Part shown: positions 1-64,000 of the stretch, one piece after another
Layout of the letters: each line of letters begins with the position of its first letter
Numbering within the stretch: the first letter of the stretch is position 1
Assembly (NCBI GenBank): GCA_024244705.1
Contig: JAAEOK010000033.1
Span: 20,534 to 84,533 of the forward strand
DNA length: 64,000 nucleotides
Direction: 5' to 3'
DNA from: Alphaproteobacteria bacterium
GTDB lineage: Bacteria; Pseudomonadota; Alphaproteobacteria; JAAEOK01
Notes under the pieces: generated by a model
Database searches by the model: none
Seen by the model: the letters and a program-made list of their open reading frames with translations, nothing else
Told to the model about the DNA's origin: nothing
Translations under genes and position numbers: made by a program

Positions 1-588
1 ATTCGCGACCTCTGCCGGCCCGGGCTCGAGCCGGCGTCGCTCGCCGTCGAGGCCGGCGAGGCGGTCGCCATCGTCGGCCGCTCGGGGGCCGGCAAATCCT
101 TGCTGCTCCGCGCCATCGCCGATCTCGACCCCAACCGGGGCCGCGTCTCGCTCGACGGGCAAAGGCGCGAGACCTGGAGCGGCCCGGAATGGCGGCGGCG
201 TGTCGCCTACCTCGCCGCCGAGGCCGGCTGGTGGGCGGACGACGTCGGCCGCCATTTCGCCGACCGCGAGGTGGCGGCGCCGTGGCTGGCCGCCCTCGGC
301 CTGCCGGCGGAGGCCATGGGCTGGCAGGTGACACGGCTCTCGACCGGCGAGAAGCAGCGCCTGGCGCTGGCCCGGCTGCTCGCCGGCGGGCCGGCCGTCC
401 TGCTCCTCGACGAACCGACCTCGGCGCTCGATCCCGACAGCGTCGCCGCCGCCGAGGCCGTCCTCCGCGACCGGCTCGCCGACGGCATCGCCATCGTCTT
501 CACCACCCACGACCGCGCCCAGGCCGGCCGGCTCGCCGGGCGCACGCTGACCATGGACGCGGGGCGGCTCTACGAGGCCGAGCCATGA
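1..588 (+). CDS. fetA: ABC transporter ATP-binding protein, FetA/YbbL-like (5' end lies outside window)
   Basis: Frame 1 is open from base 1. My translation gives Walker A GRSGAGKS at nt 76-99. The 100..588 ORF then shows the ABC signature LSTGEKQR and Walker B LLLDEP. The stop overlaps the permease start (ATGA at 585-588). Confidence 0.85.
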   Translation: MRDLCRPGLEPASLAVEAGEAVAIVGRSGAGKSLLLRAIADLDPNRGRVSLDGQRRETWSGPEWRRRVAYLAAEAGWWADDVGRHFADREVAAPWLAALGLPAEAMGWQVTRLSTGEKQRLALARLLAGGPAVLLLDEPTSALDPDSVAAAEAVLRDRLADGIAIVFTTHDRAQAGRLAGRTLTMDAGRLYEAEP

Positions 589-1394
589 GCTATATCGAAC
601 TCGGCACGATCGATGTCGCCCTCGCCGCCCTGCTGCTGATCGTCAATGCCGGCCTGTCGATCTGGCTCCGGCTCGGCCTCGCCTGGCAGATCGCCATCGC
701 CGGCGCCCGGATGGTGGTGCAGTTGGTACTGCTCGGGCTGGTGCTCAATTTCCTCTTCACCCAGGTGTCGCCGGCCTGGACCCTGCTCGCCGCCGCGATC
801 ATGGTCGGCTTCGCCGGTTACGAGGTCACCGCGCGCCAGCGACGGTCGCTGTCCGGCCTGTGGACCTACGGTATCGGCACGACGACGATGCTGGCCGCCG
901 CCGGCCTGATCACGGTTCTTGCCCTGACCACCATGGTCCGGCCCGAGCCGTGGTACGATCCGCGTTACGCCCTGCCGCTGCTCGGCATGATCTTGGGCAA
1001 TGCGATGACCGGCATCGCGCTCGGCCTCAACGCGCTGTTCACCATGGCGGCGCGCGAGCAGGCGGCGATCGAGGCCCGGCTGTGTCTCGGCGCCGACCGC
1101 TGGACCGCGCTCCACCACGTCACCCGCGAGGCGCTGCGCAGCGGCATGATCCCGATCCTCAATTCGATGGCGGCGACCGGCGTCGTCGCCATCCCCGGCA
1201 TGATGACGGGACAGGTGCTGGCCGGGGTGGCGCCGCTCGACGCGGTCAAGTATCAGTTGCTGATCATGTTTCTGATCGCCGGGGTCGTCGGCATCGGCAC
1301 CACCGGCGCGGTCTATCTCGGCGCCTGGCGGCTCACCGACGAGCGCCACCGCCTGCGTCTCGACCGCCTGCGCGCGGCGGATTCCGCTGGATAA
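585..1394 (+). CDS. fetB: Iron export ABC permease FetB/YbbM (UPF0014 family)
   Basis: 269-aa multi-pass membrane protein. Blocks LPLLGMILGNAMTGIALGL and AIPGMMTGQVLAGVAPLDAVKYQLLIMF match what I recall of E. coli FetB. It is translationally coupled to fetA. Confidence 0.85.
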   Translation: MSYIELGTIDVALAALLLIVNAGLSIWLRLGLAWQIAIAGARMVVQLVLLGLVLNFLFTQVSPAWTLLAAAIMVGFAGYEVTARQRRSLSGLWTYGIGTTTMLAAAGLITVLALTTMVRPEPWYDPRYALPLLGMILGNAMTGIALGLNALFTMAAREQAAIEARLCLGADRWTALHHVTREALRSGMIPILNSMAATGVVAIPGMMTGQVLAGVAPLDAVKYQLLIMFLIAGVVGIGTTGAVYLGAWRLTDERHRLRLDRLRAADSAG

Positions 1395-1439
1395 CGACGG
1401 CGACGGCAGCAGGTGCCAATATCCGACTGACGCCCGGGT

Positions 1440-2580
1440 GACAGCGCCCGAAGCTAAGCTGGTGATTTCAGGCTGAGAACAAACCGCAGGCAACGTGGAT
1501 TGCGTTCTCCGCGTTACTTAAACATCGGGTTCTTGGCCAACCAAACCCTAAATTCCTCCACCAAGTCTTGCCGCGCGTACTTTCTCAGACTTTCGACAAA
1601 CTCGTCCAGCTGCCGCAACACCAGTTCGCCATAGTAATACACGATCAGATTATCCTTCACCTCACCCATGCGGCGTGCATACGTGGAGCAGGTCGCGACC
1701 GGACGTTTTTTCGTATCCAGTACGGAGAACTCATTTTGATTTAACATAGGGCCGTCCAGCAATACCGAAAGGTCCCGACCAGACTCGTTTATGTGGCGGC
1801 GCATTTCGTCAATAAACAGCCGAAAAAAAACAACGGGTTTGAAGACGTTAAATTCAGGTGGGTAAGATTCGTAACGTTGGTTGATGAGCTTGCTTGCATG
1901 AGCCTCAAACTTGAAAAACACGCTGAACTTCTCGACGGCGTAATGTGAGATAATGCTGACGCGAAAAAAGTTCTCATTGGTCTCAGGCTTTGGAAAGCCG
2001 TAGTCGATTGCATGGTCATGTATCCAAACGTCCTCGTCCTGTTTGATACGTCCCATAGTCGCGAGGCTGACCATTTTGATTGCCGGATGGAGCTCCTCCA
2101 TTCCCACCGCGAATTTCTCCCGAAAATCCGCATATTTTATGGGCTCCAGGAAAACAGGAATGTCACAATCCTCCAGTAGACATGGGATGACTTTGATGCC
2201 CTTGTCCTTCAATTGCCTGTTGAGGGCGACCTCTAGTTCCTTTTTGACCCAAGGTGATTGGACTGAATTTTTTGAAAGGAGAACCAATAGATAAGACGAC
2301 TCAATGATTCCATCTGAAATTTTCTCAATCAGCGAATCGCCAGGCAATATCTCCCACGAGTCTAGCCAAATTTCGTGGCCGGCCTTTAGCAATTCTTTGC
2401 CTATCTTATGGGCCTGAGACCTGTCAGAACGATTGTGGCTGATGAAGACTCGCGCACGAACCAGCGGTTCCCCCATTCCTCACTCCTCTGAGCGACATTT
2501 GTGCGTGGTGATCCTGCCGATAATCCCAGCGATTTATGTCCTGATCCATTCAGATCGAGAATATCGGTCCTCGCCCGATG
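1440..2580. other. Low-GC islet (probable horizontal acquisition) carrying a single TIR gene
   Basis: Hand count of line 1801-1860 gives 23/60 GC (38%), against 40/60 (67%) for line 601-660 in fetB. The drop begins just after the fetB stop and ends near 2580, where GC returns to about 60% or more. Confidence 0.65.
1514..2476 (-). CDS. TIR domain protein (N-terminal TIR, about aa 8-125) with an unrecognised ~190-aa C-terminal domain
   Basis: TIR hallmarks are present: beta-A strand RVFISHNRSD (aa 9-18), BB-loop-like WEILPGDSL (aa 41-49), and SPWVKKELEVAL (aa 74-85) with the conserved Trp76 and Glu80 at the position of the NADase catalytic Glu. GAGGAG Shine-Dalgarno lies 6 nt upstream of ATG 2476. 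AT-rich codon usage is unlike the neighbours. No TM segment or signal peptide. Confidence 0.8.
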   Translation of the reverse strand: MGEPLVRARVFISHNRSDRSQAHKIGKELLKAGHEIWLDSWEILPGDSLIEKISDGIIESSYLLVLLSKNSVQSPWVKKELEVALNRQLKDKGIKVIPCLLEDCDIPVFLEPIKYADFREKFAVGMEELHPAIKMVSLATMGRIKQDEDVWIHDHAIDYGFPKPETNENFFRVSIISHYAVEKFSVFFKFEAHASKLINQRYESYPPEFNVFKPVVFFRLFIDEMRRHINESGRDLSVLLDGPMLNQNEFSVLDTKKRPVATCSTYARRMGEVKDNLIVYYYGELVLRQLDEFVESLRKYARQDLVEEFRVWLAKNPMFK

Positions 2581-2587
2581 CGACCAC

Positions 2588-2773
2588 TCAATCACCACGA
2601 CGCTGCAGCTCGGCCTTGACCTCGTCGTGGGGGACGGTGCGCCCGGCCTCGATGTCGGCCATCCCCGCCTCTATTTTCTGCTTCGCATAGAGCTCATACA
2701 TGATGTCGTCCCACGTCGCCTGGTCCGGCAATTGGTCGATCACCCGGCGGGCGGCATCCTTGGCGCTTGGCAT
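2588..2773 (-). CDS. Small antitoxin-like protein (61 aa) with no cognate toxin gene
   Basis: The sequence DQLPDQATWDDIMYELYAKQKIEAGMADIEAGRTVPHDEV resembles short proteins I have seen paired with RelE/ParE-type toxins. GGAG lies upstream of ATG 2773. It is on the same strand as the TIR gene and 111 nt upstream of it. This family assignment comes from memory only. Confidence 0.45.
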   Translation of the reverse strand: MPSAKDAARRVIDQLPDQATWDDIMYELYAKQKIEAGMADIEAGRTVPHDEVKAELQRRGD

Positions 2774-2890
2774 CGTTGGTCACTCCATCGGTTCCGGCTC
2801 GGTGGCTCGGGCGACACGATTATAACAGATATCGGCTGCCGCGGCGCGCCACTGTCGCCGCCATCTGGAAACCGGACGACTCGCCCGCGG

Positions 2891-3427
2891 CTATTTCTTG
2901 ACCAGTTTGGCGCGCGCCGTGCGGACCCGCTCGCCGTCGCGGAAGAGAGCAAACAAGAGCTCCATGTTGCGTCCGTTGCGGGCCAGGGTACGGGCATAGC
3001 TCGACAGGCTGTAGACCCCGTCCTTGTCGACGACGAAGGTGTAGGTGGTGAGCGTCCGGCCATCGATCCGCGCCCACGACAACGGCTTGTCGTCGAACGG
3101 GTCGGTGCCGCGCTTCTCGATGAACACGTTGGGCCGGCCGCCGGCGCGGAATGTGATCTTCGCCGCCCGCTTGACGACTTCCTGGTTCTGCGGGTCGCTG
3201 CCCTTGCGCAGGAACGTCGTCCAGGCAACGCGCACACCGTTGCCCGCCGCCGAGATGGTGACGTCGAGATCGCGTTCGGAGACGTCGAAGAAGCCGCCTG
3301 CCATGCCGCTCGATTTGCCGCTGCCGCTCCACTTTCCGTAGAACGCGCTGATCGGCAGATCGTCCGCCGCGACCGCCGGCAGCGTCATCGCCGCCACCAG
3401 CACAACCACCATCGCCAGGATCCGCAT
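2891..3427 (-). CDS. Secreted hypothetical protein
   Basis: N-terminal signal peptide MRILAMVVVLVAAMTLPAVAA. Host-like GC. No recognisable motif. Confidence 0.6.
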   Translation of the reverse strand: MRILAMVVVLVAAMTLPAVAADDLPISAFYGKWSGSGKSSGMAGGFFDVSERDLDVTISAAGNGVRVAWTTFLRKGSDPQNQEVVKRAAKITFRAGGRPNVFIEKRGTDPFDDKPLSWARIDGRTLTTYTFVVDKDGVYSLSSYARTLARNGRNMELLFALFRDGERVRTARAKLVKK

Positions 3428-3564
3428 CGCTTATCCTCCCCGTTGACCCGGCTCGGATTGTAATGCGCCAACGCCGCCGCCGCCAGGGTGCGCGGTGCGC
3501 TGCGCCAAGTGATCGAACCGTGATAGAGTGATCGGTCCTGACCGCAGTTCAAGGGGAGCCGGCG

Positions 3565-4956
3565 ATGGTCAATCCGGTCGATCGCGCGCTCGGCGATACG
3601 ACGCTGTTTCCGTTCTGGCTCGACAGCCCCGACGCGCCGTCCCCGGCACCGCCGCTGATCGGCCGCACCGAGGCCGACCTGGTTATCGTCGGCGGCGGCT
3701 TCACCGGGCTGTGGGCCGCGGTTCAGGGCAAGGAGGCCGATCCCGGCCGCGATATCGTGCTGGTCGAAGCGGGCAAGGTCGCCCACGGCGCTTCGGGCCG
3801 CCCCGGCGGCATCATCTCGACCTCGATTATGCACGGCCTATCCAACGCAGCCCGGATCTTTCCCAAGGATCTCGATGTCCTCGAACGGCTGGGCCAGGAA
3901 AACCTCGACGGTTTCGCCGCCACCCTCGAGCGTCACGGCATCGACGGCGATATCGAATGGAACGGCGAGATGACGGTCGCCGTCGATCCCGCCCACCTGC
4001 CCGACCTCGACGACGAATACGAGCTCCACAAGAAGCACGGCTACGATGTCGTCTACCTCGATCGCGCCGCGGTCCAGGCCGAGATCGCTTCGCCGCTCTA
4101 TCATGGCGCGGTGTGGTCGCGCCAACGCAGCGGCATCGTCCACCCGGCGAAACTGGCCTGGGGCCTGCGCCGGGCGGCGATCGATCTCGGCGTAAGGCTC
4201 TACGAGGACACGCCGCTGACCGGCTTGGAGCGTGACGGCGCGGCGATGGCGGTGCGCACTCACGACGGCCTGGTGCGGGCGCCCAAGGTGCTGCTCGCGA
4301 CCAACGCCTTCGCCGCCGGCGACCGCCGCATCACCCGCCGCGTCGCCGCCATTCGCGACCGCATCATCGCCACCGAGCCGCTCACCGAGGAGCAGTTGGG
4401 CCGCATCGGCTGGGTTCACCGCCAAGGCGTCTACGACACCCGCACCCAGCTCAACTACACCCGCCTGACCAAGGACAACCGCATCATCTTCGGCGGCCGC
4501 GTCGGCTACTATTTCGGCAACGATACCGACCCCGCGGCGGACCGCGACATCGCCGTCTACCGGCGCCTGGCGGAAACCTTCTTTACCACCTTCCCGCAGC
4601 TCGACGATGTCCGTTTCAGCCACGCCTGGGGCGGGCCCATCGCGCTATCGACGCGGATGGCGGTCCACTTCCAGCGCTATCACGGCGGCCGCGCGATCTG
4701 GGCCGGCGGCTATTCCGGCTTCGGCGTCTCGACCAGCCGCTTCGGCGCCCGCCTCGGCCTGGCGCTGCTCGACGACCCGGCGGCGCCCGAGCTCAAACTC
4801 GACCTCGCCACCACCCTGCCCAATTGGATACCGCCCGAGCCGTTCCGCTGGATCGGCGCCAAGATCACCATGCACGCGATCGAGGATGCGGATACACGCG
4901 GCGGCTGGCGGCGGGCCTGGGTGCGCCTGGTCCACTGGATGGGATTCCCGCTTTGA
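3565..4956 (+). CDS. FAD-dependent oxidoreductase (DAO family)
   Basis: Dinucleotide-binding motif DLVIVGGGFTGLWAA near the N-terminus. 463 aa is typical of DAO-type oxidases. SD-like AAGGGGA lies 7 nt upstream of the ATG. Confidence 0.8.
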   Translation: MVNPVDRALGDTTLFPFWLDSPDAPSPAPPLIGRTEADLVIVGGGFTGLWAAVQGKEADPGRDIVLVEAGKVAHGASGRPGGIISTSIMHGLSNAARIFPKDLDVLERLGQENLDGFAATLERHGIDGDIEWNGEMTVAVDPAHLPDLDDEYELHKKHGYDVVYLDRAAVQAEIASPLYHGAVWSRQRSGIVHPAKLAWGLRRAAIDLGVRLYEDTPLTGLERDGAAMAVRTHDGLVRAPKVLLATNAFAAGDRRITRRVAAIRDRIIATEPLTEEQLGRIGWVHRQGVYDTRTQLNYTRLTKDNRIIFGGRVGYYFGNDTDPAADRDIAVYRRLAETFFTTFPQLDDVRFSHAWGGPIALSTRMAVHFQRYHGGRAIWAGGYSGFGVSTSRFGARLGLALLDDPAAPELKLDLATTLPNWIPPEPFRWIGAKITMHAIEDADTRGGWRRAWVRLVHWMGFPL

Positions 4957-4997
4957 CAACGCCGCCGCCGATCGCAACAACGCCGTGATGCCCGACC

Positions 4998-6068
4998 ATG
5001 ACTGACGCCGCCGCCAAGTCCGATATTCTGCGTAGTCACTTCCGCTTCGTCGTCACCACCGCGATTGTGGTTGCCTTCCTCGTCGTCGCCCGGCCGCTTC
5101 TGGTGCCGTTGGCGATCGCGCTCCTGGTGTGGGGCCTGCTCAACGCCATCATCGACCGGCTGGCCGCGTTGTCCGTCGGCGGCCGGCGGCACCTGCCCCA
5201 CTGGGCAGCGGTAACGTGCGCCATCGCCCTGATCGTCGTCGCCGTCGCCGCCCTCTCCGAATTGCTGGCCAGTCAGATGGTGGCGATCGCCGCCGCCGCG
5301 CCCGACTATGCGGCCCGCGTCGACCAGCTGTTCACGCGCCTGGTCGGTCTGATCGGCAGCGGCGCGGCAGCCACCATGCAGGACGCGCTGACGCGCATCG
5401 ACTTCGCCGCCGGCGTGTCGGCGGCTGTGGGGACCGCTGGATCGATGATCCTGACCCTGGTCCTGGTCGGGCTCTATGCCGGCTTCCTGTTCGCCGAGCA
5501 GCACATCCTGCCGCGCAAGATCGCCGCGCTGTTTCCGCGGGCGGAGGAGACCGAAAACATCCACGACATCGTGATTTCGGTGGCCAGGAGCATACGCCGC
5601 TATGTTTGGATCCTGTCGGTCGCCGGGATACTGAAGGCTGCCGCTGCCTATATCCTGATGAAGGTCCTGGGGCTGGATTTCGCCGCGACCTGGGCGCTGA
5701 TCATCTTCGTCCTCAATTTCATCCCCAATATCGGCCCCTCGCTCTCGGTTCTGTTCCCGACCGCGCTGGCGCTGATCCATTTCGACAGCCTGTGGCCCGC
5801 CGCCATCGCTTTCGCCGGCCTGGCGCTGATTCAGTTCCTCATCGGCTCGGTCATCCAGCCCACGTTCATGGGCCGCTCGCTCAACCTCAGCCCGTTCATC
5901 ATCATCCTGTCGCTGGCCGCCTGGGGATTGATCTGGGGCATCGTCGGCATCTTTCTGGCGGTGCCGATCATGGCCATGGTGATGATCATCTGCGGCCACA
6001 TGCCCGATCTGCGCTGGGTCGCGGTGATGCTGTCGAAGGACGGCCGAATCGAGGCCGAGGAGGCGTAG
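4998..6068 (+). CDS. AI-2E family transporter (PerM/UPF0118)
   Basis: Multi-pass membrane protein with the characteristic FVLNFIPNIGPSLS region. Confidence 0.8.
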   Translation: MTDAAAKSDILRSHFRFVVTTAIVVAFLVVARPLLVPLAIALLVWGLLNAIIDRLAALSVGGRRHLPHWAAVTCAIALIVVAVAALSELLASQMVAIAAAAPDYAARVDQLFTRLVGLIGSGAAATMQDALTRIDFAAGVSAAVGTAGSMILTLVLVGLYAGFLFAEQHILPRKIAALFPRAEETENIHDIVISVARSIRRYVWILSVAGILKAAAAYILMKVLGLDFAATWALIIFVLNFIPNIGPSLSVLFPTALALIHFDSLWPAAIAFAGLALIQFLIGSVIQPTFMGRSLNLSPFIIILSLAAWGLIWGIVGIFLAVPIMAMVMIICGHMPDLRWVAVMLSKDGRIEAEEA

Positions 6069-6156
6069 GCCCGGAGCGGCAATCCACCGGCCCTATCGAT
6101 GCCGGCAAGGGTGCGAGCGAATTTGCCGCCGGCGCAGAATCCGCTAGGTTGGGCCC

Positions 6157-6891
6157 ATGTCCGACGACACCACGACCAGGGCCGCGCTCGTTGTCGGCGC
6201 CGGTGACTATCTCGGCGCCGCAATCGCCCGCCGTTTCGCCCGCGAAGGCTATCATGTCACCGTTACCCGACGCCGCGGCGACCTCGATGGCCTGGTGGCG
6301 GCGATCGAGGACGACGGCGGGCGGGCGACGGGGTTCCACTCCGACGCCCGCGACGAGGACCAGGTCAAGGCACTGGTGGCGGCGGTCGAGGACGATATCG
6401 GCCCGCTCGAGGTCGTCGTCTTCAACGTCGGCGGCAACGTTCATTTCCCGGTTATCGAGACGACGGCACGGGTCTACCGCAAGGTGTGGGAGATGTGCGC
6501 CTTCGCTGGCTTCCTCGTCGGCCGCGAGGCCGCCCGCCGCATGCTTGAGCGGCAGCGCGGCACCATCCTGTTCACCGGTGCCACGGCGAGCCTGCGCGGC
6601 GCCCCCGGGTTCGCCGCTTTCGCCGGCGGCAAGCATGCCTTGCGCGCGCTGGCGCAGAGCCTGGCGCGTGAACTCGGCCCCGAGGGAATCCATGTCGCCC
6701 ACGTCGTCATCGACGGCCCGATCGACACCGCGGCGACCCGTGAACTGTTCCCCCAGTGGTTCGAAACCCGGCCCGCCGACGGCGTCATGCAGCCCGACGA
6801 CCTCGCCGAGATCTATTGGCAGCTCCACGTCCAGCCGCGCACCGCCTGGACGTTCGAAACCGACGTGCGGACCTATGTCGAACCCTGGTAG
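6157..6891 (+). CDS. SDR family oxidoreductase
   Basis: Rossmann N-terminus ALVVGAGDYLGAAIARRF. 244-aa short-chain dehydrogenase layout. Confidence 0.8.
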   Translation: MSDDTTTRAALVVGAGDYLGAAIARRFAREGYHVTVTRRRGDLDGLVAAIEDDGGRATGFHSDARDEDQVKALVAAVEDDIGPLEVVVFNVGGNVHFPVIETTARVYRKVWEMCAFAGFLVGREAARRMLERQRGTILFTGATASLRGAPGFAAFAGGKHALRALAQSLARELGPEGIHVAHVVIDGPIDTAATRELFPQWFETRPADGVMQPDDLAEIYWQLHVQPRTAWTFETDVRTYVEPW

Positions 6892-6924
6892 CGAAACCAG
6901 ATCGAACCAAGAGAGGAAGCCGAC

Positions 6925-7521
6925 GTGACCAAGCAGGTGGAGTTCTATTACGACTTCGGCAGTCCGACCGCCTATCTGGCGTGGACCCAGCTGCCCGCTT
7001 TGTGCGCGCGCCACGGCACCGAATTGGTCTCCCGTCCGGTATTGCTCGGCGGCATTTTCAAGACCACCGGTAACGACACCCCGGTGCGGATCGCCGAGAA
7101 GAAGGCTTGGATGTTCGACGACATGGCGCGCTATGCGGCGCGCTATGGCGTGCCGTTCAACCCCAACCCCCTTTTCATCTTCAATACGCTGGGCCTGATG
7201 CGGGGCGCGATCTGGGCCGCCGCGGCGGGCTGCCTCGAAACTTACAATCAAGCGATGTTCGAGGCCTGCTGGGTCGACGGCCGCAACGTCGAGGATGCGA
7301 CCGAGATCGGCGCGATCCTCGGCGATGCCGGGCTCGATGCCGTCGCGCTCGGCGACGCCACCCAGCGACCGGAGATCAAAACCGCGCTCATCGAGGCCAC
7401 CGCCGCCGCGGTCGATCGCGGCGTCTTCGGCGTCCCGACCATGTTCGTCGGCGACGAGATGCATTTCGGCCAGGACCGGCTCGACTGGGTCGAACGCGCC
7501 TTGGAGGCCGAAGCGGCGTGA
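6925..7521 (+). CDS. 2-hydroxychromene-2-carboxylate isomerase family protein (DsbA-like thioredoxin fold)
   Basis: N-terminal VEFYYDFGSPTAYLAW and C-terminal GVFGVPTMFVGDEMHFGQDRL are typical of this family. GTG start at 6925 is preceded by GAGAGGA. Confidence 0.8.
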   Translation: MTKQVEFYYDFGSPTAYLAWTQLPALCARHGTELVSRPVLLGGIFKTTGNDTPVRIAEKKAWMFDDMARYAARYGVPFNPNPLFIFNTLGLMRGAIWAAAAGCLETYNQAMFEACWVDGRNVEDATEIGAILGDAGLDAVALGDATQRPEIKTALIEATAAAVDRGVFGVPTMFVGDEMHFGQDRLDWVERALEAEAA

Positions 7522-7537
7522 CCGTCGGGCCCCGCGC

Positions 7538-9094
7538 TCAGGCGATGTCGTGGGACTGTTCTTCGGCCATCCTCTTGAGCGTGACGCGGTCGACCTTGCC
7601 GGTGGCGTTCAACGGCATCTCCTTGAGCACGATGACGTCTTCCGGCGCCTTGAAGCCGACCCGTTCGCGGGCGAACCGAATCAGCTCGATGGCGGCCGGC
7701 CGCGCGACCTCGTCGCTGAGCGTGATATAGGCGCGTACGTTCTCCCCGTGCACCGCGTCGTGGATACCGACCACGCCCGCCTCGAGTACCGCCTCGTGCT
7801 CGATCAGCGCGCCCTCGACCTCCTGTGGACAGATATTGGAGCCGTCGTGGATGATGATCTGTTTCTTGCGGCCGTGGAACCACAGGTAGCCGTCGTCGTC
7901 GACCACCACCACATCCCCGGTATCGAGCCAACCGTCGCGGACGGTCTCGACGGTGGCCTCCGTATTGTCCCAATAGCCGGCCATGTTGGATTTCGATTTG
8001 ATCCACAGCCGACCCTCGGAACCGGCCGCGACCTCGTTGCCCGCGTCGTCCCGGTTCGACAGGCTGAAGCCGGCATTGAGCGCGCCGATCGATCCCGTCT
8101 TGTCGGCCGCAGTGGGCGGGTTCGCAGTCGCCAAGCCGATTTCGGTCATCCCGTACAGCTCCTCGATCGGAAAACCCACGAGCTCGGTGAACTCCTTTTC
8201 GAGCTGGTCGGACACCTTGTCGCCGCCGGAGAGGCAGAGGCGGAGCGAGGAGAATTCGCGCTCGTGGGCATTGTGATCGCGGACCAGGGTGAACAACGCC
8301 GCCGGCAGCATGCACAGGACCGTCGGCCGGTGGATATCCAATAGCGGTATCAGCTCATCGCCATCGGACGTGCGTGGCACCAAGACCCGCGCCGCGACCG
8401 AGAGCGCCGCCAACGAGAAGCTGCTGCCGCCGATATGGGAAAACGACGAGCCGGGCAGGATGGTGTCGCTGGCGCCGAGTCCGCTTGCCGCCACCGCCCC
8501 GGCGAGGAGCCAGGCGAAGGTCTCGTGGGTGTGGGTGACGCCCTTGGGCTTTCCGGTACTGCCGGAGGTGAAGAAGATGAACGCCGGATCGTCGAGGCCC
8601 GGTCTCGGCAGCGAGGTTTCGACCGGCTCGCGCTCGACCATGTCCGCCAGATCCGGGCCGCGCCCGTCGGTCGCCCCGTAGGTGATTAATCCCAGCGGCA
8701 GCGTGCCGGCGAGCTCGGACTTGGCAATGTCGTCGTCGCGCTCGGCATGGACGACAAGGGCGGACGCGCCGCTGAGGCCAAGCGCGTGATCGATCTCGGG
8801 CGCCATGTAACGATAATTGAGCGGGGTCGCCACCAACCCGGCGCGGATGCAGGCGAGATAGTGGATCACCAGCCAGGTCCGATTGGGCATCAGCGACGCC
8901 AGCCGATCGCCGGGACGCAGACCATGGGCCAGATAGTTTGCCGCCAACCGAGTCGCGGCGGCGTCGAGCTCGCGCCAGGTCCAGCCGCGCTCGGCCGAAA
9001 CCAGTGCGACCTCGTCGGGTTTGCCGGCCAGGCCCGGAGTCAGGATTTCGGTCAGGGTCAGCGGCGCTTCGAGGGGTGGTCCCGAGAGTGGCAT
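7538..9094 (-). CDS. AMP-dependent acyl-CoA synthetase/ligase
   Basis: AMP-binding signature FFTSGSTGKPKGV, downstream GWLDTGD, and the GRKKQIIIHDGSNICPQEVE block. Confidence 0.9.
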   Translation of the reverse strand: MPLSGPPLEAPLTLTEILTPGLAGKPDEVALVSAERGWTWRELDAAATRLAANYLAHGLRPGDRLASLMPNRTWLVIHYLACIRAGLVATPLNYRYMAPEIDHALGLSGASALVVHAERDDDIAKSELAGTLPLGLITYGATDGRGPDLADMVEREPVETSLPRPGLDDPAFIFFTSGSTGKPKGVTHTHETFAWLLAGAVAASGLGASDTILPGSSFSHIGGSSFSLAALSVAARVLVPRTSDGDELIPLLDIHRPTVLCMLPAALFTLVRDHNAHEREFSSLRLCLSGGDKVSDQLEKEFTELVGFPIEELYGMTEIGLATANPPTAADKTGSIGALNAGFSLSNRDDAGNEVAAGSEGRLWIKSKSNMAGYWDNTEATVETVRDGWLDTGDVVVVDDDGYLWFHGRKKQIIIHDGSNICPQEVEGALIEHEAVLEAGVVGIHDAVHGENVRAYITLSDEVARPAAIELIRFARERVGFKAPEDVIVLKEMPLNATGKVDRVTLKRMAEEQSHDIA

Positions 9095-9120
9095 AACGCA
9101 TCGTCCTTGTTCGAGCGGGC

Positions 9121-9389
9121 CTCATTGGGCCGCGGTGCCCGATTTTGTCGTTCGCGATTGGGGATCGCAATGGTTATGGGTGGAATTCTCAGGGCGCCAA
9201 ATGATCACCCGGTTGCGAGAAAATCTGACCGAAGCCGTGGATCGAATCCCCGATCCCGGCGCGCCGGAGGCAGCTCCAGAACTGCGCCTGGTTGCTGGTG
9301 ATAACGGGCTTGCCGGTGAGCCGCTCGACCTCTTCGGCGACTTCCAGCGACCGGATACCACCGCAGCTGAGGAATATGGCTTCGGCGCC
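9121..9389. repeat. Left copy of an imperfect direct repeat (3' end plus downstream flank of the racemase-family gene)
   Basis: Aligns by eye with 19038-19293. Both copies begin with ctcattgg and share gcaatggttatggg, attctcagggcgccaaa and ccccgatcccggcgcgccggaggcagctccagaactgcgcctggtt. I count about 26 mismatches over about 225 aligned nt, plus a ~13-nt indel in the non-coding part. Confidence 0.85.
9189..9389 (-). pseudogene. Truncated 3' fragment (last ~65 codons) of an Asp/Glu racemase / maleate isomerase-family gene
   Basis: The C-terminal part of ORF 9189..9572 reads AIFLSCGGIRSLEVAEEVERLTGKPVITSNQAQFWSCLRRAGIGDSIHGFGQIFSQPGDHLAP. This is near-identical to the C-terminus of the intact 262-aa gene at 19093..19881. 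The upstream part of the ORF has no similarity to that gene. Confidence 0.85.
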
Positions 9390-9445
9390 TGCCGGATCTC
9401 CAGGACTTTCGGCGATCCGTACCGGGTGTTGACAACCGCTTTCAT
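9389..9445 (-). pseudogene. N-terminal remnant (~19 codons) of an MDR-superfamily (quinone oxidoreductase / Zn-ADH-like) gene
   Basis: ATG at 9445 is preceded by AGGAGGAGGAAGAG and encodes MKAVVNTRYGSPKVLEIRQ, the stereotyped N-terminus of MDR oxidoreductases. Similarity ends at the junction with the racemase fragment. Confidence 0.5.
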
Positions 9446-10079
9446 AGACTCTTCCTCCTCCTTCACCCTCGCCTCGCGAAGCTCCGCCGCAAAATTCCCA
9501 ATGTTGCTGAGACTCATCCCGAAGTAGTTGAGATTCGGCCCGTCGAATTGAAAAAATCGATAGCGCTATCAACGTTAGAAGAATGGCAATTTTTCGCCGA
9601 TTTCTGCCAAAGCATCATCTGGTGTGAAGGATTGAGTTGGGCCAAGAGACGCCAGCGGCATCCCGATTCCCTATGTCTGGTTTTGGCACGCAGCTGCCGA
9701 ATTGACTATTGCAATTGGACGACCGTTTTGTGGTCCGAAAGCCGACATTCTAATCGTCGGTCTTGAATGTTCGAATTGGGCCACGATAGATCTTTGGCCA
9801 TGAAGGTTTGGTTGCCCGTTCTTGGGATTATGGTTAGCGATTAGCACCACAACTGACGCCCATAGGATTTCGAATATGCGACCACGAATCAAGGATCCGT
9901 CGGCCACCGAACGTCGTGATGATTAGTGGACAGGCCAATTTCGGACGCTATGCGGACACAAAAGAATATCGCAACAACGTGACGGCCTAAGTCATTTGAG
10001 CGGCCCGAGACATAATCGACATTTCGTACCGGAGACATGGGTAACACATTTGGCCTGTTCTATCGGGCGGGAGGTGTTG

Positions 10080-10157
10080 ATGCCGTGGAAAGAGAGTTCG
10101 GTGATGGAAAAACGCCTTCGCTTTGTTGCCCGCCTGCTGGACGGCGAACCGATGACG
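10080..10157 (+). mobile_element. IS481-family-like transposase N-terminal remnant (26 codons)
   Basis: GGGAGG then ATG 10080 encodes MPWKESSVMEKRLRFVARLLDGEPMT. This matches the stereotyped MPWKE..M..R..F. N-terminus of IS481-type transposases as I recall it. The expected HTH and DDE regions are absent after about nt 10160. Confidence 0.45.
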
Positions 10158-10361
10158 GGGACCCCCTGCTACGCGACCAACGACCTGACGTGCTATGCTC
10201 GTCCTAGTCGATCGGGAGGGGTATTATGCGACGGACAGTTTTCGCGTTCGCGCCCCGACTGTTGCCCGCCGTCCTGCTGCTCGACAGCGCGAAACCGTTG
10301 GTCCTGTCCTCTTCTATGATATTTCCGGTCATTCGACCGGCGGGCGGCTAGGAGTCAAGGG

Positions 10362-11351
10362 ATGAAAACACTGAACGCCATGCGGCTCTGGCGGCCATTC
10401 TCGAAATGGCCACTTAAAGTACTTTTCATGGTGTTTTATTTACCCGCCGCATTTCTGCCCGGAACACTGCGCGCCGGCGACGCACCGCAGTTTCCACCAG
10501 CCAGCCGAATCGGGCTTGTGCCGCCGACGGGGTTTGTGGTCAGCCCCGACTTCACGGGCTTCATGGATCGCGAGGCGGTCGCCTCGATCGTCATCACCGA
10601 GATGCCGAAGGAGGCTTATGGTGATCTCGAAGCCGGGTTCACGGAAGACAACCTCGCGGCTCAGGGCATGGCGCTACAGGGGCCTTGTCCCGACCTGGCC
10701 ATTACCTTCGAGCACCGCTGCTTCCGCGCCAGTCAGGAGGCGAGCGGCTACCTCTTCCAGAAATGGTTCTTGATCGCTAGGCTCGGCACCGAGACCGCCT
10801 TGGTCTTGGTGACCATGCCCGACCTTGTCTTGCAGGCTGGCGTCTATAGCGAGGCCGTGGTCGAGGCTGCCCTCTCGTCGATCGCCTATAGCGAGGACCT
10901 GACCACCGACCCTCTCGAAGTCTTGCCCTTCGCCATCGCGGAGGGAGATCTCTTACCCTTCAAGGACACCATGGGTGGAAGTGCAGCGCTCTTTGTCGGT
11001 GAGGCCACCGCCGAGGGGCCGCAGCCCGCGTGGATCGTCGCCGCTTCGCTCGGTCCCGGCACCAATGCCGCAAATATCGAATTCGGGCGGCTCGCCTTTC
11101 AAGAAATCGCCACCGTATTGGACGCCAGGGTGACCGAAGAACGGCGGATCACTGTCGGCCCGCTAGCGGGACACGTGCTCGAGGGAACGGGCACGGACGA
11201 GGTGACCGGAGACGACCTCTTCGTCTTCCAGGCCATTCTTGTCGACGCCGAAGACACCTATTACCGCCTCGTCGGCCTCGCTCCGATGACGCAAAAGGAG
11301 CTCTATCGGCCCGAGTTCTTTCGACTGACACAGACGCTCGAACCGCGCTAA
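10362..11351 (+). CDS. Secreted hypothetical protein (island gene A)
   Basis: AGGAG lies 7 nt upstream of ATG 10362. N-terminal hydrophobic signal-like segment KVLFMVFYLPAAFLPGTLRA. No recognisable catalytic motif. Confidence 0.6.
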   Translation: MKTLNAMRLWRPFSKWPLKVLFMVFYLPAAFLPGTLRAGDAPQFPPASRIGLVPPTGFVVSPDFTGFMDREAVASIVITEMPKEAYGDLEAGFTEDNLAAQGMALQGPCPDLAITFEHRCFRASQEASGYLFQKWFLIARLGTETALVLVTMPDLVLQAGVYSEAVVEAALSSIAYSEDLTTDPLEVLPFAIAEGDLLPFKDTMGGSAALFVGEATAEGPQPAWIVAASLGPGTNAANIEFGRLAFQEIATVLDARVTEERRITVGPLAGHVLEGTGTDEVTGDDLFVFQAILVDAEDTYYRLVGLAPMTQKELYRPEFFRLTQTLEPR

Positions 11352-11544
11352 TCCAGTACGTCACCGGATGTGCCGGCGCCAGCGCCATACGGCAAGCGCG
11401 GAACTGCACGGCCGCCATTGACTTGCCCCATAGCTGGTTACTTGGTGTACGATAAGCATCCGGACCCAGATGAGGCGATAGGATTGCTTGGCAATTCGCC
11501 GGTCCGAGCACCTCGGCTCAAAGACAACCAGCGGGGGAAATGCC

Positions 11545-12960
11545 ATGTCAATCTTGAAGTCGATCAAGACCGCGGCACTCGCCGCGGCTTTTGTGCTCGC
11601 TCTGGCCCAATCGGCAGTCGCTGCCAGCAACATCCTGTTCATTCTAGACGGTTCGAATTCGATGTGGGGCCAGCTCGAAGGCACCGCCAAGATCGCAACC
11701 GCGAAGAACGTCCTCGCCAACCTCATGACCGGCCTGCCGCCCGACACAAATGTCGGCCTGATGGCCTACGGCCATCGTGCAAAGTCGGATTGCGCCGATG
11801 TGGAGTTGCTGTCAGGAATCGGCGCCGATACGGGAATTGCGCTCCTCCGCAAGATCAAAGACATCTCGCCGAAGGGAAAGACACCTATTGCGGCCTCGCT
11901 GGCGCAAAGTGAACACGCCTTCGACGGCAGACTGGTGGAGAACAACAACATCATCCTGATATCCGACGGCATCGAGACCTGCGATGGCGACCCCTGCAAG
12001 GTTGCGGGCGAGCTACGGACCAAGGGCATCAACGTGCGGGTCCATGTCGTCGGCTTCAATGTCGAAGGCGAGGCCCGCCGGCAGCTCGAATGTATCGCGA
12101 ACGCGGGCAACGGCCAGTATTTCAACGCCGAGTCGACGATCGGATTCCAGGAAGCGATCCAGCAAGTGCAACAAGTCGCCCAGGCCGAACCCGAGCCGGC
12201 ACCGGCGCCCGCGCCGGCTGGGCCGACAATAACCGAAGTGTTCCGAGACGACTTCGACGGCGATGTGCTCGGCGAACATTGGGATGTCCTCAATCCGGAC
12301 ATCGAAAGCTACATCGTCGAGGATGGCTTTCTCAACGTCCTGTCCTCCACAGAACTAACGCTGTACAGCCACGATGACGCACTCGCGAATGTGTTCCAAC
12401 TGACCGAACCTCTCCCGGACGGAGACTGGATAGCGACCATGCGGGTGCTGCCTTCGATCACAACTTTCCGGGAAAGCTTCTCTCTTGCGCTTTATACGGA
12501 CAAGGACAACTTTCTCGCTGCTACCGCGGGGAGCGGCGTCAACGCGCACGCTGGAAATGTCTACGTCCATCTTTCCGCCAACAAGGTCACGAGGGGCAAA
12601 TACACAAGTTTTGGCAGCTACATGTTCTACAGCGAGGAGGCACTGGGACACCGCAACGTCTCTCAAAATATTGCGGCTTATTCCGAATTGGCGACCCGCG
12701 ACATCCAAGCAATAGTGTTACGTGTCGAGAAGGTCGGTCGGAGCTATTTCGTTTCCGGGAAAGTAGAAGGCGACCCAACGACGGCCGATAGTGAGGAAGG
12801 GCAATGGGTCGAACTGGAAAAACTCACGGCCCTGAGACCGCCGGGAAAGTTCCTGATAATTTCTATCGGTCAACAAATTTCAGATGGTGCCGATAAGCAC
12901 TTGATGGGAGGCGAGACGTTTGTGCAGGTCGATTGGGTGAAGATCGAAACGACGGAATAG
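11545..12960 (+). CDS. Secreted VWA (MIDAS) domain protein with C-terminal concanavalin-A/LamG-like lectin domain (island gene B)
   Basis: Internal ATG 11545 is preceded by GGGGGA. Signal peptide MSILKSIKTAALAAAFVLALAQSAVA. VWA core ILFILDGSNSMWG (DxSxS MIDAS) ... IILISDGIETCDG. A PEPAPAPAPAGP linker follows. The C-terminal domain starts FRDDFDGDVLGEHWDVLNP, which is typical of DUF1349/LamG-like folds. Confidence 0.8.
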   Translation: MSILKSIKTAALAAAFVLALAQSAVAASNILFILDGSNSMWGQLEGTAKIATAKNVLANLMTGLPPDTNVGLMAYGHRAKSDCADVELLSGIGADTGIALLRKIKDISPKGKTPIAASLAQSEHAFDGRLVENNNIILISDGIETCDGDPCKVAGELRTKGINVRVHVVGFNVEGEARRQLECIANAGNGQYFNAESTIGFQEAIQQVQQVAQAEPEPAPAPAPAGPTITEVFRDDFDGDVLGEHWDVLNPDIESYIVEDGFLNVLSSTELTLYSHDDALANVFQLTEPLPDGDWIATMRVLPSITTFRESFSLALYTDKDNFLAATAGSGVNAHAGNVYVHLSANKVTRGKYTSFGSYMFYSEEALGHRNVSQNIAAYSELATRDIQAIVLRVEKVGRSYFVSGKVEGDPTTADSEEGQWVELEKLTALRPPGKFLIISIGQQISDGADKHLMGGETFVQVDWVKIETTE

Positions 12961-12981
12961 GCCCCCACCGGCCGCAGGTGT

Positions 12982-14655
12982 TCACTCAATGTCCTGGATG
13001 GCACGGGCCAGCAGGCGACGCGACATCTTGGGCGACAACGCCTCGCTCTTCGTCACTTCCGCCTCGCCCGCGAGCGCCGGTGTTTTCGTTGCCTCGAGGC
13101 GCTTGACGATCTCGCCGTCCGGCTGCACGTAATGGTGCCGCCATAGGGTCGTTTCGGAAGAGGATTTAAGCAGACTTTCGAGATCCAGCAGCCGCGCCAA
13201 TTCGACCTCCTCAGGGGTTGGCGGCACGGCCGCCTGTTGAGGCGACGCCGCCGACGCTTCGACGGACGCACCTTCTTTTTCCGCCACCTCCGTTTCCCCG
13301 CCAACCTGTCTCTTTTTTTCGATTTCCGTCTCCGGGTCAGGGTCGGTGGCGGTCACGCGCGGTTCGGGCTCGTCCGGCAGGCCGAGGGTCGCACTCATCG
13401 CCGCCGCAATGTCGGCGGCTTCGGCCGTCGCGTTGAAGCTGCCGGCGCCGAGGCCGGCAAGAAAGGTCAATTCGAAAATCGAGCCGTCGTCCAGGGCGGC
13501 CCCGTAGACACCGAAGATCGCGAAGTCGGGTTCCGTATCGGCAATCGCCGACTCGACGGTCTGCGCGTTCAGTTCCATGGCCCTCACCGGATTGCTACCG
13601 ATCCACCGGCCGGAAAGCGCGAAACGGTATACGCCCGGATCCGGCGCCCCAATAAAAATGGTGCCATGGGTGACGTGATATTGGGCTGAGCGGCCACTGT
13701 CTTCCGGTACTTCGACCGAGCGAACCACGGTCTCCAGGCCGCGAACCAGATTGCCTTGGCCATCGTAGACCGGCGTCGGGAGTCCGGACAGCGACAGCAG
13801 AATGGCACCGGGACGATCCGTCTTGTAGGAAAACCAATCGACGTCGGCGGCGGGGTAAAGGCTGATCGCGACCGTCCGTCCGTCGCTGAGGTCACAGGCC
13901 GTCGCGGCCTCGTGGTTGGGCTCGCATTGATCCCAATTGGGAGCGTAGTCGAACCGCAGCTCGACCGGCGCCGGCTGCGGAACATCGCCGTGAAGGGTGA
14001 GCGCGACATCGCCTTCGTCGAGCAGACGGGTCTCGCCGAATTGCCACGCCGCACCGTCCTCGTCTGCCGGTATCAACCGATATCGTAACGCCGGATCGAC
14101 GAATGCGGGTATCCGCAGGGTCGGTGTCACATAGCCGGGCGCCGTCAGACGGAGGACAAAGTGGTCCGCGTCGTCGGCGGGGAACAACGTCACCGGACCG
14201 CCACCGCTCGACCGTTCCGGACCCAGTTCGAAGACGAAAGCGGTCTCGCGCGAATCGTTGGGCTCGAAGGCGTCGATGTCGGGCGACCAGAAGGCGAGCG
14301 CGCCACCGCCATGGCCGTCCCATTGGTCGAAGCCCTGGTCCGCGTCGTAGCGTGCGTCGCGCCGCAGCCGCACGACATAAGGCCCCGCCGTGGAAATACG
14401 CGCGCCGCCGCGGCCAATGACCATGCCGTCCGCATCCAGAACTTCGACGGCCACTTTCTTCAGCGTCTCGGGATCGGTCTCGAAAGCAAGCAGGCCCGGC
14501 GCCGGCAGTCGCATCGGATAGTCGAGATGTCCACCCGGCTTCGACAGATGGAAGGAGACCTTCTCATCAACCTCGTAGTGTCTGTCATCGGCCGCTGCCG
14601 GAAGCTGCCATGCCAGCATCGATGCGATAAGCGGCAGGATCGCGCGCCTGACCAT
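12982..14655 (-). CDS. Secreted protein with two pre-peptidase C-terminal (PPC)-like domains and an acidic C-terminal tail (island gene C)
   Basis: Signal peptide MVRRAILPLIASMLAWQLPAAA. Two copies of the PPC-type pattern: FEPNDSRETAF...LFPADDADHFVL and CEPNHEAATACDL...LYPAADVDWFSYK. The start is 3 nt after the stop of gene D. Confidence 0.65.
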   Translation of the reverse strand: MVRRAILPLIASMLAWQLPAAADDRHYEVDEKVSFHLSKPGGHLDYPMRLPAPGLLAFETDPETLKKVAVEVLDADGMVIGRGGARISTAGPYVVRLRRDARYDADQGFDQWDGHGGGALAFWSPDIDAFEPNDSRETAFVFELGPERSSGGGPVTLFPADDADHFVLRLTAPGYVTPTLRIPAFVDPALRYRLIPADEDGAAWQFGETRLLDEGDVALTLHGDVPQPAPVELRFDYAPNWDQCEPNHEAATACDLSDGRTVAISLYPAADVDWFSYKTDRPGAILLSLSGLPTPVYDGQGNLVRGLETVVRSVEVPEDSGRSAQYHVTHGTIFIGAPDPGVYRFALSGRWIGSNPVRAMELNAQTVESAIADTEPDFAIFGVYGAALDDGSIFELTFLAGLGAGSFNATAEAADIAAAMSATLGLPDEPEPRVTATDPDPETEIEKKRQVGGETEVAEKEGASVEASAASPQQAAVPPTPEEVELARLLDLESLLKSSSETTLWRHHYVQPDGEIVKRLEATKTPALAGEAEVTKSEALSPKMSRRLLARAIQDIE

Positions 14656-14658
14656 GGC

Positions 14659-17600
14659 TTATTGCGCGCTTCCCAGAGCGACGGCATCGAGACCCATGAG
14701 CCGTTGGACCGCATCGTGTACGCGGTCCTTGGTTATCGTCCGTTCGCGCAATTCGCCGGCTTCGCCTCTCAGGCCGGGCACCTTGGGCCCGCGAGCTTCC
14801 TGTTTGTTCTGGTCCCGCGAACGCGACCAGTTTATCGACCACACGGTTCGGCCGCGGGACTTGACATAGGAGACGGGGTGACGGCGGACCGTTAATGTTG
14901 CCTGGTCATTGGCGTCGTCCTCGTGGTCGCTTTCCCGGTATTCGATCGCCTCGACCCAGTAGTTCGGAACGGATGAGCCACCACCGGTGCCGACCCGATA
15001 TGCCGTCCAGCGCAACTCTTTCGGCTTGTCTTCCTTGTCCGGCTGTCGTTTCGGCTCGTCGGGCTCGATCTCGGCGACCGCACCGGTGGCGCTGCTGCCA
15101 CACGTTGTCTCACCGTCCGAGAAGACCAACAGCTTCCGCTTCGGAAATTGTGCCACGGTTTGCAGGTAGTTGTTGGCAAATCGAATGGCATCGCCGAGTG
15201 GCGTATCGCCCGATGGTTCAATGCCATGAAGGACATTGACTATTTCTTCGTGGTCGTTGGTGAATGGCACCACCGTCTGAATCCGGTTGCAATCAAAGAA
15301 AACAATCAGTGCGGCTTCATCGGTCACGCGCAGTTTCCTTACGGCTTCGGCGATACCGTCTTTCGCCTCAACCATGCGCCCGGCGTCCTCCATCGAGCCC
15401 GAGGCGTCCAGCAGCAGAACAATCGAGCGTCCGGCGGCGTCGAGCTTGTGCCATTCATCGGTGCCGCCACCGTCGGTCTTGCCGCCGTAGCGGACGTTTT
15501 CCTCCAGCCCGTACCACCTCTTGTCGTCCCAGTCATACCATGCGGCGGACCGTGGATCGGCGTCGATGCGAGGCCCATCCTTGACCCGCGCATCGACAAG
15601 AAAGGCGAGTTCCTTGTCCTCCGCGAGTATTTTCGCCACCGCGTCGGAGGGTGGAATGGTAACGGTGTAGTCATAGGATCCTTGCTCGACACGTGTCGGT
15701 AGCTCTGCCCGGTAACCCTCGGGATATCCCGGCTGCTTACCGCTGGCCAATCGCACCGTGACGTCGACAACAGGCTCTGCGAAACTGAGGTACACCTTCG
15801 CGGCCGCATCCGGATCGTAGCCTTCGTTGACCGTGACAACGAGCTTTCGGGCGCCATCGCGGTCGGGGTCGGGACGCCACGTCGCCCGGTAAATGGCCTC
15901 GCCGTTCTGCAGGACCGCGAGCTTCACGAGATGGGCGGTCGGATCGAGCTTATGGATCGGCAATTTCCGTCCACTGAGCCTGTCGTTTCCTCCAATCGAA
16001 GCGCCGCCTTCCCACATCGTCACGCGCAGGGTGCCGCCATCCTCCACCGATAATCGAGGCGCGGTCTCCGGCTTTTCGTCGAAGCGGCCGATCCAGGAAT
16101 CGAAGCCGGACACCGCGACCTCCAATTCGACCACCTCTTCGCCGCCCGCCAAGCGTTTCGCCGCCTCCTCGAAGAAGTAGACGTCGTCGTCAAATCGCTC
16201 GAACTCGTTGTCGACGAATTCCTCGAACTCGTAGTCGACAAATCCTTCGAACTCGTTATAGAAAATCTTGCCGTCGCTCCGATACGTTTTCGATCTCAAT
16301 GTCGCTTTGAGATTAATTTCCTCGCCGCCGACATCGAGCGCCGCCAATTGGTCTACCGGCCGGCTGGTCTTGACGCGAAAGCGCACCTTCTTGTTTTCCT
16401 CTTTGTCGAATCTGATGCCTTCGGTCAGAATCGTCCGAGTGCGCCAGGTGCCCGGCCGCGACGATGGCTCGCGAACGACCTTCCAAACCGGGCGCCAATC
16501 CGGGGGGAAGCCGATGGCCTCGTCGACGTCGACGATGAACGACGTCACGACCGGCGGCGTCAGGATCGCCGCCGCCAACTCGAACGAATTCGCGGCAAGG
16601 GCTTTGATCGCCTCATTGGGGCCGATCTCGTCGTCGCGCTCGACCGGATTCGTGTTGACCGCGACCAGGAACAATCGCGTGCGGGGGAAATCCTCGATCT
16701 CGACACTCGCCCACTTCTCGCGGAAACGCTGACCCGGGAAATCGTGGACTTTCCACTGCTCGATCGGGCCGTCGTCGTCGTAGCCGCGGCGCGGTACTTC
16801 GACCAGACGGAAATCCCAGTAAGGGTGAGACGCACCGCGCACCGCCACCGACAGCCGGCTGAGGTTTTGCTCCTCCTTGATGTCGTAAAATCCGGCCAGC
16901 GCCGAACGCGCCGGTTCGATCTCATAGTAGCCGATCTGAAAGGGCATCAGATCGCGTTTCAGCGGCACCAAGCGGGTGCCTTCCAGTTTGTCGAGTGCAG
17001 TACGTATCAGTTCGAGCTCGTTACTAGCGGCAATATCGGGATGCATTCCGTCGATATAGGCTTGCTTGACGTCATCGCGTTTTCGGAACGAGAACGTCGG
17101 GTTGAGGGACGGGCTTTGGATCAGTGTCGCGACGGCGAAGTCGCCGATTCGCGCCCTCATTTTTTCGCCCCAGGCGTATTCGTCGCCGAGGGCGATGGCC
17201 AGGGCTTGATAGGTATTGTGGCCGTCGACTTCGGCCGCCTCTTCCCATATGCGTCGGACGATGTCGTTCGATCCGGGATTTCTTTCAGAAAGATATTGGA
17301 AAAAGACCGAAGCCGCGTATTCGTTGGCGTCCTCGCTGCTCAGGGTCGACATCGACAGGCGATTGGCATCCCACGCCCCATACCGCTCCGCCCACCCGGT
17401 CGATAGCCAGTATTCCGGCGGCGGATCGAACGCCTTGTCCTCGACCCAGGTCGCCGTCGATTCCATCAGCCAGAACCGTTCCGCGACGTCGTAACCGAAC
17501 TGCACGACATGGAAGAATTCATGGGCCACCAGCGCCTTCAGATAATGCTCCTTCCACGCCTCGTCGGCGCTGTTTCCCCAGACATGCCGCTCCAAGCCGA

Positions 17601-18027
17601 TCTCGATCCACGGATTGTAAAGCACGCGCTCGCCGACAAGCTCGCCCAGAAAGCCCATATTCTGGTAGGCGACGCCGGTGGGTTTGAACCCCATCCGTTC
17701 GCTAACGGGAATGTCGGTGATATAGACGTCGACCTTATGCCCTTCGAGCCATGACGGTTCCGCGAAGCCGAGCTCGTCGAAGATCTTTGTCCGCGCTTCC
17801 TCGATATAATCGCCGACCGCTTTCGCATAGGCTTCGCTGGTCTGCCCTTCCTGGATCCCAGCCCGGAATGCGGACGGTCGCGACGCCTGATAGAGCACCC
17901 GAAAATGGTCCGTGTGATAGGTTTTCGCGGTCAGCCAGTCGCTCCAGCCCACTTTGGCGTCGGCGACGCCACCAAGGAAGAGCAGGACGACACCGGCCAT
18001 CGCCAATATGCGGAGCGCCGCTCTCAC
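14659..18027 (-). CDS. Secreted 1122-aa fusion: N-terminal HExxH gluzincin-like metalloprotease, large unknown middle, C-terminal VWA (MIDAS) domain (island gene D)
   Basis: Signal peptide MRAALRILAMAGVVLLFLGGVADA. Zinc motif LVAHEFFHVVQ followed by FWLMESTATWVED (a W-x-x-E-x-x-A-x-W third-ligand-type block). C-terminal VWA IVLLLDASGSMED ... LLVFSDGETTCG. The GTG start overlaps the stop of gene E (GTGA at 18024-18027). Confidence 0.8.
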   Translation of the reverse strand: MRAALRILAMAGVVLLFLGGVADAKVGWSDWLTAKTYHTDHFRVLYQASRPSAFRAGIQEGQTSEAYAKAVGDYIEEARTKIFDELGFAEPSWLEGHKVDVYITDIPVSERMGFKPTGVAYQNMGFLGELVGERVLYNPWIEIGLERHVWGNSADEAWKEHYLKALVAHEFFHVVQFGYDVAERFWLMESTATWVEDKAFDPPPEYWLSTGWAERYGAWDANRLSMSTLSSEDANEYAASVFFQYLSERNPGSNDIVRRIWEEAAEVDGHNTYQALAIALGDEYAWGEKMRARIGDFAVATLIQSPSLNPTFSFRKRDDVKQAYIDGMHPDIAASNELELIRTALDKLEGTRLVPLKRDLMPFQIGYYEIEPARSALAGFYDIKEEQNLSRLSVAVRGASHPYWDFRLVEVPRRGYDDDGPIEQWKVHDFPGQRFREKWASVEIEDFPRTRLFLVAVNTNPVERDDEIGPNEAIKALAANSFELAAAILTPPVVTSFIVDVDEAIGFPPDWRPVWKVVREPSSRPGTWRTRTILTEGIRFDKEENKKVRFRVKTSRPVDQLAALDVGGEEINLKATLRSKTYRSDGKIFYNEFEGFVDYEFEEFVDNEFERFDDDVYFFEEAAKRLAGGEEVVELEVAVSGFDSWIGRFDEKPETAPRLSVEDGGTLRVTMWEGGASIGGNDRLSGRKLPIHKLDPTAHLVKLAVLQNGEAIYRATWRPDPDRDGARKLVVTVNEGYDPDAAAKVYLSFAEPVVDVTVRLASGKQPGYPEGYRAELPTRVEQGSYDYTVTIPPSDAVAKILAEDKELAFLVDARVKDGPRIDADPRSAAWYDWDDKRWYGLEENVRYGGKTDGGGTDEWHKLDAAGRSIVLLLDASGSMEDAGRMVEAKDGIAEAVRKLRVTDEAALIVFFDCNRIQTVVPFTNDHEEIVNVLHGIEPSGDTPLGDAIRFANNYLQTVAQFPKRKLLVFSDGETTCGSSATGAVAEIEPDEPKRQPDKEDKPKELRWTAYRVGTGGGSSVPNYWVEAIEYRESDHEDDANDQATLTVRRHPVSYVKSRGRTVWSINWSRSRDQNKQEARGPKVPGLRGEAGELRERTITKDRVHDAVQRLMGLDAVALGSAQ
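16198..16262. repeat. 24-bp tandem repeat, about 2.7 copies, inside gene D
   Basis: ctcgaactcgttgtcgacgaattc / ctcgaactcgtagtcgacaaatcc / ttcgaactcgttataga. On the coding strand this encodes NEFEGFVD-YEFEEFVD-NEFERFDD. Confidence 0.7.
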
Positions 18028-18896
18028 TTCGCGATCCGTATGGCGAGGCGGCCATGAAACCGGATCGTGACCTCGGTCGAGAACGTCGCCTCGCCGAGAT
18101 CGATCTCGACCGGCTTTAGTTCGTTCGACGAATCGCCGACCTTGACCGGCTCGAACCGGGCGAGGCGCAGCGGCAGTTGCCAGTCCGCGCTCATTAGAAC
18201 GGTCTCGTCGCCCGCAGCCAGTTCCGCGACCCCGTCATCGCTGTCGATTTCGAGCACCGGCGAGTCGCGCTCGCTGTCGTCGAGTTTCCACATCGCTTCC
18301 GGCCATTGGATCAGCTCGAAGAGCGGCGGCTCGCTGCCGACCGGCGTCATCAACACCAGGTCGGGCCGGTCGGCGATGGGAAAGGGTGGCAGGCCAGGCT
18401 GCAGCCAGATCACGGTCGCGTCGCCGCGCCGCATCTCGCCAAGATAGCGCCGGCGTTCGACCACGACCACGGCGACATCGGCCAGTTCCCTGACATTGTC
18501 AGCCAGCCGCAGCGGAAAATCGGCATCGCGCCGGGATAGGGCGGAGACCACCAGCGGATCCAGCACCAATGTGTCCTCGGTGATCTCGGCCAAAGGGTAA
18601 GTCATGTTTTCGCTGTAGGGCGCCCCGCGAAGGGAAATCGTGTCGCCGGCATCGACCAATAGTTCGATGACGACGGCACTGGGGTCAGCTGTCGGATTCG
18701 CGTGAGTATCAGCGCCGTCCTGTGCTTCCGCGCGTGCTGAAACAACCACCAAGGCCACAGCAGTCAAGAACGTCACAAGCGGGCAGTGCCGTTTGGGTCG
18801 ACCTCGTTTTTGGACGATTTCAGTACCTTCGATCAAGGCGATGTCCAACGACTCTTTGCCCCCGTCAATTTCAGTCGGAGCAAGGAAACGCCGCAA
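18024..18896 (-). CDS. Secreted or membrane-anchored hypothetical protein (island gene E, first gene of the E-D-C operon)
   Basis: Hydrophobic segment CPLVTFLTAVALVVVSARAEA follows the basic KRGRPKRH stretch. The start is uncertain. The ORF-track start at 18896 is a TTG that overlaps a perfect TATAAT (18896-18901, minus strand), so the real start may be a downstream TTG near 18848. Confidence 0.55.
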   Translation of the reverse strand: MRRFLAPTEIDGGKESLDIALIEGTEIVQKRGRPKRHCPLVTFLTAVALVVVSARAEAQDGADTHANPTADPSAVVIELLVDAGDTISLRGAPYSENMTYPLAEITEDTLVLDPLVVSALSRRDADFPLRLADNVRELADVAVVVVERRRYLGEMRRGDATVIWLQPGLPPFPIADRPDLVLMTPVGSEPPLFELIQWPEAMWKLDDSERDSPVLEIDSDDGVAELAAGDETVLMSADWQLPLRLARFEPVKVGDSSNELKPVEIDLGEATFSTEVTIRFHGRLAIRIAK

Positions 18897-19037
18897 TTAT
18901 ACTACGTTTACCGAAAAAGTTCGGCATCGCAGTTCTAAATCCATCGCGGCCTCCTATCGAAAACCGCCCTGAATCCCGCGACGGATCGCAAAAGGACCTG
19001 GCATTCCAATTGGTGCAGTCAAATGATTTCAGCACCG

Positions 19038-19293
19038 CTCATTGGCCTGCGGCGCCCGCGGTGGTCGTCCGCAATGGTTATGGGCGAAATTCTCAGGGCG
19101 CCAAACGAGTGCCCGGTCGCGAGAAAATCTGGCCGAAACCCTCGATCGAATCCCCGATCCCGGCGCGCCGGAGGCAGCTCCAGAACTGCGCCTGGTTACT
19201 GGTGATGACGGGCTTGCCGGTGAGTTGTTCGATCTCCTCGGCGACTTCCAGAGAGCGGATACCGCCGCAGCTCAAGAATATGGCGTCGGCGTC
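19038..19293. repeat. Right copy of the imperfect direct repeat (3' end of the intact racemase-family gene plus flank)
   Basis: See the left copy at 9121-9389. Same orientation, roughly 85-90% identity by eye. Confidence 0.85.
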
Positions 19294-19881
19294 GGGGCGA
19301 TCGATTTCGAGTGCGAACGCCTTCCAGTAGTCCGGCGTAACGCAGCCGAATTCGATGCCGGTCGTGAGGTTGAGGCCCTGCATATCGAGTACCTCGAAGC
19401 CCTTGCCGACCAGAAATTCCGCCTCGGCGGTGTTGATCTCATCGAGGTAGGGCGTCCCGACGACCAGTTTTTGCACGCCCAATTCCCGCAGCGCATCGAC
19501 CACCCCCGTAACCAGGCACATCGGCCTCGCCCACGGCGCGCCCTTTTCGATTTCCGCCATCACTCGTTCTTCGCCGATCACGATGGAACCGCTGGTACAG
19601 CTGTAGCTGACAACGTCCGGCTTGGTGTCCGGCTGAATGCGCGACGCCGCGTCGGCCATGGTGTCGATATGGCGGGCGAGCGTTTCATTGGTCGTGTAAT
19701 CCTCCGACTTGAGCCGCGTGATGTGCACCGCGACGCCCTCGGGCGCCATGGCGAAGAAATCCGACTCGGCCGCCAGGTCGGTCGACATCAGGATGAAGCC
19801 GAGCCTTGCCCGCCAGTGTTTGCCGGCATCGAGTTGCGGCTGCCGTGCCTTCGATTGGATCGTCTCTCCTGATTTGAACAT
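19093..19881 (-). CDS. Asp/Glu/hydantoin racemase family protein (maleate isomerase / arylmalonate decarboxylase-like)
   Basis: Two Cys-containing catalytic-type blocks, VVSYSCTSGS and AIFLSCGGIRS. 262 aa. Last gene of a four-gene minus-strand operon. Confidence 0.8.
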   Translation of the reverse strand: MFKSGETIQSKARQPQLDAGKHWRARLGFILMSTDLAAESDFFAMAPEGVAVHITRLKSEDYTTNETLARHIDTMADAASRIQPDTKPDVVSYSCTSGSIVIGEERVMAEIEKGAPWARPMCLVTGVVDALRELGVQKLVVGTPYLDEINTAEAEFLVGKGFEVLDMQGLNLTTGIEFGCVTPDYWKAFALEIDRPDADAIFLSCGGIRSLEVAEEIEQLTGKPVITSNQAQFWSCLRRAGIGDSIEGFGQIFSRPGTRLAP

Positions 19882-19891
19882 CGATCGCCCC

Positions 19892-21040
19892 TCAGAGGAT
19901 TACGTCGTCGAGTGCCTTCGCGTGATCCGTGATCTGCTCATACCCATCCTCGGTGATGATGAAGCTGTCACCGACTTGCGCGCGGAAACTCTTGGTCTCG
20001 CTGACCGAGCCGTCGACCGCCAACACCATGCCGGGGCGAAGAACTGTTTTGTCTCCGAGAACGAGTTCGGGCTTTTCCAAATAGCTGTATCCGGTGGCAC
20101 GCCCACAGCGGAATGGGTAATCGAAACCCGCTTCCTCGATGACGGCGGCATAGGCCCGATGCACCTCTTCGGCGGTGACGCCGGGGCGAAGGACGCTCAG
20201 CGCCGCCGCCTGGCTGTCGACCGCCACCCGATAGATTTCGGCCTGTTTGCTGTCCTGCACTTCGCCGATCCAGAACGTGCGGTCGAAACCCAGCTTGAAG
20301 CGGTGAAAATTCGTCATCCCGCAAAAGCACAGGAAGACCGGATCGCCGCGCTTCATGATGCGCGTCGAGGCTCGGTGATGGGGCTTCGTGATTTCGTCGC
20401 CCGACGCCATGATCTGCAGGAAATGCGTGTTCGGCGACATGCACCGATCGGAATAGTGGGTCGCCAGCAACTCGGCCGCCTTGCGCGTGCCCGCGGACGA
20501 CGTCGCCAGAGCCACCTCGTATTCCGGCACGCCGGGTCCGATCGCCGCGCGTCCCGCCTCCATCATCGCCATGGCGACCGCGCCGGCGTGGCGCGCGATC
20601 TGCAATTCTTCGTCCGACTTGATCATGCGCATTTCGGAAATGACCGGGGCGACGTCTCCCAGCTTGCCATCCTCGACGAGTGTGTTGAGGTAGCTGCGCA
20701 CGATCGGCGGCATCCGGTCGGGCTCGATCCCGACCCGCACATTGCCGCTCAGTATGGACGGCAATTCCTCGCGCCATTCGTTGCCAAGTCCGTCGTTCCA
20801 GGCCGCGATTCGGTCGACCCGCGCCGCCGCCTCGGCCATGTCCAATTCCATGCTCGGCGTGATCAGGAGGGCCTCGCCATCCTTGGGCACGACCAGAATC
20901 GTCGGCCGCCCAAAGTCCATGTGCAGGTAATCGTAATAACCGGTGAAGTAGTAAACGCTGTCGTCGTCGGTTATCAGCGCGAGGTCGAAACCGGTTTCGG
21001 CCAACTTGGCGCGCAAGCTCCCCATCCGCTGCGTAAACAT
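19892..21040 (-). CDS. M24 family metallopeptidase (Xaa-Pro dipeptidase / creatinase / ectoine-hydrolase-like)
   Basis: Internal ATG at 21040 (MFTQRMGSLRAKLAETGFD...) overlaps the upstream stop (TAATG). It has a creatinase-type N-domain then a pita-bread domain (SDEELQIARHAGAVAMAMMEA ...). The 83 codons upstream in the ORF track are Arg-rich and overlap the M20 gene, so I excluded them. Confidence 0.8.
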   Translation of the reverse strand: MFTQRMGSLRAKLAETGFDLALITDDDSVYYFTGYYDYLHMDFGRPTILVVPKDGEALLITPSMELDMAEAAARVDRIAAWNDGLGNEWREELPSILSGNVRVGIEPDRMPPIVRSYLNTLVEDGKLGDVAPVISEMRMIKSDEELQIARHAGAVAMAMMEAGRAAIGPGVPEYEVALATSSAGTRKAAELLATHYSDRCMSPNTHFLQIMASGDEITKPHHRASTRIMKRGDPVFLCFCGMTNFHRFKLGFDRTFWIGEVQDSKQAEIYRVAVDSQAAALSVLRPGVTAEEVHRAYAAVIEEAGFDYPFRCGRATGYSYLEKPELVLGDKTVLRPGMVLAVDGSVSETKSFRAQVGDSFIITEDGYEQITDHAKALDDVIL

Positions 21041-22215
21041 TAGGCGCCCGGACCCGCGAGTTGTTGCTCGACAAGCCTGACCCAGAACGACGAACCCACG
21101 GTCAGCGCGTCGTCGCAAAAATCGTAATCGTCGGAATGAAGCGGCCGCGCGTGGGCGCCTCGCGTTCCGTTCCCCAACAGGACGAAGCACCCCGGACGCG
21201 CGGCGGCCATATGCGCGAAGTCCTCGGAAAAGAGCTTTGCATCGCAATCCCCGTCGACGCGCTCGGCGCCAACCAGTTTGGCCGCGCATTCGGCGGCGGC
21301 GCGAGCCGCCCGCGGCGCGTTGATCGTCGATGGAAAAACGGTGTCGTAGGTGACCATCGCGGAGACCCCGTGAGCCCGGCAGATGCCGTCGACGATTCGA
21401 CGCATGTGGGCCTCGATGTCGGCATTGATCTCCGGCCGCAGCGCGCGGGCATCTCCGCGCAATGTGGCCTTACCGGGAAGCACGTTCCGTTTACCGTCGG
21501 TGATGAATTCCGTGACCGATACGACGCCGTTCACGCTGGGGTTGAGTTTTCGCGAAACGATCGTCTGCAGCGCCCCGACAATTTCGGTTCCGACGGTGAT
21601 GGCGTCGACACCCATATGGGGCAGCGCCGCGTGACCTCCGCGCGCCGTGACCTCGATTTCGAAGAGACTTTCGCTGGCCGTAATCGGGCCGGCGCGGGTC
21701 GCGATTGTTCCGAGCTCCATGCCGGGGATATTGTGGATTCCATAAACCTCATCGACGGGAAAGCGCTCGAAGAGACCGTTCTCGATCATCGCCGGGGCGC
21801 CCATACCGTGCTCTTCGTTGGGCTGGAAGATGAACACGACCCGGCCGTTGAAGGCGCCGCTCGCGGCAAGATGTTTGGCCGCGCCCAGCAGCATCGTGGT
21901 GTGGCCGTCGTGGCCGCAGGCATGCATCACGCTGTCGGTCCCCGATCGATGCGCCGGCTCTTTCGCCTCGTGAATCGGCAGCGCGTCCATATCGGCACGA
22001 AGCCCGACACTCCGCGTATCGTTCCCGCGTTGCAGGATTCCCACCACACCGGTGCGACCGATACCGCGGTAGACGTCGAGCCCGAATTCTTCCAGCAGGT
22101 CGGCAACCCGCGCCGACGTGCGATGTTCCTCGAAACCCAGTTCCGGGTGGCGGTGAAAATCGCGGCGCCACTCGACCATGACATCTTTCAGCGATTGTGT
22201 GGGTAGATCGGTCAC
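21040..22215 (-). CDS. M20 family amidohydrolase (hippurate hydrolase / N-acyl-amino-acid amidohydrolase-like)
   Basis: WRRDFHRHPELGFEEHRTS and MHACGHDGH motifs. Start is taken as GTG 22215 (VTDLPTQSLKDVMVEW), with ATG 22179 as the alternative. The ORF-track N-terminal extension is rejected. Confidence 0.8.
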   Translation of the reverse strand: MTDLPTQSLKDVMVEWRRDFHRHPELGFEEHRTSARVADLLEEFGLDVYRGIGRTGVVGILQRGNDTRSVGLRADMDALPIHEAKEPAHRSGTDSVMHACGHDGHTTMLLGAAKHLAASGAFNGRVVFIFQPNEEHGMGAPAMIENGLFERFPVDEVYGIHNIPGMELGTIATRAGPITASESLFEIEVTARGGHAALPHMGVDAITVGTEIVGALQTIVSRKLNPSVNGVVSVTEFITDGKRNVLPGKATLRGDARALRPEINADIEAHMRRIVDGICRAHGVSAMVTYDTVFPSTINAPRAARAAAECAAKLVGAERVDGDCDAKLFSEDFAHMAAARPGCFVLLGNGTRGAHARPLHSDDYDFCDDALTVGSSFWVRLVEQQLAGPGA

Positions 22216-22383
22216 GCTTAACGGTCTCTCGATTGACAAAACAAAGGGCGGCCAGCGACCCCTTATCAGATCGGCGAGGTGAGCGCTATTGTCGTCGCGC
22301 CGGCACGCCGCGCGTTCAATTCTGCCGCGGCGAGTTCGGTCCGCGCACCGCTGCCGAGCCCGCCATGGGACTCGGCCGGACAC

Positions 22384-23826
22384 TCAGGCCGGTGGCGGAT
22401 AGATGCCGACGAGCTTGGTCTTGAGGTAGGGGTCGAGAGCCTCGGTTCCGCCTTCGACCCCGTAGCCGCTGTCCTTCCAGCCGCCGAGCGGCGATTCCGG
22501 GAAATGCGGCGGGACGTCATTGACGCCGACGAGACCGGACTGGAAACCGTCGATGAAGCGCCGATGCTCTTCCGCGCGCGCGGTGAAAAGGTAGGACGCC
22601 AACCCGTATTCGAGCCCGTTGGCCGCTTCGAGCGCCGCCTCCGGGTCGCTGAACGGCGCGATCGGGGCCACCGGGCCAAAGGGCTCGACCGTCATCATGT
22701 CGCTGTCGGCGGGAACCCCGGTGAGAACCGTTGGCTCGAAGAAATAGCCGCGGTTGCCGGCCCGGCTGCCGCCGGTCACCACGTTCGCGCCCTTGTCGAC
22801 CGCCTCGTCGACCATACGCTCGATCGCCGCCAGGCGCCGGTCATTGGCCAGCGGGCCCATCTCCGTCGCCGGGTCCTTGCCGGCGCCGATCTTGAGGCCG
22901 CTGGCGGCGGCGGCGAAGCGGTCGACGAATTCCTCGTAGACCTTGTCGTGGACCATGAAGCGCGTCGGCGAGACACAGACCTGGCCGGAATTGAAGAACT
23001 TGCGCTGGGCCAACAACCGGGCGGCCGCGTCGACATCGACATCGTCGAAGACGACCACCGCCGAATGCCCGCCGAGTTCCATGGTGACCGGTTTCATATG
23101 CTCGCCGGCGCGCGCCGCGAGCAGCTTGCCGACCGGAATCGAGCCGGTGAAAGTGACCTTGCGGATGGCCGGCGCCGCGATCAGCGGTCGCGATATCTCA
23201 TCCGGAACGCCGAAGACGACGTTGACCGCGTCGCCGGGCAATCCGGCATCGAGCAAGGCCTTGACCAGCTCGATGGCCGAACCGGGCGTTTCCTCGGCCG
23301 GCTTGAGGACACAGGAACAGCCGGCGCCGAGCAGGGCGCCGAGCTTCTTGGCGACCAGCACCATGGGGAAGTTCCACGGCGTCAAGGCGGCGACGACACC
23401 GATCGGGACCTTGTCGACGATCATGCGGGAAACGCCATCGCGGCCGCGGGAGGTCCGCCCCGACACCCGCCGGCCCTCCTCGCCGCCCCACTCGATGAAA
23501 TCGGCGGCGCGGTCGATTTCGGCCGCCGCCTGAGCTAGCGGCTTGCCCTGCTCCCGGGTCATCACCAGGGCCATATCGTCGCGCCGCGCGCGGATGATCT
23601 GCGCCGCCTTGTGCAGGATGGCGCCGCGATCCCAGGCCGAAACCCGCGACCATTCGCGCAAGCCCTTCTCGGCGGACGCGATGGCGCGCTGCAAATCGGC
23701 CTCGCCGGCGTGGCACAGGGCACCGATCGGTTCCTCGGTCGCCGGATCGAGAACCGGCCCGGTCACGCCGTCGCTGCCCGCGACCCAGTCACCGGCAATG
23801 AAGAGTGGGAAAATGTGATCGCTCAT
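22384..23826 (-). CDS. NAD(P)-dependent aldehyde dehydrogenase (succinate-semialdehyde dehydrogenase-like)
   Basis: ALDH motifs TMELGGHSA, FFNSGQVCVSPTR (catalytic Cys) and EPFGPV. 480 aa. Confidence 0.9.
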   Translation of the reverse strand: MSDHIFPLFIAGDWVAGSDGVTGPVLDPATEEPIGALCHAGEADLQRAIASAEKGLREWSRVSAWDRGAILHKAAQIIRARRDDMALVMTREQGKPLAQAAAEIDRAADFIEWGGEEGRRVSGRTSRGRDGVSRMIVDKVPIGVVAALTPWNFPMVLVAKKLGALLGAGCSCVLKPAEETPGSAIELVKALLDAGLPGDAVNVVFGVPDEISRPLIAAPAIRKVTFTGSIPVGKLLAARAGEHMKPVTMELGGHSAVVVFDDVDVDAAARLLAQRKFFNSGQVCVSPTRFMVHDKVYEEFVDRFAAAASGLKIGAGKDPATEMGPLANDRRLAAIERMVDEAVDKGANVVTGGSRAGNRGYFFEPTVLTGVPADSDMMTVEPFGPVAPIAPFSDPEAALEAANGLEYGLASYLFTARAEEHRRFIDGFQSGLVGVNDVPPHFPESPLGGWKDSGYGVEGGTEALDPYLKTKLVGIYPPPA

Positions 23827-23933
23827 GGCGGGCTCCCCAAAGTTCGATGAATTTCAGTGGCGGCGCGGCGCCCCCACAGGTTATCGAAGTCGCGGCGGGC
23901 ACGCCGCAATATGGTCACGACGGTCGCATCCGA

Positions 23934-25106
23934 TTACGCCAGCGATGCATAGACCGCGCGCTTTTCGGCGATACCCTTGAAGGCGAATTCGCCCAATGGC
24001 TCGAATTCGCCGCCATGGAGCGCGGCGAACTGGGCCGAGACGAGAACGGTGCGATCGAGCTCCCGGGTCAGGCCTTCGATACGGCTCGCCAGGTTGACCG
24101 CCGGTCCGATAACGGTGAAATCGAGACGCGACTCGCCGCCGACGTTGCCATAGAGAACATCGCCGACATGCAGCGCGATGCCAAATCCGATCAGTGGTCT
24201 CGCCTCTGCTTTACGGACCACGTTTCGGTCCGCCAAGGCGGCCGCCGCCGACCGCGCCGCGGCAAGCGCGCGATGGGCCGCCTCGCTGTCGTCTCCATCG
24301 GGCTGGAAGATCGCCATCACCGCGTCGCCGATGAACTTCAGCACCTCGCCGCCTTCGGTTTCGATGGCAGCGGTAACGATGTCGAAATAGTCGTTGAGCA
24401 GGTCGATAAGCCGCGGCCCCGGGACGATCTCGGACAGGGCGGTAAAGCCCTTCAAATCCGAGAACCAAATCGCGGCGCGGATATTCTCTTGCATACCGCG
24501 CTTGATCGCGCCGTCGAGAACGCGCCGGCCGGCGACGCGCCCGACATAAGTGTCGAGGAGGATCCCGGTCACCCGCCGCATATAGATGGCCTCCTCCAAT
24601 GCTGCGACGTAGGGCCCGATCGCCTCCAGCAGGGCTATTTCGACGTCGTCGAATCCGCCGGGCCGGTCGGTGGCATAGGAGACCGCCTTGGTCGAGCCGT
24701 CGGAGAACGGCAGCGGTATGGCCACATAGTCGGTCAGACCGGCGGCGCGGAGGTCGGGCAGAATGGTGAACTCGCCGTCGCGGGGCGGTGTCTCCAACCG
24801 GCAGCGAACGGTGCGGGCCTCGGTGTAAACGATGAACAGCGGCGAATTTTCAAACACCGCGACCGTATCCGGCGTGCGGCGATAGGTCCGGCCCTGAGTG
24901 CCCTTGCCGCGCTCCCACAATCCCGAGACGAAGTCGAGCTGAGGATGGAGGGTCGGAACTCCGGTGCTGACGCGCTCGATCGGCAGCCCGGCCGCGACCA
25001 GGCGCTCGCCGAACGCGTTGAGGTAGTCGGCATCGTTCGCGATCAATCGCGCTTCGCCAATGAGCCAGGCGCACACGGCCTCGGTCTGCGGATGGCGATC
25101 GCCCAT
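23934..25106 (-). CDS. Class III adenylate/guanylate cyclase with an unknown N-terminal domain
   Basis: Catalytic domain blocks AIWFSDLKGFTAL, KFIGDAVMAIF and DFTVIGPAVNLASRIEG. Confidence 0.85.
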   Translation of the reverse strand: MGDRHPQTEAVCAWLIGEARLIANDADYLNAFGERLVAAGLPIERVSTGVPTLHPQLDFVSGLWERGKGTQGRTYRRTPDTVAVFENSPLFIVYTEARTVRCRLETPPRDGEFTILPDLRAAGLTDYVAIPLPFSDGSTKAVSYATDRPGGFDDVEIALLEAIGPYVAALEEAIYMRRVTGILLDTYVGRVAGRRVLDGAIKRGMQENIRAAIWFSDLKGFTALSEIVPGPRLIDLLNDYFDIVTAAIETEGGEVLKFIGDAVMAIFQPDGDDSEAAHRALAAARSAAAALADRNVVRKAEARPLIGFGIALHVGDVLYGNVGGESRLDFTVIGPAVNLASRIEGLTRELDRTVLVSAQFAALHGGEFEPLGEFAFKGIAEKRAVYASLA

Positions 25107-25114
25107 CGCGCCGC

Positions 25115-26218
25115 CTAGTCCACGTTCTTGCCGGCGACCGGCCAGTCGGCGAGGTGCTGGTTGCCCCAGGTCGAGTCTTCCTTGCGGATGGCGAAAGTGG
25201 TCACCAGATCGGGCACGCAGAGCATCAACAGGCCGCGATTGATCAGCGACCGCGGCGCCAGTGTGACAACCCAGGTATCCTCATGGGCGCTGTCCTGTCC
25301 GGGCTTGGGCGCGCCGAGATAATTCGATGGGATCGGCATCACCTGCGCCCAATAGGTGCGGTGGCCGTGAAGGTGCATGCCGGTGGCGTATTTCTTGTAC
25401 TTGAGCTCGAACTCTCCATCTTGCTCGACGCGAACCGGTTCGTAGCGGTTGGTATCGAACCCGCTCAGCATTGGCTGGCGCTCGGGGTCCTCGTATTTCG
25501 AAATCACATCGATCAGCCTGCGATCGACATTCACGTCGTCCTGAAAATAGGAGATCCATTTGACGTCGGGATCGGCAAGCCAGTATTCGATGCCGACGTT
25601 GAGCGCGGCGGCGACGCCACGATTGGTCGGCAAGCACAAATAGCGCGCACCGCAACCCTCGACGATGGTCCGGTTCTCCGCCGCCGCGTCCGGCGACGAG
25701 CCGTCGTCGACGACCAACGTCGGCAGACCGAGCGCGACAACCGTCGGCAGCGACCGGCCGAGCGCCTTGGGACGATTGAACGTGGTGACCAAGGCGGCGC
25801 GTTCCCGCCCTTCGCCGGCGATGGCAGGCGCGACTTTCGTGGCATCGAACAGCGGCGACGCATCGGCGGCGCCGGTCTCGTTGAAACTGTAGGCGGCGAG
25901 CGCGGTGTCGAAAAAACGGCTTTCGATTCGCGGCGTGTCGCGGTCTTTGCGTCCGAGAACGATATATTTCGGCGCTTCTAGGGAGGCGTGGTAGTGGGTG
26001 GCCAGACGGTGCAGCAGGGCCGGCGACAGATCGTAGATTCGCCGCTTGCGCAAGACCGCCCATTTGGCATCGAGGGCCAGCAGGTCGGCATCGTCGGCGA
26101 ACGGTTCGAGGGGTATTGCCCGGGGAAAACTGACGCGGTAGGGCCGGTTGGTCAGCACCGGCGACCATAGGCCGCCGCGCAGCATGACAAAATTCCACGG
26201 GCGCGAGAAATAGAGCAT
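25115..26218 (-). CDS. Family 2 glycosyltransferase
   Basis: GT-A features ALVTTFNRPKALGRSL, LVVDDGSS and NRGVAAALNVG. Start is taken at ATG 26218 (MLYFSRPW), because the longer ORF would overlap the upstream EamA gene. Confidence 0.7.
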   Translation of the reverse strand: MLYFSRPWNFVMLRGGLWSPVLTNRPYRVSFPRAIPLEPFADDADLLALDAKWAVLRKRRIYDLSPALLHRLATHYHASLEAPKYIVLGRKDRDTPRIESRFFDTALAAYSFNETGAADASPLFDATKVAPAIAGEGRERAALVTTFNRPKALGRSLPTVVALGLPTLVVDDGSSPDAAAENRTIVEGCGARYLCLPTNRGVAAALNVGIEYWLADPDVKWISYFQDDVNVDRRLIDVISKYEDPERQPMLSGFDTNRYEPVRVEQDGEFELKYKKYATGMHLHGHRTYWAQVMPIPSNYLGAPKPGQDSAHEDTWVVTLAPRSLINRGLLMLCVPDLVTTFAIRKEDSTWGNQHLADWPVAGKNVD

Positions 26219-26348
26219 TCGATTCCCATTGGCGGCGGGGCGTTGGCGGGGCCGACCGTATCCGGCGATTGTCCGTGCCGTTGCCGACCGCATCCGATAG
26301 CAATTACCACCCGCTGTCGGCAAGCCTCTGTCGCGGTTCGACACTTTC

Positions 26349-27332
26349 TCAGGCTTGCGGCGGAGCGGCAACCCCTGGCTCGCGCCTGCCGATCAGGGCC
26401 AGATACAAGCCAATAAAGACGAAGGCGAAGCCGGCGGCGTGATAGGGTTCGATGCTCTCGCCCAAGAAAATTACCGCGGCGACGGTGCTGAAAACCGGCA
26501 CCAAGTTGTAGGTGAAGCCGGACCGGTTGACGCCGACCACGCGCACCCCCTTCATCCAGCAGAAATATCCCAACAACCCCGGCGCCAGCACGACGAACGC
26601 CACGATCATTAGGTTCCCGACGGTCAAGGCGAAGGGACCGGTGCGCGACAGTTCCCATAGATATGCCGGCACGAGCATCGCCGTTCCGACCGCGATCGTC
26701 GAGCCCATGAGCGTCAGATAGTCGAGTTCCTTGGGCAACGTGCGGAGCATGACCGAATAAAAAGCAAACAGCCCCAGGGCGCCGAGCACGATGACGTCAC
26801 CGCCGTGGAAACGGAAACTTGCCAATACGCCAAGGTCGCCGCGGCAAATGACAACCGCGACGCCGAGCAGCGACAACACCAGCCCCGTGCCTTGCCGCCG
26901 GGAAAGGTGCTCCATTCGCGCCAAGAAGGTTGCGGCGACGATAATGACCGGCACGCCCGAGTTGATCAGCGCCGCATTGATCGCCGTCGTGTCGTTGAGC
27001 CCGATGTAATAGAAGGTGACGAAACCGACCATGAACAGGCCGGCGACGGTGAGGCGGCCGATGTTTTCGACGATCAGCGGCCATTGCTTCCGAACCGGTC
27101 GCCAGGCGAATGGCAACAAGAGGATCAGCACCAGGAACCAGCGCCAGAAGGCGAGCGCGATCGGCGGAATGTCACCGGCCGCCGCGCGGCCGACCACGGC
27201 ATGGAGACCGTAGGTCGCCATGGTCAGGGTCAACAGCCCATAGGCCACGACCACCGCGCGCCGGGAGGGCGGCGTCTCGGCCGCCGGCCCATTCGCCGGC
27301 CGCGCCGGGTCCGGGGATCGGTCTCCTCGCAT
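26349..27332 (-). CDS. EamA/DMT family transporter
   Basis: About 10 predicted TM helices with the two-EamA-repeat layout. Confidence 0.8.
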   Translation of the reverse strand: MRGDRSPDPARPANGPAAETPPSRRAVVVAYGLLTLTMATYGLHAVVGRAAAGDIPPIALAFWRWFLVLILLLPFAWRPVRKQWPLIVENIGRLTVAGLFMVGFVTFYYIGLNDTTAINAALINSGVPVIIVAATFLARMEHLSRRQGTGLVLSLLGVAVVICRGDLGVLASFRFHGGDVIVLGALGLFAFYSVMLRTLPKELDYLTLMGSTIAVGTAMLVPAYLWELSRTGPFALTVGNLMIVAFVVLAPGLLGYFCWMKGVRVVGVNRSGFTYNLVPVFSTVAAVIFLGESIEPYHAAGFAFVFIGLYLALIGRREPGVAAPPQA

Positions 27333-27369
27333 GCGTTGGATCGCTTCGTTTGTGGCGCGATGGGATCGA

Positions 27370-28323
27370 CTAATTCGCGCGCCCGTCGATGCGGGATTCG
27401 ATGGCGTCCCAGATCAGCGCCTCGATACAGATGCCGTCGAGCCGGTTGATTTCCTGGATCCCGGTCGGCGAGGTGACGTTGATCTCGGTCAGATAGTCGC
27501 CGATGACGTCGATACCGACGAAGATCAATCCCTGCTCCTTGAGCGTCGGCCCGATGGCGGCGCAAATATCTCGCTCGCGTCGGTTCAATGTCGCCTTCAT
27601 CGCCGCGCCGCCGGCATGGAAATTGGCGCGCGCCTCGCCGGCCGGCGGTATGCGTGAGACGCCGCCGACCGGATCGCCATCGACCAGAATGATCCGTTTG
27701 TCACCGTCGCGAATCTCCGGCAGGTAGCGCTGAACGATGATCGGCTCGCGGTAGAGCGAGGTGAACATTTCCAGCAACGCGTTCAGGTTCTCGTCGTCGG
27801 GGCCGATGTGGAACACCCCGGCGCCGCCGTTGCCGTAGAGCGGTTTGACGATGATATCCCGATATTCGCGACGGAAGGCGTGGACGTCATCGGCCGAGCA
27901 GGTGATCAGGGTCGGCGGCAGGAGGCCGGGGAAATGGGTGACGAAAAGCTTTTCCGGAGCGTTGCGCACATTGACCGGATCGTTGACCACCAACGTCCGC
28001 GGGTGGATGTGTTCGAGCATGTGGGTGGCGGTGATATAGGCCATGTCGAAGGGCGGATCCTGGCGCATCAGGACGACGTCGACGGTGGCGAGATCGAGTT
28101 CGACCGTATCGCCGAGGGTGGCGTGGTCGCCGCGTTGGCGACGCACCGTCAAGGATCGCGCGCGGGTCTCCACGCGGCCGTCGCGCAAGCGCATGTCCTG
28201 GGGCAGGTAATGGAACAGGGCGTGGCCCCGACCCTGGGCCTCGAGGGCCAGCACGAATGTGCTGTCCCCGTCGATGTCGATGCCCTCGATCGGGTCCATC
28301 TGTATGGCGACGGCCAGGCTCAT
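27370..28323 (-). CDS. gshB: Glutathione synthetase
   Basis: Prokaryotic GshB ATP-grasp blocks [43 protein letters not shown] and [24 protein letters not shown]. Confidence 0.93.
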
Positions 28324-28378
28324 GATCGGCGTACTCCGTTGCGCCCGCGTTTCGGGCCATCATCTATCCCGCCGTGCG

Positions 28379-29212
28379 CTATTGGTGCAAGGTGGCGATC
28401 TCTTGCAGCAACCGCGCGGCGCTGTGGCTGAGTTGCTCATCGTGGCTGCGCGCGAGACAGGTTTCGAGCGCGGCAACGGCCATGTCGACATTGCCGAGCT
28501 TCGCTTCGAGGAGGCCGTAATCCTGCCACAACTGCGCTTCTTCCGGCGCGATCCAGAGCAGCCGCTCGGCCACCCGGCAAGCACGATCGGTGGCGCCGTT
28601 TTGGATGTGGCGCAGCTTGATGTTGTTCTGCAGGCGAATGAGGATCTCGCGATTGCCGACCGGATCGTAATAGCTCGGATGCAGTTCGACCTCGCGGCCG
28701 GCCATCGATTTTAGCAGCTCGCGAAGGTCCGCCGCCGCCAGCTCCCGTCCGCGATCGAAGGGGTCGACGATGGCGCGCGCGCCATCGCCGTCGAGGCGCA
28801 GGATGAAGTGACCGGGAAACGACAGGCCGGTCACCTGCCAGCCTTGGGCCCTGGTGACGTGGATATAAAGGATCCCCAGGCTGACCGGCAGGCCACGGCG
28901 ACGGTCGATGACCCGCATCAAGTTCGCATTCTGCAGATCGTCATAGGTCAATCGGTCCCCGTCATAGCCTTCGCGCATGTAGAGGACGTGGTTGACCGCG
29001 GTGACCCGCGCGTCCAGCTCGTCGTTCTCGATGGTTTCCGCGACCGTCCGCGCCAAGGCGGCGAGGTGCTGGTGATAGCGTTCGAGCGAGACCCGGGGGC
29101 GATCGAGCGCCGCGAACATCAACGCCGCGTCGGCGAGGTCGATGCGGTCGTCCGGAGTCGCGGCCAGTCCCTTGAGATAGGCCTCCGCACCGTTGGGATC
29201 GGTGGTGGTCAT
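28379..29212 (-). CDS. SirB1/YchA-like transglutaminase-fold plus TPR protein (UPF0162)
   Basis: Internal ATG 29212 (MTTTDPNGAEAYL...) overlaps the yraN stop (ATGA). The GLPVSLGILYIHVTRAQGW block followed by a TPR-like C-terminus fits this family. The 143-codon Arg/Pro-rich N-terminal extension in the ORF track is rejected. Confidence 0.7.
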   Translation of the reverse strand: MTTTDPNGAEAYLKGLAATPDDRIDLADAALMFAALDRPRVSLERYHQHLAALARTVAETIENDELDARVTAVNHVLYMREGYDGDRLTYDDLQNANLMRVIDRRRGLPVSLGILYIHVTRAQGWQVTGLSFPGHFILRLDGDGARAIVDPFDRGRELAAADLRELLKSMAGREVELHPSYYDPVGNREILIRLQNNIKLRHIQNGATDRACRVAERLLWIAPEEAQLWQDYGLLEAKLGNVDMAVAALETCLARSHDEQLSHSAARLLQEIATLHQ

Positions 29213-29601
29213 GCGAATGATCCCGATTGCCTTTGCCAGGCATCGCGAAGATGGATCGGCAAGCGGCCCGGCAGGACGATCATGACATCGAAACGCATCA
29301 TCAGCGCGGCGAGATTGGGGCGGGCGGCAACGAACGCCTCGGCGGCGCGTTCGATGCGGCGGCGCTGGCGGGCCGACACTGCCTCCGCGGCGGCCGACGC
29401 GGTGTCGCGGGCCTTGACCTCGATGAACGCCAGGATGCCGCGGCGGCGGGCAATGATATCGATCTCGCCGCGCGGCGTCTTGAGCCGTCGTGCGATGACG
29501 CGGTACCCGCGCAGCCGCAGGGCCCAGAGGCATTTCGCCTCGGCCCGGCGCCCGCGCAACTCGCGCTGGCGACGGTCCTGGGTTCGCTCTCCGACGCTCA
29601 T
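29209..29601 (-). CDS. yraN: YraN family endonuclease-like protein (UPF0102)
   Basis: Motif GEIDIIARRRGILAFIEVKAR. 130 aa. Overlaps the rsmI stop. Confidence 0.85.
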   Translation of the reverse strand: MSVGERTQDRRQRELRGRRAEAKCLWALRLRGYRVIARRLKTPRGEIDIIARRRGILAFIEVKARDTASAAAEAVSARQRRRIERAAEAFVAARPNLAALMMRFDVMIVLPGRLPIHLRDAWQRQSGSFA

Positions 29602-30530
29602 TCGACGCCCTGCAGTTTGCCGGCGCTGGGCGCCAGGGCAAGAGCGCGGGAATAGACCTGACGGCGCGGCAGTCCGGTTATTGCGGCGACCTCGGCGACG
29701 GCGTCGCGCAGCGACATGAGGCCGAGCGCGCGGCGCAGCTCGCTGTCGAGATCGATCGCTTCATCATCGGCCGCACCGGGCGGCGCGACGACGATCGTGA
29801 TTTCGCCCTTGGGTGGGCCCTCGGCGGTGTAGGCGACAGACAACGCCGCCAGCGTGCCGCTCTTGTATTCCTCGTGCAGCTTGGTCAACTCGCGGGCCAC
29901 CACCGCCTGCCGGTCGCCGAGAACCTCGGCCATGTCGGCGAGCGTCGCGGCGAGCCTGGGTCCGGTCTCGAACGCAACCAGGGTCGCTTGCAGACGCGGC
30001 CAATCGCCGAGCGCGCGCCGCCGGGCGGCGCTCTTGGTCGGGAGGAAGCCGATGAAGCAGAACCGGTCGGACGGCAGGCCGCAGGCGGCGATCGCCGCCA
30101 TCACGGCCGAGGCCCCGGGAATCGCCACCACCGGCAGGCCTCGCTCGCGGCACTCCCGCACCAGCTTGTATCCGGGGTCCGAGACCAGGGGCGTCCCGGC
30201 GTCGCAGACCAGGGCCACAATTTCGCCCGCATCGAGACGCCCGATCAGCTCGGGACGAACCTGTTCGGCGTTGTGATCGTGATAGGGATGGAGCCGGATT
30301 TTGATTTCGTATGCGGCCAGCAGCTTGCCGGTGACGCGTGTGTCCTCGCAATAAATGGCGTCGGCGTGGCGCAAAACTTCGAGCGCGCGCAAGGTGATAT
30401 CGCCGAGGTTTCCGATCGGCGTCGAAACCAAATAAAGGCCGGGCGCCGGGGGCTTCGAGCCCGGTTTACTTCCGCCAGCGCTCTGTTTAGGGTCGCCCTC
30501 CGCCTCGACCTTCCTGCGGGAGTCAGCCAT
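29598..30530 (-). CDS. rsmI: 16S rRNA (cytidine1402-2'-O)-methyltransferase
   Basis: Tetrapyrrole-methylase fold N-terminus GLYLVSTPIGNLGDITLRALEVLRHADAIYCEDTR. Confidence 0.92.
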   Translation of the reverse strand: MADSRRKVEAEGDPKQSAGGSKPGSKPPAPGLYLVSTPIGNLGDITLRALEVLRHADAIYCEDTRVTGKLLAAYEIKIRLHPYHDHNAEQVRPELIGRLDAGEIVALVCDAGTPLVSDPGYKLVRECRERGLPVVAIPGASAVMAAIAACGLPSDRFCFIGFLPTKSAARRRALGDWPRLQATLVAFETGPRLAATLADMAEVLGDRQAVVARELTKLHEEYKSGTLAALSVAYTAEGPPKGEITIVVAPPGAADDEAIDLDSELRRALGLMSLRDAVAEVAAITGLPRRQVYSRALALAPSAGKLQGVE

Positions 30531-30532
30531 TG

Positions 30533-31768
30533 ATGCGCATTCCGCTTGGTTTTGCCCAGATCCTCATCCGCTTGGCGGCGGCACCGGTGTTGTTCGCAAT
30601 CCTCGTCGCGTTGTCGGCGTGCCAGAGTACGAACCCTGGTGGCGCGGCGCAAGCGACCCCGCCGCCGACCGCCAATGTGCCGATCGATGTCGGGCCGATC
30701 CGCCCGCAACCGCCGAGAGTGCCGCGCGTGGCCCTGCTGCTGCCGCTTTCCGGTCCTCACGCGGCCATCGGATCTTCGATGTTGCAGGCCGCGGAGATGG
30801 CGTTCTTCGATGTCGCCGATCAGGAATTCGTGCTGCTGCCGCGCGATACCGGGGGCACGCTCGAAGGCGCCGCGCGCGCCGCCGCCGAGGTGCTCGACCA
30901 GGGCGCGGCCTTGATCCTCGGCCCCTTGTTCTCGACCTCGGTCGCCGCGGTCGCCCCGATCGCGCGCGAGCGCGGCGTCAATGTCGTATCGTTCTCGACC
31001 AACCCCGCCGTCGCCGGCGACGGCGTCTTCGTCATGGGCTTTCTGTCCGGCGACCAGGTCGATCGCGTGGTCGCTCATAGTTTGACCACCGGCCTGTTCC
31101 GGTTTGCCGCCCTGGTGCCGAATTCTCCTTATGGCCAGCAGGTCGCCGCCGAATATCAACAGGCGGTGTTGAGCCGGGGCGGACAATTGACCCGGCTGGA
31201 ATTCTACGACCCCAGCCTGCCTGACAATTCGGAGGTCGTGCGGAGGTTCCGCGGCGCCGGGGGTGACGCGCCGCTGCCCTTCGATGCCGTCCTGCTGCCG
31301 GTCGGCGGTCAGGCGCTGATTACCATCGCGCCGATGTTCCCCTATTTCGATATCGACCCGGGCGAGGTCCGTTTCCTCGGCACCGGCCAATGGGACACGC
31401 CCGGATTAGGGCGCGAGCCGGCCCTGGTCGGCGGCTGGTACGCGGCCGCCGATCCGGAGGCCCGTGCCCAGTTCGTGGGCCGCTATCAAACCGTCTTCGG
31501 TACCACACCGCCGCGGCTGGCAACGCTGGCCTATGACGCCACCGCCCTGGCCGCCGTGCTCGCCAAGCGTCCGGGCGGACCCGAATTCACCATCGAGGTC
31601 CTGACCGACGAGGACGGGTTCACCGGCCTCGACGGGCTGTTCCGATTCAATCCCAGCGGACGGGTGGAACGCAGCCTCGCGGTGCTCGAGATCGGACCCG
31701 ATTGGGCCGCCGTGATCAACCCGGCGCCGACCGCCTTCCTCGAGCAGCGACTGCCGTTGACCGAATAG
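30533..31768 (+). CDS. Penicillin-binding protein activator (LpoA-like) / periplasmic binding-fold lipoprotein
   Basis: Lipobox LSAC after a hydrophobic leader. Type-I periplasmic binding protein-like body. Divergent from rsmI, as in the conserved rsmI/lpoA-yraN neighbourhood. Confidence 0.7.
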   Translation: MRIPLGFAQILIRLAAAPVLFAILVALSACQSTNPGGAAQATPPPTANVPIDVGPIRPQPPRVPRVALLLPLSGPHAAIGSSMLQAAEMAFFDVADQEFVLLPRDTGGTLEGAARAAAEVLDQGAALILGPLFSTSVAAVAPIARERGVNVVSFSTNPAVAGDGVFVMGFLSGDQVDRVVAHSLTTGLFRFAALVPNSPYGQQVAAEYQQAVLSRGGQLTRLEFYDPSLPDNSEVVRRFRGAGGDAPLPFDAVLLPVGGQALITIAPMFPYFDIDPGEVRFLGTGQWDTPGLGREPALVGGWYAAADPEARAQFVGRYQTVFGTTPPRLATLAYDATALAAVLAKRPGGPEFTIEVLTDEDGFTGLDGLFRFNPSGRVERSLAVLEIGPDWAAVINPAPTAFLEQRLPLTE

Positions 31769-31770
31769 GA

Positions 31771-32940
31771 CTATACAAGGAGCCGCGGCAGCACCGCGTC
31801 GAGCCGTTGTCGGCCCGCCGCCGTCGCCCGCAGGCCGAGCGAATCCAGCATCAGGAACCCGCCTTCGAGCAACGCTTCGAGCGCCGCCGCGGGAAAGCCG
31901 TCCTCGATTTCCAAGCCGGTTTCGGCGCTGAAGTCGGTACGCCGGATGCCGTCGCGGAGACGCAGGCCCATCATCGTCATCTCGGCGCGGCGGGTCGCCG
32001 GATCGACGGCGTCGGACCGCTGGGACGCATGGCCCGCCGCCTCGACTTCCGCCAGCCATCTTTCCGGCGCCGGGTGCTGCCGGGTCGCGCGCTTTCCGTC
32101 TTCACCGCTCAGCCGGCCATGGGCGCCGGGACCGACGCCGACGTAATCGCCATAACGCCAGTAGGTCAGGTTGTGCCGGCTCTCGCCGCCGGGGGCGGCG
32201 TGATTGGAAATCTCATAGGCCGGACGGCCGGCCGATTCGAGAGCGGCCTGGGTCGCCTCATAGAGCGCTGCCGCATGGTCGCCGTCGGGCACGGCCAGCG
32301 CGCCACGCCGATGGGCCTGAAAAAAGGGCGTGCCCGGTTCGATGGTGAGTTGGTAGAGCGACAGGTGCTCGCCGGCATGGCCGATCGCCCGGTCGAGCTC
32401 CCGTCGCCATGCCGCCACGCTCTGCCCGGGCCGGGCGTAGATAAGGTCGAAGGAATGGCGATCGAACAGGTTGGCGGCCAAATCGACCGCCGCTAGGGCC
32501 TCGGCGACGCTATGACCGCGGCCGAGGAAGCGGAGCGCATCGTCGTCGAGCGCCTGAACGCCGAGGGAAACCCGGTTGATTCCGGCATCGCGGAAGTCCC
32601 CCAGCCGCTCCCGTTCGACCGATGTCGGGTTGGTTTCGAGGGTGATCTCGATATCGTCGGCCAGATCCCAGTGCTCGCCGGCTCGGACGATCAGCGCGGC
32701 GACCGTGGCCGGCTCCATCAGCGACGGCGTCCCGCCGCCGAAAAAAATGCTGGTCAACCGGCGGCCGCCGGTTGGACCGGCGAAGTAATCGAGCTCGGCA
32801 AGCAGCGCGTGACGCCAGCGGGCGTGTTCGACGCCGTCGCGGACATGGCTGTTGAAGTCGCAGTAGGGGCATTTGGAGAGGCAGAACGGCCAATGGACGT
32901 AAAGGCCGAACCCCCGAGGGTCGGAATCGCCGGCCGGCAT
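31771..32940 (-). CDS. hemW: Radical SAM heme chaperone HemW (HemN-like, oxygen-independent coproporphyrinogen oxidase family)
   Basis: Radical SAM cluster motif CLSKCPYCDF in GLYVHWPFCLSKCPYCDFNS. Sits in the conserved rph-rdgB-hemW order. Confidence 0.88.
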   Translation of the reverse strand: MPAGDSDPRGFGLYVHWPFCLSKCPYCDFNSHVRDGVEHARWRHALLAELDYFAGPTGGRRLTSIFFGGGTPSLMEPATVAALIVRAGEHWDLADDIEITLETNPTSVERERLGDFRDAGINRVSLGVQALDDDALRFLGRGHSVAEALAAVDLAANLFDRHSFDLIYARPGQSVAAWRRELDRAIGHAGEHLSLYQLTIEPGTPFFQAHRRGALAVPDGDHAAALYEATQAALESAGRPAYEISNHAAPGGESRHNLTYWRYGDYVGVGPGAHGRLSGEDGKRATRQHPAPERWLAEVEAAGHASQRSDAVDPATRRAEMTMMGLRLRDGIRRTDFSAETGLEIEDGFPAAALEALLEGGFLMLDSLGLRATAAGRQRLDAVLPRLLV

Positions 32941-32943
32941 CGC

Positions 32944-33543
32944 TTAGAAACACGCCGCGACGAGACGCCGGAAGGCGTCGGCGCGATGGCTGGTGCGATG
33001 CTTCTGTTGGGGGTCCATTTCGCCGAATGTGATGTCGTAGCCGGTGGCGACGAACATCGGGTCATAGCCGAAGCCGTAATCGCCGCGCGGCGGCCATACC
33101 AGCGTACCGTCGACCCGCCCTTCGAAAATCGCTTCCTCGCCGTCGGGCCAAACCAGGGCCAGGGCGCAGACGAAATAGGCGGAGCGGTCGGCGCCGGCCG
33201 GCAGGGCGTCCTCGAGCCGGCGCATGGCGGCGGCGAAATCGCGTTCGGGCCCGGCCCAGCGCGCGGAGTGGATGCCCGGTGCGCCGCCGAGCGCCGGCAC
33301 CGCGAGCCCGGAATCGTCGGCCAACGCGATATGGCCCGCGGCCGCCGCCGCGTGGGCCTTGATCAGCGCGTTCTCGGTGAACGTCGTACCGGTTTCCTCG
33401 GGCTCGTCGAGATCGAGCTCTGCCGCCGAGCGCACGCGTCCCGCCACCCTGCCGGCGAGCAGGTCGCCGATTTCGCGCACCTTGCCGGGGTTGTGGCTGG
33501 CCACCACCAGGTCGCCGCCGCGATAGCGACGTTGGGTCGTCAT
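32944..33543 (-). CDS. rdgB: Non-canonical purine NTP pyrophosphatase (dITP/XTP)
   Basis: Internal ATG 33543. HAM1 blocks [31 protein letters not shown] and GFGYDPMF. Confidence 0.92.
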
Positions 33544-33583
33544 CGCGGCCCACACACTCCGGCGCCCCTTGCAGGATGCGGCA

Positions 33584-34303
33584 TCAGGCTCCCAACGCCT
33601 GGCGCTGGAGCTCGACCAGCTCGCCGATACCCTTCTTCGCCAAGGCCAGCAATTCGGCGAACTTGGCTTCGGAAAACGGCGCCTCTTCCGCGGTCCCCTG
33701 GATCTCGACGATTCCGCCGCCGCCGGTGAGCACGAAATTCGCGTCCGCCTCGGCGCCGCTGTCCTCGGCATAATCCAGATCGAGGACCGCCACGCCGCCG
33801 ACGATGCCGCAGGACACGGCGGCGACTTGGTCGATGAACGGCAGGCGGTCGATTTCGCCTTTGGCGATCAGTTGCTCGAAGGCCCGGTGAAGCGCGACAT
33901 GGGCCCCAGTGATCGCGGCGGTCCGGGTTCCGCCGTCGGCCTGGATGACGTCGCAGTCGATTCGAATCTGGCGCTCGCCGAAGCCTTCCAGATCGGTCAC
34001 CGCACGCAGCGCGCGGCCGATCAAGCGCTGAATTTCCTGGGTCCGGCCGCTTTGCTTACCGCGGGCGGCCTCGCGCTCGGTGCGCGATCCCGTCGACCGC
34101 GGCAGCATGCCGTATTCGGCGGTGATCCATCCCCGCCCCGAATCGCGCAGCCAGAATGGGACCCGCTCCTCGATCGAAGCGGTGCACAGTACATGGGTGT
34201 CGCCAAATCGGGCCATGCACGACCCTTCGGCGTACTTGCTGAAGCCGGGTTCGAGACGGATCGCCCGTAACTCATCGACAGCGCGTCCGGAAGGTCTTGT
34301 CAT
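33584..34303 (-). CDS. rph: Ribonuclease PH
   Basis: Internal ATG 34303. Blocks [14 protein letters not shown] and [20 protein letters not shown]. Confidence 0.93.
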
Positions 34304-34352
34304 GGCGTTACTTTCTTGGCGTTTGGTATCGTGGATCAGAGCGCAATGCGCA

Positions 34353-34838
34353 CTAAATTGCCGATGTCCGTATGGTATCGGAGCCGGGTTGCCCGCGGCC
34401 GCCACACGGATTCCGCGTTCCGGTCTCGGCGGTGCTGACGAAGATGTCGACCCGGTGCGGCGGCGCCGTCCCGGATCCGATCCCACACGAGGTATAGCCA
34501 AGACGGATGCGGCTGGCATTGGCTTTCCTGAGATCGGCGACCAGCGCGTCACGGACCGCGATCGTCCGCTCCAAGGCCAGCAGGTCCATCCGGCGCGCCG
34601 AATCGTCGGCGGTACCGGCAAACCCGGCCAGTGTCACGGTCACCGCTTCCTCGTGGCTGAGCGCATCGGCAAGGCGCTGTAGCTTGGCCCGTTCCGATGA
34701 CACCAAGGCGGCCGAGCGCGAACCGAAAAAGACGGTCATGTCGTCCTGCTGGACGACCGCCGGCTTTCCGGCACAGGCCGCCAGCGCGATGCAGAGGCTC
34801 GCAGACACAAACGCTGCCCGCGGCGCAATTCGAGACAT
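34353..34838 (-). CDS. OmpA-like domain lipoprotein
   Basis: Start at ATG 34838 gives [22 protein letters not shown] (lipobox). The body has a degenerate OmpA_C-like pattern: [12 protein letters not shown]...[13 protein letters not shown]...HRVDIFV. Confidence 0.5.
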
Positions 34839-34924
34839 TGTTTCCGACCCTTCCCGACCCACACGGGACCGTTGCATGTAAAACTAGGCGCTTCGGGCGA
34901 TCCGGTCCAGTCAACCACCACGCA

Positions 34925-34953
34925 TTGACCATTCACCACACCGTAACTACATT
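34925..34953 (+). promoter_or_regulatory. Candidate sigma70-type promoter for hrcA-grpE
   Basis: TTGACC (34925-34930), a 17-nt spacer, then TACATT (34948-34953), 20 nt upstream of ATG 34973. Sequence match only. Confidence 0.3.
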
Positions 34954-34972
34954 TCAGGCCCGATTTCGGGTA

Positions 34973-36040
34973 ATGGCGGAATCTATGACAATTGCTCCCG
35001 CCGCCTCCCTGGCCGAGCTCAACGAACGGTCGCGGGATATATTGCGGCATATCGTCGATGCGTACGTCGAAACCGGCGAGCCGATCGGCTCGCGTACGAT
35101 TTCGCGGCGCATGGGCATGGATTTGTCGCCGGCCACGATTCGCAACGTCATGGCCGATCTGGAAGAACTCGGCTTGCTCTATGCGCCCCACACATCGGCC
35201 GGGCGGCTACCGACGGACAACGGTTTGCGCCTGTTCGTGCACGGACTGCTCGAGGTCGGCCGGCTTAGCGACGAGGAGCGCGGCAGCATCGACGGCCAGT
35301 GCGCGGCCGCCGGCCGCAGCATCGCCCAATCGCTGGAAGAGGCGACGACGGTCCTGGCCGACCTTTCCCATTGCGCGGGGCTGGTCCTCGCGCCGAAAAC
35401 CGATTCGCAATTGCGCCACATCGAATTCGTCAGCCTCGGCCCGGGCCGGGCGTTGGTGGTGTTGGTCACCGAGTCGGGGCTGGTCGAGAACCGGGTCATC
35501 GATGTGCCGGTCGGACTGCCCGCGTCGAGCCTCATCGAGGCCACCAATTATCTCACCGCGCGGTTGGTTGGGCGCACGATCGAAGAAGCCTACCGGGAGG
35601 TCATCGGCGAACTGGAACGCGATCGCCGGCTGCTCGACGAATTGACCTCGCGGGTGGTGGCGGCGGGACTCGCGACCTACGCCGGGGACGGCGGGTCCGG
35701 CATGCTGATCGTGCGCGGCCAAGCCCAGCTCTTGGACGACGTCACGGCGGCCGAGGATCTGGAGCGCATTCGCGCGCTGTTCGAGGCGCTGGAACGCAAG
35801 GAGGCCTTGGTCACATTGTTGTCGGAGACCGAGCGAGCCGAGGGGGTGCAGATATTCATCGGCGGCGAGAACGACCTGTTCAAGCATACCGGATGCTCGA
35901 TGGTTATCGCGCCCTATACCGATAGTCGCCAGCAGATCGTCGGCGCCATCGGCGTCATCGGCCCGACGCGTATCAATTATGCCCGGATCATCCCCATGGT
36001 CGACTACACGGCCAAGGTGGTGGGCCGGCTCTTGGGATAA
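34973..36040 (+). CDS. hrcA: Heat-inducible transcription repressor HrcA
   Basis: N-terminal winged-helix block LNERSRDILRHIVDAYVETGEPIGSRTIS. Start is ATG 34973, or alternatively ATG 34985. Followed by grpE. Confidence 0.9.
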   Translation: MAESMTIAPAASLAELNERSRDILRHIVDAYVETGEPIGSRTISRRMGMDLSPATIRNVMADLEELGLLYAPHTSAGRLPTDNGLRLFVHGLLEVGRLSDEERGSIDGQCAAAGRSIAQSLEEATTVLADLSHCAGLVLAPKTDSQLRHIEFVSLGPGRALVVLVTESGLVENRVIDVPVGLPASSLIEATNYLTARLVGRTIEEAYREVIGELERDRRLLDELTSRVVAAGLATYAGDGGSGMLIVRGQAQLLDDVTAAEDLERIRALFEALERKEALVTLLSETERAEGVQIFIGGENDLFKHTGCSMVIAPYTDSRQQIVGAIGVIGPTRINYARIIPMVDYTAKVVGRLLG

Positions 36041-36050
36041 CGGAGTAGCC

Positions 36051-36761
36051 ATGTCCAACAAGTGGGCGAAAAGCGAAGACGAAGGAAAGCCGGCCGAGGC
36101 CACGGAACCGTCGCCGGCCGACGTGCCCTCCACGGCGGCGGGCGCGGGCGATGCGTTCGAGGATTCGCCGCCCACCGCCGACACGGCCGATCCGGTCATG
36201 GCCATGGCGGCTGCCATCGCCGACCTCAAGGATCAGCTCCTGCGCGCCCTCGCCGAAACCGAGAACATTCGCCGGCGCAGCCAGAAAGAGAAAGAGGACA
36301 TCGGCCGGTTCGCCGTTTCCAATCTGGCGCGCGATATGCTGAACGTCGCCGACAACCTGCACCGCGTCATCGAGGCCATCCCTGAAGAAGCGGTGAAGGG
36401 GGACCACGCGCTCAACACCCTGTACGAGGGCGTCGAGCTGGTCGAGCGCGATCTCCAGCAGGTCTTCGAACGCCACGGCATCGTGCAGATCGCGCCGCTC
36501 GGCGAGAAGTTCGACCATAATTTGCACCAGGCGATGTTCGAGGTCGATGATCCGGACGCCGAACCGGGAACCGTGGTACAATTGATGGCGCCTGGATATC
36601 TCATTCACGGTCGTCTGTTGCGCCCGGCCATGGTCGGGGTCGCCAAGGGCGGCCAGAAAAAGGATGCCAGCGGTGCCGACGCGCAGGACGTGGGGACGGA
36701 CAGGGTCGAAGATGGTAACGGCCAACCGTCCGGGGACGACGGAGCGCCGCCCCACCGATAA
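36051..36761 (+). CDS. grpE: Nucleotide exchange factor GrpE
   Basis: GGAG upstream of ATG 36051. Blocks LLRALAETENIRRR and GYLIHGRLLRPAMVGVAKG. Confidence 0.92.
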   Translation: MSNKWAKSEDEGKPAEATEPSPADVPSTAAGAGDAFEDSPPTADTADPVMAMAAAIADLKDQLLRALAETENIRRRSQKEKEDIGRFAVSNLARDMLNVADNLHRVIEAIPEEAVKGDHALNTLYEGVELVERDLQQVFERHGIVQIAPLGEKFDHNLHQAMFEVDDPDAEPGTVVQLMAPGYLIHGRLLRPAMVGVAKGGQKKDASGADAQDVGTDRVEDGNGQPSGDDGAPPHR

Positions 36762-36794
36762 CGACACGACGGCGGCCGGCGACGAAGGGGAATT

Positions 36795-37247
36795 ATGATG
36801 CGGCTTGCGGTTCCGATCTCAGTGGCGGTTCTCTTCCTTTCCGTGCCGGCGGCGGCCCAGGATATTGCCGATGGCCAAATACTGTTCAACCAGCGTTGCT
36901 CGTTCTGCCACTCGCTGACCCGCCAATCGCAAAAGACGATGTATGTTCCCTTAAAGAATCCATCCGACATGCTGAACGATCCCGTCGACCCCGGCTCGAA
37001 GCCGCCGGCGGTGGGTCAGAAAACGACGATTTCGGCGTTGCGCCAGGGGCCCGATTTGAGCGGGCTGCTCAACCGCGCCCCCGGTGGCATGCCGAATTAC
37101 GCCTATGGTCAGGATTACAGTGCCTACGGCGATGAATGGAACGAGCAGAGCCTGGATGCGTGGATCATCAAGCACGACGACGGTCGTACCGACGCCGACG
37201 CCCGCGTCCACATCATCGCCTATCTGAGCACCCTGCGGTCGCAGTAG
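36795..37247 (+). CDS. c-type cytochrome (monoheme)
   Basis: Signal peptide MMRLAVPISVAVLFLSVPAAA followed by heme-binding CSFCH. Confidence 0.8.
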   Translation: MMRLAVPISVAVLFLSVPAAAQDIADGQILFNQRCSFCHSLTRQSQKTMYVPLKNPSDMLNDPVDPGSKPPAVGQKTTISALRQGPDLSGLLNRAPGGMPNYAYGQDYSAYGDEWNEQSLDAWIIKHDDGRTDADARVHIIAYLSTLRSQ

Positions 37248-37265
37248 CGAGGCGAAAGCCCGACG

Positions 37266-37985
37266 TCATCCGGAGCGGGCGGCGGGCATCGTCACCCGCC
37301 GCAGGGTGAGGTTGAAGCGACCACCTTCGTCGAGCAACCGGCTGGTCCCCGGGAGGATGCGATCGACGCCGTGGAAATAGTGCCGCGCAGCGCCGTCGAG
37401 AACGACCACCGCACCGCTCGCCAACTTGAACGAACGCGAAGCGCTCTTGCGTGTCGGCCCGCCGATGCGGAACTGTGCGCTGTCGCCGAGGGAGATCGAA
37501 ATCACCGGCGCAGATGTCGCCGCTTCGTCCTGGTCGCGGTGGAGCCCCATCCGCGCCTCCGGCCCATAATAATTGACCAAACACGCCTCGGGCGGAAGCG
37601 AACAACCGGACAGCGCCCGCCAAATCGCCATGACACTGGCGGGGATCCGCGGCCACGGAAGGCCGCTCGCCGGATGGCGGTCGACATAACGATAGCCTGC
37701 GGCCTGGTCGGTGTACCAGCCAAGGGGGCCGCAATTGGTCATCCGCACCGACATCGGTTGGCCGGAACGGGGCACCCGGGGTATGTAGAGCGGCGCCGCC
37801 CGGACAACGGCGCGAATATCGTCCACCATCGCCCGCTGCGCCGTCCGGTCGAGATAGGTCGGATAGACCCGCAGCCCCGACGGGTCGTTGATGCGACCGT
37901 CGGCGCCTTCCGGGTTGGCTTCCACAGCGCGCGCCAAATCGTCGGGAAATTGCGCCGGCACGGGTATCCTCGGGTGGCGAGTCAT
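37266..37985 (-). CDS. alkB: Alpha-ketoglutarate-dependent dioxygenase AlkB-like
   Basis: LVNYYGPEARMGLHRDQDE (HxD), HYFHGV, and C-terminal RFNLTLRRV. Confidence 0.8.
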   Translation of the reverse strand: MTRHPRIPVPAQFPDDLARAVEANPEGADGRINDPSGLRVYPTYLDRTAQRAMVDDIRAVVRAAPLYIPRVPRSGQPMSVRMTNCGPLGWYTDQAAGYRYVDRHPASGLPWPRIPASVMAIWRALSGCSLPPEACLVNYYGPEARMGLHRDQDEAATSAPVISISLGDSAQFRIGGPTRKSASRSFKLASGAVVVLDGAARHYFHGVDRILPGTSRLLDEGGRFNLTLRRVTMPAARSG

Positions 37986-38093
37986 TGGGTGTCGCGGAAA
38001 ATGGTCCAGAGTGGGGGCCGACGCAAGCCCGATCGGCGGTCACGAGGTGCGGAAAAATCTCGGAAAAGCACGTGACAGAAGCGGCCGTGATGC

Positions 38094-38121
38094 CTTGCAC
38101 CCGGTGATTCCCACCCCATAT
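38094..38121 (+). promoter_or_regulatory. RpoH (sigma-32)-type heat-shock promoter of dnaK
   Basis: CTTGCAC (38094-38100), a 13-nt spacer, then CCCCATAT (38114-38121). This is close to the CTTGAAA-N13-15-CCCCATNT consensus. It lies about 130 nt upstream of the dnaK ATG. Confidence 0.7.
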
Positions 38122-38146
38122 GGCTTTGTGAGCATGTAACAAACGT

Positions 38147-38176
38147 GTGATGGGGACGAAATTGGCGTCCCATCAC
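38147..38176 (+). promoter_or_regulatory. Stable stem-loop in the predicted dnaK 5' leader
   Basis: gtgatggggacg (38147-38158) pairs with cgtcccatcac (38166-38176) around a 7-nt loop, with one bulged G. It lies downstream of the RpoH -10 and upstream of the SD. Confidence 0.4.
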
Positions 38177-38250
38177 CGAATAACATTCGTATTTGGGGGC
38201 CGCAAGGGTGCTTGACGGGTCCATGCGGCTCGCCGGAAAGAGAGGAATTA

Positions 38251-40182
<1,932 letters not shown>

Positions 40183-40241
40183 CGCCTTCCCGGGTTCGAG
40201 GGCCGAGGATTGGGGACGCTATACATCCCGACGCGGAATTG

Positions 40242-40269
40242 GGCGGGCCGGTCTATTGATTGGCCCGCC
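40242..40269 (+). terminator. GC-rich hairpin between dnaK and dnaJ (possible partial terminator or attenuator; no U-tract)
   Basis: ggcgggcc (40242-40249) pairs with ggcccgcc (40262-40269) around a 12-nt loop. The following sequence, gctccgtcg, is not T-rich. Confidence 0.25.
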
Positions 40270-40305
40270 GCTCCGTCGCGTCGGATGTAGTCCGGGTGGG
40301 GCGGC

Positions 40306-41454
40306 ATGGCGAAGCGTGACTACTACGAGACGCTCGGCGTCCGGAAGGGCGTGCCGGCCGACGAACTCAAGCGCGCCTTTCGCAAGCTGGCCAAGGATTA
40401 CCATCCCGACCGCAACCCCGGCGATCCGAGCGCCGAGCTGAAATTCAAGGAAATCAACGAAGCCTATGACGTCCTGAAGGACGACGAAAAACGCGCCGCC
40501 TACGACCGTTTCGGCCATGCCGCCTTCGAGGCCGGAGGCATGGGCGGCGGCGGACGCGGCGGCGGCTTCGGCTTCGAGCAGGCCTTCGGCGGCGGTTTCG
40601 CCGACATCTTCGACGAGATGTTCGGCGATCTGACCGGCGGCCGGCGGACGCGGGAGACCCGCGGTCGCGGCTCCGATCTGCGCTACAACATGGAAATCAC
40701 CCTCGAAGACGCCTTCAACGGCACCAAGACTCAGATCCGGGTGCCGACGATGCAGCCCTGCGATTCGTGCGACGGCACCGGGAGCGAAGGCGGAAGCCGT
40801 CCGGTATCGTGCTCGACGTGCGGCGGACGCGGCCGGGTCCGGACCCAGCAAGGCTTCTTCACCATGGAGCGGACCTGCCCGTCCTGCGGCGGCGCCGGGC
40901 AGATGATCGAGAACCCCTGCAGCACCTGCAACGGCGCCGGCCGGATGCAGAAAGAGCGGACGCTTTCGGTGACCATCCCTCAAGGGGTCGATGACGGCAC
41001 CCGCATCCGCCTCGCCGGCGAGGGCGAAGCCGGCCTGCGCGGCGGGCCGGCCGGCGACCTTTATATTTTTCTCCGCATCGCGGCACACAAGATGTTCCAC
41101 CGCGACGGCGCCGACCTCTATTGCCGGGTCCCGATCTCGATGACCCAGGCCGCCCTCGGTGGCACCATCGAAGTGCCGACCGTCGACGGCACACGCGGCC
41201 GGGTCACCATTCCCCACGGCACCCAATCCGGTGGCCGGTTCCGGCTTCGCGGCAAGGGCATGACCGAACTCCACGGCGGCCATCGCGGCGACATGTATGT
41301 CGAGGTCCAGGTCGAGACCCCGGTCAATCTGTCGAAGAAACAGCGCGACCTGTTGCAGGAGTTCGACGACGCCGGCAAGGGCCGCTCGACCAGCCCGCAA
41401 TCGGAGGGCTTCTTCCAGAAGGTCAAGGAGCTGTGGGACGACCTGACCGAGTAG
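40306..41454 (+). CDS. dnaJ: Molecular chaperone DnaJ (Hsp40)
   Basis: J-domain with HPD (YHPDRNPGD), a Gly/Phe-rich linker, and four CxxCxGxG zinc-finger repeats. Confidence 0.97.
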
Positions 41455-41637
41455 GCGGTCGGCGAATCCTATACGGCGGAATTTCTTGAGCCCCTACCCG
41501 CGGACCTTCCCGGGTGGACAGCGTCGCCCCGATTTGCGAGGAATGGATCGGCGCGGCCATGATGAAAAACTCCTGGGTCGGGATCATGCGTCCGGCCTTT
41601 CGTGCGTCGCCGAATCAGCAGGAGAACCGGCCGCGTC

Positions 41638-42807
41638 ATGGCAACCGGAAACATCGTATTCATCGGGCACCCTCCCTTCATCGAGGGTGGTTCCGGTCCG
41701 CTCGCCGATCAATCGCTGACCAACCTGCGCTCCGCCGGCCATCGCGTGCGGGCGATCTGCGCCATGTTTCCGGGCAAGGCCAAGTGGCGCGACGCGTTCG
41801 CGCGGCTCTATCCCGAAGTTCCAGTGGTCTGGTATGACATGCCGCCGCTCGGCGATCCTTTCGCCGCGGCGCCGGTCGACGTTGTCGAAACCCAGCTGCG
41901 CGGAGTGAGGCCAGCGTTGACGGCGATGGTCGCCGAGGACAAGGCGGACCTCGTTTACCTGAACCGGGAATCCCTGACGTGGGGCACGCCCACGGTGGCA
42001 CGCGCGCTTGGCCTGCGCGTGCTGGCATCCATGCACGGCACCTCGCTGGCCAGCAGTGGCGGCACCTTTAACGGCCACGACGGGCGGGCGCGGCTCGCCC
42101 GTTTTGGGCGGGTGGACCTCGTCGCCTGTTGCGCCGAACACTTGACCAGAACGGTGCGCGAAGCCGGCCTCAGCAATGCCGAAACTTTGCTAAACGGGGT
42201 CGATACCAAACTTTTCCGTCCCCGCCAACGGCCGCCGGATATGGCCGACCGGCTCGGGGTGACGGCGACCGATATCGTGGTTCTCCATGCCTCGAATCTA
42301 AGATCGATCAAGCGGCCGCTCGATCTGGTGCGGGGTTTTGCCCGTGCTTTCGGCGGCGACCGGCGCCTGTTTCTTGTGATCGCCGGTGATGGCGACTTGC
42401 GGGATAAGATCGAAATCGAAGCGAGCCGGCTCGGGGTTCGGGACCGCGTCGCCATGATCGGCTGGATTCCCCACGATGACATGCACGACTGTTACGCGCT
42501 CGCCGACTTTTCCGTGCAGACCTCGACGTCCGAAGGTCTGTCGATGGCGTGCCTGGAGAGTATGGCAAGCGGCCGGCCGGTGATCGCGACCGACATTCCG
42601 GGCTCGCGCGAGTTGATCACCGACGGGGAAGATGGCTTGCTGTTCCCGACCGGCGACATCGAAGCGCTCGCCGGGGCGATCCTTGAAATGGCACAACCCA
42701 AGCGCCGTCGGCCGATGGCCGATGCGGGTCGGCATAAGGTCGAGCTGCATTTCAGCGCCGAGATCTTGGCCCGTCGCCAGCTCGAGATTGTCGACCAGTT
42801 GCTGTGA
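41638..42807 (+). CDS. Family 4 (GT-B) glycosyltransferase
   Basis: C-terminal EGLSMACLESMASGRPVIATDIPGSRELI (E-x7-E region). Start at ATG 41638, downstream of AGGAGA. Confidence 0.8.
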   Translation: MATGNIVFIGHPPFIEGGSGPLADQSLTNLRSAGHRVRAICAMFPGKAKWRDAFARLYPEVPVVWYDMPPLGDPFAAAPVDVVETQLRGVRPALTAMVAEDKADLVYLNRESLTWGTPTVARALGLRVLASMHGTSLASSGGTFNGHDGRARLARFGRVDLVACCAEHLTRTVREAGLSNAETLLNGVDTKLFRPRQRPPDMADRLGVTATDIVVLHASNLRSIKRPLDLVRGFARAFGGDRRLFLVIAGDGDLRDKIEIEASRLGVRDRVAMIGWIPHDDMHDCYALADFSVQTSTSEGLSMACLESMASGRPVIATDIPGSRELITDGEDGLLFPTGDIEALAGAILEMAQPKRRRPMADAGRHKVELHFSAEILARRQLEIVDQLL

Positions 42808-42891
42808 CCTCCCGACGAGCGATGACCGCACTGCCGGTAACCAGTTAGTGAAACGACTCGCGGCCGCTCGTCGTGATACAGTTTGCGCCTC

Positions 42892-43098
42892 ATGACGGAA
42901 CGAATCGCCTACGCAATCCTGATCGGACTGGCCGTGATCTGGCTGGTGGCGATAATCGCCGGGTCGATCGCGGCGTGGCCTTATGGCGTCCTCGGACTGC
43001 TCGCGCTGCTGGCGGTCGGCCTGTTGTTCGTCAAGGTCGTGCGCGAACGACTGGCGAGCCGCGAGGACGACTATTATTCGAAGAACGTCGATAAGTAG
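42892..43098 (+). CDS. Small two-TM membrane protein
   Basis: MTERIAYAILIGLAVIWLVAIIAGSIAAWPYGVLGLLALLAVGLLFV followed by a charged tail. Immediately precedes the ybjQ-like gene. Confidence 0.5.
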   Translation: MTERIAYAILIGLAVIWLVAIIAGSIAAWPYGVLGLLALLAVGLLFVKVVRERLASREDDYYSKNVDK

Positions 43099-43101
43099 GG
43101 G

Positions 43102-43443
43102 GTGGCAATACGGATAACCACGCAGGACGAATTCGCCGATTACGAGGTCGTCGAGACCCTCGGCATCGTCAAGGGCAACACCATCCGCGCCCGCCATATC
43201 GGCAAGGATATCCTCGCCGGCCTGCGCCAGATCGTCGGCGGTGAGATTACCGAATACACCAAGATGCTGGCTGAATCGCGCGAGCAATCGATCGACCGCA
43301 TGCTCGAGGAGGCGGCCGCGCTCGGCGCCGACGGCATCGTCTGCCTGCGCTTTACGACCGCGGCGGTAATGCAGGGAACGGCGGAACTGCTCGCCTACGG
43401 CACGGCGGTCAAGCTGCGGCCGAGGGAACCGCGCAGCGGCTGA
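43102..43443 (+). CDS. YbjQ family protein (UPF0145)
   Basis: GIVKGNTIRARHIGKDILAGLRQIVGGEI...YGTAV is typical of the YbjQ family. GTG start. Confidence 0.8.
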   Translation: MAIRITTQDEFADYEVVETLGIVKGNTIRARHIGKDILAGLRQIVGGEITEYTKMLAESREQSIDRMLEEAAALGADGIVCLRFTTAAVMQGTAELLAYGTAVKLRPREPRSG

Positions 43444-43604
43444 ATTCGCGATGCTGCCGTGGCGGCGCGGCGATCGTTCGGCTTGGCGGTTCGCCCCATT
43501 GTCCCTTATTCTCCATTCCGTCGGGGTCGGCGGCGTAACAGCGGCGCCGGCCTGGGGTTGGTGTCGTCGTATCCGCACACGCGTTCGCAACGGAGGATAA
43601 CCCC

Positions 43605-44657
43605 ATGGTCGATGTCTTCTTCGCCACCAACCGCGACTTCACCGGTACCGCAAACAAACCCGAGTTCGGCAACCGCTTCCACGAGAAGGGTCCCTACTAT
43701 CTGCGCTACGGCAAGGCGGTGGTCGACCGCCCCAAGGCCCAGGGCAAGGATTACACCGTGCGGTCGGTGCGGCTGGCCAAGGAAAAAATCGTCAAGGACG
43801 AAGAGAAACGGGTGCTCGGCAGCGACGAGATCTTCGAAACCGTGCGCGAGCGCATGGCCTCCGGCAAGAGCGATACCATCGTTCTGATTCACGGCTATGC
43901 CTCGACCTTCGAGGACGCGCTGGCGCGCGGCGCGGAGATCAAGGATCGCTATCAGTACGACGATAACGAGCCCAATGTGTTCGTCTTCTCATGGCCCGCC
44001 AATGGCGAGATGGTGCCGATGATTTCATATCTCAGCGACCGCCAGGACGCGCGCGCGTCGGGCGTCGCGGTGGCGCGCTCCATCCTCCGTCTGCGCGAGT
44101 ACCTGACCGCACTCGATCGCAGTGACTATTGCCGCCATTCGCTGCATCTCGTCGCCCACTCGATGGGTAACTTCGCCCTCCGTCACGCGGTCCAGGGTTT
44201 GCGCGGCGAGCTCGGTTGGGGCGACCTGCCGCGGATGTTCGACAACGTCTTCCTGATGGCCGCCGACGAGGACAACGACACCTTCGAGCACGACTACAAG
44301 CTGCGCCAGCTGCCCAACCTGGCGCGCGCCGTCCACATCTACTATTCGCCCGACGACCAGGCGCTGACGATCAGCGACGTGACCAAGAACAACCCCGATC
44401 GCCTCGGCTCAGAGGGCCCGCGGCTGAAGGACAATTTGCCGCGCAAGGTCACGCTCGTCGACTGCCGCAGCGTCGACACGACCAGCCTCGGCCATGCCAA
44501 GCACCAGTATTATCGCGCCCGCGAAGAGGTGTGGGAGGACGTGCGGCAGGTGCTCGCCGACAAGCTGCCGGGCCAGATCGACGGCCGCGAATATTTGGCC
44601 GACGAACGCGCCTACCGCATCCTGTCGTTCAAGGAACGCCGCGCCGCCGGCGGCTGA
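43605..44657 (+). CDS. Alpha/beta hydrolase, DUF900-type
   Basis: VFFATNR N-terminus, LIHGYAS, and the nucleophile elbow AHSMG. GGAGGA SD upstream. Confidence 0.7.
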   Translation: MVDVFFATNRDFTGTANKPEFGNRFHEKGPYYLRYGKAVVDRPKAQGKDYTVRSVRLAKEKIVKDEEKRVLGSDEIFETVRERMASGKSDTIVLIHGYASTFEDALARGAEIKDRYQYDDNEPNVFVFSWPANGEMVPMISYLSDRQDARASGVAVARSILRLREYLTALDRSDYCRHSLHLVAHSMGNFALRHAVQGLRGELGWGDLPRMFDNVFLMAADEDNDTFEHDYKLRQLPNLARAVHIYYSPDDQALTISDVTKNNPDRLGSEGPRLKDNLPRKVTLVDCRSVDTTSLGHAKHQYYRAREEVWEDVRQVLADKLPGQIDGREYLADERAYRILSFKERRAAGG

Positions 44658-44710
44658 ATGTGGAGCGGACCAGCGGGTGCGCACGGCCCTTTCCTCAGCA
44701 TCATATCGAC

Positions 44711-45361
44711 CTAAACCTGCACCGGCAGATAGTCGTCGCGCCACTTGAGGACGATGTTGAAGCTGATGCTGATGCGCGGCGACCGCGACAGGTTGGGATG
44801 GACGAAGTGATTGAGGAAGGCCGGCCACAGCAGGACCAGGCCGGGCTCGGGATCGACCGTATACTCGGCCTCGATATAGGGGTCGCCCTTGATCGCCGTC
44901 ATGTTGGCCGCCGCGCCGCGCGGATCGTGGAAGGTTATCCGTCCCGGCCGCACGTCGGCACGGGTCTCCAGCGGCTCTTGCTCGTCGGGAACCGCGACGT
45001 AATAGGTTCCGCTGAGATAGGCATGGGGATGGTTGTGGAGGTCGTGGTAATCGCCGAAGCGGTTGACGTTGGGCCAGCCCTGGATTGTCCAGTCGATGGC
45101 GTAGGTCATGCCGCAGCGGGCGAAATAGTCGCCCACCGTCTTGTTGACGCATTGGCGTAGCCAATCGACCGCGGGATGGTCTATGGCCATGAAGTTGTCG
45201 GCGAGATAATCGGTGGTGAGGTCCTGGCGAGCGCCATCGAGCTCGAGGATCAGCGCGCCCAGCACCTGGTTCGCCGCCTCGTGGCCAGGCAACCGGCGGT
45301 GCATCATCGTCGTCGGCCAAAGGTCGACAAAGCCATCCGTGTCGGGCCTGCGGTCGGTCAT
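44711..45361 (-). CDS. 2OG-Fe(II) oxygenase-like protein (TIGR02466-type)
   Basis: Only the last 216 codons of ORF 44711..46696 look real (ATG 45361, MTDRRPDTDGFVDLWPT...). They contain HNHPHAYLSGTYYV and LWPAFLNHFVHPN. The upstream 445 codons are antisense to the PNPOx and dapB genes. Confidence 0.65.
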   Translation of the reverse strand: MTDRRPDTDGFVDLWPTTMMHRRLPGHEAANQVLGALILELDGARQDLTTDYLADNFMAIDHPAVDWLRQCVNKTVGDYFARCGMTYAIDWTIQGWPNVNRFGDYHDLHNHPHAYLSGTYYVAVPDEQEPLETRADVRPGRITFHDPRGAAANMTAIKGDPYIEAEYTVDPEPGLVLLWPAFLNHFVHPNLSRSPRISISFNIVLKWRDDYLPVQV

Positions 45362-45475
45362 GGGTCGCTCACACGTTTCCGCTTCCAATGAACAGGAAGG
45401 CCCATAATACGTTGCCCCGCGATCGAAATCGGCGCAAATTTCCGTCCACTCCGAATTGTGCGAAAGAGGCCGGTG

Positions 45476-45949
45476 ATGGGCATTTTGACCGACGACATGA
45501 AACGCGTGATCACCGAGCAGCGGCTCGGCTTCGTCGCCACGATCTGCCAAGACGGGTCCCCCAACCTGTCGCCCAAGGGGACGATGACGGTGCTCGACGA
45601 CGACACCATCCTGTTCTCGAATTTGCGCTCGCCGGCGACGATCGCCAACCTCGCCGCCAACCCGGCGATCGAGATCAACTTCGTCGATCCGCTGGCTCGC
45701 AAGGGTTACCGCTTCAAGGGCGAGGCCGCCTATATCGCGCGCGGCACGGCCGTGTTCGACGAGCTGCTGCTTCACTTCGAGCCATGGGGCGATCTGACCC
45801 CGAATATGCAGGGGATCGTCAAGGTCGCGGTCATGCGGGCGCTGCCGATCACCTCGCCGGCCTACGACGTCGGTGCCACCGAGGCCGAATTGAAGCGGCA
45901 CTGGCTCGGCCATTTCGAGAGCTTGGCGGCCGCCCCCGCGATCGAGTAG
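45476..45949 (+). CDS. Pyridoxamine 5'-phosphate oxidase family (FMN-binding split barrel) protein
   Basis: QRLGFVATICQDGSPNLSPKG...AIEINFVDPLARKGYRFKG. AAGAGG SD upstream of ATG 45476. Confidence 0.75.
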   Translation: MGILTDDMKRVITEQRLGFVATICQDGSPNLSPKGTMTVLDDDTILFSNLRSPATIANLAANPAIEINFVDPLARKGYRFKGEAAYIARGTAVFDELLLHFEPWGDLTPNMQGIVKVAVMRALPITSPAYDVGATEAELKRHWLGHFESLAAAPAIE

Positions 45950-45997
45950 AACGGCGGGCGGGCAATCGCTGGAGGAACTGATTTTGGGGGCAACGAG

Positions 45998-46804
45998 ATG
46001 ACCGAATCCAGGATCGGGATCGTCGGCTGCGCCGGCCGCATGGGCCGGATGCTGGCGCGCGAGGTCGCGGCGGCGGCGGATTGCGTCCTCGCCGGCGGCA
46101 CCGAGACGCCGGGAAGCGCCGCGGTCGGCAAGGACATGGCGGCGCTGGCCGGGCTCGAACCGATCGGCGTCGTGGTCGGCGACGACCCGGTCGACCTGTT
46201 CGCCGCCGTCGACGTGGTGATCGATTTCACCGTCCCGGCGGCGACCGTGCGCCATGCCGCGTTGGCGGCGCAGGCGCCCTGCGCCCTGGTCATCGGCACC
46301 ACCGGATTGGACAATGCGGCACAAGACAAGGTGGCCGCCGCGGCCCGCCATGCGCCGATCGTGATGGCCGGCAATATGAGCGTCGGGGTCAACTTGCTGG
46401 TCGATCTGGTGCGCCAGGTGGCCGGCGTTCTCGGTCCCGGCTACGACATCGAAGTGGTCGAGATGCATCACCGCAACAAGGTCGATGCGCCCTCCGGCAC
46501 CGCGCTCATGCTCGGTCGCGCCGCCGCCGAAGGCCGCGGTGCCGATCTCGAGGCGGTGGCGCGCATGGCGCGTCAGGGTCAGGTCGGGCCCCGGCCCGAA
46601 GGCGAGATCGGTTTCGCCACACTGCGCGGCGGCGACGTGGTCGGCGAACACCAGGTCATCTTCGCCGGCGACGGCGAACGCGTCGTGCTCGGCCATATCG
46701 CGTCCGATCGCCGGCTGTTCGCCAAAGGCGCGGTGCGGGCCGCGTTGTGGGCGCGGGGCCAGGCCCCGGGGCTCTATTCGATGGTCGATGTCCTCGGGCT
46801 ATAG
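45998..46804 (+). CDS. dapB: 4-hydroxy-tetrahydrodipicolinate reductase
   Basis: IGIVGCAGRMGR and EVVEMHHRNKVDAPSGTAL blocks. Confidence 0.93.
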   Translation: MTESRIGIVGCAGRMGRMLAREVAAAADCVLAGGTETPGSAAVGKDMAALAGLEPIGVVVGDDPVDLFAAVDVVIDFTVPAATVRHAALAAQAPCALVIGTTGLDNAAQDKVAAAARHAPIVMAGNMSVGVNLLVDLVRQVAGVLGPGYDIEVVEMHHRNKVDAPSGTALMLGRAAAEGRGADLEAVARMARQGQVGPRPEGEIGFATLRGGDVVGEHQVIFAGDGERVVLGHIASDRRLFAKGAVRAALWARGQAPGLYSMVDVLGL

Positions 46805-47731
46805 CCCCTTGGTGCCGTCCTTCCGAGCGGTCGAGACACCGCGCCGGCCAATTCCTGTTCCCCAACGCACGACGGCGATACCGGTCAGGATCAGGACCAG
46901 GGCGGCGAGCGTCTTCCAGCCGAGTCGCTCGGACAGGATCAGCCACCCCCAGAACACGCCCATCACCGGGACGATGAAATTCACCAGCGACAAGAACGAC
47001 GGCCCGGCCAGCGACATGATGCGGAAGAACAGGACATTGCCCGCCGCCGTGCTGATCAGCCCGAGGGCGAGCAACGCGGCCAGGGATCGGGTATCCGGCG
47101 TGAGAGTCCAAGGTTGGTCGACGATCAGGCTCGCCGGCACCGCCCACAGCGACGCGCCGATCATCGCCGCCGCCCCGTTGGCCGCCGGCGGCAGATGACG
47201 GATGCGGCTGGCGAAGATATTGACCAGAGCATAGCTGAACGCGGCGCCCAAGACGGTGAGTTGACCAATGAATTGCGCGCCCAGCCCGCCAAGCGCGTCG
47301 ACCCCGACCAGAACGACGATACCGCTCAAGCCGATAGAAATTCCCGCCAGCTTTGCGACGGTGGTGCGTTCGCCGGGCACGAAATAATGCGCCATCACCA
47401 GGGTGAACAAAGGGACGCCGGCCATCAGGATGGCGGCCACGCCGCTGTCGATGTGGATCTCTCCATAACCGATCAAGGCGAACGGCAGTGTGTTGCCGAA
47501 GAACCCGATCGCCAAGTAGATGCTCCAACCGCGGAGCGAATCGGGCAGCCGCTGACCGAGCGCGCGGGCGAGCGCCGCCAGGCACACGGCCGCGATCGCC
47601 AACCGGACGGCGGCAATGGTCAGCGGCGGTACGGTGTCGACCGAGATCTTGATCAGCAGGAACGATCCGCCCCAGACGGTCCCCAGCAGCAAGAGCAGAA
47701 GAATATCGCGAAACTCGCCGTGCCGCGTCAT
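46799..47731 (-). CDS. EamA/DMT family transporter
   Basis: 10-TM DMT layout. Convergent with dapB, overlapping it by 6 nt. Confidence 0.8.
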   Translation of the reverse strand: MTRHGEFRDILLLLLLGTVWGGSFLLIKISVDTVPPLTIAAVRLAIAAVCLAALARALGQRLPDSLRGWSIYLAIGFFGNTLPFALIGYGEIHIDSGVAAILMAGVPLFTLVMAHYFVPGERTTVAKLAGISIGLSGIVVLVGVDALGGLGAQFIGQLTVLGAAFSYALVNIFASRIRHLPPAANGAAAMIGASLWAVPASLIVDQPWTLTPDTRSLAALLALGLISTAAGNVLFFRIMSLAGPSFLSLVNFIVPVMGVFWGWLILSERLGWKTLAALVLILTGIAVVRWGTGIGRRGVSTARKDGTKGL

Positions 47732-47773
47732 CGCATGCCCGCTAGTTGCAGTGCCGAATAAAAAGCTAAGCGT

Positions 47774-48280
47774 TCAGGCCGGGCCGCGCGCCCGGCGCAG
47801 CGCCGTTTCGAGCGCGTCGGCGAGGTCGGCCCGTTCTTCGGGCGTAAGGAAGGAGCCGATGGCGACATGATCCTCGCGCGACGATACGACGAGCCGGCTA
47901 TGATGCTGATCCGGGTCATTGAGGTTGACGCGCAGCCAATGGGGCTTGAACGACCAGGTCTTGACGCCGCCGCCCGGGAAGACCCGCCGCACGATCAGCT
48001 GATCGCGGGTCAATCGCACGGTCTCATAGAGGCGGCCGCTGCGGTAGCTCGCCTTGAAGGCCCAATAGACGAGGAGCACGTCGAGACCGAAGAATCCCAC
48101 CACCGGCCACGCCCCCTGCAGCAGGAAGGCGAGCCCGGCGGTAAAGCTAATCGCGGCGACCGAGCCCATGACCAACCAGAAGCCGAGCGGGCTCAGGCTG
48201 CGGTGGGGCGTTAATACGGCGTCGAAGAGCGTCACCGCGAGCCTGCTCGGCCCATCATCGAGTTGGTTTCGCTGATCCAT
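47774..48280 (-). CDS. DUF2244 integral membrane protein
   Basis: Two TM helices followed by the FKPHWLRV...SRLVVSSREDHVAIGSFLTPEER pattern typical of DUF2244. ATG 48280 is preferred over the TTG at 48301. Confidence 0.65.
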   Translation of the reverse strand: MDQRNQLDDGPSRLAVTLFDAVLTPHRSLSPLGFWLVMGSVAAISFTAGLAFLLQGAWPVVGFFGLDVLLVYWAFKASYRSGRLYETVRLTRDQLIVRRVFPGGGVKTWSFKPHWLRVNLNDPDQHHSRLVVSSREDHVAIGSFLTPEERADLADALETALRRARGPA

Positions 48281-48389
48281 GGCGCGATCATCATATACCA
48301 AGTGACATCGAGATTGGGCGACTCTCCCTCAACGCGTGGCCCCCGCACCACCATTTGCGGGCACGCGCCGGCGCGCTACAGTGGCGGCC

Positions 48390-49028
48390 ATGAGAAAAGC
48401 CGATGTCGAGGAATTCTTTCGCCGCCTGTCGGCGGAGCGGCCGGCGCCCAGCGGCGAGCTCGAGCACATCAATCCCTATACGTTGCTGGTCGCCGTCGTC
48501 CTCTCGGCCCAAGCCACGGACAAGGGCGTCAACAAGGCGACCGGGCCGCTGTTCAAGGCCGCCGACACGCCGCAGCAGATGGTGGCGCTCGGCGAGGCGC
48601 GGTTGCGCGACTATATCAAGACCATCGGCCTCCATAATTCGAAGGCCAAGAATGTCATCAAGCTCAGCGAGATCCTGCTCAACGATCATGGCGGCATCGT
48701 ACCCCGGGATCGCGAGGCGCTGGAGAAGCTGCCGGGGGTCGGGCGCAAGACCGCGAACGTGGTTCTCAACATCGCCTTCGGCCAGCCGACGATCGCCGTC
48801 GATACCCACATCTTCCGGGTCGGTAACCGCACCGGATTGGCCCCCGGCAAGACGCCGCTCGAGGTCGAGATGAAGCTCGAGCGGGCGGTCCCGGAGCACT
48901 ACAAGCTCCACGCCCACCACTGGCTCATCCTCCATGGCCGCTACGTCTGCAAGGCGCGCAAGCCCGACTGTCCGCGCTGCGTCGTCCGCGACCTCTGCCG
49001 ATTCAAGGGCAAGACCACGCTCGAATGA
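48390..49028 (+). CDS. nth: Endonuclease III
   Basis: HhH-GPD LPGVGRKTANVVL and the 4Fe-4S loop CKARKPDCPRCVVRDLC. Start at ATG 48390. Confidence 0.93.
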   Translation: MRKADVEEFFRRLSAERPAPSGELEHINPYTLLVAVVLSAQATDKGVNKATGPLFKAADTPQQMVALGEARLRDYIKTIGLHNSKAKNVIKLSEILLNDHGGIVPRDREALEKLPGVGRKTANVVLNIAFGQPTIAVDTHIFRVGNRTGLAPGKTPLEVEMKLERAVPEHYKLHAHHWLILHGRYVCKARKPDCPRCVVRDLCRFKGKTTLE

Positions 49029-49762
49029 GCTTATCCCTGGAGCTGCTGGCGGCAGCGCTACTGCCGGTCCTGGTCATCCTGTGGTACGTGCGCCACCGCG
49101 ACGCCTTTCGCGAGCCGCCCCGGGTGGTCATGGCGACGTTCCTGCTCGGCATGGTGACGGTGACGCCGCTTCTCGCCGCCTGGTTTTTTATCGGCCGCGT
49201 GCTTTCCGATTTCAGCGATCCCTTCGTCTTCGCCGCCGCCGCCGCTTTCCTCGAGGCGGCGATCCCGGAAGAAGCGCTGAAATTCCTGGTGCTCTATTTC
49301 TACGCCGCACGCCACGATGCCTTCGACGAACCGATGGACGGAATCGTTTACGGTGTCGCCGCCTCGCTCGGTTTCGCCGGATTGGAAAACATCCTCTATG
49401 TCTCCGACGGCGGGTGGCAGGTGGCGATCGCGCGGGCGCTGACCGCGGTGCCGGCCCATGCCCTCGACGGCGTGCTGATGGGTTTCTATGTCGGCCTCGC
49501 CCATGTGATGCCGGCGCGACGGTCCGAATTCTTGGCCAAGGCTCTGGCCGTGCCGATCCTCTTCCACGGCCTCTACGACCTGCCGCTGATGCTGCTCAAC
49601 AGAAACGAAATGGCGGCCCGGGGCACCGAATACCTCGCCGATCAGCCGTGGGCGCTGGCGGCCATCGCTGTGTTGGTGGTCGAGGCGGTCGTGGCGCGGC
49701 ACCTCTATCGGCGGTTTCGGCTCATGCAGGACCGCCAAGTGGCGCGCCAGACCGTGGCCTGA
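49025..49762 (+). CDS. PrsW family intramembrane metalloprotease
   Basis: PEEALKFLVL (EExxK), GFAGLENILY and HALDGVLMG motifs. Its start overlaps the nth stop by 4 nt. Confidence 0.8.
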   Translation: MSLSLELLAAALLPVLVILWYVRHRDAFREPPRVVMATFLLGMVTVTPLLAAWFFIGRVLSDFSDPFVFAAAAAFLEAAIPEEALKFLVLYFYAARHDAFDEPMDGIVYGVAASLGFAGLENILYVSDGGWQVAIARALTAVPAHALDGVLMGFYVGLAHVMPARRSEFLAKALAVPILFHGLYDLPLMLLNRNEMAARGTEYLADQPWALAAIAVLVVEAVVARHLYRRFRLMQDRQVARQTVA

Positions 49763-49770
49763 ACGGCAAG

Positions 49771-50667
49771 CTAACTTCGCAGCACCGGGCGCGTCATACA
49801 GGTCGGGCCGCCTTCACAGGGAATACAGATCGCGTCGCCGGGGAAGGTGTCGATGCGACAGCCGGCGTCGACCAGGCGGCGGACGGTTTCCGGCGCGCCG
49901 TCGATCATCACACCATGGCGCGGCGCCACCGCGAGAATATTGAGACAGAGGCCCTTGGTCGCCGCGAATTCGTCGACCGGCGCCTCGACCGGGGTCACGC
50001 CCCGCGCGATGAGGAGCTGGTAGAGCGCGACCGGCAGCAGCGGCCGATAGATCAGCGCCAGGTCTTGGTCGAGCAGGCTGATCAGCGACATCAGGTGAAG
50101 GCAGGCCGCCTCGCCCTCCCACATCGGCAGATCGAAGGCGACGACCTCGACGCCGAGCGGCTCGAGGAGTGCGGCGAGCTGGTCGATCCCGGCTTGGTTG
50201 GTCCGGAAGCCGCGGCCGACGGTCAATGTGTCCCGATCGAGCCAGACACAGTCACCGCCTTCGACCCGCCCCGGATCGGCGATCCGCCCCAAGATCGGTA
50301 TGCCATGCCGGCGATAGGTGCGGTCGTGAAGCGCGACCTCGGGCTGGCGCAGCGCCTTGCCCATGTTGAGCAGCACCGCGCCGGCTGCGGTGACCAGCGA
50401 AGGATCGTGGGTGAAGACGGCATCGGCGAGACCGTCGCCGGCGTCGTCGGTCCACAGGATCTCGGCGCCGGTCGCCGCGACCAACGCGGCGAAGGCTTCG
50501 TATTGGGCGGCGAGTGCGGCGCCGTCGAGGGCCGCCGCATAGTGCCAAATCGCCGGGTCGGCGCCGGTCATCGCCGAATTCGGCCGGTGCATGATGACCC
50601 GCCTCAGCGGCGCGACCATGTCCTGAGCGCCGTAGCCCCCGATCGCCGTCTTGCGTAGCTCATTCAT
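49771..50667 (-). CDS. Guanidino-group modifying enzyme (dimethylarginine dimethylaminohydrolase / arginine deiminase-type amidinotransferase)
   Basis: Family-typical layout with the C-terminal catalytic Cys block EGGPTCMTRPV. 298 aa. Confidence 0.7.
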   Translation of the reverse strand: MNELRKTAIGGYGAQDMVAPLRRVIMHRPNSAMTGADPAIWHYAAALDGAALAAQYEAFAALVAATGAEILWTDDAGDGLADAVFTHDPSLVTAAGAVLLNMGKALRQPEVALHDRTYRRHGIPILGRIADPGRVEGGDCVWLDRDTLTVGRGFRTNQAGIDQLAALLEPLGVEVVAFDLPMWEGEAACLHLMSLISLLDQDLALIYRPLLPVALYQLLIARGVTPVEAPVDEFAATKGLCLNILAVAPRHGVMIDGAPETVRRLVDAGCRIDTFPGDAICIPCEGGPTCMTRPVLRS

Positions 50668-51280
50668 TTCCTTGTACCCGTTCCATGTCGGCGCGGTCGT
50701 CCACCAGCAGCGCCAATGCGTCCGCGGATGCGATCGCCGTGCAAAACTCGCCGTGCAAGTTGGCCACCGTGGTGCGGTGGATCAAATCCGGATCGAAATC
50801 GGTGCCGTCCGGCGCCAGCCGATTGGTGCAGGCGCAACCCTCGGGCACGAGGTAGGTGTCGAAACCCAGATTGCCCGCCATGCGCACGGTCGTCTCGACG
50901 CACATATTGGTGAAGAACCCCGCCACCACTAGGCGGTTGACGCCCCGTCGGCGCAACGCGAGCTCGAGATTGGTTCCGATGAACCCGCTGTTGACGTCTT
51001 TCCGGACCGTGATGTCATCCTCGCGGGGCTCGAACCCCTCCTTCAGCCGCCCGCCTGGTTGGGAGAGTTTGAGTGGCGAGGCCGCTTCACGCGAATCGTG
51101 GAGCGTGAAGGCAACGGGAAGCGCCTGCTGTCGCCAGCCGTCGAGAAGCCGCCGCATGGCCGCCTCCGCGTCCGGGTTGTTGCGCCGGGCGTTCGGCCCG
51201 CCCCAATAGGCGAGCGCGTCGACGCCCTGTTGCACGTCGACCAGCAACAACGCCGTTTCGGCACCGAATCTACGGATCAT
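50660..51280 (-). CDS. Isochorismatase-family cysteine hydrolase
   Basis: ALLLVDVQ N-terminal strand and VVAGFFTNMCVETT (catalytic Cys). Overlaps the downstream gene by 8 nt. Confidence 0.8.
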   Translation of the reverse strand: MIRRFGAETALLLVDVQQGVDALAYWGGPNARRNNPDAEAAMRRLLDGWRQQALPVAFTLHDSREAASPLKLSQPGGRLKEGFEPREDDITVRKDVNSGFIGTNLELALRRRGVNRLVVAGFFTNMCVETTVRMAGNLGFDTYLVPEGCACTNRLAPDGTDFDPDLIHRTTVANLHGEFCTAIASADALALLVDDRADMERVQGNE

Positions 51281-51304
51281 TCCAGCACTCCGGCGACAAC
51301 AGAT

Positions 51305-52450
51305 TCAATCGCGTGATTCGAAGCGCAGGACACGCAGCCGGCTTTCGTAGTCCTCCCGGTTCACATAGCAGCCGTGGAAGACCCGTTTGCCGGTGTAGCT
51401 CATGCGGCCATGGAGAACGCGCCAATTGTTGAAGATCAGCGCCATGCCGGGGCGCAGTCGGATCTTGAGCCAATTCGCCTGATCGCACAGGCGCCGATGA
51501 AGCTCGCCATAGGCCTGGTAGAACGCGGTCATCTCGGGCTCGGGAAGACAGAACGGCGCGCGGTCATAGTTGTTGAACGTAATCTGCACGAGCTCGCCGC
51601 GCGAATCCAACCGCAGCGGCGCCCGCTCGGCGTTCAGATAGACACCCGGCTCGACGTAGCGTCCCGGAACGATGACCCGGGTCAGGGTCTCGTAAGACGC
51701 GGGCGCATCGGCCGCGATCGATCGGGCGACCGCGAACCCGTCGACCAGGATGCTCTCGCCACCGCTGCCGTCGAATTCTGCACAGTTGAACATTTGCAGG
51801 CCGGGCGCATCGTGGCTGTAGGTGGCGTCCGTATGGGGCTCGAGATATTCGGTCGAATAGGCGGTGTCGGCGTGTTCCTCGAGTTCCGCCGACAGGGTCG
51901 ACACACCGCCGAAAATGGTCCGCCGGACATAGCCGACGCGGTTGGCGATCGCCGCCGTCGCCTCGACCGTCGCCGGCACGCCGTCGACCACGCAGAGCCC
52001 CCACACGTAAATATTCACCAGCATCTCGCGCAGGACCCGGTCGTCGGCCAGGAGCCCGTCATTGGCGACCATGGGCAGCGGGTCGGGCGCGTCCGCCGCC
52101 GTCCAATAGGCCGGGCTTTGCTCCGCTCCGACGTGATCCGGGCTGGGCGCAAGGTCTGCGATGGCGGCGAGGAACTCGGCCGAGTACTCGCTCGCGGCTT
52201 GGCCGTTGTTCCAGATTACGGCGAGGCGATCGCCGCCCTCCTCGATGCGGACGTCGACGCCATGGATATCGGCCGGAATGGCAAAGGTGTCGACGCGGCG
52301 CTGCAGCGTTCTCGGGTCGAGGCTGCCTTCGTCTTCGCCATGGTCGCACAGCCAGAACCAGGGAAACGTCGAATCACCCTCCGAACCGGCCCAGCGCACG
52401 CGCAAACCGGCGTCCGTCGGCCGTGCGTCGAGAAGTCTGAGCTCGGTCAT
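51305..52450 (-). CDS. TauD/TfdA-family Fe(II)/2OG dioxygenase, gamma-butyrobetaine hydroxylase-like
   Basis: N-terminal DUF971-like segment (LRVRWAGSEGDSTFPWFWLCDH), HTD iron triad element (EPHTDATY), and NNWRVLHGR. Confidence 0.8.
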   Translation of the reverse strand: MTELRLLDARPTDAGLRVRWAGSEGDSTFPWFWLCDHGEDEGSLDPRTLQRRVDTFAIPADIHGVDVRIEEGGDRLAVIWNNGQAASEYSAEFLAAIADLAPSPDHVGAEQSPAYWTAADAPDPLPMVANDGLLADDRVLREMLVNIYVWGLCVVDGVPATVEATAAIANRVGYVRRTIFGGVSTLSAELEEHADTAYSTEYLEPHTDATYSHDAPGLQMFNCAEFDGSGGESILVDGFAVARSIAADAPASYETLTRVIVPGRYVEPGVYLNAERAPLRLDSRGELVQITFNNYDRAPFCLPEPEMTAFYQAYGELHRRLCDQANWLKIRLRPGMALIFNNWRVLHGRMSYTGKRVFHGCYVNREDYESRLRVLRFESRD

Positions 52451-52577
52451 GGCGCACCACCTTTGCCTTGTCCAAAGAAGTCAAATGCAGTAATTGTACG
52501 AATGTACAATTCCAACAAACGCTCGTCAACAGGGTGCGCGATCACCCGATCGACGAAACGCGGAGAGGCAGGGCCCG

Positions 52578-53228
52578 ATGGCCGGCGATACGGTCAAATT
52601 CCGCCGCAAAGGCGAAGAGCGCCGTCGCCAGGCCTTCGTCGAGGCGACCCTCGACTGTCTTGCCGCGCACGGCTACCACGGCACCACGGTGCGCAAGATC
52701 GCGGCGCTGGCGGGGGTCGCCCCGGGCCTGCTCACCCATTATTTCAGCGGCAAGGAAGCGGTCGTCGGCGAAGCCTATCGAATATTGGCGGCGCGCCTGC
52801 TGCGGCAATGTCTCGACGAGGCGGAGCAGGCCGGCGAGGCCCCCATTGCCCGGCTGCGCGGATTCGTCCTGGCGTGTTTTCAGACCCCGAGCCTAGATCC
52901 CAATCTGCTTCGCGTCTGGGTCAATTTCTGGGCGCTGACCTATACCCATGACACCATTCGCGCGGCCCATGCGGAAACCTACGGCGCCTACCGGCGGGCG
53001 CTGACCGGGCTGATCGCCGATGTCCTCGCCGCGGCGGGGCGCCCGGTCGCCGGGCCCGAACTGGCGCGGCTCGCGATCGGCGCCAATGCCGTGCTCGACG
53101 GCTTGTGGCTCGAATACTGCCTCGATCCCAGCGCGTTCAAGACGGAAGATGCAGGCCGTATCGCCTGCCATTATGTCGGCAGCGCCCTCGGCGTCGACCT
53201 GTCGCCAGCCGCCAATCCGAAATCGTGA
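52578..53228 (+). CDS. TetR/AcrR family transcriptional regulator (BetI-like)
   Basis: HTH region FVEATLDCLAAHGYHGTTVRKIAALAGVAPGLLTHYF. GGAGAGG SD upstream of ATG 52578. Confidence 0.85.
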   Translation: MAGDTVKFRRKGEERRRQAFVEATLDCLAAHGYHGTTVRKIAALAGVAPGLLTHYFSGKEAVVGEAYRILAARLLRQCLDEAEQAGEAPIARLRGFVLACFQTPSLDPNLLRVWVNFWALTYTHDTIRAAHAETYGAYRRALTGLIADVLAAAGRPVAGPELARLAIGANAVLDGLWLEYCLDPSAFKTEDAGRIACHYVGSALGVDLSPAANPKS

Positions 53229-53341
53229 CACCGGGCGTGTGACGTCCAGCGGATGGCGCACACGATAGCCATCAAGGATCGGGCCTTGTGACAGGCGGCA
53301 AGTTGCGCCAATAGTCGTCCTTTCGATGTACAAACGGGCCG

Positions 53342-56300
53342 ATGACCGTCACCAGCTTCGATACCGCGCCGCCGCGCCTCGATAGTTCCGCGCTGGCGGA
53401 CATCGCCGCCACCCATTTCGGTATAGACGGCGCGATCGAGACCCTCGATTCGGAACGCGACCAGAATGCGCGGATATGCTGCATCGATTCGGACTCTTAT
53501 GTCCTGAAAATCGCCAATTCGGCAGAAAGCCTGGAATTCCTCACCATGCAGAACGCTGCGCTGCGGCATCTCGCGGACCGCGATCCGGCGCTCGGCGTGC
53601 CCCGCGTCTGCCCGGCCCGAGACGGTAACGGACTCGCCACCCTCGGCGACGGCGACGGCAATCTGGTCCGAATGTTGACCTACCTGCCCGGCACCGTTCT
53701 CAAGGAGGCGCCCAAATCGCCCCGCCTGCTCACGAACCTCGGACGTTTCATGGGGCGGGTGGACAGCGCCCTTCAGGGCTTCATGCATCCGGCCGCGATT
53801 CGCCCCGACTTCCTGTGGAACCTCGACAATGCCGCCGCCTGCCGAGACTACGTCGAGGCCATCGAACCGCCGGAAGACCGCGCTCTCGTGGCGACGGTTT
53901 TCGATCGCTACGAGGCCGTCGTTGGCCCGCGCTTAGGCGGGCTGCGCTGCGCGGTCATTCATCAGGACGCCAACGATTACAACGTCCTGGTCGATGCGGC
54001 CGACCCCGAGGAAATCACCGGCCTGATCGATTTCGGCGACATGGTCTGGGGTCGGCAGATCAATGACCTCGCGGTCACCCTCGCCTACGCGCTGCTCGAT
54101 CACACCGATCCGCTGGCGGGTGCCGGCCACGTCGCCGCCGGCTATCACGACGTCTTTCCGCTGCAAGAAGCCGAGTTGGCGGTATTGATGGACCTCGTCG
54201 CGCTGCGGCTGGCGATGAGCGTCTGCATCTCCTCGCACCGCGGCGCCGCGCACCCCGACAATGAGTACCTGCTGATCAGCCGGCGACCGGCCCTCGAACT
54301 GTTGCGCCGCCTGGCTGGCATCAATCCGGATTTCGCCCATTTCACACTCCGCGACCGGTGCGGCTATCCAGCCGTGCCGCGGGGGGCCGAAGTGGCCGGT
54401 TGGCTGGCCGAGAACCGGGCCCGTTTTGCCCCCGTCCTCGGCACCGACCTGCGACGGGCGCGCAAGATCTATTTGCCGATGACCGATGGGGCGCCGGGCG
54501 TGGAGCATGCCGCCGACCCGGCCGCCTATACCGAATTCGTCGCCGACTGGCTGGCGCGGCATGATGCCGATTTCGCAATCGGCGGATACGGCGAGGACCG
54601 CGCGGTCTATCTCGGCCCGCAGTTCTCCTCGGATGACGGCTCGGCGACGCGGACCGTCCACCTCGGCATCGATCTGTTCGGCCCCCGCCGGCATCCGGTG
54701 CACGCCCCGATCGCTGGCCGGGTCATCAGCGCGGTCGACAACGCCGCGCCCTACGATTACGGCCCGACGATCATCCTCGAACACCCGACCCTTCCGGACG
54801 GCCCCCGCTTCTGGACCCTTTACGGACATCTCAGCCGCGACAGCCTCGACGGACTCGCGCCCGGGACCGACGTCGCGACGGGCGACCGCATCGGTTGGTT
54901 CGGCGAGCCCGACGAGAACGGCGGCTGGGCGCCCCACCTCCATTTCCAAATCATGACCGACCTGTTGGGCCTGGATGGAAACTTTCCCGGGGTCGGGGAA
55001 CGGCAACGCATTGCGGTGTGGCGCGCGATCTGCCCCGACCCCAATCTGGTTCTCGGCCTGCCGCCGGAGGCACTCGGTCCTCCCGGCCGCGATCACGATC
55101 GCCTGCGCGCGGCTCGGCAGCAACGGCTCGGACCCTCGCTCAGCCTCAGTTACAGCCATCCGCTCGAGATCGTCCGCGGCGACGGCGTGTGGCTGATCGA
55201 CCACCGCGGGCGCGCCTATCTCGATTGCGTCAACAACATTTGCCACGTCGGCCATTGCCACCCCCATGTGGTCGCGGCGCTCGGCCACCAAGCCACGATG
55301 CTCAACACCAATACCCGCTACCTCCATGAAACGGTCGTCGATTATGCCGCCCGCCTGACGGCGCTCCTGCCCGAGCCGCTCGGCGTCTGTTTCTTCGTCT
55401 GTTCGGGGAGCGAGGCCAACGAGTTGGCGGTGCGCCTGGCACGCACCCATACCGGTCGCGGCGACGCCGTCGTGCTCGACGGCGCCTATCACGGCAACAC
55501 GTCGACGCTGGTCGGCCTCAGCCCCTACAAGTGCGAAGGGCCCGGCGGCCAGGGCTTGAAGCCCGATGTCCACAAGGTCGCCATGCCCGACCCCTATCGC
55601 GGACCTCATCGCGGCATGACCCCGGCCACCGGCCAGGCCTATGCCGAGGACGTGACGCGAACCGTCGACGCGTTGACCGGCGCCAACACGCCGCCGGCGT
55701 TCCTGATCGCCGAATCCCTGTTGAGCTGCGGCGGACAGATCGAGCTCCCGCCGGGATACTTGAAGGCCGCTTATGCCGCGGTCCGTGGCGCCGGCGGGGT
55801 CACCATTGCCGACGAGGTCCAGGTCGGTTTTGGCCGCGTCGGCAGTGCCATGTGGGGCTTCGAGACCCAAGGCGTGGTGCCCGACATCGTCACCCTCGGC
55901 AAGCCGATCGGCAACGGCCATCCGCTGGCCTGCGTGGTCACCTCGCCGGCGATCGCCCGATCGTTCGCCAACGGCATGGAGTATTTCAATTCGTTCGGCG
56001 GCAACCCGGTCTCCTGCGCCGTCGGCATGGCCGTTCTCGACGTGATCGAAAACGAGCACCTGCAAGACAATGCGCGCCAGGTCGGCAAATATCTCCTCGA
56101 GCGCCTGCGCGGCCTCCGGACCTCTCATGCCATGATCGGCGACGTCCGCGGGCTCGGTCTCTTTGTCGGCGTCGAGCTGGTCACCGACCGGACGACGCGG
56201 GATCCAGCGACCGCGGCCGCCAAAGCGGTGGTCAATCGGGCCAAGGACATGGGCGTGCTGCTGTCGACCGACGGCCCCTTCGACAATGTCATCAAGATCA

Positions 56301-56380
56301 AGCCGCCGCTGGTCTTCTCGCGCGCCAACGCCAACCTGTTAGTCGACACGCTCGATCGGGCCTTGGCTTTGGAAATTTGA
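53342..56380 (+). CDS. Tri-domain fusion: APH/homoserine-kinase-II-like kinase, M23 (LytM) peptidase-like domain, class III PLP aminotransferase-fold domain
   Basis: N-terminal APH-type catalytic loop [13 protein letters not shown] and IDFGD. The middle domain has HLGIDL (H440) and PHLHFQI (H532/H534). The C-terminal domain has [38 protein letters not shown] (PLP Lys) and a class III aminotransferase layout. No signal peptide. Confidence 0.85.
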
Positions 56381-57187
56381 TCAGGCGCGGCCGATATCGT
56401 CGTCGCCGATCGACGGGATCGCGCCGCATAGCGCGCAGGCCGGGTCGCGCTTGACGGTCAGCGTCGTAAAACTTCCCGCCAAGCCGTCATAGAGCAGCAA
56501 GCGCCCGGAGAGCGATTGACCGAGGCTGAGGATTTCCTTGAGGACTTCGGTCGCCTGCAGCGACCCCACGACGCCGGCGACGGCGCCGAATATCCCCGCC
56601 TCCTCGCAGCGCGGGACCAGATCGGCGGGCGGCCTGTCGGGAAACAGGCAGCGGTAGCAGGGATGCTCACCCTCCACATAAGCCTTGAAGGTCGAGAGCT
56701 GGCCGTCGAACCGCAGCAAGGCGCCGCCGACCAAGGTCTTGGCGGCGAAAAAGCAGGCGTCGTTCAGCACGTAGCGGGTGGTGAAGTTGTCGCTGCCGTC
56801 GGCGACCAGATCGTAGTCGTCGATGATGTCGGCGGCGTTTTCGGCGGTCAGGCGGCGGTTGTAAGGCCGGACCAGGATTTCCGGATTGATCGCCGCCACC
56901 GCCTCGACCGCGCAATCGACCTTGGGCCGCCCCAACTGGTCGGTGCGGAACAGCACTTGGCGTTGGAGATTCGAGAGTTCGACGGCGTCGTCGTCGATGA
57001 TTCCCAGTGTGCCCACGCCGGCCGCCGCCAGGTATTGGATCAGCGGCGCGCCGAGGCCGCCGGCGCCGACGACCAGGACTTTCGCCTGCAACAACCGCGC
57101 CTGGCCCTCCTCGCCGACCTCATCGAGAATGACATGGCGGGCATAACGGTGCAGCTGGGCGTCGGATATTTCCATCTTTCCATCCAT
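56381..57187 (-). CDS. moeB: HesA/MoeB/ThiF family adenylyltransferase (molybdopterin-synthase adenylyltransferase-like)
   Basis: [31 protein letters not shown] plus the CxxC pairs CYRC and CALC. Confidence 0.8.
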
Positions 57188-57202
57188 GCAGCCGGCGCCC
57201 GG

Positions 57203-57655
57203 TTAGGACGTGCCCGTGGATCCGAAGCCGCCGCCGCCGCGACCGCTTTCGGGCAGCGCTTCGGTTTCCGCCCAAACCACCGCCGCCACCGGCGCCACCA
57301 CCAGCTGGGCGATCCGCATGCCACGGCCGATGGTGAACGGCGCCTCGCCGGCATTGATCAGGATGACCTGCACTTCGCCGCGATAATCGGCGTCGATCGT
57401 ACCCGGACTGTTGGCGACCATGATGCCGTGCTTGAGGGCCAGCCCACTACGGGGTCGGACCTGGGCCTCGTATCCGGCCGGCAAGGCGAGCGCGATTCCG
57501 GTCGGTACCAGAGCGCGCCCGCCCGGCGTCAGCACGAGATCGGTCGCCACCGCGGCGGCCAAGTCCATCCCCGCGGCCCGGTCCGTCGCGTACGCGGGTA
57601 AGGGCAGGTCGGCGCCGTGCGGCAGGCGCCGCACCGTCACCTCGACCGCATTCAT
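57203..57655 (-). CDS. dut: dUTP diphosphatase
   Basis: Internal ATG 57655 overlaps the coaBC stop (ATGA). Motifs [16 protein letters not shown] and [10 protein letters not shown]. Confidence 0.93.
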
Positions 57656-58857
57656 GAACCATCCTTGAAGTGATCGGCGACCCGCCGGCCGAGCCGCTCG
57701 GCGACGTCGGTCTTGCTCAAGCTTGGCCACGGTTCGTCGAAATCGGCACCGATCAGGTGAACCGTATTGGCGTCACCGCCGAAGGTGCCGGTCGCCGGCG
57801 ATACGTCGTTGGCCAGAATCCAGTCGCATGCCTTGCGCGTGAGCTTGGCCCGCGCGTTCTCGACCACGGACTCGGTCTCGGCGGCGAATCCGACGACAAG
57901 GGCGGGCCGTTGGTTTCCGGACCGGGCCAGGGTGGCAAGGATGTCCGGGTTCTCGGTCAACGACAAATCGGGCGGGCCGCCGCCGTTCTTTTTCAGCTTG
58001 TTCTCCGCGATCCCGTCGGACCGCCAATCGCTGACCGCGGCGGCGCAAACCGCGACGTCGACCGGCAGCGCGGCCTCGCAGGCGGCGAGCATGTCGCGCG
58101 CCGATTCGATATGGACGACGTCGACGCCGGCCGGATCGGCTTCGCGGGTCGGCCCGGCAACCAGCACCGTCGCCGCGCCGAGCCGGGACAACGCGGCGGC
58201 GATGGCATGCCCCTGCTTGCCCGACGAGCGGTTGGCGATGTAGCGCACCGGGTCGATCGCCTCGACGGTCGGCCCGCTGGTCACCAAAGCGCGGCGGCCG
58301 GACAACGGCGCGTCGCTGTGAAAATAGTCCTCGATGGCGGCGATGATGGCTTCGGGCTCCGCCATCCGTCCCATGCCAAATTCGCCGCATGCCATATCGC
58401 CCTCGACCGGCCCGGCGAAACGGACACCGCGCGCGCCAAGGGTCGAGATATTGGCTTGGGTCGCCGCATGGTGCCACATGCGGACATTCATGGCCGGGGC
58501 GGCCAAGACGTCCTTGTCGGTTGCCAGCAGCAACGTGGTCGCCAGATCGTCGGCCTGCCCGTGGGCCATCTTGGCCAGGATATCGGCGCTGGCCGGTACC
58601 ACGGCGACGAGGTCGGCGGCGCGCGACAGGCGGATATGTCCCATTTCGCTTTCGTCGGTGAGCGAGAACAGGTCAGTGTGGACTTTTTCCTCGCTCAACG
58701 CGGCGAGCGACAACGGGGTGACGAATTCGGCGCCGCCCCTGGTCAGGACACAACGAACCGACGCGCCCCGTTCGCGCAGCCGACGGATCAGGTCGAGGCT
58801 CTTATAGGCCGCGATCCCACCCGAAACGATGAGTAGAATTCGCTTACCCTTCAACAT
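57652..58857 (-). CDS. coaBC: Bifunctional phosphopantothenoylcysteine decarboxylase / phosphopantothenate-cysteine ligase
   Basis: [19 protein letters not shown] flavoprotein N-terminus and the CoaB block [25 protein letters not shown]. Confidence 0.93.
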
Positions 58858-58980
58858 CTTGCCCTCATGGGACACCATTTCCGAAGCTTAACCTAGTGCC
58901 GCCGGCAGGCTGGGGCAATGGCGGATCGGTCGGGCGTCGAAGGCCGGTTGCGGCGGGCTTCCGGTATTCGGCCCGGCCGC

Positions 58981-59634
58981 CTACTTGTCCTTGGCGGCGT
59001 TGGCCACCGCGACCATGCTCCAGCCGCTGAACACGAGCTGAATGCCGACCAGAAGGCCGATCGCCCAGGCGGCCGAGGACGGCCACTCGCCCCAGATCAG
59101 CAACCCGACCACGATCGTCGCGATGGCGCCGGCAAGCATCCAGCCCCAGCCATCGGTCGGCCGCGCCCGAACCGCGATGATGCAGCGCAATATTCCCTCG
59201 ACGACGAAGATGACACCGAGCAGCAGGGTGAGCGTCAGCACGCCTTGGAGCGGGAACAGAAGCAGGATCACGCCGGCAGCGAGATAGAGGATGCCGCTGA
59301 TGACCGCCATGACGACTTCCTGCCACCCCTTGCAGCGAAACGCATGGATCAGCGTCGCGATACCGCCGACCGCCAGCAGCCAACCGACCAGCAGTTCGAC
59401 CGCCAGCGACGCGATCTGCGGGACGATGATCGCCGCGCTGCCGAGGACGATCCAGACGACGCCGAGCACGAGAAACCAGTTTCGGTGCTGCTTGACCAGA
59501 TCCTCGAAGGCGTGGACGAGTTTTTCGGGCGTGTCGGCGATTCCGCCGAGCGCGCCCGACGCCTGGTCGGTGGTCTCGGCCTTTGGTTCGGAAGCGGCCG
59601 GCTCCGGCTTGTCCGGCGGATCTTGATTGGTCAT
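58981..59634 (-). CDS. HdeD/DUF308 family membrane protein
   Basis: Six-TM DUF308 pattern (WFLVLGVVWIVLGSAAI...GILRCIIAV...). ATG 59634 preferred. Confidence 0.7.
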   Translation of the reverse strand: MTNQDPPDKPEPAASEPKAETTDQASGALGGIADTPEKLVHAFEDLVKQHRNWFLVLGVVWIVLGSAAIIVPQIASLAVELLVGWLLAVGGIATLIHAFRCKGWQEVVMAVISGILYLAAGVILLLFPLQGVLTLTLLLGVIFVVEGILRCIIAVRARPTDGWGWMLAGAIATIVVGLLIWGEWPSSAAWAIGLLVGIQLVFSGWSMVAVANAAKDK

Positions 59635-59736
59635 CGGTTGGGTCCTGCTCGATCGGTGAGGTGAATTCAATTGTAGGAATGGAGTCTAGCACAGAACAAG
59701 GTTGCTACGGGAGCATACCGGACCGCGGGCCAAGGG

Positions 59737-60327
59737 TCAGCGAACCCGCCGCCGTGGACGACGCGCGCCGAGACCGAGGGCGACGAAGCTCCACCCGCCC
59801 ATGGCCAGATAGAGGCCGATCACCAATCCCAGCACCCAAAGCGCCGCCGCCGGCCAGCGGACCCAGGCCATGACGGCGAGACCGAAGGTCAACAACGCGG
59901 AGAAAATCGCCCACGCCTTTTCGTGTCCGCTGTGGAGCTGGATCGCGAACACCAGCTTGATGACGCCCTCGGCCGACAGGAACGCCGCCAGCAGGAGCGA
60001 GACCATGACGATGTCCTCGGGGCGGAGGATCAGCAACGTGCCGGCGGCGGCCAGGAACACGGTGCCACTGGCCATCTCGGAAAAAGTCGCACGGCCGTAG
60101 CCGTCGCGCAGCGGCAGGATGACCTGGCCCGCGCCGGCCACCGACAGGATGGCGCAAAAAAACAGATCGGCAGGAGGTCGGGCAATCAGTGGCACGCCCA
60201 TGGCGACGAGGCCGAGCGCGATCCAACAAGCGCCCAAGGCAAGAAACCATGCGGTCTTGCCGATCATCGCCTTGGATCGGCGCTTTTTCACGCGCAGCTG
60301 GCGTTTGGGTTTTGCCTTTTCGGCCAT
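59737..60327 (-). CDS. DUF308 family membrane protein (paralogue of the preceding gene)
   Basis: Same repeated-TM architecture (WFLALGACWIALGLVAM...GVIKLVFAI...). Confidence 0.65.
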   Translation of the reverse strand: MAEKAKPKRQLRVKKRRSKAMIGKTAWFLALGACWIALGLVAMGVPLIARPPADLFFCAILSVAGAGQVILPLRDGYGRATFSEMASGTVFLAAAGTLLILRPEDIVMVSLLLAAFLSAEGVIKLVFAIQLHSGHEKAWAIFSALLTFGLAVMAWVRWPAAALWVLGLVIGLYLAMGGWSFVALGLGARRPRRRVR

Positions 60328-60336
60328 CGGCGGGGC

Positions 60337-61878
60337 CTAGAGCACGGCGATGGTGATGACCGCGAGCAGGGCCACCGCCAACCACAACGGCCACAGCAGG
60401 GCGGCCGAATTCCGCCCGCCGCGCAAGGCGCGGACCGATTCGGGATGCAAACGGAGGCCGCCATCGCCGAACATCTGCAGCGCGCGATCGGCCTCGGCGA
60501 GAAAGGCCGGCAACCGCTCGACGGCGCCGCGGAAATCATCGGCGGCGTCGCGCAGCCGCGCTTCGGGGCCCAAATTGTCGCGAATCCAGTCCTCGATCAG
60601 CGGTCGCGCCAGTTCCCACATATTGATCTCCGGATTGAGGCGGCGCCCCATGCCTTCCGCCAATAGCATGGTTTTCTGCAATAGCAATAGTTGTGGCTGG
60701 GTCTCCATTTCGAAGACCTCGGTGACCTCGAACAATTGACCCAACAGCCGGGCCAGCGAAATCTCATGGAGCGGTCGGCCGAGCAACGGTTCGCCGATCG
60801 AGCGGCAGGCTTGGGTGAACGCGTCGACCGATTTGTCCGTCGGCACGTAGCCGGCGCGAAAATGGACCTCGGCCACGCCGCGATAGTCACCGGTCAGGAA
60901 GCCGATCAGCATTTCCGCCAGGAAATACCGGGTCTTTCTGTCGAGCCGGCCCATGATGCCGAAATCGACGGCGACCAGGTTGCCGTCGTCGTCGATGAAC
61001 AGATTGCCCGGGTGCATATCGGCATGGAAGAAGCCGTCGCGGAACACCTGGTTGAAGAACGCCGAGGCCGCCTTCTCGAGGATGGCATCCAGGTCTTGGC
61101 CGGCGGCGACCAGGGCCTCGACGTCGCCGACCGGCGTGCCGGCGATCCGCTCCAGCGTCATGACCCGGCGCGAAGTCCGCGCCCAATCGACCTCGGGGAC
61201 GATGAAATAGGGATCGCCCTCGAAATTTTCCCGCAATTCGCTTGCCGCCGCCGCCTCGTACCGCAGATCCATCTCGAGCGCGACGGTTTCGGCAAACGTC
61301 CGCACGACCTCGACCGGTTTGAGGCGGCGAAACGACGGCTGGGTGCGCTCGACGATCTCGGCGATCCAGTAGAACAGGTCGAGATCGCGACCGAAGGCAT
61401 CCTCGATTCCGGGCCGCAGGATCTTTACCGCGACCTCGCGGCCTTCCGTGGTGATGGCGAAATGGACCTGGGCGATGGACGCCGCCGCGACCGGCACGTC
61501 GTCGAAGGATTCGAAGCACTCCTCGACGGCCATGCCGAGCTCGCGCTCGATCGTGGCGCGCGCCGCGGCGCCGGGGAACGGCGGCAGCCGGTCCTGCAAT
61601 TTGGCCAGATCGGCGGTCATCTGGTCGCCGAGCAGATCGGCCCTCGTGGACATCGCCTGGCCGAGCTTGATGAACGACGGCCCGAGCTCTTCCAACGCCG
61701 CCGCCAGGCGCTCCCCGTCGCGGCCTTTGCTGCGGCCGCGTGATACCAGCCGCGCCGCCAGGCTGACCGCCGGCGCCACGCCGAGCCGGTCGAGCAGAAA
61801 CAGCGCGTCGTGCCGGGCGAGCGTGCGCGCAATCTTGAGCAGACGGCCGATGTGGCGGATCGCGCGAAACATGATCAT
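60337..61878 (-). CDS. ubiB: Ubiquinone biosynthesis regulatory kinase-like protein UbiB (ABC1 family)
   Basis: AAASIAQVH, VAVKILRPGI and FHADMHPGNLF blocks, with a C-terminal TM helix. Confidence 0.92.
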   Translation of the reverse strand: MIMFRAIRHIGRLLKIARTLARHDALFLLDRLGVAPAVSLAARLVSRGRSKGRDGERLAAALEELGPSFIKLGQAMSTRADLLGDQMTADLAKLQDRLPPFPGAAARATIERELGMAVEECFESFDDVPVAAASIAQVHFAITTEGREVAVKILRPGIEDAFGRDLDLFYWIAEIVERTQPSFRRLKPVEVVRTFAETVALEMDLRYEAAAASELRENFEGDPYFIVPEVDWARTSRRVMTLERIAGTPVGDVEALVAAGQDLDAILEKAASAFFNQVFRDGFFHADMHPGNLFIDDDGNLVAVDFGIMGRLDRKTRYFLAEMLIGFLTGDYRGVAEVHFRAGYVPTDKSVDAFTQACRSIGEPLLGRPLHEISLARLLGQLFEVTEVFEMETQPQLLLLQKTMLLAEGMGRRLNPEINMWELARPLIEDWIRDNLGPEARLRDAADDFRGAVERLPAFLAEADRALQMFGDGGLRLHPESVRALRGGRNSAALLWPLWLAVALLAVITIAVL

Positions 61879-61901
61879 GTGCCGGACCGGGTTGGAGCGC
61901 T

Positions 61902-62738
61902 CTAGTCGGCGAGATGGCCCTGAAGCCAGAACGCGCCGGTGACGTCGACATCGGGGTTCAGCTCCAGGCCCTGGCTGAGTTTATGTTTCGCCGCATAGAG
62001 AACGATATCGTAATCGCGGTTGTCGAGCCGCAACGGCGTGACTTGCAACTCGGTAAACGTCCGGCCGCCGAGCTCGCACGATGCGATCTCCTTGACCGGC
62101 GCGTAGAAACTGTAATCGCCGGCCTCCCACTCCTCGATCGGAAACATCATCGCCGCGCCGTCGAGCTCGAGCTTCAGCGGCCCATCGCCGTCCCCGACAT
62201 CGCCGCCGGCGGCCCGGATCATCTGGCGCACCATGCGGCTGCGATCCGGATCGGAGATTTCGACGTAGTCCCGATCCGGGCGCTTTACGTCGTAAGCGAT
62301 GGCGCCGAGACGAAAGGGATAGGTCTGTCCGATTTGATACTTCGCCCGATTGAGCCCGTAGAGGGCGTCGAAGAAGGTGATCCGCGAGCTCCCATCGATG
62401 GTGCCGGAGAGGCGGCCTTCGACGCCGCGGGTGTCCTCGTCGATGTCGGCCAGCGTGACATCATGGACGATGCCGGTGCAGCAGAATGGGTAGGCACTGA
62501 CCAGGGTGTTTTGTTCGGCTTCCTTGTCACGGGCGACCAGGAGCAAATGGCGCAAATCGCCGTCGGCTTCCGACAAATAGATGATTTGGTCGGGCGTGAC
62601 GCCGTTGATCACCCCCGGCGCGCCGGTCCAATCCTCCTCGAGGATAATGTTGAGCGAATTGACGAGTTCGGGCAGTTCCTCGTCGATGAATGTCTTGATG
62701 TCTTCGTAAATGCAGTGCCAATGAGCGCCGTGACCCAT
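61902..62738 (-). CDS. Hypothetical acidic cytoplasmic protein (278 aa) between ubiE and ubiB
   Basis: ATG 62738 lies 1 nt after the ubiE stop. Its own stop is 23 nt before the ubiB start. No recognisable motif. The N-terminal 95 codons in the ORF track overlap ubiE and are rejected. Confidence 0.6.
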
Positions 62739-62739
62739 T

Positions 62740-63513
62740 TCACACCCGCCACGCCGAATGGATGGCGGCGATGCCACCCGACAGGTTGCGGAAGCGGACC
62801 TGATCGAGCCCGGCCGCGCCGATCCGCCGGACCAGCTCGTCCTGGGGCGGAAACCGGCGAATACTCTCGACCAGGTACTGGTAGGCGTCGCGATCGCCGG
62901 CGACCCGGCTCCCCAGAGCGGGCAGCCAGCGAAACGAATAGGAATCGTATGCGCGCTCGAGCCAAGGCAGCGAAACGCGGCTGAATTCAAGGCACAGGAA
63001 GCGGCCGCCGGGACGCAGCACACGCCGCGCCTCTTTCAGCGCGGCATCGATCCGGGTCACGTTGCGCAATCCGAAGGCGATGGTGTAGGCGTCGACCGAG
63101 CGGTCGGCGAAAGGCAGCGCTTCCGCATCGCCGGCGATCCAGTCGACACCGCTAAGAACGCCGCGATCGATCGCGCGCCGGCGGCCGGCGGTCAGCATGG
63201 AGGTGTTGATATCGCAGACGGCGACCGCCATGCCCGGGCAACGGCCGACGCAACGCAGAGCGATATCGCCGGTGCCGCCGGCGACATCGAGAAGCTTCAT
63301 GCCGCTATGCGGCCGCAGCCAATCGACGAATGCGGCCTTCCACAACCTATGAACGCCGAGGCTCATCAAGTCGTTCATCAGATCGTAGCGAGCGGCCACG
63401 CTGTCGAAAACAGCGCGCACCATACCGGCTTTGCGGTCGGCCGGAATGTCGCGGAATCCGAAATTCGCTGTCGGATCTGCGATGGGACCTGGGGCCTTCA
63501 TGGGCCGGACCAT
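62740..63513 (-). CDS. ubiE: Ubiquinone/menaquinone biosynthesis C-methyltransferase
   Basis: [24 protein letters not shown] and the SAM motif [12 protein letters not shown]. Start is ATG 63513, or alternatively ATG 63501. Confidence 0.92.
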
Positions 63514-63660
63514 AGCGTGCCGAATGGGCGGAAACCAGCCCTGTCGCATGAGTTGCGGAGGACGATCGAACCACCTCGGTCGAGCTCGTCCGAGGCCGCC
63601 ATTTGCACGCGCCTCGGCACGCGCTATACCTGCGCATTACAAGATCGATCCGTGTCCCCG

Positions 63661-64000
63661 ATGCCCGAACTGCCCGAAGTCGAAACCGTTTGCCGCGGCC
63701 TTGCGAAAGTGCTCGAGGGGCGCCGCCTCACCAATGTCGAGGCGCGCCGGCCGGACCTGCGCATCCCGTTGCCGCAGGACTTTTGCCAACGGCTGACGGG
63801 CAATCGCGTCGTCCGCGTCGGGCGACGGGCGAAATATATGGTCGTCAGCTTCGCCGACGGCGCGGTGCTGATATCCCATCTCGGCATGTCGGGGCGTATG
63901 GTCATCGCCGAGGTCCCGCATCAACCGCCGGGCGCCCACGATCACATTATCTTCACCACCGACGAGGGCGTCGAAATCAGGTTCAACGATGCACGCCGGT
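63661..64000 (+). CDS. mutM: Formamidopyrimidine-DNA glycosylase (3' end outside window)
   Basis: Not in the ORF track because there is no stop within the window. My translation from ATG 63661 gives [38 protein letters not shown]...[11 protein letters not shown]...[11 protein letters not shown], the canonical Fpg N-terminus. Confidence 0.9.

What the first reader, a model, noticed from the sequence alone, without database searches (positions are those of the whole stretch)
9121..19293. ~9.6 kb island bracketed by ~260-bp diverged direct repeats of a gene 3' end: signature of integration into the racemase-family gene
Nt 9121-9389 and 19038-19293 are direct repeats. By my count they differ by about 26 mismatches over about 225 nt, plus one ~13-nt indel. 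Each covers the last ~65 codons of the Asp/Glu-racemase-family gene plus about 55-70 nt downstream of its stop. The right copy completes the intact gene 19093..19881. The left copy is a dead fragment next to the acyl-CoA synthetase gene. Elements that integrate into gene 3' ends carry a surrogate 3' end and leave the displaced original at the far junction, which produces exactly this pattern. The divergence suggests the surrogate came from another host. No integrase, excisionase or intact transposase remains, so the island appears fixed.
Basis: seen in the sequence. Interest (0 to 1): 0.65.

Follow-up and report, generated by a model that had tools for sequence, protein, structure and literature searches.

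The report
Foreign island beside displaced gene end
A 9.6-kb piece of foreign DNA sits between an intact metabolic gene and a leftover copy of that gene's last 66 codons; this is an ordinary, now immobile scar of horizontal gene transfer, and nothing shows that an integrase made it.

Summary
The repeat is real. Window 9121-9387 matches 19038-19291 over 267 aligned columns: 223 identical, 31 mismatches and one 13-nt gap. It covers the last 66 codons, the stop codon and 55-68 nt downstream of an EutA-like gene of the Asp/Glu-racemase superfamily.

The two copies differ like two working alleles. Changes are mostly at third codon positions, there are no frameshifts, and the left copy departs from its relatives at only 1 of 40 conserved residues. 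The DNA between them is compositionally foreign. Its five cargo genes encode proteins with signal-peptide-like N-termini, including a rare HExxH-metalloprotease/VWA protein. A 160-nt IS481 relic lies near its left end.

The inner left junction is not a clean attachment site. It joins the ribosome-binding site and first 23 codons of a zinc-type alcohol dehydrogenase gene, out of frame, to codon -66 of the racemase-family gene. A 12-nt stretch at the join can be read as either gene.

I found no integrase relic, empty site, excision joint or second use of this site in 163 related loci, but the host has no close sequenced relatives.

I favour recombination anchored in the gene plus an illegitimate join. 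Decayed site-specific integration remains a live rival. This is a known kind of feature and of low interest.

The parts
19093..19881 (-). Intact 262-aa EutA-like gene of the Asp/Glu-racemase superfamily (arylmalonate decarboxylase / maleate isomerase-like). It is the last gene of an M20 peptidase - M24 peptidase - racemase-family row.
   Evidence: Pfam Amdase 5e-27. NCBIfam EutA 8e-53, but below that model's cut-off. Aligns over residues 1-262 with relatives at 74-88% amino-acid identity.
19038..19291 (.). Right copy of the direct repeat: 66 codons, the stop and 55 nt downstream.
9121..9387 (.). Left copy of the direct repeat: 66 codons, the stop and 68 nt downstream.
   Evidence: 223 of 267 columns identical, with one 13-nt indel in the non-coding tail.
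9240..9293 (.). 54-nt block that is perfectly identical in both copies (right copy 19144-19197). It may be a crossover or gene-conversion tract, or chance.
   Evidence: One search gives the coordinates. Codon-shuffle p = 0.013, and every relative differs from the right copy by at least 8 nt in this block. The source-run unitigs break exactly here.
9189..9389 (-). Displaced 3' fragment of a second allele of the racemase-family gene (codons -66 to the stop). It has no start codon of its own and is a pseudogene.
   Evidence: Amdase profile positions 171-228. Codon table. Only 1 of 40 conserved positions deviates.
9378..9389 (-). Junction zone. On the minus strand GGCGCCGAAGCC reads as (Q)APKP of the dehydrogenase relic or, in another frame, as GAEA of the racemase fragment. 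This allows up to 12 nt of microhomology.
   Evidence: Read directly from the sequence. The repeat homology ends here.
9377..9445 (-). 5' relic of a zinc-type (MDR) NAD(P)-dependent alcohol dehydrogenase gene. It has an ATG and 23 codons (MKAVVNTRYGSPKVLEIRQAPKP), preceded by GGAGGAGGA at 9453-9461. It is fused out of frame to the racemase fragment.
   Evidence: ORF 9122..9517. In TBLASTN against plasmids, 49 of 50 matched places span at least 80% of the peptide. All listed hits that carry an annotation lie in alcohol dehydrogenase / zinc-binding dehydrogenase / NADP oxidoreductase genes. Best E = 2e-3 in 7.3 Gb.
9446..9996 (.). AT-rich non-coding scar with no recognisable gene relic. The scar as a whole (9446-10361) is 54% G+C, against 65.5% for the rest of the window.
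   Evidence: Pfam and PHROGs scans of ORFs and stop-to-stop pieces found nothing. The plasmid DNA search matched only the IS part.
9997..10158 (+). Relic of an IS481-family element: about 75 nt of its left end plus the first 25 codons of the transposase (MPWKESSVMEKRLRFVARLLDGEPM), then cut off.
   Evidence: About 80% DNA identity to the 5' ends of IS481 copies on Rhizobium plasmids. The annotated reference shows the match runs from 74 nt upstream to 76 nt inside the transposase gene. Depth at 10067-10072 is 564 against about 117 around it, so the element is multi-copy in the source run.
10362..11351 (+). Cargo gene: 329-aa protein with a signal-peptide-like N-terminus and no known family.
   Evidence: No homologue in L082 or L083.
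11488..12960 (+). Cargo gene: 490-aa protein with a signal-peptide-like N-terminus, a VWA domain and an unassigned C-terminal domain.
   Evidence: Pfam VWA 3.5e-13. Its homologue in L082 is split into two genes.
12982..14655 (-). Cargo gene: 557-aa protein with a signal-peptide-like N-terminus and no known family. Third gene of the conserved operon.
   Evidence: 43-45% identical to the homologues in L082 and L083.
14659..18027 (-). Cargo gene: 1122-aa protein with a signal-peptide-like N-terminus, an N-terminal HExxH (HEFFH) domain of the putative metalloprotease family MXAN_6640, and a C-terminal VWA domain.
   Evidence: NCBIfam NF045524 8e-28 (below its cut-off) and Pfam VWA_2 1e-15. Only 13 of 1.84 billion cluster representatives match at E <= 1e-30.
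18024..18896 (-). Cargo gene: 290-aa protein with no known family. First gene of the conserved three-gene operon, 141 nt beyond the right repeat.
   Evidence: 41-43% identical to the homologues in L082 and L083.
7538..9094 (-). Acyl-CoA synthetase gene, the host-composition flank next to the displaced fragment.
   Evidence: Pfam AMP-binding 3e-74. GC3 0.85. Best homologue 66% identical.
19892..22383 (-). M24 (creatinase/prolidase-like) and M20 peptidase genes upstream of the intact racemase-family gene. M24-racemase adjacency is conserved in many relatives.
   Evidence: Tetranucleotide composition is back at background here, z < 1.

Best explanation
What is shown. Window 9390-19037 is about 9.65 kb of horizontally acquired DNA that is now immobile. 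It holds five cargo genes, an IS481 relic and the stump of a dehydrogenase gene. It separates an intact EutA-like gene from a displaced 3' end of a second allele of that gene. The two ends are 11-12% apart, and they differ the way two working genes from related lineages differ.

What is inferred. The segment most likely entered by recombination anchored in the gene itself. On one side, donor DNA carrying the donor's racemase-family gene followed by the cargo paired homologously with the recipient's gene. On the other side, the end of the donor DNA, inside a dehydrogenase gene at codon 23, was joined illegitimately to codon -66 of the recipient's gene across up to 12 nt of microhomology. This is homology-facilitated illegitimate recombination. 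A variant that leaves the same product is a circle that already carried this fusion and integrated by a single crossover in the 54-nt identical block.

Consequence, also inferred. The intact gene now ends in the incoming allele. The native end was pushed 9.9 kb away, next to the acyl-CoA synthetase gene, where it is a dead fragment. No integrase is needed for this, and none is present.
For: - The repeat is real and unique in the window.
- Of 23 coding differences, 14 are at third codon positions, with no indel or stop in 66 codons.
- The left copy's eight amino-acid differences fall at variable positions. Only 1 of 40 positions that are at least 90% conserved in relatives deviates, and that change is I to V. 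It was therefore a working gene until shortly before truncation.
- Each copy is closer to the other (about 89%) than to any of roughly 160 relatives (at most 84%). Relatives share no downstream homology.
- The inner junction joins a ribosome-binding site, an ATG and 23 codons of a zinc-type dehydrogenase to the racemase fragment, out of frame, with a 12-nt stretch readable as either parent.
- The island is compositionally foreign. Cargo GC3 is 0.70-0.75 against 0.85-0.89 in the left flank. Tetranucleotide z is mostly 1.3-4.2 between 9 and 18.5 kb and falls below 1 from 19 kb. The scar region is 54% G+C.
- An IS481 relic is present.
- Four of the five cargo genes recur as a module on two unrelated contigs with different neighbours.
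- No integrase or excisionase was found by Pfam, NCBIfam or PHROGs, including in six-frame pieces of the scar.
- Orphaned 3' gene ends behind a newly arrived module have been attributed to this same mechanism in Vibrio T6SS and Rhs loci (PMC5361080).
Against: - No close relative of the host or of a donor exists in the collections, so neither an empty site nor a donor arrangement was seen.
- The 54-nt perfectly identical block (codon-shuffle p = 0.013) is not predicted if the homologous crossover lay upstream of the repeat. It fits better with a crossover inside the repeat (a single-crossover or integrase model) or with later gene conversion.
- Laboratory examples of this mechanism involve shorter inserts than 9.6 kb, and it is rare (my own knowledge; rarity is also stated in PMC5361080).
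- Which copy is native rests only on contiguity with host-like or island-like DNA.
- A 27-nt imperfect inverted repeat lies just inside both island ends and this model does not explain it.
Confidence: 0.42

Rival explanations
1. An integrative element (ICE, IME, prophage-like or other genomic island) with a site-specific recombinase integrated into the 3' end of the racemase-family gene. It carried a surrogate 3' end, and the 54-nt identical block is the att core. The integrase and the neighbouring element end were later lost in a deletion that fused a dehydrogenase gene stump to the displaced fragment.
For: - Direct repeats of a gene's 3' end bracket foreign DNA while the gene stays intact.
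- The perfect 54-nt core lies within the usual 10-60 bp range for att repeats (PMC5812530) and is longer than chance suggests (p = 0.013).
- The scar region with an IS relic shows that DNA has been lost at the left end.
- Elements that target the 3' ends of protein-coding genes are known, for example ICESt1 and ICESt3 in fda (PMC5812530).
Against: - No integrase, excisionase or relaxase relic was found in the cargo genes or in the six-frame pieces of the left scar.
- Homology extends about 93 nt on the gene-internal side of the core, which an attP does not need.
- The element end next to the displaced fragment lies inside a coding sequence, so at least one extra deletion must be assumed.
- None of 163 related loci shows a second 3' fragment or an island at this gene, and there were no hits in viral contigs.
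- No excision joint was seen (contigs only).
Confidence: 0.25
2. Two complete copies once stood in the region. One was the native gene next to the acyl-CoA synthetase gene. The other was a xenologous copy that arrived with the island, or with M24-racemase plus the island. The redundant copy was then destroyed by a microhomology-mediated deletion running from codon 24 of a dehydrogenase gene to codon -67 of that copy. On this reading the repeat marks gene redundancy and loss, not the insertion point.
For: - The left copy bears the marks of a gene that functioned until recently.
- The junction is a typical deletion join between two genes in the same orientation.
- A 5'-truncated copy of this gene stands in another metagenome contig, L158.
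Against: - It needs two events, and an insertion boundary that is not visible.
- The M24-racemase region has host-like tetranucleotide composition, while the dehydrogenase stump and its upstream DNA are compositionally foreign. The stump therefore belongs to the island and not to a native dehydrogenase-to-racemase row.
- Both copies share the downstream non-coding tail, which fits alleles of one locus better than distant paralogues.
Confidence: 0.2
3. Assembly artefact. The assembler threaded the 54-nt identical core the wrong way. The real molecules would be an uninterrupted racemase-synthetase junction plus a separate piece of about 9.9 kb, circular or located elsewhere.
For: The k=31 unitigs of the source run end exactly in the core (9264-9269 and 19168-19173), so those data cannot say which ends belong together. 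Both threadings give an intact reading frame.
Against: - The four unitigs meeting at the core have similar depth (87-131x), as expected for single-copy linked DNA.
- The window comes from a 215-kb contig that passes both junctions.
- Reads of 100 nt or more would span 54 nt (my inference; the read length is not on record).
- The 9.9-kb piece has no replication gene.
Confidence: 0.05
4. A 260-bp stretch was duplicated in place when the DNA was inserted, and the copies then drifted apart.
For: The topology (direct repeats flanking an insert) would fit.
Against: Twelve percent divergence biased towards third codon positions, no indel in 198 coding nt, and only one conservative change at 40 conserved residues in the dead copy. 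A fragment that was dead from the start would have decayed at random.
Confidence: 0.03

Closest known systems
Acquisition of foreign DNA by homology-facilitated illegitimate recombination, with orphaned 3' gene ends left behind the new module. Laboratory work: de Vries & Wackernagel 2002, Prudhomme et al. 2002, Meier & Wackernagel 2003, as cited in PMC5361080. Genomic examples: Vibrio cholerae T6SS effector-immunity arrays and Rhs loci (PMC5361080).
   Same: An intact gene is followed by newly arrived DNA and then by a displaced 3' piece of the older allele. One side of the event is homologous. The other is a join between unrelated sequences at a short microhomology. No recombinase gene is involved.
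   Different: The gene here is a metabolic enzyme gene, not a polymorphic toxin. There is a single displaced fragment, not an array. The insert (9.6 kb) is long. The donor arrangement has not been seen, so the homologous anchor is inferred.
Integrative elements that target the 3' end of a protein-coding gene and supply a replacement end, for example ICESt1 and ICESt3 in fda of Streptococcus thermophilus. General att-site properties are reviewed in PMC5812530.
   Same: Foreign DNA is bracketed by direct repeats derived from the 3' end of the target gene. The gene remains intact. An identical block of 54 nt lies within the usual att-repeat size range.
   Different: There are no integrase, excisionase or transfer genes. 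The repeats are 260 bp long and only 86% alike, with homology on both sides of the identical block. One element end lies inside a truncated coding sequence. No empty site, circle junction or second instance was found.
Campbell-type insertion of a circular molecule by one homologous crossover (insertion-duplication).
   Same: It yields direct repeats of the shared segment on both sides of the insert. The longest identical stretch is the likeliest crossover point.
   Different: It requires a circular intermediate that already carried the dehydrogenase-racemase fusion, for which there is no evidence. A shared segment of 260 bp at 86% identity is a poor substrate for RecA (my own knowledge).

Membership tests
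Site-specific integrative element (ICE / IME / prophage-type genomic island) | Integrase (tyrosine or serine recombinase) gene at or near one end | tested here: not met
   Pfam, NCBIfam and PHROGs found none in the cargo genes. Pfam and PHROGs found none in ORFs or stop-to-stop pieces of the left-end scar. A DNA search of 9400-10400 against plasmids matched only an IS481 5' end.
Site-specific integrative element (ICE / IME / prophage-type genomic island) | Short identical core repeated at both ends (attL/attR), typically 10-60 bp | tested here: inconclusive
   A 54-nt identical block exists at 9240-9293 and 19144-19197 (p = 0.013). It sits inside a longer diverged repeat with homology on both sides. 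It could equally be a homologous crossover tract, a gene-conversion tract or chance.
Site-specific integrative element (ICE / IME / prophage-type genomic island) | Empty target site (attB) in related genomes, or an excised circle junction in reads | not testable with these tools
   The nearest relatives are 74-88% identical in this gene and 66% in the neighbouring synthetase, and synteny is not kept. Only k=31 contigs are held for the source runs, and they break in the core.
Site-specific integrative element (ICE / IME / prophage-type genomic island) | Repeated use of the same target gene by related elements | tested here: not met
   None of the 163 related loci holding this gene has cargo genes, the synthetase gene or a displaced 3' fragment beside it. 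Those with a second match hold a distant paralogue, a whole-unit duplication (L139) or a frameshifted gene. There are no relatives in viral contigs. Short Amdase C-terminal proteins in the database come from frameshifted long-read assemblies.
Homology-facilitated illegitimate recombination product | A join between unrelated sequences at a short microhomology on one side of the insert | tested here: met
   Dehydrogenase codon 23 is joined out of frame to racemase codon -66. The 12 nt at 9378-9389 are readable as either parent.
Homology-facilitated illegitimate recombination product | A homologous anchor on the other side, with donor-type sequence continuous into the insert | tested here: inconclusive
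   The right copy is continuous with both the gene and the cargo. However, no mosaic breakpoint could be found in the gene and no donor genome is known.
Genomic island (generic) | Atypical composition, relics of mobile DNA, patchy distribution | tested here: met
   Cargo GC3 is 0.70-0.75 against 0.85-0.89 in the left flank, and tetranucleotide z is mostly 1.3-4.2. An IS481 relic is present. The cargo module occurs on two unrelated contigs only.
IS481-family insertion sequence | Complete transposase gene between terminal inverted repeats | tested here: not met
   Only about 75 nt of the left end and 25 codons remain. There is no second copy in the window.

The most novel reading that the evidence does not exclude
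The 54-bp identical core and the 27-bp imperfect inverted repeat just inside both island ends (9400-9426 and 18975-19001) might be the working ends of an undescribed element. Such an element would be mobilised in trans or lack an integrase, would target the 3' end of this EutA-like gene, and would carry a very rare HExxH-metalloprotease/VWA module with signal-peptide-like N-termini.
Probability: 0.06. Interest if true: 0.5.

Novelty: new member of a known kind. Interest (0 to 1): 0.22.

Why it matters
As it stands, this is a well-preserved example of how a bacterial chromosome takes up a foreign gene block while keeping the target gene working. The incoming allele supplies the gene's end, and the old end is left behind as a dated scar.

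Its main value is as annotation:
- The fragment at 9189-9389 and the dehydrogenase stump are pseudogene relics, not genes.
- The five genes between them form an acquired module encoding proteins with signal-peptide-like N-termini, in a host lineage that has no sequenced close relatives.

The case also shows that direct repeats of a gene's 3' end are not enough on their own to call an integrase-mediated event. The structure of the inner junction has to be examined as well.

Tried and rejected
- **Empty site or donor arrangement.** I scanned 185,579 species genomes and the JGI metagenomes with the racemase-family protein, giving 160 loci at 72-88% identity. None has the synthetase gene or the cargo beside the gene. 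The window's own racemase protein is not in the gene-position index. The synthetase lies on a 2.4-kb contig that ends 13 nt outside the repeat.
- **Population polymorphism or excision.** Three DNA runs of one study hold the strain, all with the island at flank depth and no in-register joint. One odd joint, 9317 to 19631 in run X2, is out of register. Its flank of only 29 nt and its depth of 206 suggest it belongs to another organism. RNA runs of the same samples hold nothing from the region.
- **Polarising the two copies with relatives.** I tried nucleotide identity per copy, a 5'/3' mosaic test, and informative sites in the arm against the tail. None gave a signal.
- **A closer left-type allele among 5.8 billion proteins**. 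The best hit is 84% identical. The short hits on long contigs are frameshifted genes in error-prone assemblies.
- **Hidden integrase relics.** Pfam at E <= 1 on stop-to-stop pieces, PHROGs, and a plasmid DNA search all found none.
- **Structure or terminator in the shared non-coding tail.** Fold z-scores were -0.6 and -0.2, and no terminator-like site lies on the gene's strand. The tail is not a dispersed repeat.
- **Other features.** No tRNA or Rfam family in the window, so the island is not next to a tRNA gene. PADLOC shows no defence-system match for the cargo.
- **PDB sequence search with the 23-residue dehydrogenase peptide.** No hit, because the query is too short. The TBLASTN search settled the point instead.

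Full report
**1.

A local alignment pairs window 9121-9387 with 19038-19291 over 267 columns: 223 identical, 31 mismatches and one 13-nt gap. The ungapped part, 9166-9387 against 19070-19291, is 222 nt at 89.2% identity (BLASTN E = 1.3e-81). MAFFT and the repeat finder agree. Neither the repeat nor its non-coding tail occurs elsewhere in the window.

The right copy is the end of an intact 262-aa gene, 19093..19881 on the minus strand. That gene belongs to the Asp/Glu-racemase superfamily. It matches Pfam Amdase at 5e-27, is EutA-like in NCBIfam (below that model's cut-off), and is called 'maleate isomerase' by JGI for relatives. It follows M20 and M24 peptidase genes. It aligns over its full length with more than 160 relatives at 74-88% amino-acid identity.

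The left copy holds the last 66 codons and the stop (9189-9389). It lies about 95 nt upstream of the acyl-CoA synthetase gene 7538..9094. Homology continues 55 nt (right) and 68 nt (left) past the stop.

**2. The two ends are alleles that both worked**

- Of 23 coding differences, 14 are at third codon positions. There is no indel or stop in 66 codons.
- I compared 158 relatives. The left copy's amino-acid differences sit at variable positions and use residues that relatives also use.
- At the 40 positions where at least 90% of relatives agree, the left copy deviates once, with a conservative I to V change. A fragment that had been dead since a duplication in place would not look like this.
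- The two copies are closer to each other (about 89% in the coding part) than to any relative (at most 84%). No relative shares the downstream tail.
- They are therefore alleles of one locus from related lineages, and the truncation is recent compared with their divergence.
- One 54-nt block (9240-9293 and 19144-19197) is perfectly identical. Shuffling codon columns gives p = 0.013 for a run that long. Every relative differs from the right copy by at least 8 nt in that block.

**3. The junctions**

The outer ends of the repeat (9121 and 19038) lie in non-coding DNA. One is 27 nt before the synthetase start codon. The other is 141 nt before the first cargo gene.

The inner end of the left copy is not a clean site. 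On the minus strand, GGAGGAGGA (9453-9461) is followed by an ATG at 9445 and 23 codons, MKAVVNTRYGSPKVLEIRQAPKP. The frame then runs out of register into the racemase fragment.

In a TBLASTN search of 7.3 Gb of plasmid DNA, 49 of 50 matched places span at least 80% of this peptide. Every listed hit that carries an annotation lies in a gene named NAD(P)-dependent alcohol dehydrogenase, zinc-binding dehydrogenase or NADP-dependent oxidoreductase, with a best E of 2e-3. Since residue 1 of the peptide is matched, I infer that the matches lie at the starts of those genes. So the start of a zinc-type dehydrogenase gene has been joined to codon -66 of the racemase-family gene.

The 12 nt at 9378-9389, GGCGCCGAAGCC, can be read as (Q)APKP of one parent or as GAEA of the other. 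The repeat homology stops exactly there. This is what a microhomology-mediated illegitimate join or deletion looks like (inference).

Further in lies about 550 nt of AT-rich DNA with no recognisable relic; the scar as a whole, 9446-10361, is 54% G+C. Then comes a 160-nt 5' stump of an IS481-family element (9997-10158). It keeps about 75 nt of the left end and 25 transposase codons, and the element is multi-copy in the source run.

**4. The DNA between the repeats is foreign**

- GC3 of the five cargo genes is 0.70-0.75. It is 0.85-0.89 in the left flank and about 0.82 on average across the window.
- The tetranucleotide distance to the rest of the window runs mostly 1.3-4.2 sd above background between 9 and 18.5 kb. 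It is back below 1 sd from 19 kb. Composition therefore changes at the repeats, and the M24-racemase pair looks host-like.
- All five cargo proteins have signal-peptide-like N-termini, judged by eye. They are a 329-aa protein, a 490-aa VWA protein, and an operon of 290, 1122 and 557 aa.
- The 1122-aa protein has an HEFFH motif in a domain of the putative metalloprotease family MXAN_6640, plus a VWA domain.
- No protein matches PADLOC or PHROGs.
- The family is rare. Three proteins, the window's own included, match at E <= 1e-20 in the word-indexed search. Thirteen of 1.84 billion cluster representatives match at E <= 1e-30.
- Four of the five genes recur at 42-53% identity as a block on two contigs with unrelated neighbours and no racemase-family or synthetase gene.

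**5. The search for relatives and for other states of the locus**

- None of the 160 loci found with the racemase-family protein has the synthetase gene, any cargo gene or a second 3' fragment beside the gene.
- The host lineage has no close relatives. The best homologue of the synthetase is 66% identical.
- The strain appears in three DNA runs of a single study. In each, the island is present at the depth of its flanks and the sequence is unchanged.
- Only k=31 contigs are held for these runs. They end inside the 54-nt core, so they cannot show excision and cannot confirm how the core is threaded. This is a caveat on the assembly. It is mitigated by equal depth (87-131x) and by the 215-kb contig that runs through both junctions.
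- RNA runs of the same samples hold nothing from the region.
- Viral contigs hold no relative of the gene or of the cargo.

**6. Mechanism**

Shown:
- a foreign insert;
- two diverged alleles of the gene's end, both functional until recently;
- a gene-to-gene fusion at the inner junction;
- an IS stump;
- no recombinase.

Inferred: contiguity suggests that the left copy, next to host-like DNA, is the native end, and that the right copy, next to the cargo, came with the insert.

The single-event explanation is homology-facilitated illegitimate recombination. Donor DNA carrying 'racemase gene - cargo - ... - dehydrogenase gene' pairs with the recipient's gene. Its far end is then joined at a microhomology 200 nt before the recipient's stop codon. 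This leaves exactly the observed order. The same logic has been proposed for orphaned 3' ends in T6SS and Rhs loci (PMC5361080).

Its weak point is the 54-nt identical block, which it does not predict. A crossover inside the repeat would explain that block, whether by a Campbell-type insertion of a circle or by a site-specific recombinase. Both of those need an earlier or later extra event to account for the fusion junction. The integrase version has no direct support: no relic, no recurrence, and homology on both sides of the core, where att repeats are typically 10-60 bp (PMC5812530). Later gene conversion could also create the block under any model.

My weights are:

| Model | Weight |
|---|---|
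| Illegitimate join anchored in the gene | about 0.4 |
| Decayed site-specific element | about 0.25 |
| Two full copies followed by a deletion | about 0.2 |
| Mis-threaded assembly | about 0.05 |
| Duplication in place | about 0.03 |

**7. Verdict**

Its broad reading also stands: this is a fixed island whose insertion involved the gene's 3' end, and one of the two ends is foreign. The specific claim of integration by an element carrying a surrogate end is one of several models that leave the same repeats. The junction structure argues mildly against it.

This is a new instance of a known kind of genomic scar and of modest interest. The cargo module and a 27-nt inverted repeat just inside both island ends are the only parts that might repay more work.

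Noticed in passing
window 1400-2900 (ORFs 1514..2476 minus and 2588..2773 minus): A second compositionally foreign patch: 57% G+C in 2-kb windows, tetranucleotide z up to 5. It holds a 320-aa protein with an N-terminal TIR domain (Pfam TIR_2 1e-30, ThsB_TIR 1.4e-6). It also holds a 61-aa ORF that by eye looks like an antitoxin, with no Pfam match. This may be a small defence islet.
   Followed up: partly
window 9400-9426 and 18975-19001: A 27-nt imperfect inverted repeat (21 of 27 complementary) lies just inside both ends of the island (I8). None of 1000 random pairs of same-sized windows from this sequence reached that score. The left arm lies inside the dehydrogenase N-terminal relic, there is no target-site duplication, and I noticed the coincidence post hoc. 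Unexplained.
   Followed up: partly
window 14659-18027 and neighbours; loci L082 2256-9793 and L083 3-5861: The 290/1122/557-aa operon plus the VWA gene forms a conserved but very rare module. Only 13 of 1.84 billion cluster representatives match the 1122-aa protein at E <= 1e-30. Function is unknown. In L082 the 490-aa VWA protein is represented by two separate genes on opposite strands.
   Followed up: partly
window 16182-16262: Three head-to-tail 24-nt units inside the 1122-aa gene (family D3) encode an acidic eight-residue repeat (EFEGFVDY / EFEEFVDN / EFERFDDD) between the protease and VWA domains.
   Followed up: no
window 10048-10079: The source-run unitigs break here, and depth at 10067-10072 is 564 against about 117 around it. 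The IS481-type element whose stump lies here is therefore present in several copies in the sample, although the window holds no complete copy.
   Followed up: partly
window 8735-8896: In run X1 a 2947-nt contig of similar depth (126x) matches part of the synthetase gene with 27 differences and two indels. This points to a second, related acyl-CoA synthetase gene in the same sample or genome.
   Followed up: no
locus L158 1629-2147; locus L139 364-1149 and 5840-6625: L158 has a 5'-truncated copy of the racemase-family gene (residues 113-260 of the window's protein) in an unrelated context. L139 carries the gene and a paralogue twice, about 5.5 kb apart. These are independent rearrangements at this gene in other organisms, and neither has flanking 3' repeats.
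   Followed up: partly
loci L165-L168: Many short 'Amdase C-terminal' proteins in the protein collection come from long-read assemblies in which most genes are split by frameshifts. They are not true orphan fragments.
   Followed up: yes

Follow-up and report, generated by a model that had tools for sequence, protein, structure and literature searches.

The DNA stretch analyzed here, referred to as the window, comprises 64,000 nucleotides from an alphaproteobacterium and contains five ORFs, A to E, between positions 10362 and 18896. ORF calling and translation confirmed that all five are real and lie where the original prediction had placed them. A and B are encoded on the plus strand, in convergent orientation to the minus-strand genes E, D, and C. 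The features of this region are listed below.

9153..9398, no strand assigned: left direct-repeat copy, 246 nt, at the left edge of an insertion of ~9.9 kb
10081..10170, plus strand: N-terminal stub of an IS481-family transposase (MPWKESSVMEKRLRFVARLLDGEPMTG...), frame disrupted thereafter
10362..11351, plus strand: A, 329 aa, predicted to be exported, outside the conserved operon, no family match
11545..12960, plus strand: B, 471 aa, predicted to be exported, VWA match of 50.6 bits and ConA-like C-terminus
12982..14655, minus strand: C, 557 aa, predicted exported accessory protein, profile match to ColG/ColH
14659..18027, minus strand: D, 1122 aa, predicted exported multidomain protein, matches to NF045524 and VWA_2
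15058..15435, minus strand: VWA domain of D, MIDAS residues D874-x-S876-x-S878, T942, and D971
17509..17523, minus strand: predicted zinc-binding/catalytic motif HEFFH of D, aa 169-173, conserved in relatives
18024..18896, minus strand: E, ORF of 290 codons, predicted to be exported and beta-rich, translationally coupled to D
19057..19302, no strand assigned: right direct-repeat copy, extending from inside the intact Amdase-like gene to just beyond its 3' end
19093-19881, minus strand: intact Amdase-like gene

Insertion and export signals

The two repeat copies share 86% identity and are spaced by 9904 nt. The left copy reproduces the 3' end of the Amdase-like gene as a truncated pseudo-copy; its translation ends in ...GFGQIFSQPGDHLAP before the stop, and that of the intact gene in ...GFGQIFSRPGTRLAP. 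In a tblastn search against plasmids, the IS481 stub matched 23 plasmid records, mostly of Rhizobium, at 81-88% identity over 26 aa, and these matches carry the annotation IS481 family transposase or integrase core domain. The GC content of the insertion is 0.60-0.62 compared with 0.65-0.68 in the flanks. The 246-nt direct repeat, the transposase stub, and a GC content below that of the flanks mark the block of ~9.9 kb as a horizontally acquired insertion that carries all five genes. No tRNA, tmRNA, or Rfam element was found in the window, and a promoter and terminator scan of the window gave signals at or below shuffle expectation. The absence of an ATPase, regulator, or secretion gene, as claimed previously, was borne out within 10362-18896.

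The N-termini of A to E all show a basic n-region, a hydrophobic core, and an AXA-type site, and none of the proteins has a later transmembrane segment. The earlier statement that every product begins with a signal-peptide-like segment thus agrees with what was seen in five of five proteins by a crude, home-made heuristic (n-region charge, Kyte-Doolittle hydrophobic core, and the -3/-1 rule) rather than by SignalP. Signal-peptide-like N-termini also occur on homologues of the products, and the relative P0004 carries a T9SS sorting domain. These observations suggest that the products are exported.

Distribution of the five gene families

The original prediction regarded the five genes as one co-occurring module. 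Their location inside a single direct-repeat-bounded insertion and the export signals on all products would be consistent with one extracytoplasmic assembly formed by A to E, but the families to which A and B belong follow distributions of their own. No Pfam, NCBIfam, or PDB match was obtained for A, even with a 16-sequence profile, and Pfam remained silent at E<=10. A has 23 homologues, including proteins of a Pelagibius sp. and a Stellaceae MAG, and none of B to E is found near its homologues on two long contigs, one in a Pelagibius genome and one a 34-kb metagenome contig (contexts L011 and L012). On this evidence, A is an independent gene that shares the insertion with the operon.

The ORF of B opens at TTG 11488, and ATG 11545 gives a classic signal peptide. 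The resulting 471-aa form is covered to 99-100% by homologues of 440-470 aa, whereas the 432-aa form of the gene caller loses both the signal peptide and the DxSxS motif of the MIDAS. Downstream of the signal peptide, B was predicted to carry a VWA-MIDAS domain (aa 29-202), which a linker rich in Pro and Ala joins to a ConA-like domain (aa ~235-468). The VWA-MIDAS assignment was confirmed by a score of 50.6 bits (cut-off 23.8) and by the motif DGSNS, the Thr in KGKTP, and the Asp in SDG. The proposed ConA/LamG-like domain is suggested by the family, of which 7 of 20 members match GH43_C2 (best E-value 1.5e-4), two match DUF1349, and one the legume lectin family; the C-terminus of B itself has no Pfam match at E<=10, and a PDB profile search found nothing.

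More than 100 proteins of 440-470 aa share 40-60% identity with B along its entire length, and the B family amounts to >883 matches of the same two-domain length versus ~22 for D. A homologue of 54% identity lies in a 689-kb contig in which A, C, D, and E are not nearby. A point in favor of a five-gene assembly comes from L001, the relative with sufficient flank, where a B-family gene and a ConA-like-only paralogue are located directly downstream of C. The B-family genes of L001 rank at about 100 of 120 relatives of the window B and are not its closest relatives, which hints at repeated recruitment and not at inherited synteny. No B-family gene adjoins the operon in the other loci with flanking sequence. 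The L001 genes were also considered as a split B, and this was rejected: the VWA gene represents a full member of the B family, truncated only because the contig ends there, and is accompanied by an extra ConA-like paralogue. B is a member of a large independent family that is linked to the operon in just one other locus, and B, or B-family proteins in general, may be facultative associates of the operon. Since, in addition, the more distant operons with sufficient flank (L005 and L008) have no A or B adjoining them and the transcription of A and B converges on that of the operon, a single assembly of all five products is improbable.

A different picture emerges for E, D, and C. An E-like gene is present directly upstream of D in L001, L002, L004, L005/6, L007, L008/9, L010, L015, and L017, i.e., in every D relative examined, and the two genes overlap by 4 nt at the start of D in all loci with gene calls. 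A C homologue follows D where the contig continues (L001, L002, L005, L008, and L015), so that five further loci show the E-D-C triad in this order and every locus examined shows the E-D pair. In the window, the E/D junction reads AAGTGAGAG, in which the TGA of E overlaps the GTG of D by 4 nt (GTGA), and the D stop and the ATG of C are separated by the 3 nt gcc; both junctions can be read in the sequence as originally described. Because co-occurrence holds for E-D-C and not for A or B, the proposed five-gene module was split, and A and B should be annotated separately from the operon.

The operon is rare. Only three close homologues of D were found among 5.8e9 clusters, and at E<=1e-30 the D family numbers only 22 proteins in a set of 1.84e9 representatives. 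A scan of genome contigs returned one distant match (L003), and a metagenome scan added only L017. E-D-C is a rare, conserved, and translationally coupled three-gene operon. The rare and patchy distribution, horizontal acquisition, and VWA domains could also point to a system for defence or biological conflict that is exported and has ties to the vWA-based conflict systems. PADLOC-DB 2.0, however, gave no match for five of five proteins at E<=0.01, no NTPase or effector domain is present, all components are predicted to be exported, and related operons are surrounded by housekeeping genes, for instance ribH, nusB, ftsY, and gidA in L005, all of which makes a defence function extremely unlikely. 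The view that the genes are unlike Bat/MoxR, Tad, and cytoplasmic vWA conflict systems held, as Pfam, NCBIfam, and PADLOC gave nothing.

Protease D and its partners C and E

In D, the predicted signal peptide is followed by an HExxH zinc-peptidase domain (aa ~35-325), an array of beta-sandwiches (aa ~337-845), a VWA domain with MIDAS (aa ~865-990), and, at the C-terminus, a predicted beta/helical domain (aa ~1003-1117). The earlier description of D as a protein combining an HExxH protease-type domain with a VWA-MIDAS was corroborated by the HEFFH motif, by Glu189 in WLMESTA as the putative third zinc ligand, and by a VWA_2 match of 58.7 bits (cut-off 27) with the motif DASGS and a complete MIDAS. 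D thus carries the gluzincin (MA(E)-type) motif, namely, HExxH with a downstream Glu. HExxH is present in all 12 relatives having the region and the downstream Glu of WLxE in 11 of the 12, and the 30-aa block with HExxH...E is conserved more strongly than any other in the family. The NCBIfam model NF045524 (MXAN_6640_HExxH) matches aa 45-308 with an E-value of 8.3e-28 and 97.9 bits, which is below its 140-bit cut-off, so that D is related to, but not a curated member of, this family. D relatives weakly match DUF5700, DUF6055 (1.6e-5), Peptidase_M1, and BSP, all annotated as peptidase-like and belonging to the Pfam MA clan.

The AF2 model of D has a pLDDT of 74 overall, with values of only 45-59 in the VWA region. 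For aa 35-325, the model predicts a mixed N-lobe and a helical C-lobe with a pLDDT of ~80-90. A whole-chain Foldseek search against the PDB returned no protease but low-TM beta-sandwich and capsid matches, which were taken as noise. A sequence search of D against the PDB gave no match, as did Pfam at E<=10 with the N-terminal, middle, and C-terminal sub-regions.

These features also permit a reading of D as mainly an adhesin or matrix protein, in which the VWA domain and the beta-sandwich array would be the working parts, HExxH would serve only binding or self-processing, and the operon would build a surface or biofilm structure instead of degrading a target. Two MIDAS VWA domains in the region, the long beta-sandwich stalk of D, the PPC-type binding modules of C, and the existence of other large exported proteins that share the beta/VWA/C-terminal cassette of D but have no HExxH motif speak in its favor. 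However, the MIDAS is complete in close D relatives and in P0008, whereas the entire VWA domain is absent from P0007, P0010, and P0012. The dispensability of the VWA domain, together with the superior conservation of HExxH...E and an HExxH left intact in each of the 12 relatives, speaks for catalysis as the function of D under selection, and we give the adhesin interpretation little credence. D is more readily understood as an exported gluzincin-type zinc endopeptidase, with catalytic activity that we infer from its motifs.

C was found to possess two PPC-like modules of the pattern EPN(D/H)...D.D(H/W)F at aa ~128-200 and ~240-330. It also has a small block (GVYG...LAGLG) that is conserved, a linker that is acidic and of low complexity, and a helical region conserved at the C-terminus. 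Across the alignment, the residues of EPN...A...D.DW do not vary. A 6-sequence profile of C matched the collagen-binding domains of ColG (5iku, 1.5e-5) and ColH (3jqw, 1.4e-4), the match covering a short, motif-bearing stretch at E~1e-5, whereas a single-sequence search against the PDB gave no match. PPC (PF04151) was not detected in the window C even at E<=10, and two of six homologues matched at E=0.05 only. The proposed PPC-like domains were therefore recovered at the profile and motif level and not as a Pfam match for the window protein, which tentatively suggests that C carries such domains. The C-like proteins of L005 and L015 end in a transmembrane helix.

The ORF of E does comprise 290 codons, as indicated before, but its start at TTG 18896 is probably not the true one; TTG 18848 or 18836 is more likely, giving a protein of ~270 aa. 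Neither Pfam (also at E<=10) nor PDB sequence and profile searches provided a match for E, and its homologues have no Pfam match. The AF2 model of E, for which the start codon position used is GTC and not a start codon, has a pLDDT of 80 and a pTM of 0.74 and ends in an unusually long beta-hairpin (strands 204-221 and 235-261). In Foldseek searches, the best E-values were 0.1 against the PDB and 0.014 against BFVD, none of them significant. E is thus predicted to adopt a confidently modeled fold with no match in the PDB, i.e., a new fold.

The invariable coupling of E upstream of D and the long terminal hairpin of its model might suggest that E is a two-partner-like or secretin-like outer-membrane component through which D is exported, in which case the operon would bring its own secretion gene, and the top Foldseek matches are indeed the secretin barrels GspD, PulD, and InvG. 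These matches are non-significant and at noise level (E>=0.1, TM<0.2) and were rejected as evidence. Mature E would have only ~230 aa, neither E nor its homologues match Pfam, and the signal sequence of the L010 homologue ends in ILSSC, which by our reading resembles a lipobox and points to a lipoprotein and not to an integral barrel. A pore function of E is consequently very unlikely.

Proposed function and comparison with known systems

The interpretation that we favor, at a probability of roughly 0.55, is that the functional unit is E-D-C and not the five genes, namely, an exported zinc protease D with the partners C and E, and that A and B are independent. The catalytic domain of D would start right after the signal peptide and be followed by the beta-sandwich array, the MIDAS VWA, and the C-terminal domain. 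C, through PPC modules of the collagenase collagen-binding type, would tether or target the protease and may be anchored in the cytoplasmic membrane by its C-terminal helix in some lineages. E, whose predicted fold is new, would be an obligate partner translated from the shared message immediately before D. Thermolysin-like enzymes usually carry an N-terminal propeptide; D has no propeptide of the thermolysin type, and E may act in trans as a folding helper, latency factor, or structural subunit. The three proteins would assemble into a complex, secreted or associated with the envelope, whose PPC and VWA domains bind a protein or polymer target that is then cleaved.

A bolder version, which we regard as speculative and rather unlikely, sees in E-D-C an undescribed class of envelope protease machines. 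Here the new-fold protein E would be an obligate stoichiometric partner that either keeps the propeptide-less D latent or folded in trans or assembles into oligomers via its long beta-hairpin to build a structure for export or anchoring. Placing the enzyme would be the task of C, which in some lineages is membrane-anchored, and the MIDAS VWA would capture acidic ligands, possibly the acidic linker of C.

If the favored reading is right, E-D-C is a rare, phylogenetically scattered, three-component exported zinc protease that provides a first context for the uncharacterized MXAN_6640, DUF6055, and DUF5700 putative peptidases and adds, with E, a confident predicted fold without a PDB relative. 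It would also exemplify protease-accessory PPC modules placed on a separate and sometimes membrane-anchored subunit. The operon bears on no long-standing open question, and its value is mainly that of a well-delimited structural and biochemical target.

Among known systems, NF045524 is similar in that the N-terminal ~270 aa of D align to 249 of 290 model positions, including HExxH and the downstream Glu. D differs in being ~800 aa longer, due to the beta-sandwich array, the VWA, and the C-terminal domain, and in having the partners E and C. To our knowledge, none of the families NF045524, DUF6055, and DUF5700 has a tested function. DUF6055 was found in one paper, as uncharacterized only, in which MEROPS family M106, "not properly described," is linked to this domain (PMC11241649). 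No papers emerged from literature searches on MXAN_6640, DUF5700, and VWA/gluzincin/operon.

The clostridial collagenases ColG and ColH, which consist of an M9 peptidase with PKD and PPC-type collagen-binding domains, also resemble E-D-C as exported gluzincin-type proteases with PPC-type EPND-motif modules, the latter recognized here from sequence. However, D has no Peptidase_M9 match in Pfam and adds a VWA, and the PPC-like modules are located on the separate polypeptide C instead of being fused to the protease. Collagenases are not known to have an E-like partner. Bat/MoxR-VWA systems likewise contain bacterial MIDAS VWA proteins, and B matches BatA weakly (E=0.0077), but no MoxR ATPase, DUF58, or TPR protein was detected among the five genes or in the flanks that were tested, and the VWA proteins described here have cleavable-looking signal peptides and not transmembrane anchors. 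B is a typical member of an exported VWA plus ConA-like family annotated as "VWA domain-containing protein"; most members of that family are not linkable to an E-D-C operon, and locus L013 is without it. The original prediction that the genes fit no known system is thus upheld insofar as neither a curated family nor a paper covers the triad, and it needs to be tempered in that the parts of E-D-C are ordinary secreted-protease parts.

The E-D-C operon and its distribution

The original prediction, which treated five exported products as one extracytoplasmic assembly, was largely correct in what it observed, namely the five ORFs, the overlap between E and D, the gap between D and C, and the motifs. 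The layout of these genes is as follows.

ORFs A to E (window coordinates)
10362-11351, + strand: A, long ORF, 329 aa
ORF from TTG 11488, favoured start ATG 11545, + strand: B, 471 aa from the ATG
12982-14655, - strand: C (PPC-like protein), long ORF, 557 aa
14659-18027, - strand: D (putative HExxH protease with VWA domain), long ORF, 1122 aa
18024-18896, - strand: E (upstream partner of D), long ORF, 290 codons

The GTG start of D overlaps the stop codon of E (GTGA, within the junction ...GCG AAG TGA), the TAA stop of D is followed by a 'gcc' spacer and the ATG of C, and the convergent genes B and C have 21 nt between their stop codons. According to a home-made heuristic, the N-terminus of all five products (5/5) combines a basic n-region with a hydrophobic core and an AXA-type site, and no transmembrane segment follows further along. 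The first TTG of E (18896) overlaps a TATAAT-like hexamer at 18901-18896, and TTG 18848 or 18836 is the likelier true start. For B, ATG 11545 appears to be the biologically sensible start. The database gene call of 432 aa, as opposed to 471 aa from this ATG, presumably begins at Met40 and lacks both the signal peptide and the DxSxS motif of the MIDAS (window 11545-11661, + strand), and B homologues of 440-470 aa align across 99-100% of the 471-aa form; the database start is probably mis-annotated.

The D family is rare, with three close homologues of D among 5.8e9 clusters and 22 proteins at E<=1e-30 among 1.84e9 representatives. Gene neighbourhoods were inspected on the contigs of nine D relatives sharing 27-64% identity (loci L001, L002, L004, L005/6, L007, L008/9, L010, L015 and L017). 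An E-like gene of 210-290 aa was found directly upstream of D in all nine (9/9), overlapping the D start by 4 nt at every locus with gene calls. Its similarity across loci ranged from 1e-4 to 1e-99 in tblastn searches, and L015 was recovered by a profile at 2.6e-37. Where the contig continues downstream of D (L001, L002, L008, L005 and L015), a C-like gene with an EPND motif follows, and export-type N-termini, as judged by the same heuristic, are present throughout the family. On this sequence evidence, E-D-C is a conserved, translationally coupled operon. The anticipated co-occurrence of all five families was thus seen for E-D-C, which recurs, and failed for A and B; a single five-gene system A-E was not borne out, as homologues of A and B occur away from the operon.

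An insertion carrying A to E

Features of the insertion and its right flank (window coordinates)
9153-9398: left direct-repeat copy, a truncated pseudo-copy of the 3' end of an Amdase-like gene
10081-10170, + strand: IS481-family transposase, N-terminal stub only, close to the left end of the insertion and just ahead of A
19057-19302: right direct-repeat copy, the 3' end of the intact Amdase-like gene
19892-21289, - strand: M24 (creatinase/prolidase-type) peptidase, directly outside the insertion
21040-22383, - strand: M20 peptidase, directly outside
22384-23826, - strand: aldehyde dehydrogenase, directly outside

The two copies of the 246-nt direct repeat are 86% identical and enclose A-E together with about 1 kb of non-coding sequence. 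The IS481 stub shares 81-88% identity over 26 aa with Rhizobium and Bradyrhizobium plasmid copies, and the GC content is 0.60-0.62 within the insertion vs 0.65-0.68 outside. The repeat, the stub and the GC step therefore indicate that A-E arrived or were assembled as the cargo of an insertion of ~9.9 kb. Elements that integrate at the 3' end of a gene and supply a replacement end are expected to generate repeats of this 246-nt type, and the pattern would fit such an event, though no integrase is present in the insertion. Elsewhere the window carries hrcA, dnaK, coaBC and ubiB and is therefore chromosomal DNA, and the insertion flanks code for ordinary metabolic enzymes. The peptide-catabolism genes beside the insertion are probably a coincidental context, because the operon is an insertion. 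A separate observation from the window is a 1012-aa ORF (53342-56380, + strand) that joins phosphotransferase (APH), Peptidase_M23 and class-III aminotransferase domains in a single frame.

A common cargo does not imply a common function for A-E. A has 23 homologues; none of B-E is near the homologue on a 256-kb Pelagibius contig, nor near that on a 34-kb metagenome contig, where transposases flank A. A is thus independent of the operon. B carries a VWA domain with a full MIDAS (Pfam, 50.6 bits), which a Pro/Ala-rich linker connects to a C-terminal domain of ~235 aa. This domain gave no Pfam match with B itself, and among 20 family members 7 match the ConA-like GH43_C2 (best 1.5e-4) and 2 match DUF1349. 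The B family is large (>883 matches), and the neighbourhood of a 54% identical homologue on a 689-kb contig contains none of A, C, D and E. Only at L001 is B linked to the operon: immediately downstream of C, as with B in the window, are a gene that is ConA-like only and a B-family gene of the full type that runs off the contig end. These genes rank only ~100th of 120 among the relatives of the window B, and B-family genes may have been recruited to the operon repeatedly, as judged from two loci only. Three genes in the same orientation (435, 311 and 612 aa) lie behind a close B homologue of 54% identity at L013 (9480-13501). They have no Pfam domains, their N-terminal segments are hydrophobic, and two of them are rich in charged, coiled-coil-like sequence; they may be an alternative partner set of the B family.

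Architecture of D, C and E

Residues 45-308 of D match NCBIfam NF045524 (MXAN_6640 family putative metalloprotease, HExxH) at E=8e-28, and the 97.9 bits obtained are below the curated cut-off of 140 bits. The HEFFH motif spans aa 169-173, and Glu189 lies within WLMESTA, a sequence very similar to the third-ligand motif WLNEGFA of M1 gluzincins. In the 14 relatives compared, HExxH is kept in 12/12 covering the region and the Glu in 11/12, and no other 30-aa stretch of the family is as conserved as this block. Weak matches of D relatives are all to peptidase-like families, namely DUF5700 (6/14), DUF6055 (1.6e-5), Peptidase_M1 and BSP. A VWA_2 domain with a complete MIDAS motif follows at aa 869-973 (Pfam, 58.7 bits); it is facultative in the family, because P0007, P0010 and P0012 are D relatives without it. 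The T9SS sorting domain of another relative, P0004, marks that protein as extracellular.

An AF2 model of D based on 14 aligned sequences (pLDDT 74, pTM 0.60) predicts a peptidase domain with mixed and helical parts (aa 35-325), an array that is entirely beta (aa 337-845), the VWA domain at low confidence (aa 857-970) and, at the C-terminus, a beta/helical domain (aa 1003-1117). A whole-chain Foldseek search against PDB returned generic beta-sandwich noise only. The catalytic domain begins directly after the signal peptide, and there is no propeptide. A block at aa 643-692 (window 15949-16098, - strand; FDE..TAP...WEG...GG.D.LSGRKLP), located where the beta array is rich in loops, is (nearly) invariant among relatives only ~27% identical overall; of all blocks, only the active site and the VWA entry are more conserved. 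It may contact E or C, or bind metal. At aa ~589-615 (window 16182-16262, - strand), a 24-nt tandem repeat gives rise to an acidic insertion of the FEEFVD/NEFE type. The two closest homologues lack this insertion, its model pLDDT is <50, and it resembles a recent expansion of the repeat within D.

The window C had no Pfam match, and a 6-sequence profile matched the collagen-binding (PPC-type) domains of ColG/ColH at 1.5e-5 and 1.4e-4, with E-P-N, A and D.DW invariant in the alignment. These motifs reside on a polypeptide separate from D, which continues through a short conserved block and an acidic linker into a helical C-terminus that is likewise conserved. The C-like proteins of L005 (6193-7227) and L015 (9271-10299) are shorter (~340 aa); where the window C has its acidic linker and helical C-terminus, they end in a TM helix with a basic tail. 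C-like proteins of some lineages are thus predicted to be membrane-anchored, so that these complexes, at least, would sit on the outer side of the cytoplasmic membrane.

Neither E nor A matched any entry in Pfam, NCBIfam or PDB, profile searches included. The AF2 model of E (10 sequences; pLDDT 80, pTM 0.74) is confident and mainly beta, and its C-terminal hairpin is very long; the model was begun at GTC 18815, which is not a start codon, with an effect limited to the trimmed signal region. The best Foldseek E-values were 0.1 against PDB (TM<0.2) and 0.014 against BFVD. E accordingly has a predicted fold without a detectable known relative.

Possible function and comparison with known systems

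We consider the genomic and architectural claims, taken together, to be about 85% probable. The mechanistic claims are tentative and, as a whole, fall somewhat short of even odds. D would be an active endopeptidase, either envelope-located or secreted, C would bind the substrate or tether the complex, and the VWA domain would capture an acidic ligand in a metal-dependent manner. E may act in trans as a factor for folding or latency, or may be a structural subunit; it would be made stoichiometrically just ahead of D, which is propeptide-less.

What is new here is a rare, conserved E-D-C triad that includes a partner (E) of no known fold, and this triad merits structural and biochemical study. 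It belongs to no curated family: D failed the NF045524 cut-off, none of the Bat/MoxR components is found in the triad and PADLOC gave no match. No paper on MXAN_6640 or DUF5700 was found in the literature, and DUF6055 and M106 have been noted as uncharacterised (PMC11241649). The putative protease of the triad is not a member of M9. The nearest functional analogy would be that of the clostridial collagenases, which are secreted multidomain gluzincins with accessory binding modules, as the triad would likewise be.

Follow-up and report, generated by a model that had tools for sequence, protein, structure and literature searches.

The known substrates of the phospho-lyases ETNPPL and PHYKPL share a terminal 1-amino-2-ol motif, and the dioxygenases GBBH and TmpA act on the carbon beta to a nitrogen, where the hydroxyl they introduce produces the 1,2-amino-alcohol motif that phospho-lyases require. 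Bacterial bi- and tri-functional fusions were reportedly used by Veiga-da-Cunha et al. in 2012 (J Biol Chem 287:7246) to deduce the functions of the animal enzymes, and the kinase/phospho-lyase logic of the bacterial fusions is said to have been published there. In RMM loci, a phosphotransferase is found together with an aminotransferase, and these have been read as amino-alcohol degradation loci (PMC4207490). We analysed a DNA stretch of 64,000 nucleotides (the window) in which a fusion of this type adjoins a TetR gene and a divergent operon.

Gene content of the locus

The ORF check and the Pfam and NCBIfam domain searches revealed five open reading frames:

49771 to 50667, minus strand: P0242, DDAH/arginine-deiminase-superfamily hydrolase (298 aa; Pfam PF02274, 60 bits)
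50660 to 51280, minus strand: P0243, isochorismatase-family cysteine hydrolase (206 aa; Pfam PF00857, 104 bits)
51305 to 52450, minus strand: P0122, TMLH/GBBH/TmpA-family Fe(II)/2-oxoglutarate dioxygenase (381 aa; Pfam TauD)
52578 to 53228, plus strand: P0244, TetR-family repressor with a BetI-type C-terminal domain (216 aa; Pfam TetR_N and TetR_C_6)
53342 to 56380, plus strand: P0001, fusion protein (1012 aa; Pfam APH, Peptidase_M23 and Aminotran_3)

The five genes of the preliminary description, their domain assignments and the 8-nt overlap between the isochorismatase and DDAH-like genes (50660-50667) were all recovered, and the BetI-like character of the repressor was matched by Pfam (TetR_N and BetI-type TetR_C_6). 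The fusion is indeed divergent from the minus-strand unit, with the correction that tetR and the fusion are co-directional and both diverge from that unit. We consider it probable, with some reserve, that the region consists of two evolutionarily independent catabolic modules, adjacent in this genome alone. Module A would comprise tetR, a palindrome taken as its operator, and the divergent genes for the dioxygenase, the isochorismatase-type amidohydrolase and the DDAH-like hydrolase; module B would be the kinase-M23-phospho-lyase fusion.

Putative regulatory sequences

ATG 52578, with GGAGAGG 9-15 nt upstream, is most likely the start codon of tetR, and not TTG 52494, which falls within the palindrome listed first below:

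52492 to 52511, no strand: perfect 8+4+8 palindrome AATTGTAC-GAAT-GTACAATT, overlapping the -10 hexamer of the promoter-like site of the minus-strand operon
53288 to 53315, plus strand: promoter-like site GTGACA-16-AATAGT, upstream of the fusion
53326 to 53333, plus strand: putative operator half-site ATGTACAA, 9 nt before the fusion ATG, containing TGTACAA, a perfect half

The promoter-like site of the minus-strand operon spans 52529 to 52501. The TetR-dioxygenase spacers of four related loci (L085, L087, L094 and L096) also contain TTGTAC-N4-GTACAA, and in the 4.5-Mb genome the copy at 52492-52511 is the sole full site even with one mismatch allowed. The palindrome is likely the TetR operator. 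A divergent TetR-dioxygenase pair was found in 11 of 87 dioxygenase loci. The repressor itself scored 104 bits against the BetI equivalog, whose cutoff is 201.

A spacer of 113 nt, in which no terminator was predicted, separates tetR from the fusion gene that follows it on the same strand. The half-site 8-mer occurs three times in the window against 0.22 expected, and about 4e-4 copies would be expected in a spacer of that size; the left half matches at 2 of 7 positions. The third copy in the window falls inside a coding frame, which we take from the local sequence to be the C-terminus of dnaK. Given the perfect half-site, the adjacency and the lack of a predicted terminator after tetR, the fusion and tetR may be co-expressed in this genome. 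The slot after tetR is occupied in related loci by a threonine-aldolase-type lyase, a transporter or a flavin oxidoreductase. Since pathway genes stand at this position, the fusion could be a lineage-specific recruit to the TetR regulon.

Enzymes of the minus-strand operon

P0122, first described as gamma-butyrobetaine-hydroxylase-like, does belong to the Fe/2OG family but is more TMLH-like than GBBH-like: its best NCBIfam model is trimethyllysine dioxygenase (TIGR02410, 248 bits, cutoff 268), ahead of TmpA (231 bits) and GBBH (220 bits). Alignments with TmpA (PDB 6npb) and BBOX1, together with the family alignment, locate the iron ligands H206, D208 and H347, as well as R356. Ser184 (codon TCG) replaces the cage Trp of the family, a substitution (W184S) present only in the dioxygenases of the window and of L085, the two that accompany an isochorismatase/DDAH pair. 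As in TMLH, an aspartate is found here, the invariant Asp195; it aligns with TMLH Asp231, the residue proposed to bind the alpha-ammonium group (PMC7764450).

The sequence of P0242 displays both catalytic residues, Cys289 (GGPTCMT) and His191 (LHLMS). The DDAH and ADI models of NCBIfam match it with scores far under their cutoffs, and its top PDB match is the Pseudomonas DDAH (E 4e-9). Homologues with 55-60% identity adjoin TetR genes, SBP_bac_3 ABC transporters and a 5-guanidino-2-oxopentanoate decarboxylase (NF005712, 779 bits, cutoff 500), with polar-amino-acid ABC transporters there too. These gene contexts in other genomes agree with the guanidino-modifying role suggested initially. In L087, it is a classical DDAH that adjoins the dioxygenase.

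P0243 harbors D14, K93 and C127 at the expected motifs of the D-K-C triad. Its top PDB match is the uncharacterised 3mcw, and the weaker matches are to ureido/amide hydrolases: biuret hydrolase, RutB and an N-carbamoylsarcosine-amidase-related protein. To our knowledge, cleavage of citrulline or one of its analogues has not been described for an enzyme of the isochorismatase family. The 8-nt overlap with the DDAH-like gene is identical in two unrelated metagenome contigs, L085 and L178, and in the latter the pair adjoins an ornithine aminotransferase (TIGR01885, 503 bits, cutoff 378) and an AsnC regulator.

Gene neighborhoods in other genomes

At 80 fusion loci, no homologue of the DDAH-like, isochorismatase, dioxygenase or TetR genes was found within 10 kb. 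Conversely, the fusion was missing from all 87 dioxygenase loci and from all 8 extended DDAH-like loci taken from other genomes. Among the six closest fusion relatives examined (60-63% identity), none has homologues of the four neighbor genes of the window, and four lie amid unrelated genes (glnB/glnA, GST and others). After the closest, L176 (63%), there is likewise a TauD-family dioxygenase, which belongs to a different subfamily and has no detectable similarity to that of the window. Given this lack of co-conservation, the single hydroxylate / phosphorylate / eliminate pathway of the preliminary description is not supported, nor does any comparison with other genomes indicate that the fusion consumes what module A produces.

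By sequence comparison, the minus-strand unit is part of a recurrent, modular set that includes a BetI-type TetR, a TMLH-like dioxygenase, DDAH-type hydrolases and a polar-amino-acid ABC transporter, to which a 5-guanidino-2-oxopentanoate decarboxylase or an ornithine aminotransferase is added elsewhere. L085 is the one close analogue of module A (identities of 62% for TetR, 61% for the dioxygenase, 73% for the isochorismatase and 72% for the DDAH-like protein), accompanied by an SBP_bac_3 ABC transporter; its contig ends inside tetR.

An unlikely reading is that all five genes form one TetR regulon, with the product of module A fed to the fusion. A substrate such as (homo)arginine or a methylated form would be hydroxylated on the carbon adjoining the side-chain CH2-N, then stripped of its amidino group by the DDAH-like and isochorismatase-type enzymes, which would yield 4-hydroxyornithine or 5-hydroxylysine; the fusion would phosphorylate the hydroxyl and eliminate phosphate and ammonia, giving glutamate or aminoadipate semialdehyde. 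The position of the fusion after tetR, on the same strand and with no predicted terminator, and the half-site at 53326-53333 fit such a route, as do the hydroxylation by GBBH and TmpA of the carbon beta to a nitrogen, the TauD-family neighbor of L176 and the threonine-aldolase-type lyases placed after tetR in related loci, which would process a beta-hydroxy amino acid. However, only a half-site precedes the fusion, co-conservation is absent from all three sets of loci, and the L176 dioxygenase is not detectably related to P0122. Moreover, the invariant Asp195 suggests that P0122 anchors the alpha-ammonium group as TMLH does; on that precedent, hydroxylation would take place at C3 and the product would not be a terminal 1-amino-2-ol.

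Slightly more doubtful still is a thematic cluster in which each enzyme, perhaps under common regulation, salvages a different post-translationally modified basic amino acid from proteolysis: methyl-lysine or methyl-arginine for the dioxygenase, hydroxylysine for the fusion, and methylarginine, converted through citrulline to ornithine, for the DDAH-like and amidohydrolase pair. The TMLH-like cage and alpha-ammonium Asp kept by the dioxygenase family, and the recruitment of two different DDAH types beside the dioxygenase, are consistent with this proposal. Fusion loci elsewhere also occasionally contain 4-hydroxyproline-epimerase-family, oligopeptide-ABC and M20-peptidase genes, but each fusion neighbor family is present in at most 6 of 80 loci. 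The link is purely thematic, and the window encodes no shared transporter.

The fusion protein

The fusion passes the NCBIfam model NF004799/PRK06148 (1307 bits, cutoff 1128) and contains three domains:

nt 53492 to 54142, plus strand: APH-type small-molecule kinase domain (residues 51-267, Pfam APH)
nt 54656 to 54958, plus strand: M23 zinc-peptidase domain (residues 439-539, Pfam Peptidase_M23)
nt 55160 to 56365, plus strand: ETNPPL/PHYKPL-type PLP phospho-lyase domain (residues 607-1008, Pfam Aminotran_3)

Catalytic residues were compared in 24 homologues sharing 52-62% identity with the fusion. Kinase residues K56, H207, D209, N214 and D230 are invariant, in keeping with the APH-fold small-molecule kinase proposed earlier, as are H440, D444, H496, H532 and H534 of the M23 domain and the PLP-lysine K854. 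The M23 motifs align with lysostaphin and the site is intact. The best structural match of the kinase domain is 6ef6, labelled only "aminoglycoside phosphotransferase" (E 2e-7). The AF2 model has a mean pLDDT of 86.

Against the PDB, the PLP domain scored 486 bits with human ETNPPL (6tor) and 344 bits with an Arthrobacter phospholyase (5g4i), versus at most 200 bits with all other class-III structures (transaminase, decarboxylase, racemase). As anticipated, these scores place it in the ETNPPL/PHYKPL phospho-lyase lineage and not among ordinary transaminases. Significant scores were obtained for 7974 of the 8000 candidates scored, and the three domains were present in all 120 matches listed. 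The family extends over Proteobacteria, Gemmatimonadota, Acidobacteriota, Bacteroidota, Actinomycetota, Chloroflexota and Asgard archaea, and the fusion of the window is an ordinary member of this very large, already catalogued PRK06148 family. An ordinary omega-transaminase joined to a kinase for an unrelated substrate, as in antibiotic resistance, would suit the Pfam and NCBI names (only "aminotransferase class III" and "phosphotransferase") but is highly improbable, given the margin of about 290 bits by which ETNPPL outscores the best non-lyase class-III structure, the alignment with human ETNPPL over 420 residues with few gaps, the near-universal fusion of kinase and lyase among the candidates scored, and a stand-alone homologue of 37% identity named hydroxylysine kinase by JGI.

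Proposed functions

In the favored reading of two independent modules, module A would be a repressor-controlled unit that breaks down a cationic amino acid of the arginine type, probably one with an N-methyl group or some other modification. Sequence data point to such a substrate through the genes that adjoin homologues of its enzymes at other loci (5-guanidino-2-oxopentanoate decarboxylase, ornithine aminotransferase, polar-amino-acid ABC transporters and classical DDAH), and through the location of Asp195. The substrate of the TMLH-like dioxygenase would be an alpha-amino acid, hydroxylated on its carbon chain, with the head group in a pocket without the cage Trp. Its (methyl)guanidino group would become a ureido group through the DDAH-like Cys hydrolase, and the cysteine amidohydrolase, whose gene is translationally coupled, would then release the carbamoyl as CO2 and NH3; we infer both the order of these steps and the substrate. 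The fusion most likely phosphorylates a 1,2-amino alcohol, 5-hydroxylysine being the leading candidate, and then releases phosphate and ammonia by elimination, leaving an aldehyde, which would be the reaction pair of animal HYKK and PHYKPL/ETNPPL.

Comparison with known systems

P0244 resembles BetI and other TetR repressors in its TetR_N and TetR_C_6 domains, its divergent genes and a 16-bp palindromic putative operator overlapping a -10 element, but differs from BetI in that it falls under the equivalog cutoff and its neighbors are not bet genes. P0122 shares with TMLH, BBOX1 and TmpA the HxD...H iron triad, the 2OG-binding Arg and three of the four cage aromatics; the fourth (BBOX1 W181) is Ser only in the dioxygenases of the window and of L085. 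It scores under every equivalog cutoff of this group and, unlike its members, neighbors guanidino-modifying enzymes and not those of the carnitine pathway.

Like DDAH and arginine deiminase, P0242 has the catalytic Cys and His of the superfamily and, at aligned positions, Arg residues that presumably bind a carboxylate. P0243 shares its cysteine-hydrolase D-K-C triad with N-carbamoylsarcosine amidase, RutB and biuret hydrolase. Both nevertheless score far under the equivalog cutoffs. Their two-step guanidino to ureido to amine logic would recall that of agmatine deiminase and N-carbamoylputrescine amidase.

Like HYKK/AGPHD1 with PHYKPL (AGXT2L2) or ETNPPL (AGXT2L1), the fusion joins an APH-fold kinase and a class-III-fold PLP enzyme, the latter far nearer to human ETNPPL than to any transaminase structure. 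In contrast to the animal enzymes, it is a single chain whose middle part is an intact M23 zinc-peptidase domain. Bacteria offer precedents for both APH-fold amino-alcohol kinases and class-III-fold phospho-lyases in the Arthrobacter aurescens A1RDF1 phospholyase (5g4i) and in the kinase/phospho-lyase pair of the mycobacterial RMM microcompartment; these are, however, separate proteins without M23, and the kinase similarity of the fusion is weak (E 2e-7). Compared with other PRK06148/PRK06149 fusions, that of the window is the only one adjoined by a TetR/dioxygenase operon.

Organization and conservation of the five-gene region

All five genes named in the preliminary description were found with the domains and the 8-nt overlap given there:

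49771-50667, (-) strand: DDAH/ADI-superfamily gene
50660-51280, (-) strand: isochorismatase-family gene, overlapping the DDAH/ADI-superfamily gene by 8 nt
51305-52450, (-) strand: TauD-superfamily dioxygenase gene
Start most likely at ATG 52578: TetR gene with a BetI-type C-terminal domain and a GGAGAGG Shine-Dalgarno sequence
53342-56380, (+) strand: fusion gene for a 1012-aa product with APH, Peptidase_M23 and Aminotran_3 domains

Convergent genes flank the block on both sides, a prsW-like one on the left and a moeB-like one on the right. Two PrsW relatives, examined for prsW/moeB synteny that would reveal a block insertion, lie in loci of only about 3 kb, where prsW alone was present among the tested window genes. 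All 40 nearest genomes offered by a relatives search are related to the source organism at class level only; within the species set, this organism appears to stand alone in its family and probably also in its order.

The preliminary description had joined these genes in a single hydroxylate, phosphorylate and eliminate route. In the available data, the five genes are not co-conserved, since no locus surveyed elsewhere combines the fusion with module A, that is, the TetR gene, the palindrome upstream of it and the divergent (-) unit. Homologues of the DDAH-like, isochorismatase, dioxygenase or TetR genes were absent from all 80 fusion-encoding loci surveyed, which extended as far as 10 kb to either side of the gene; conversely, the fusion was found in none of the 87 loci encoding dioxygenase relatives and in none of the eight extended loci around DDAH-like homologues of other genomes. 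The dioxygenase survey relied on metagenome loci because a class-level sample of 400 genomes yielded just four matches. Locus L085 alone is a close analogue of the complete (-) unit, and its contig, JGI 3300056877 Ga0568844_0001265, stops inside tetR, so the gene following tetR lies beyond it.

Around the fusion, each neighbour family occurs in at most six of the 80 loci, the recurring ones being oligopeptide-ABC ATPase, SDR, AsnC regulator, SBP_bac_3, M20 peptidase and proline-racemase-family genes. The nearest relatives, at 60-63% identity, adjoin unrelated genes such as glnB/glnA or GST. A TauD-family dioxygenase gene (L176:10355-11411) lies 66 nt 3' of the closest fusion relative (63% identity); it is split by a frameshift, on a contig whose name gives 1.34x, and its subfamily differs from that of the window dioxygenase. 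We rejected it as a counterpart of the latter, with no detectable similarity and no NCBIfam model matched.

The kinase/M23/PLP fusion

The fusion itself is nothing new, being a member of a catalogued family: it scores 1306.7 bits against NCBIfam NF004799 (PRK06148, named 'hypothetical protein'; cutoff 1128), with residues 11-1009 covered. This family is very large (7974 significant matches among 8000 candidates scored) and extends over many bacterial phyla and the Asgard archaea, with split forms consisting of the kinase alone, kinase plus M23 or kinase plus PLP. Bacterial fusions linked with animal HYKK and PHYKPL/ETNPPL reportedly served as the starting point of a study by Veiga-da-Cunha et al. 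in 2012, and the kinase/lyase logic of the family is said to have been known since then. A literature search on the bacterial fusion, the A1RDF1 phospholyase and a DDAH/isochorismatase/dioxygenase operon found nothing relevant.

The PLP domain has a class-III fold (PF00202, 259 bits), and its PLP lysine, K854 within GKPIGNGHP, is invariant in an alignment of 24 homologues with 52-62% identity to the window's protein. It aligned with human ethanolamine-phosphate phospho-lyase (6tor) over 420 residues, almost without gaps (486 bits), and scored 344 bits against the Arthrobacter phospholyase 5g4i, while all other class-III structures, which include GABA, ornithine and acetylornithine transaminases, racemases and the next-best dialkylglycine decarboxylase (200 bits), reached at most 200 bits. 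As the preliminary description had supposed, the domain belongs by sequence score to the ETNPPL/PHYKPL phospho-lyase lineage and not with the transaminases, a placement that reflects a gap in PDB bit scores and not a tree.

In the kinase domain (PF01636, 87 bits), the ATP-binding K56, the HxDxxxxN loop residues H207, D209 and N214, and the DFG-like D230 are invariant in the 24 homologues; one stand-alone homologue (37% identity) carries the JGI name hydroxylysine kinase. The M23 motifs HLGID (H440, D444), YGHLS (H496) and PHLHFQ (H532, H534) align with those of lysostaphin and are equally invariant in this alignment. An AlphaFold model built on the same alignment is confident (mean pLDDT 86, pTM 0.75).

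In the M23 domain (54656-54958), every zinc ligand and the catalytic His are kept and invariant across phyla, and the protein that carries this predicted zinc site appears cytoplasmic. Stand-alone kinase genes with 56-59% identity to the APH domain occur at L174:9001-10211 and L175:9001-10026. In L174, a 61-codon ORF after the kinase corresponds to the C-terminal 35 residues of the PLP domain and is apparently the deletion remnant of a fusion; SDR, BKACE and 3-hydroxyacyl-CoA-dehydrogenase genes lie downstream. The window's genome also encodes another class-III PLP protein, a stand-alone one of 447 aa (G000:C53:71485-72687; L002:1474-2817, minus strand), whose best solved relative is ETNPPL (300 bits) and which shares 41% identity with the PLP domain of the fusion.

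The TetR regulator and its candidate operator

The regulator had been called BetI-like; it does carry a TetR_C_6 domain, but its score against the BetI equivalog TIGR03384 is 104 bits for a cutoff of 201, and no bet genes adjoin its gene. The spacer between the dioxygenase gene and tetR contains a perfect palindrome, AATTGTAC-GAAT-GTACAATT, at 52492-52511, which overlaps the -10 element of a promoter-like site serving the (-) operon. Its core, TTGTAC-N4-GTACAA, is also present in the corresponding spacers of L085, L087, L094 and L096, exactly those comparison loci whose TetR shares 50% identity or more with that of the window, and forms a single site in the 4.5-Mb genome even with one mismatch allowed. 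The palindrome is very probably the TetR operator; an alternative, longer TetR ORF with a TTG start would begin within it.

The 8-mer ATGTACAA sits 9 nt 5' of the fusion ATG, just 3' of a second promoter-like site. It corresponds to a perfect right half-site, with the left half matching at 2/7 positions, and occurs three times in the window against 0.22 expected. The third copy, at 40039, falls within a coding frame interpreted as the C-terminus of dnaK, and we attributed it to chance. Given this half-site and the absence of a predicted terminator between tetR and the fusion, co-expression of the two genes is possible.

The dioxygenase has an altered aromatic cage

The best NCBIfam model for the dioxygenase is trimethyllysine dioxygenase (TIGR02410), with 248.2 bits under an equivalog cutoff of 268.3, followed by TmpA and GBBH. 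In alignments with TmpA and BBOX1 the cage residues can be located, as can the Fe(II) triad (H206, D208 and H347) and the 2OG-binding R356, all four of which are invariant. The aromatic cage is incomplete: F180, Y198 and Y362 are kept, and Ser184 (codon TCG) stands at the position of BBOX1 W181, where 87 of the 88 homologue segments aligned by tblastn have Trp. Across 24 aligned homologues and 87 loci, Ser184 is common only to the proteins of the window and L085, and residue 184 is the sole position separating these two from all others. A sequencing error was rejected as the cause because the L085 homologue has the identical residue. The window and L085 are also the two loci carrying the isochorismatase/DDAH pair, and the recognised head group has therefore probably changed from trimethylammonium to a bulkier or more polar one, such as (methyl)guanidinium.

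At the position of BBOX1 Asn191, the family has an invariant aspartate, Asp195. The homologous TMLH Asp231 is thought to bind the alpha-ammonium group of the substrate (PMC7764450), so that, by analogy, an alpha-amino acid is the likely substrate here.

The DDAH-like and isochorismatase-type pair

By sequence inspection and partial alignment with DDAH, the DDAH-like protein possesses the catalytic C289 (GGPTCMT) and H191 (LHLMS). It scores 82.8 bits against NF045660 (cutoff 340) and 63-67 bits against the ADI models (cutoffs 414-489). Arg residues are kept at positions aligned with DDAH, which we take to be those binding the substrate carboxylate. The isochorismatase-type protein (PF00857, 104 bits) retains, by inspection, the triad D14 (LLVDVQ), K93 (VRKDVNSGF) and C127 (TNMCVETT), and those of its distant relatives that have been characterised are enzymes cleaving ureido or amide groups.

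A Logan contig from SRR31724246 (L178:2576-7197) carries the same pair with an identical 8-nt overlap, flanked by an AsnC regulator and an ornithine aminotransferase on one side and by an oxidoreductase and an amino-acid permease on the other. The aminotransferase scores 503 bits against TIGR01885 (cutoff 378). With the translationally coupled pair beside this enzyme, a route from guanidino to ureido to amine suggests itself, in which an arginine-type compound would be converted to a citrulline-type one and then, via an isochorismatase-family ureidohydrolase, to ornithine.

DDAH-like homologues (54-61% identity) came from 10 genomes belonging to two alphaproteobacterial families, and the gene is present in 8/8 sampled genomes of one genus. 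Most of the examined loci have a 37%-identical TetR and all have a polar-amino-acid ABC transporter. The sole one annotated in full, L201, encodes a 5-guanidino-2-oxopentanoate decarboxylase (NF005712, 779 bits, cutoff 500). There (L201:5370-13112, G498 chromosome), the DDAH-like (55-60% identity), TetR and decarboxylase genes are divergent from the transporter and an Ldh_2-family dehydrogenase gene, and L199, L202 and L206 are similar. In L087 a classical DDAH adjoins the dioxygenase, and genes for more remote dioxygenase relatives are accompanied by those for threonine-aldolase-type lyases and betaine-type transporters. The ESM Atlas gave generic family names only. Taken as a whole, these recurring contexts speak for a modular regulon dealing with basic amino acids that are methylated or carry a guanidino group; its version in the window would target an arginine-type compound.

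Proposed roles of the two modules

Beyond the observed gene content, catalytic residues, conserved operator and recurring contexts, we infer for module A a substrate, an order of steps and a regiochemistry. Ligand binding would lift TetR repression of the divergent promoters, and the dioxygenase would hydroxylate the carbon chain of the amino acid. The DDAH-like enzyme would turn a (methyl)guanidino into a ureido group via a Cys-thiouronium intermediate, and the coupled amidohydrolase would free CO2 and NH3 to leave an ornithine-type product. The analogy with HYKK and PHYKPL makes it most likely that the fusion works apart from module A, with a 1,2-amino alcohol, for instance 5-hydroxylysine, as its substrate.

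Known ETNPPL/PHYKPL substrates have a terminal 1-amino-2-ol in common. A GBBH- or TmpA-type hydroxylation, beta to the nitrogen, would yield such a group and might feed module A into the fusion; following the TMLH precedent, however, hydroxylation at C3 would not, and we regard one linear pathway as unlikely. The initial interpretation is partly supported: what stands are the domain assignments, the phospho-lyase lineage of the PLP domain, the intact kinase motifs and the guanidino-modifying reading of the DDAH-like enzyme, but not the union of the two modules. It is rather improbable that this lineage recruited the fusion into the TetR regulon, a modified (homo)arginine being hydroxylated, losing its amidino group to the DDAH-like enzyme and a new isochorismatase-family 'citrullinase-type' amidase, and then undergoing phosphorylation and elimination to an amino-acid semialdehyde. 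If true, it would constitute an undescribed route releasing all side-chain nitrogen as ammonia.

Adjacency in one genome, as this case illustrates, is weak evidence for a pathway. The modest value of the region lies in module A, a recurrent, modular and uncharacterised regulon for, it appears, arginine-type compounds, with a clearly defined candidate operator and one cage change, Trp to Ser, that tracks with the isochorismatase/DDAH gene pair. It provides testable predictions on the bacterial use of methylated or otherwise modified arginine.

Comparison with known systems

Compared with ETNPPL and PHYKPL, the fusion has the same class-III fold and PLP lysine, and elimination of phosphate and ammonia is its putative reaction. 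Its kinase domain keeps the APH fold, catalytic loop, DFG-like Asp and ATP-binding Lys of HYKK and APH kinases, and its M23 domain the HxxxD and HxH ligands and catalytic His of LytM/lysostaphin-type peptidases, as a predicted site only. Module A represents known enzyme families in a variant not yet characterised. Its TetR has only the TetR_C_6 domain type in common with the choline-responsive repressor BetI. The DDAH-like protein resembles DDAH and arginine deiminase in its Cys and His, whereas its equivalog score is far below the cutoff. Finally, the dioxygenase is like TMLH, GBBH and TmpA in its iron triad and Arg but differs from them in the replaced cage Trp.
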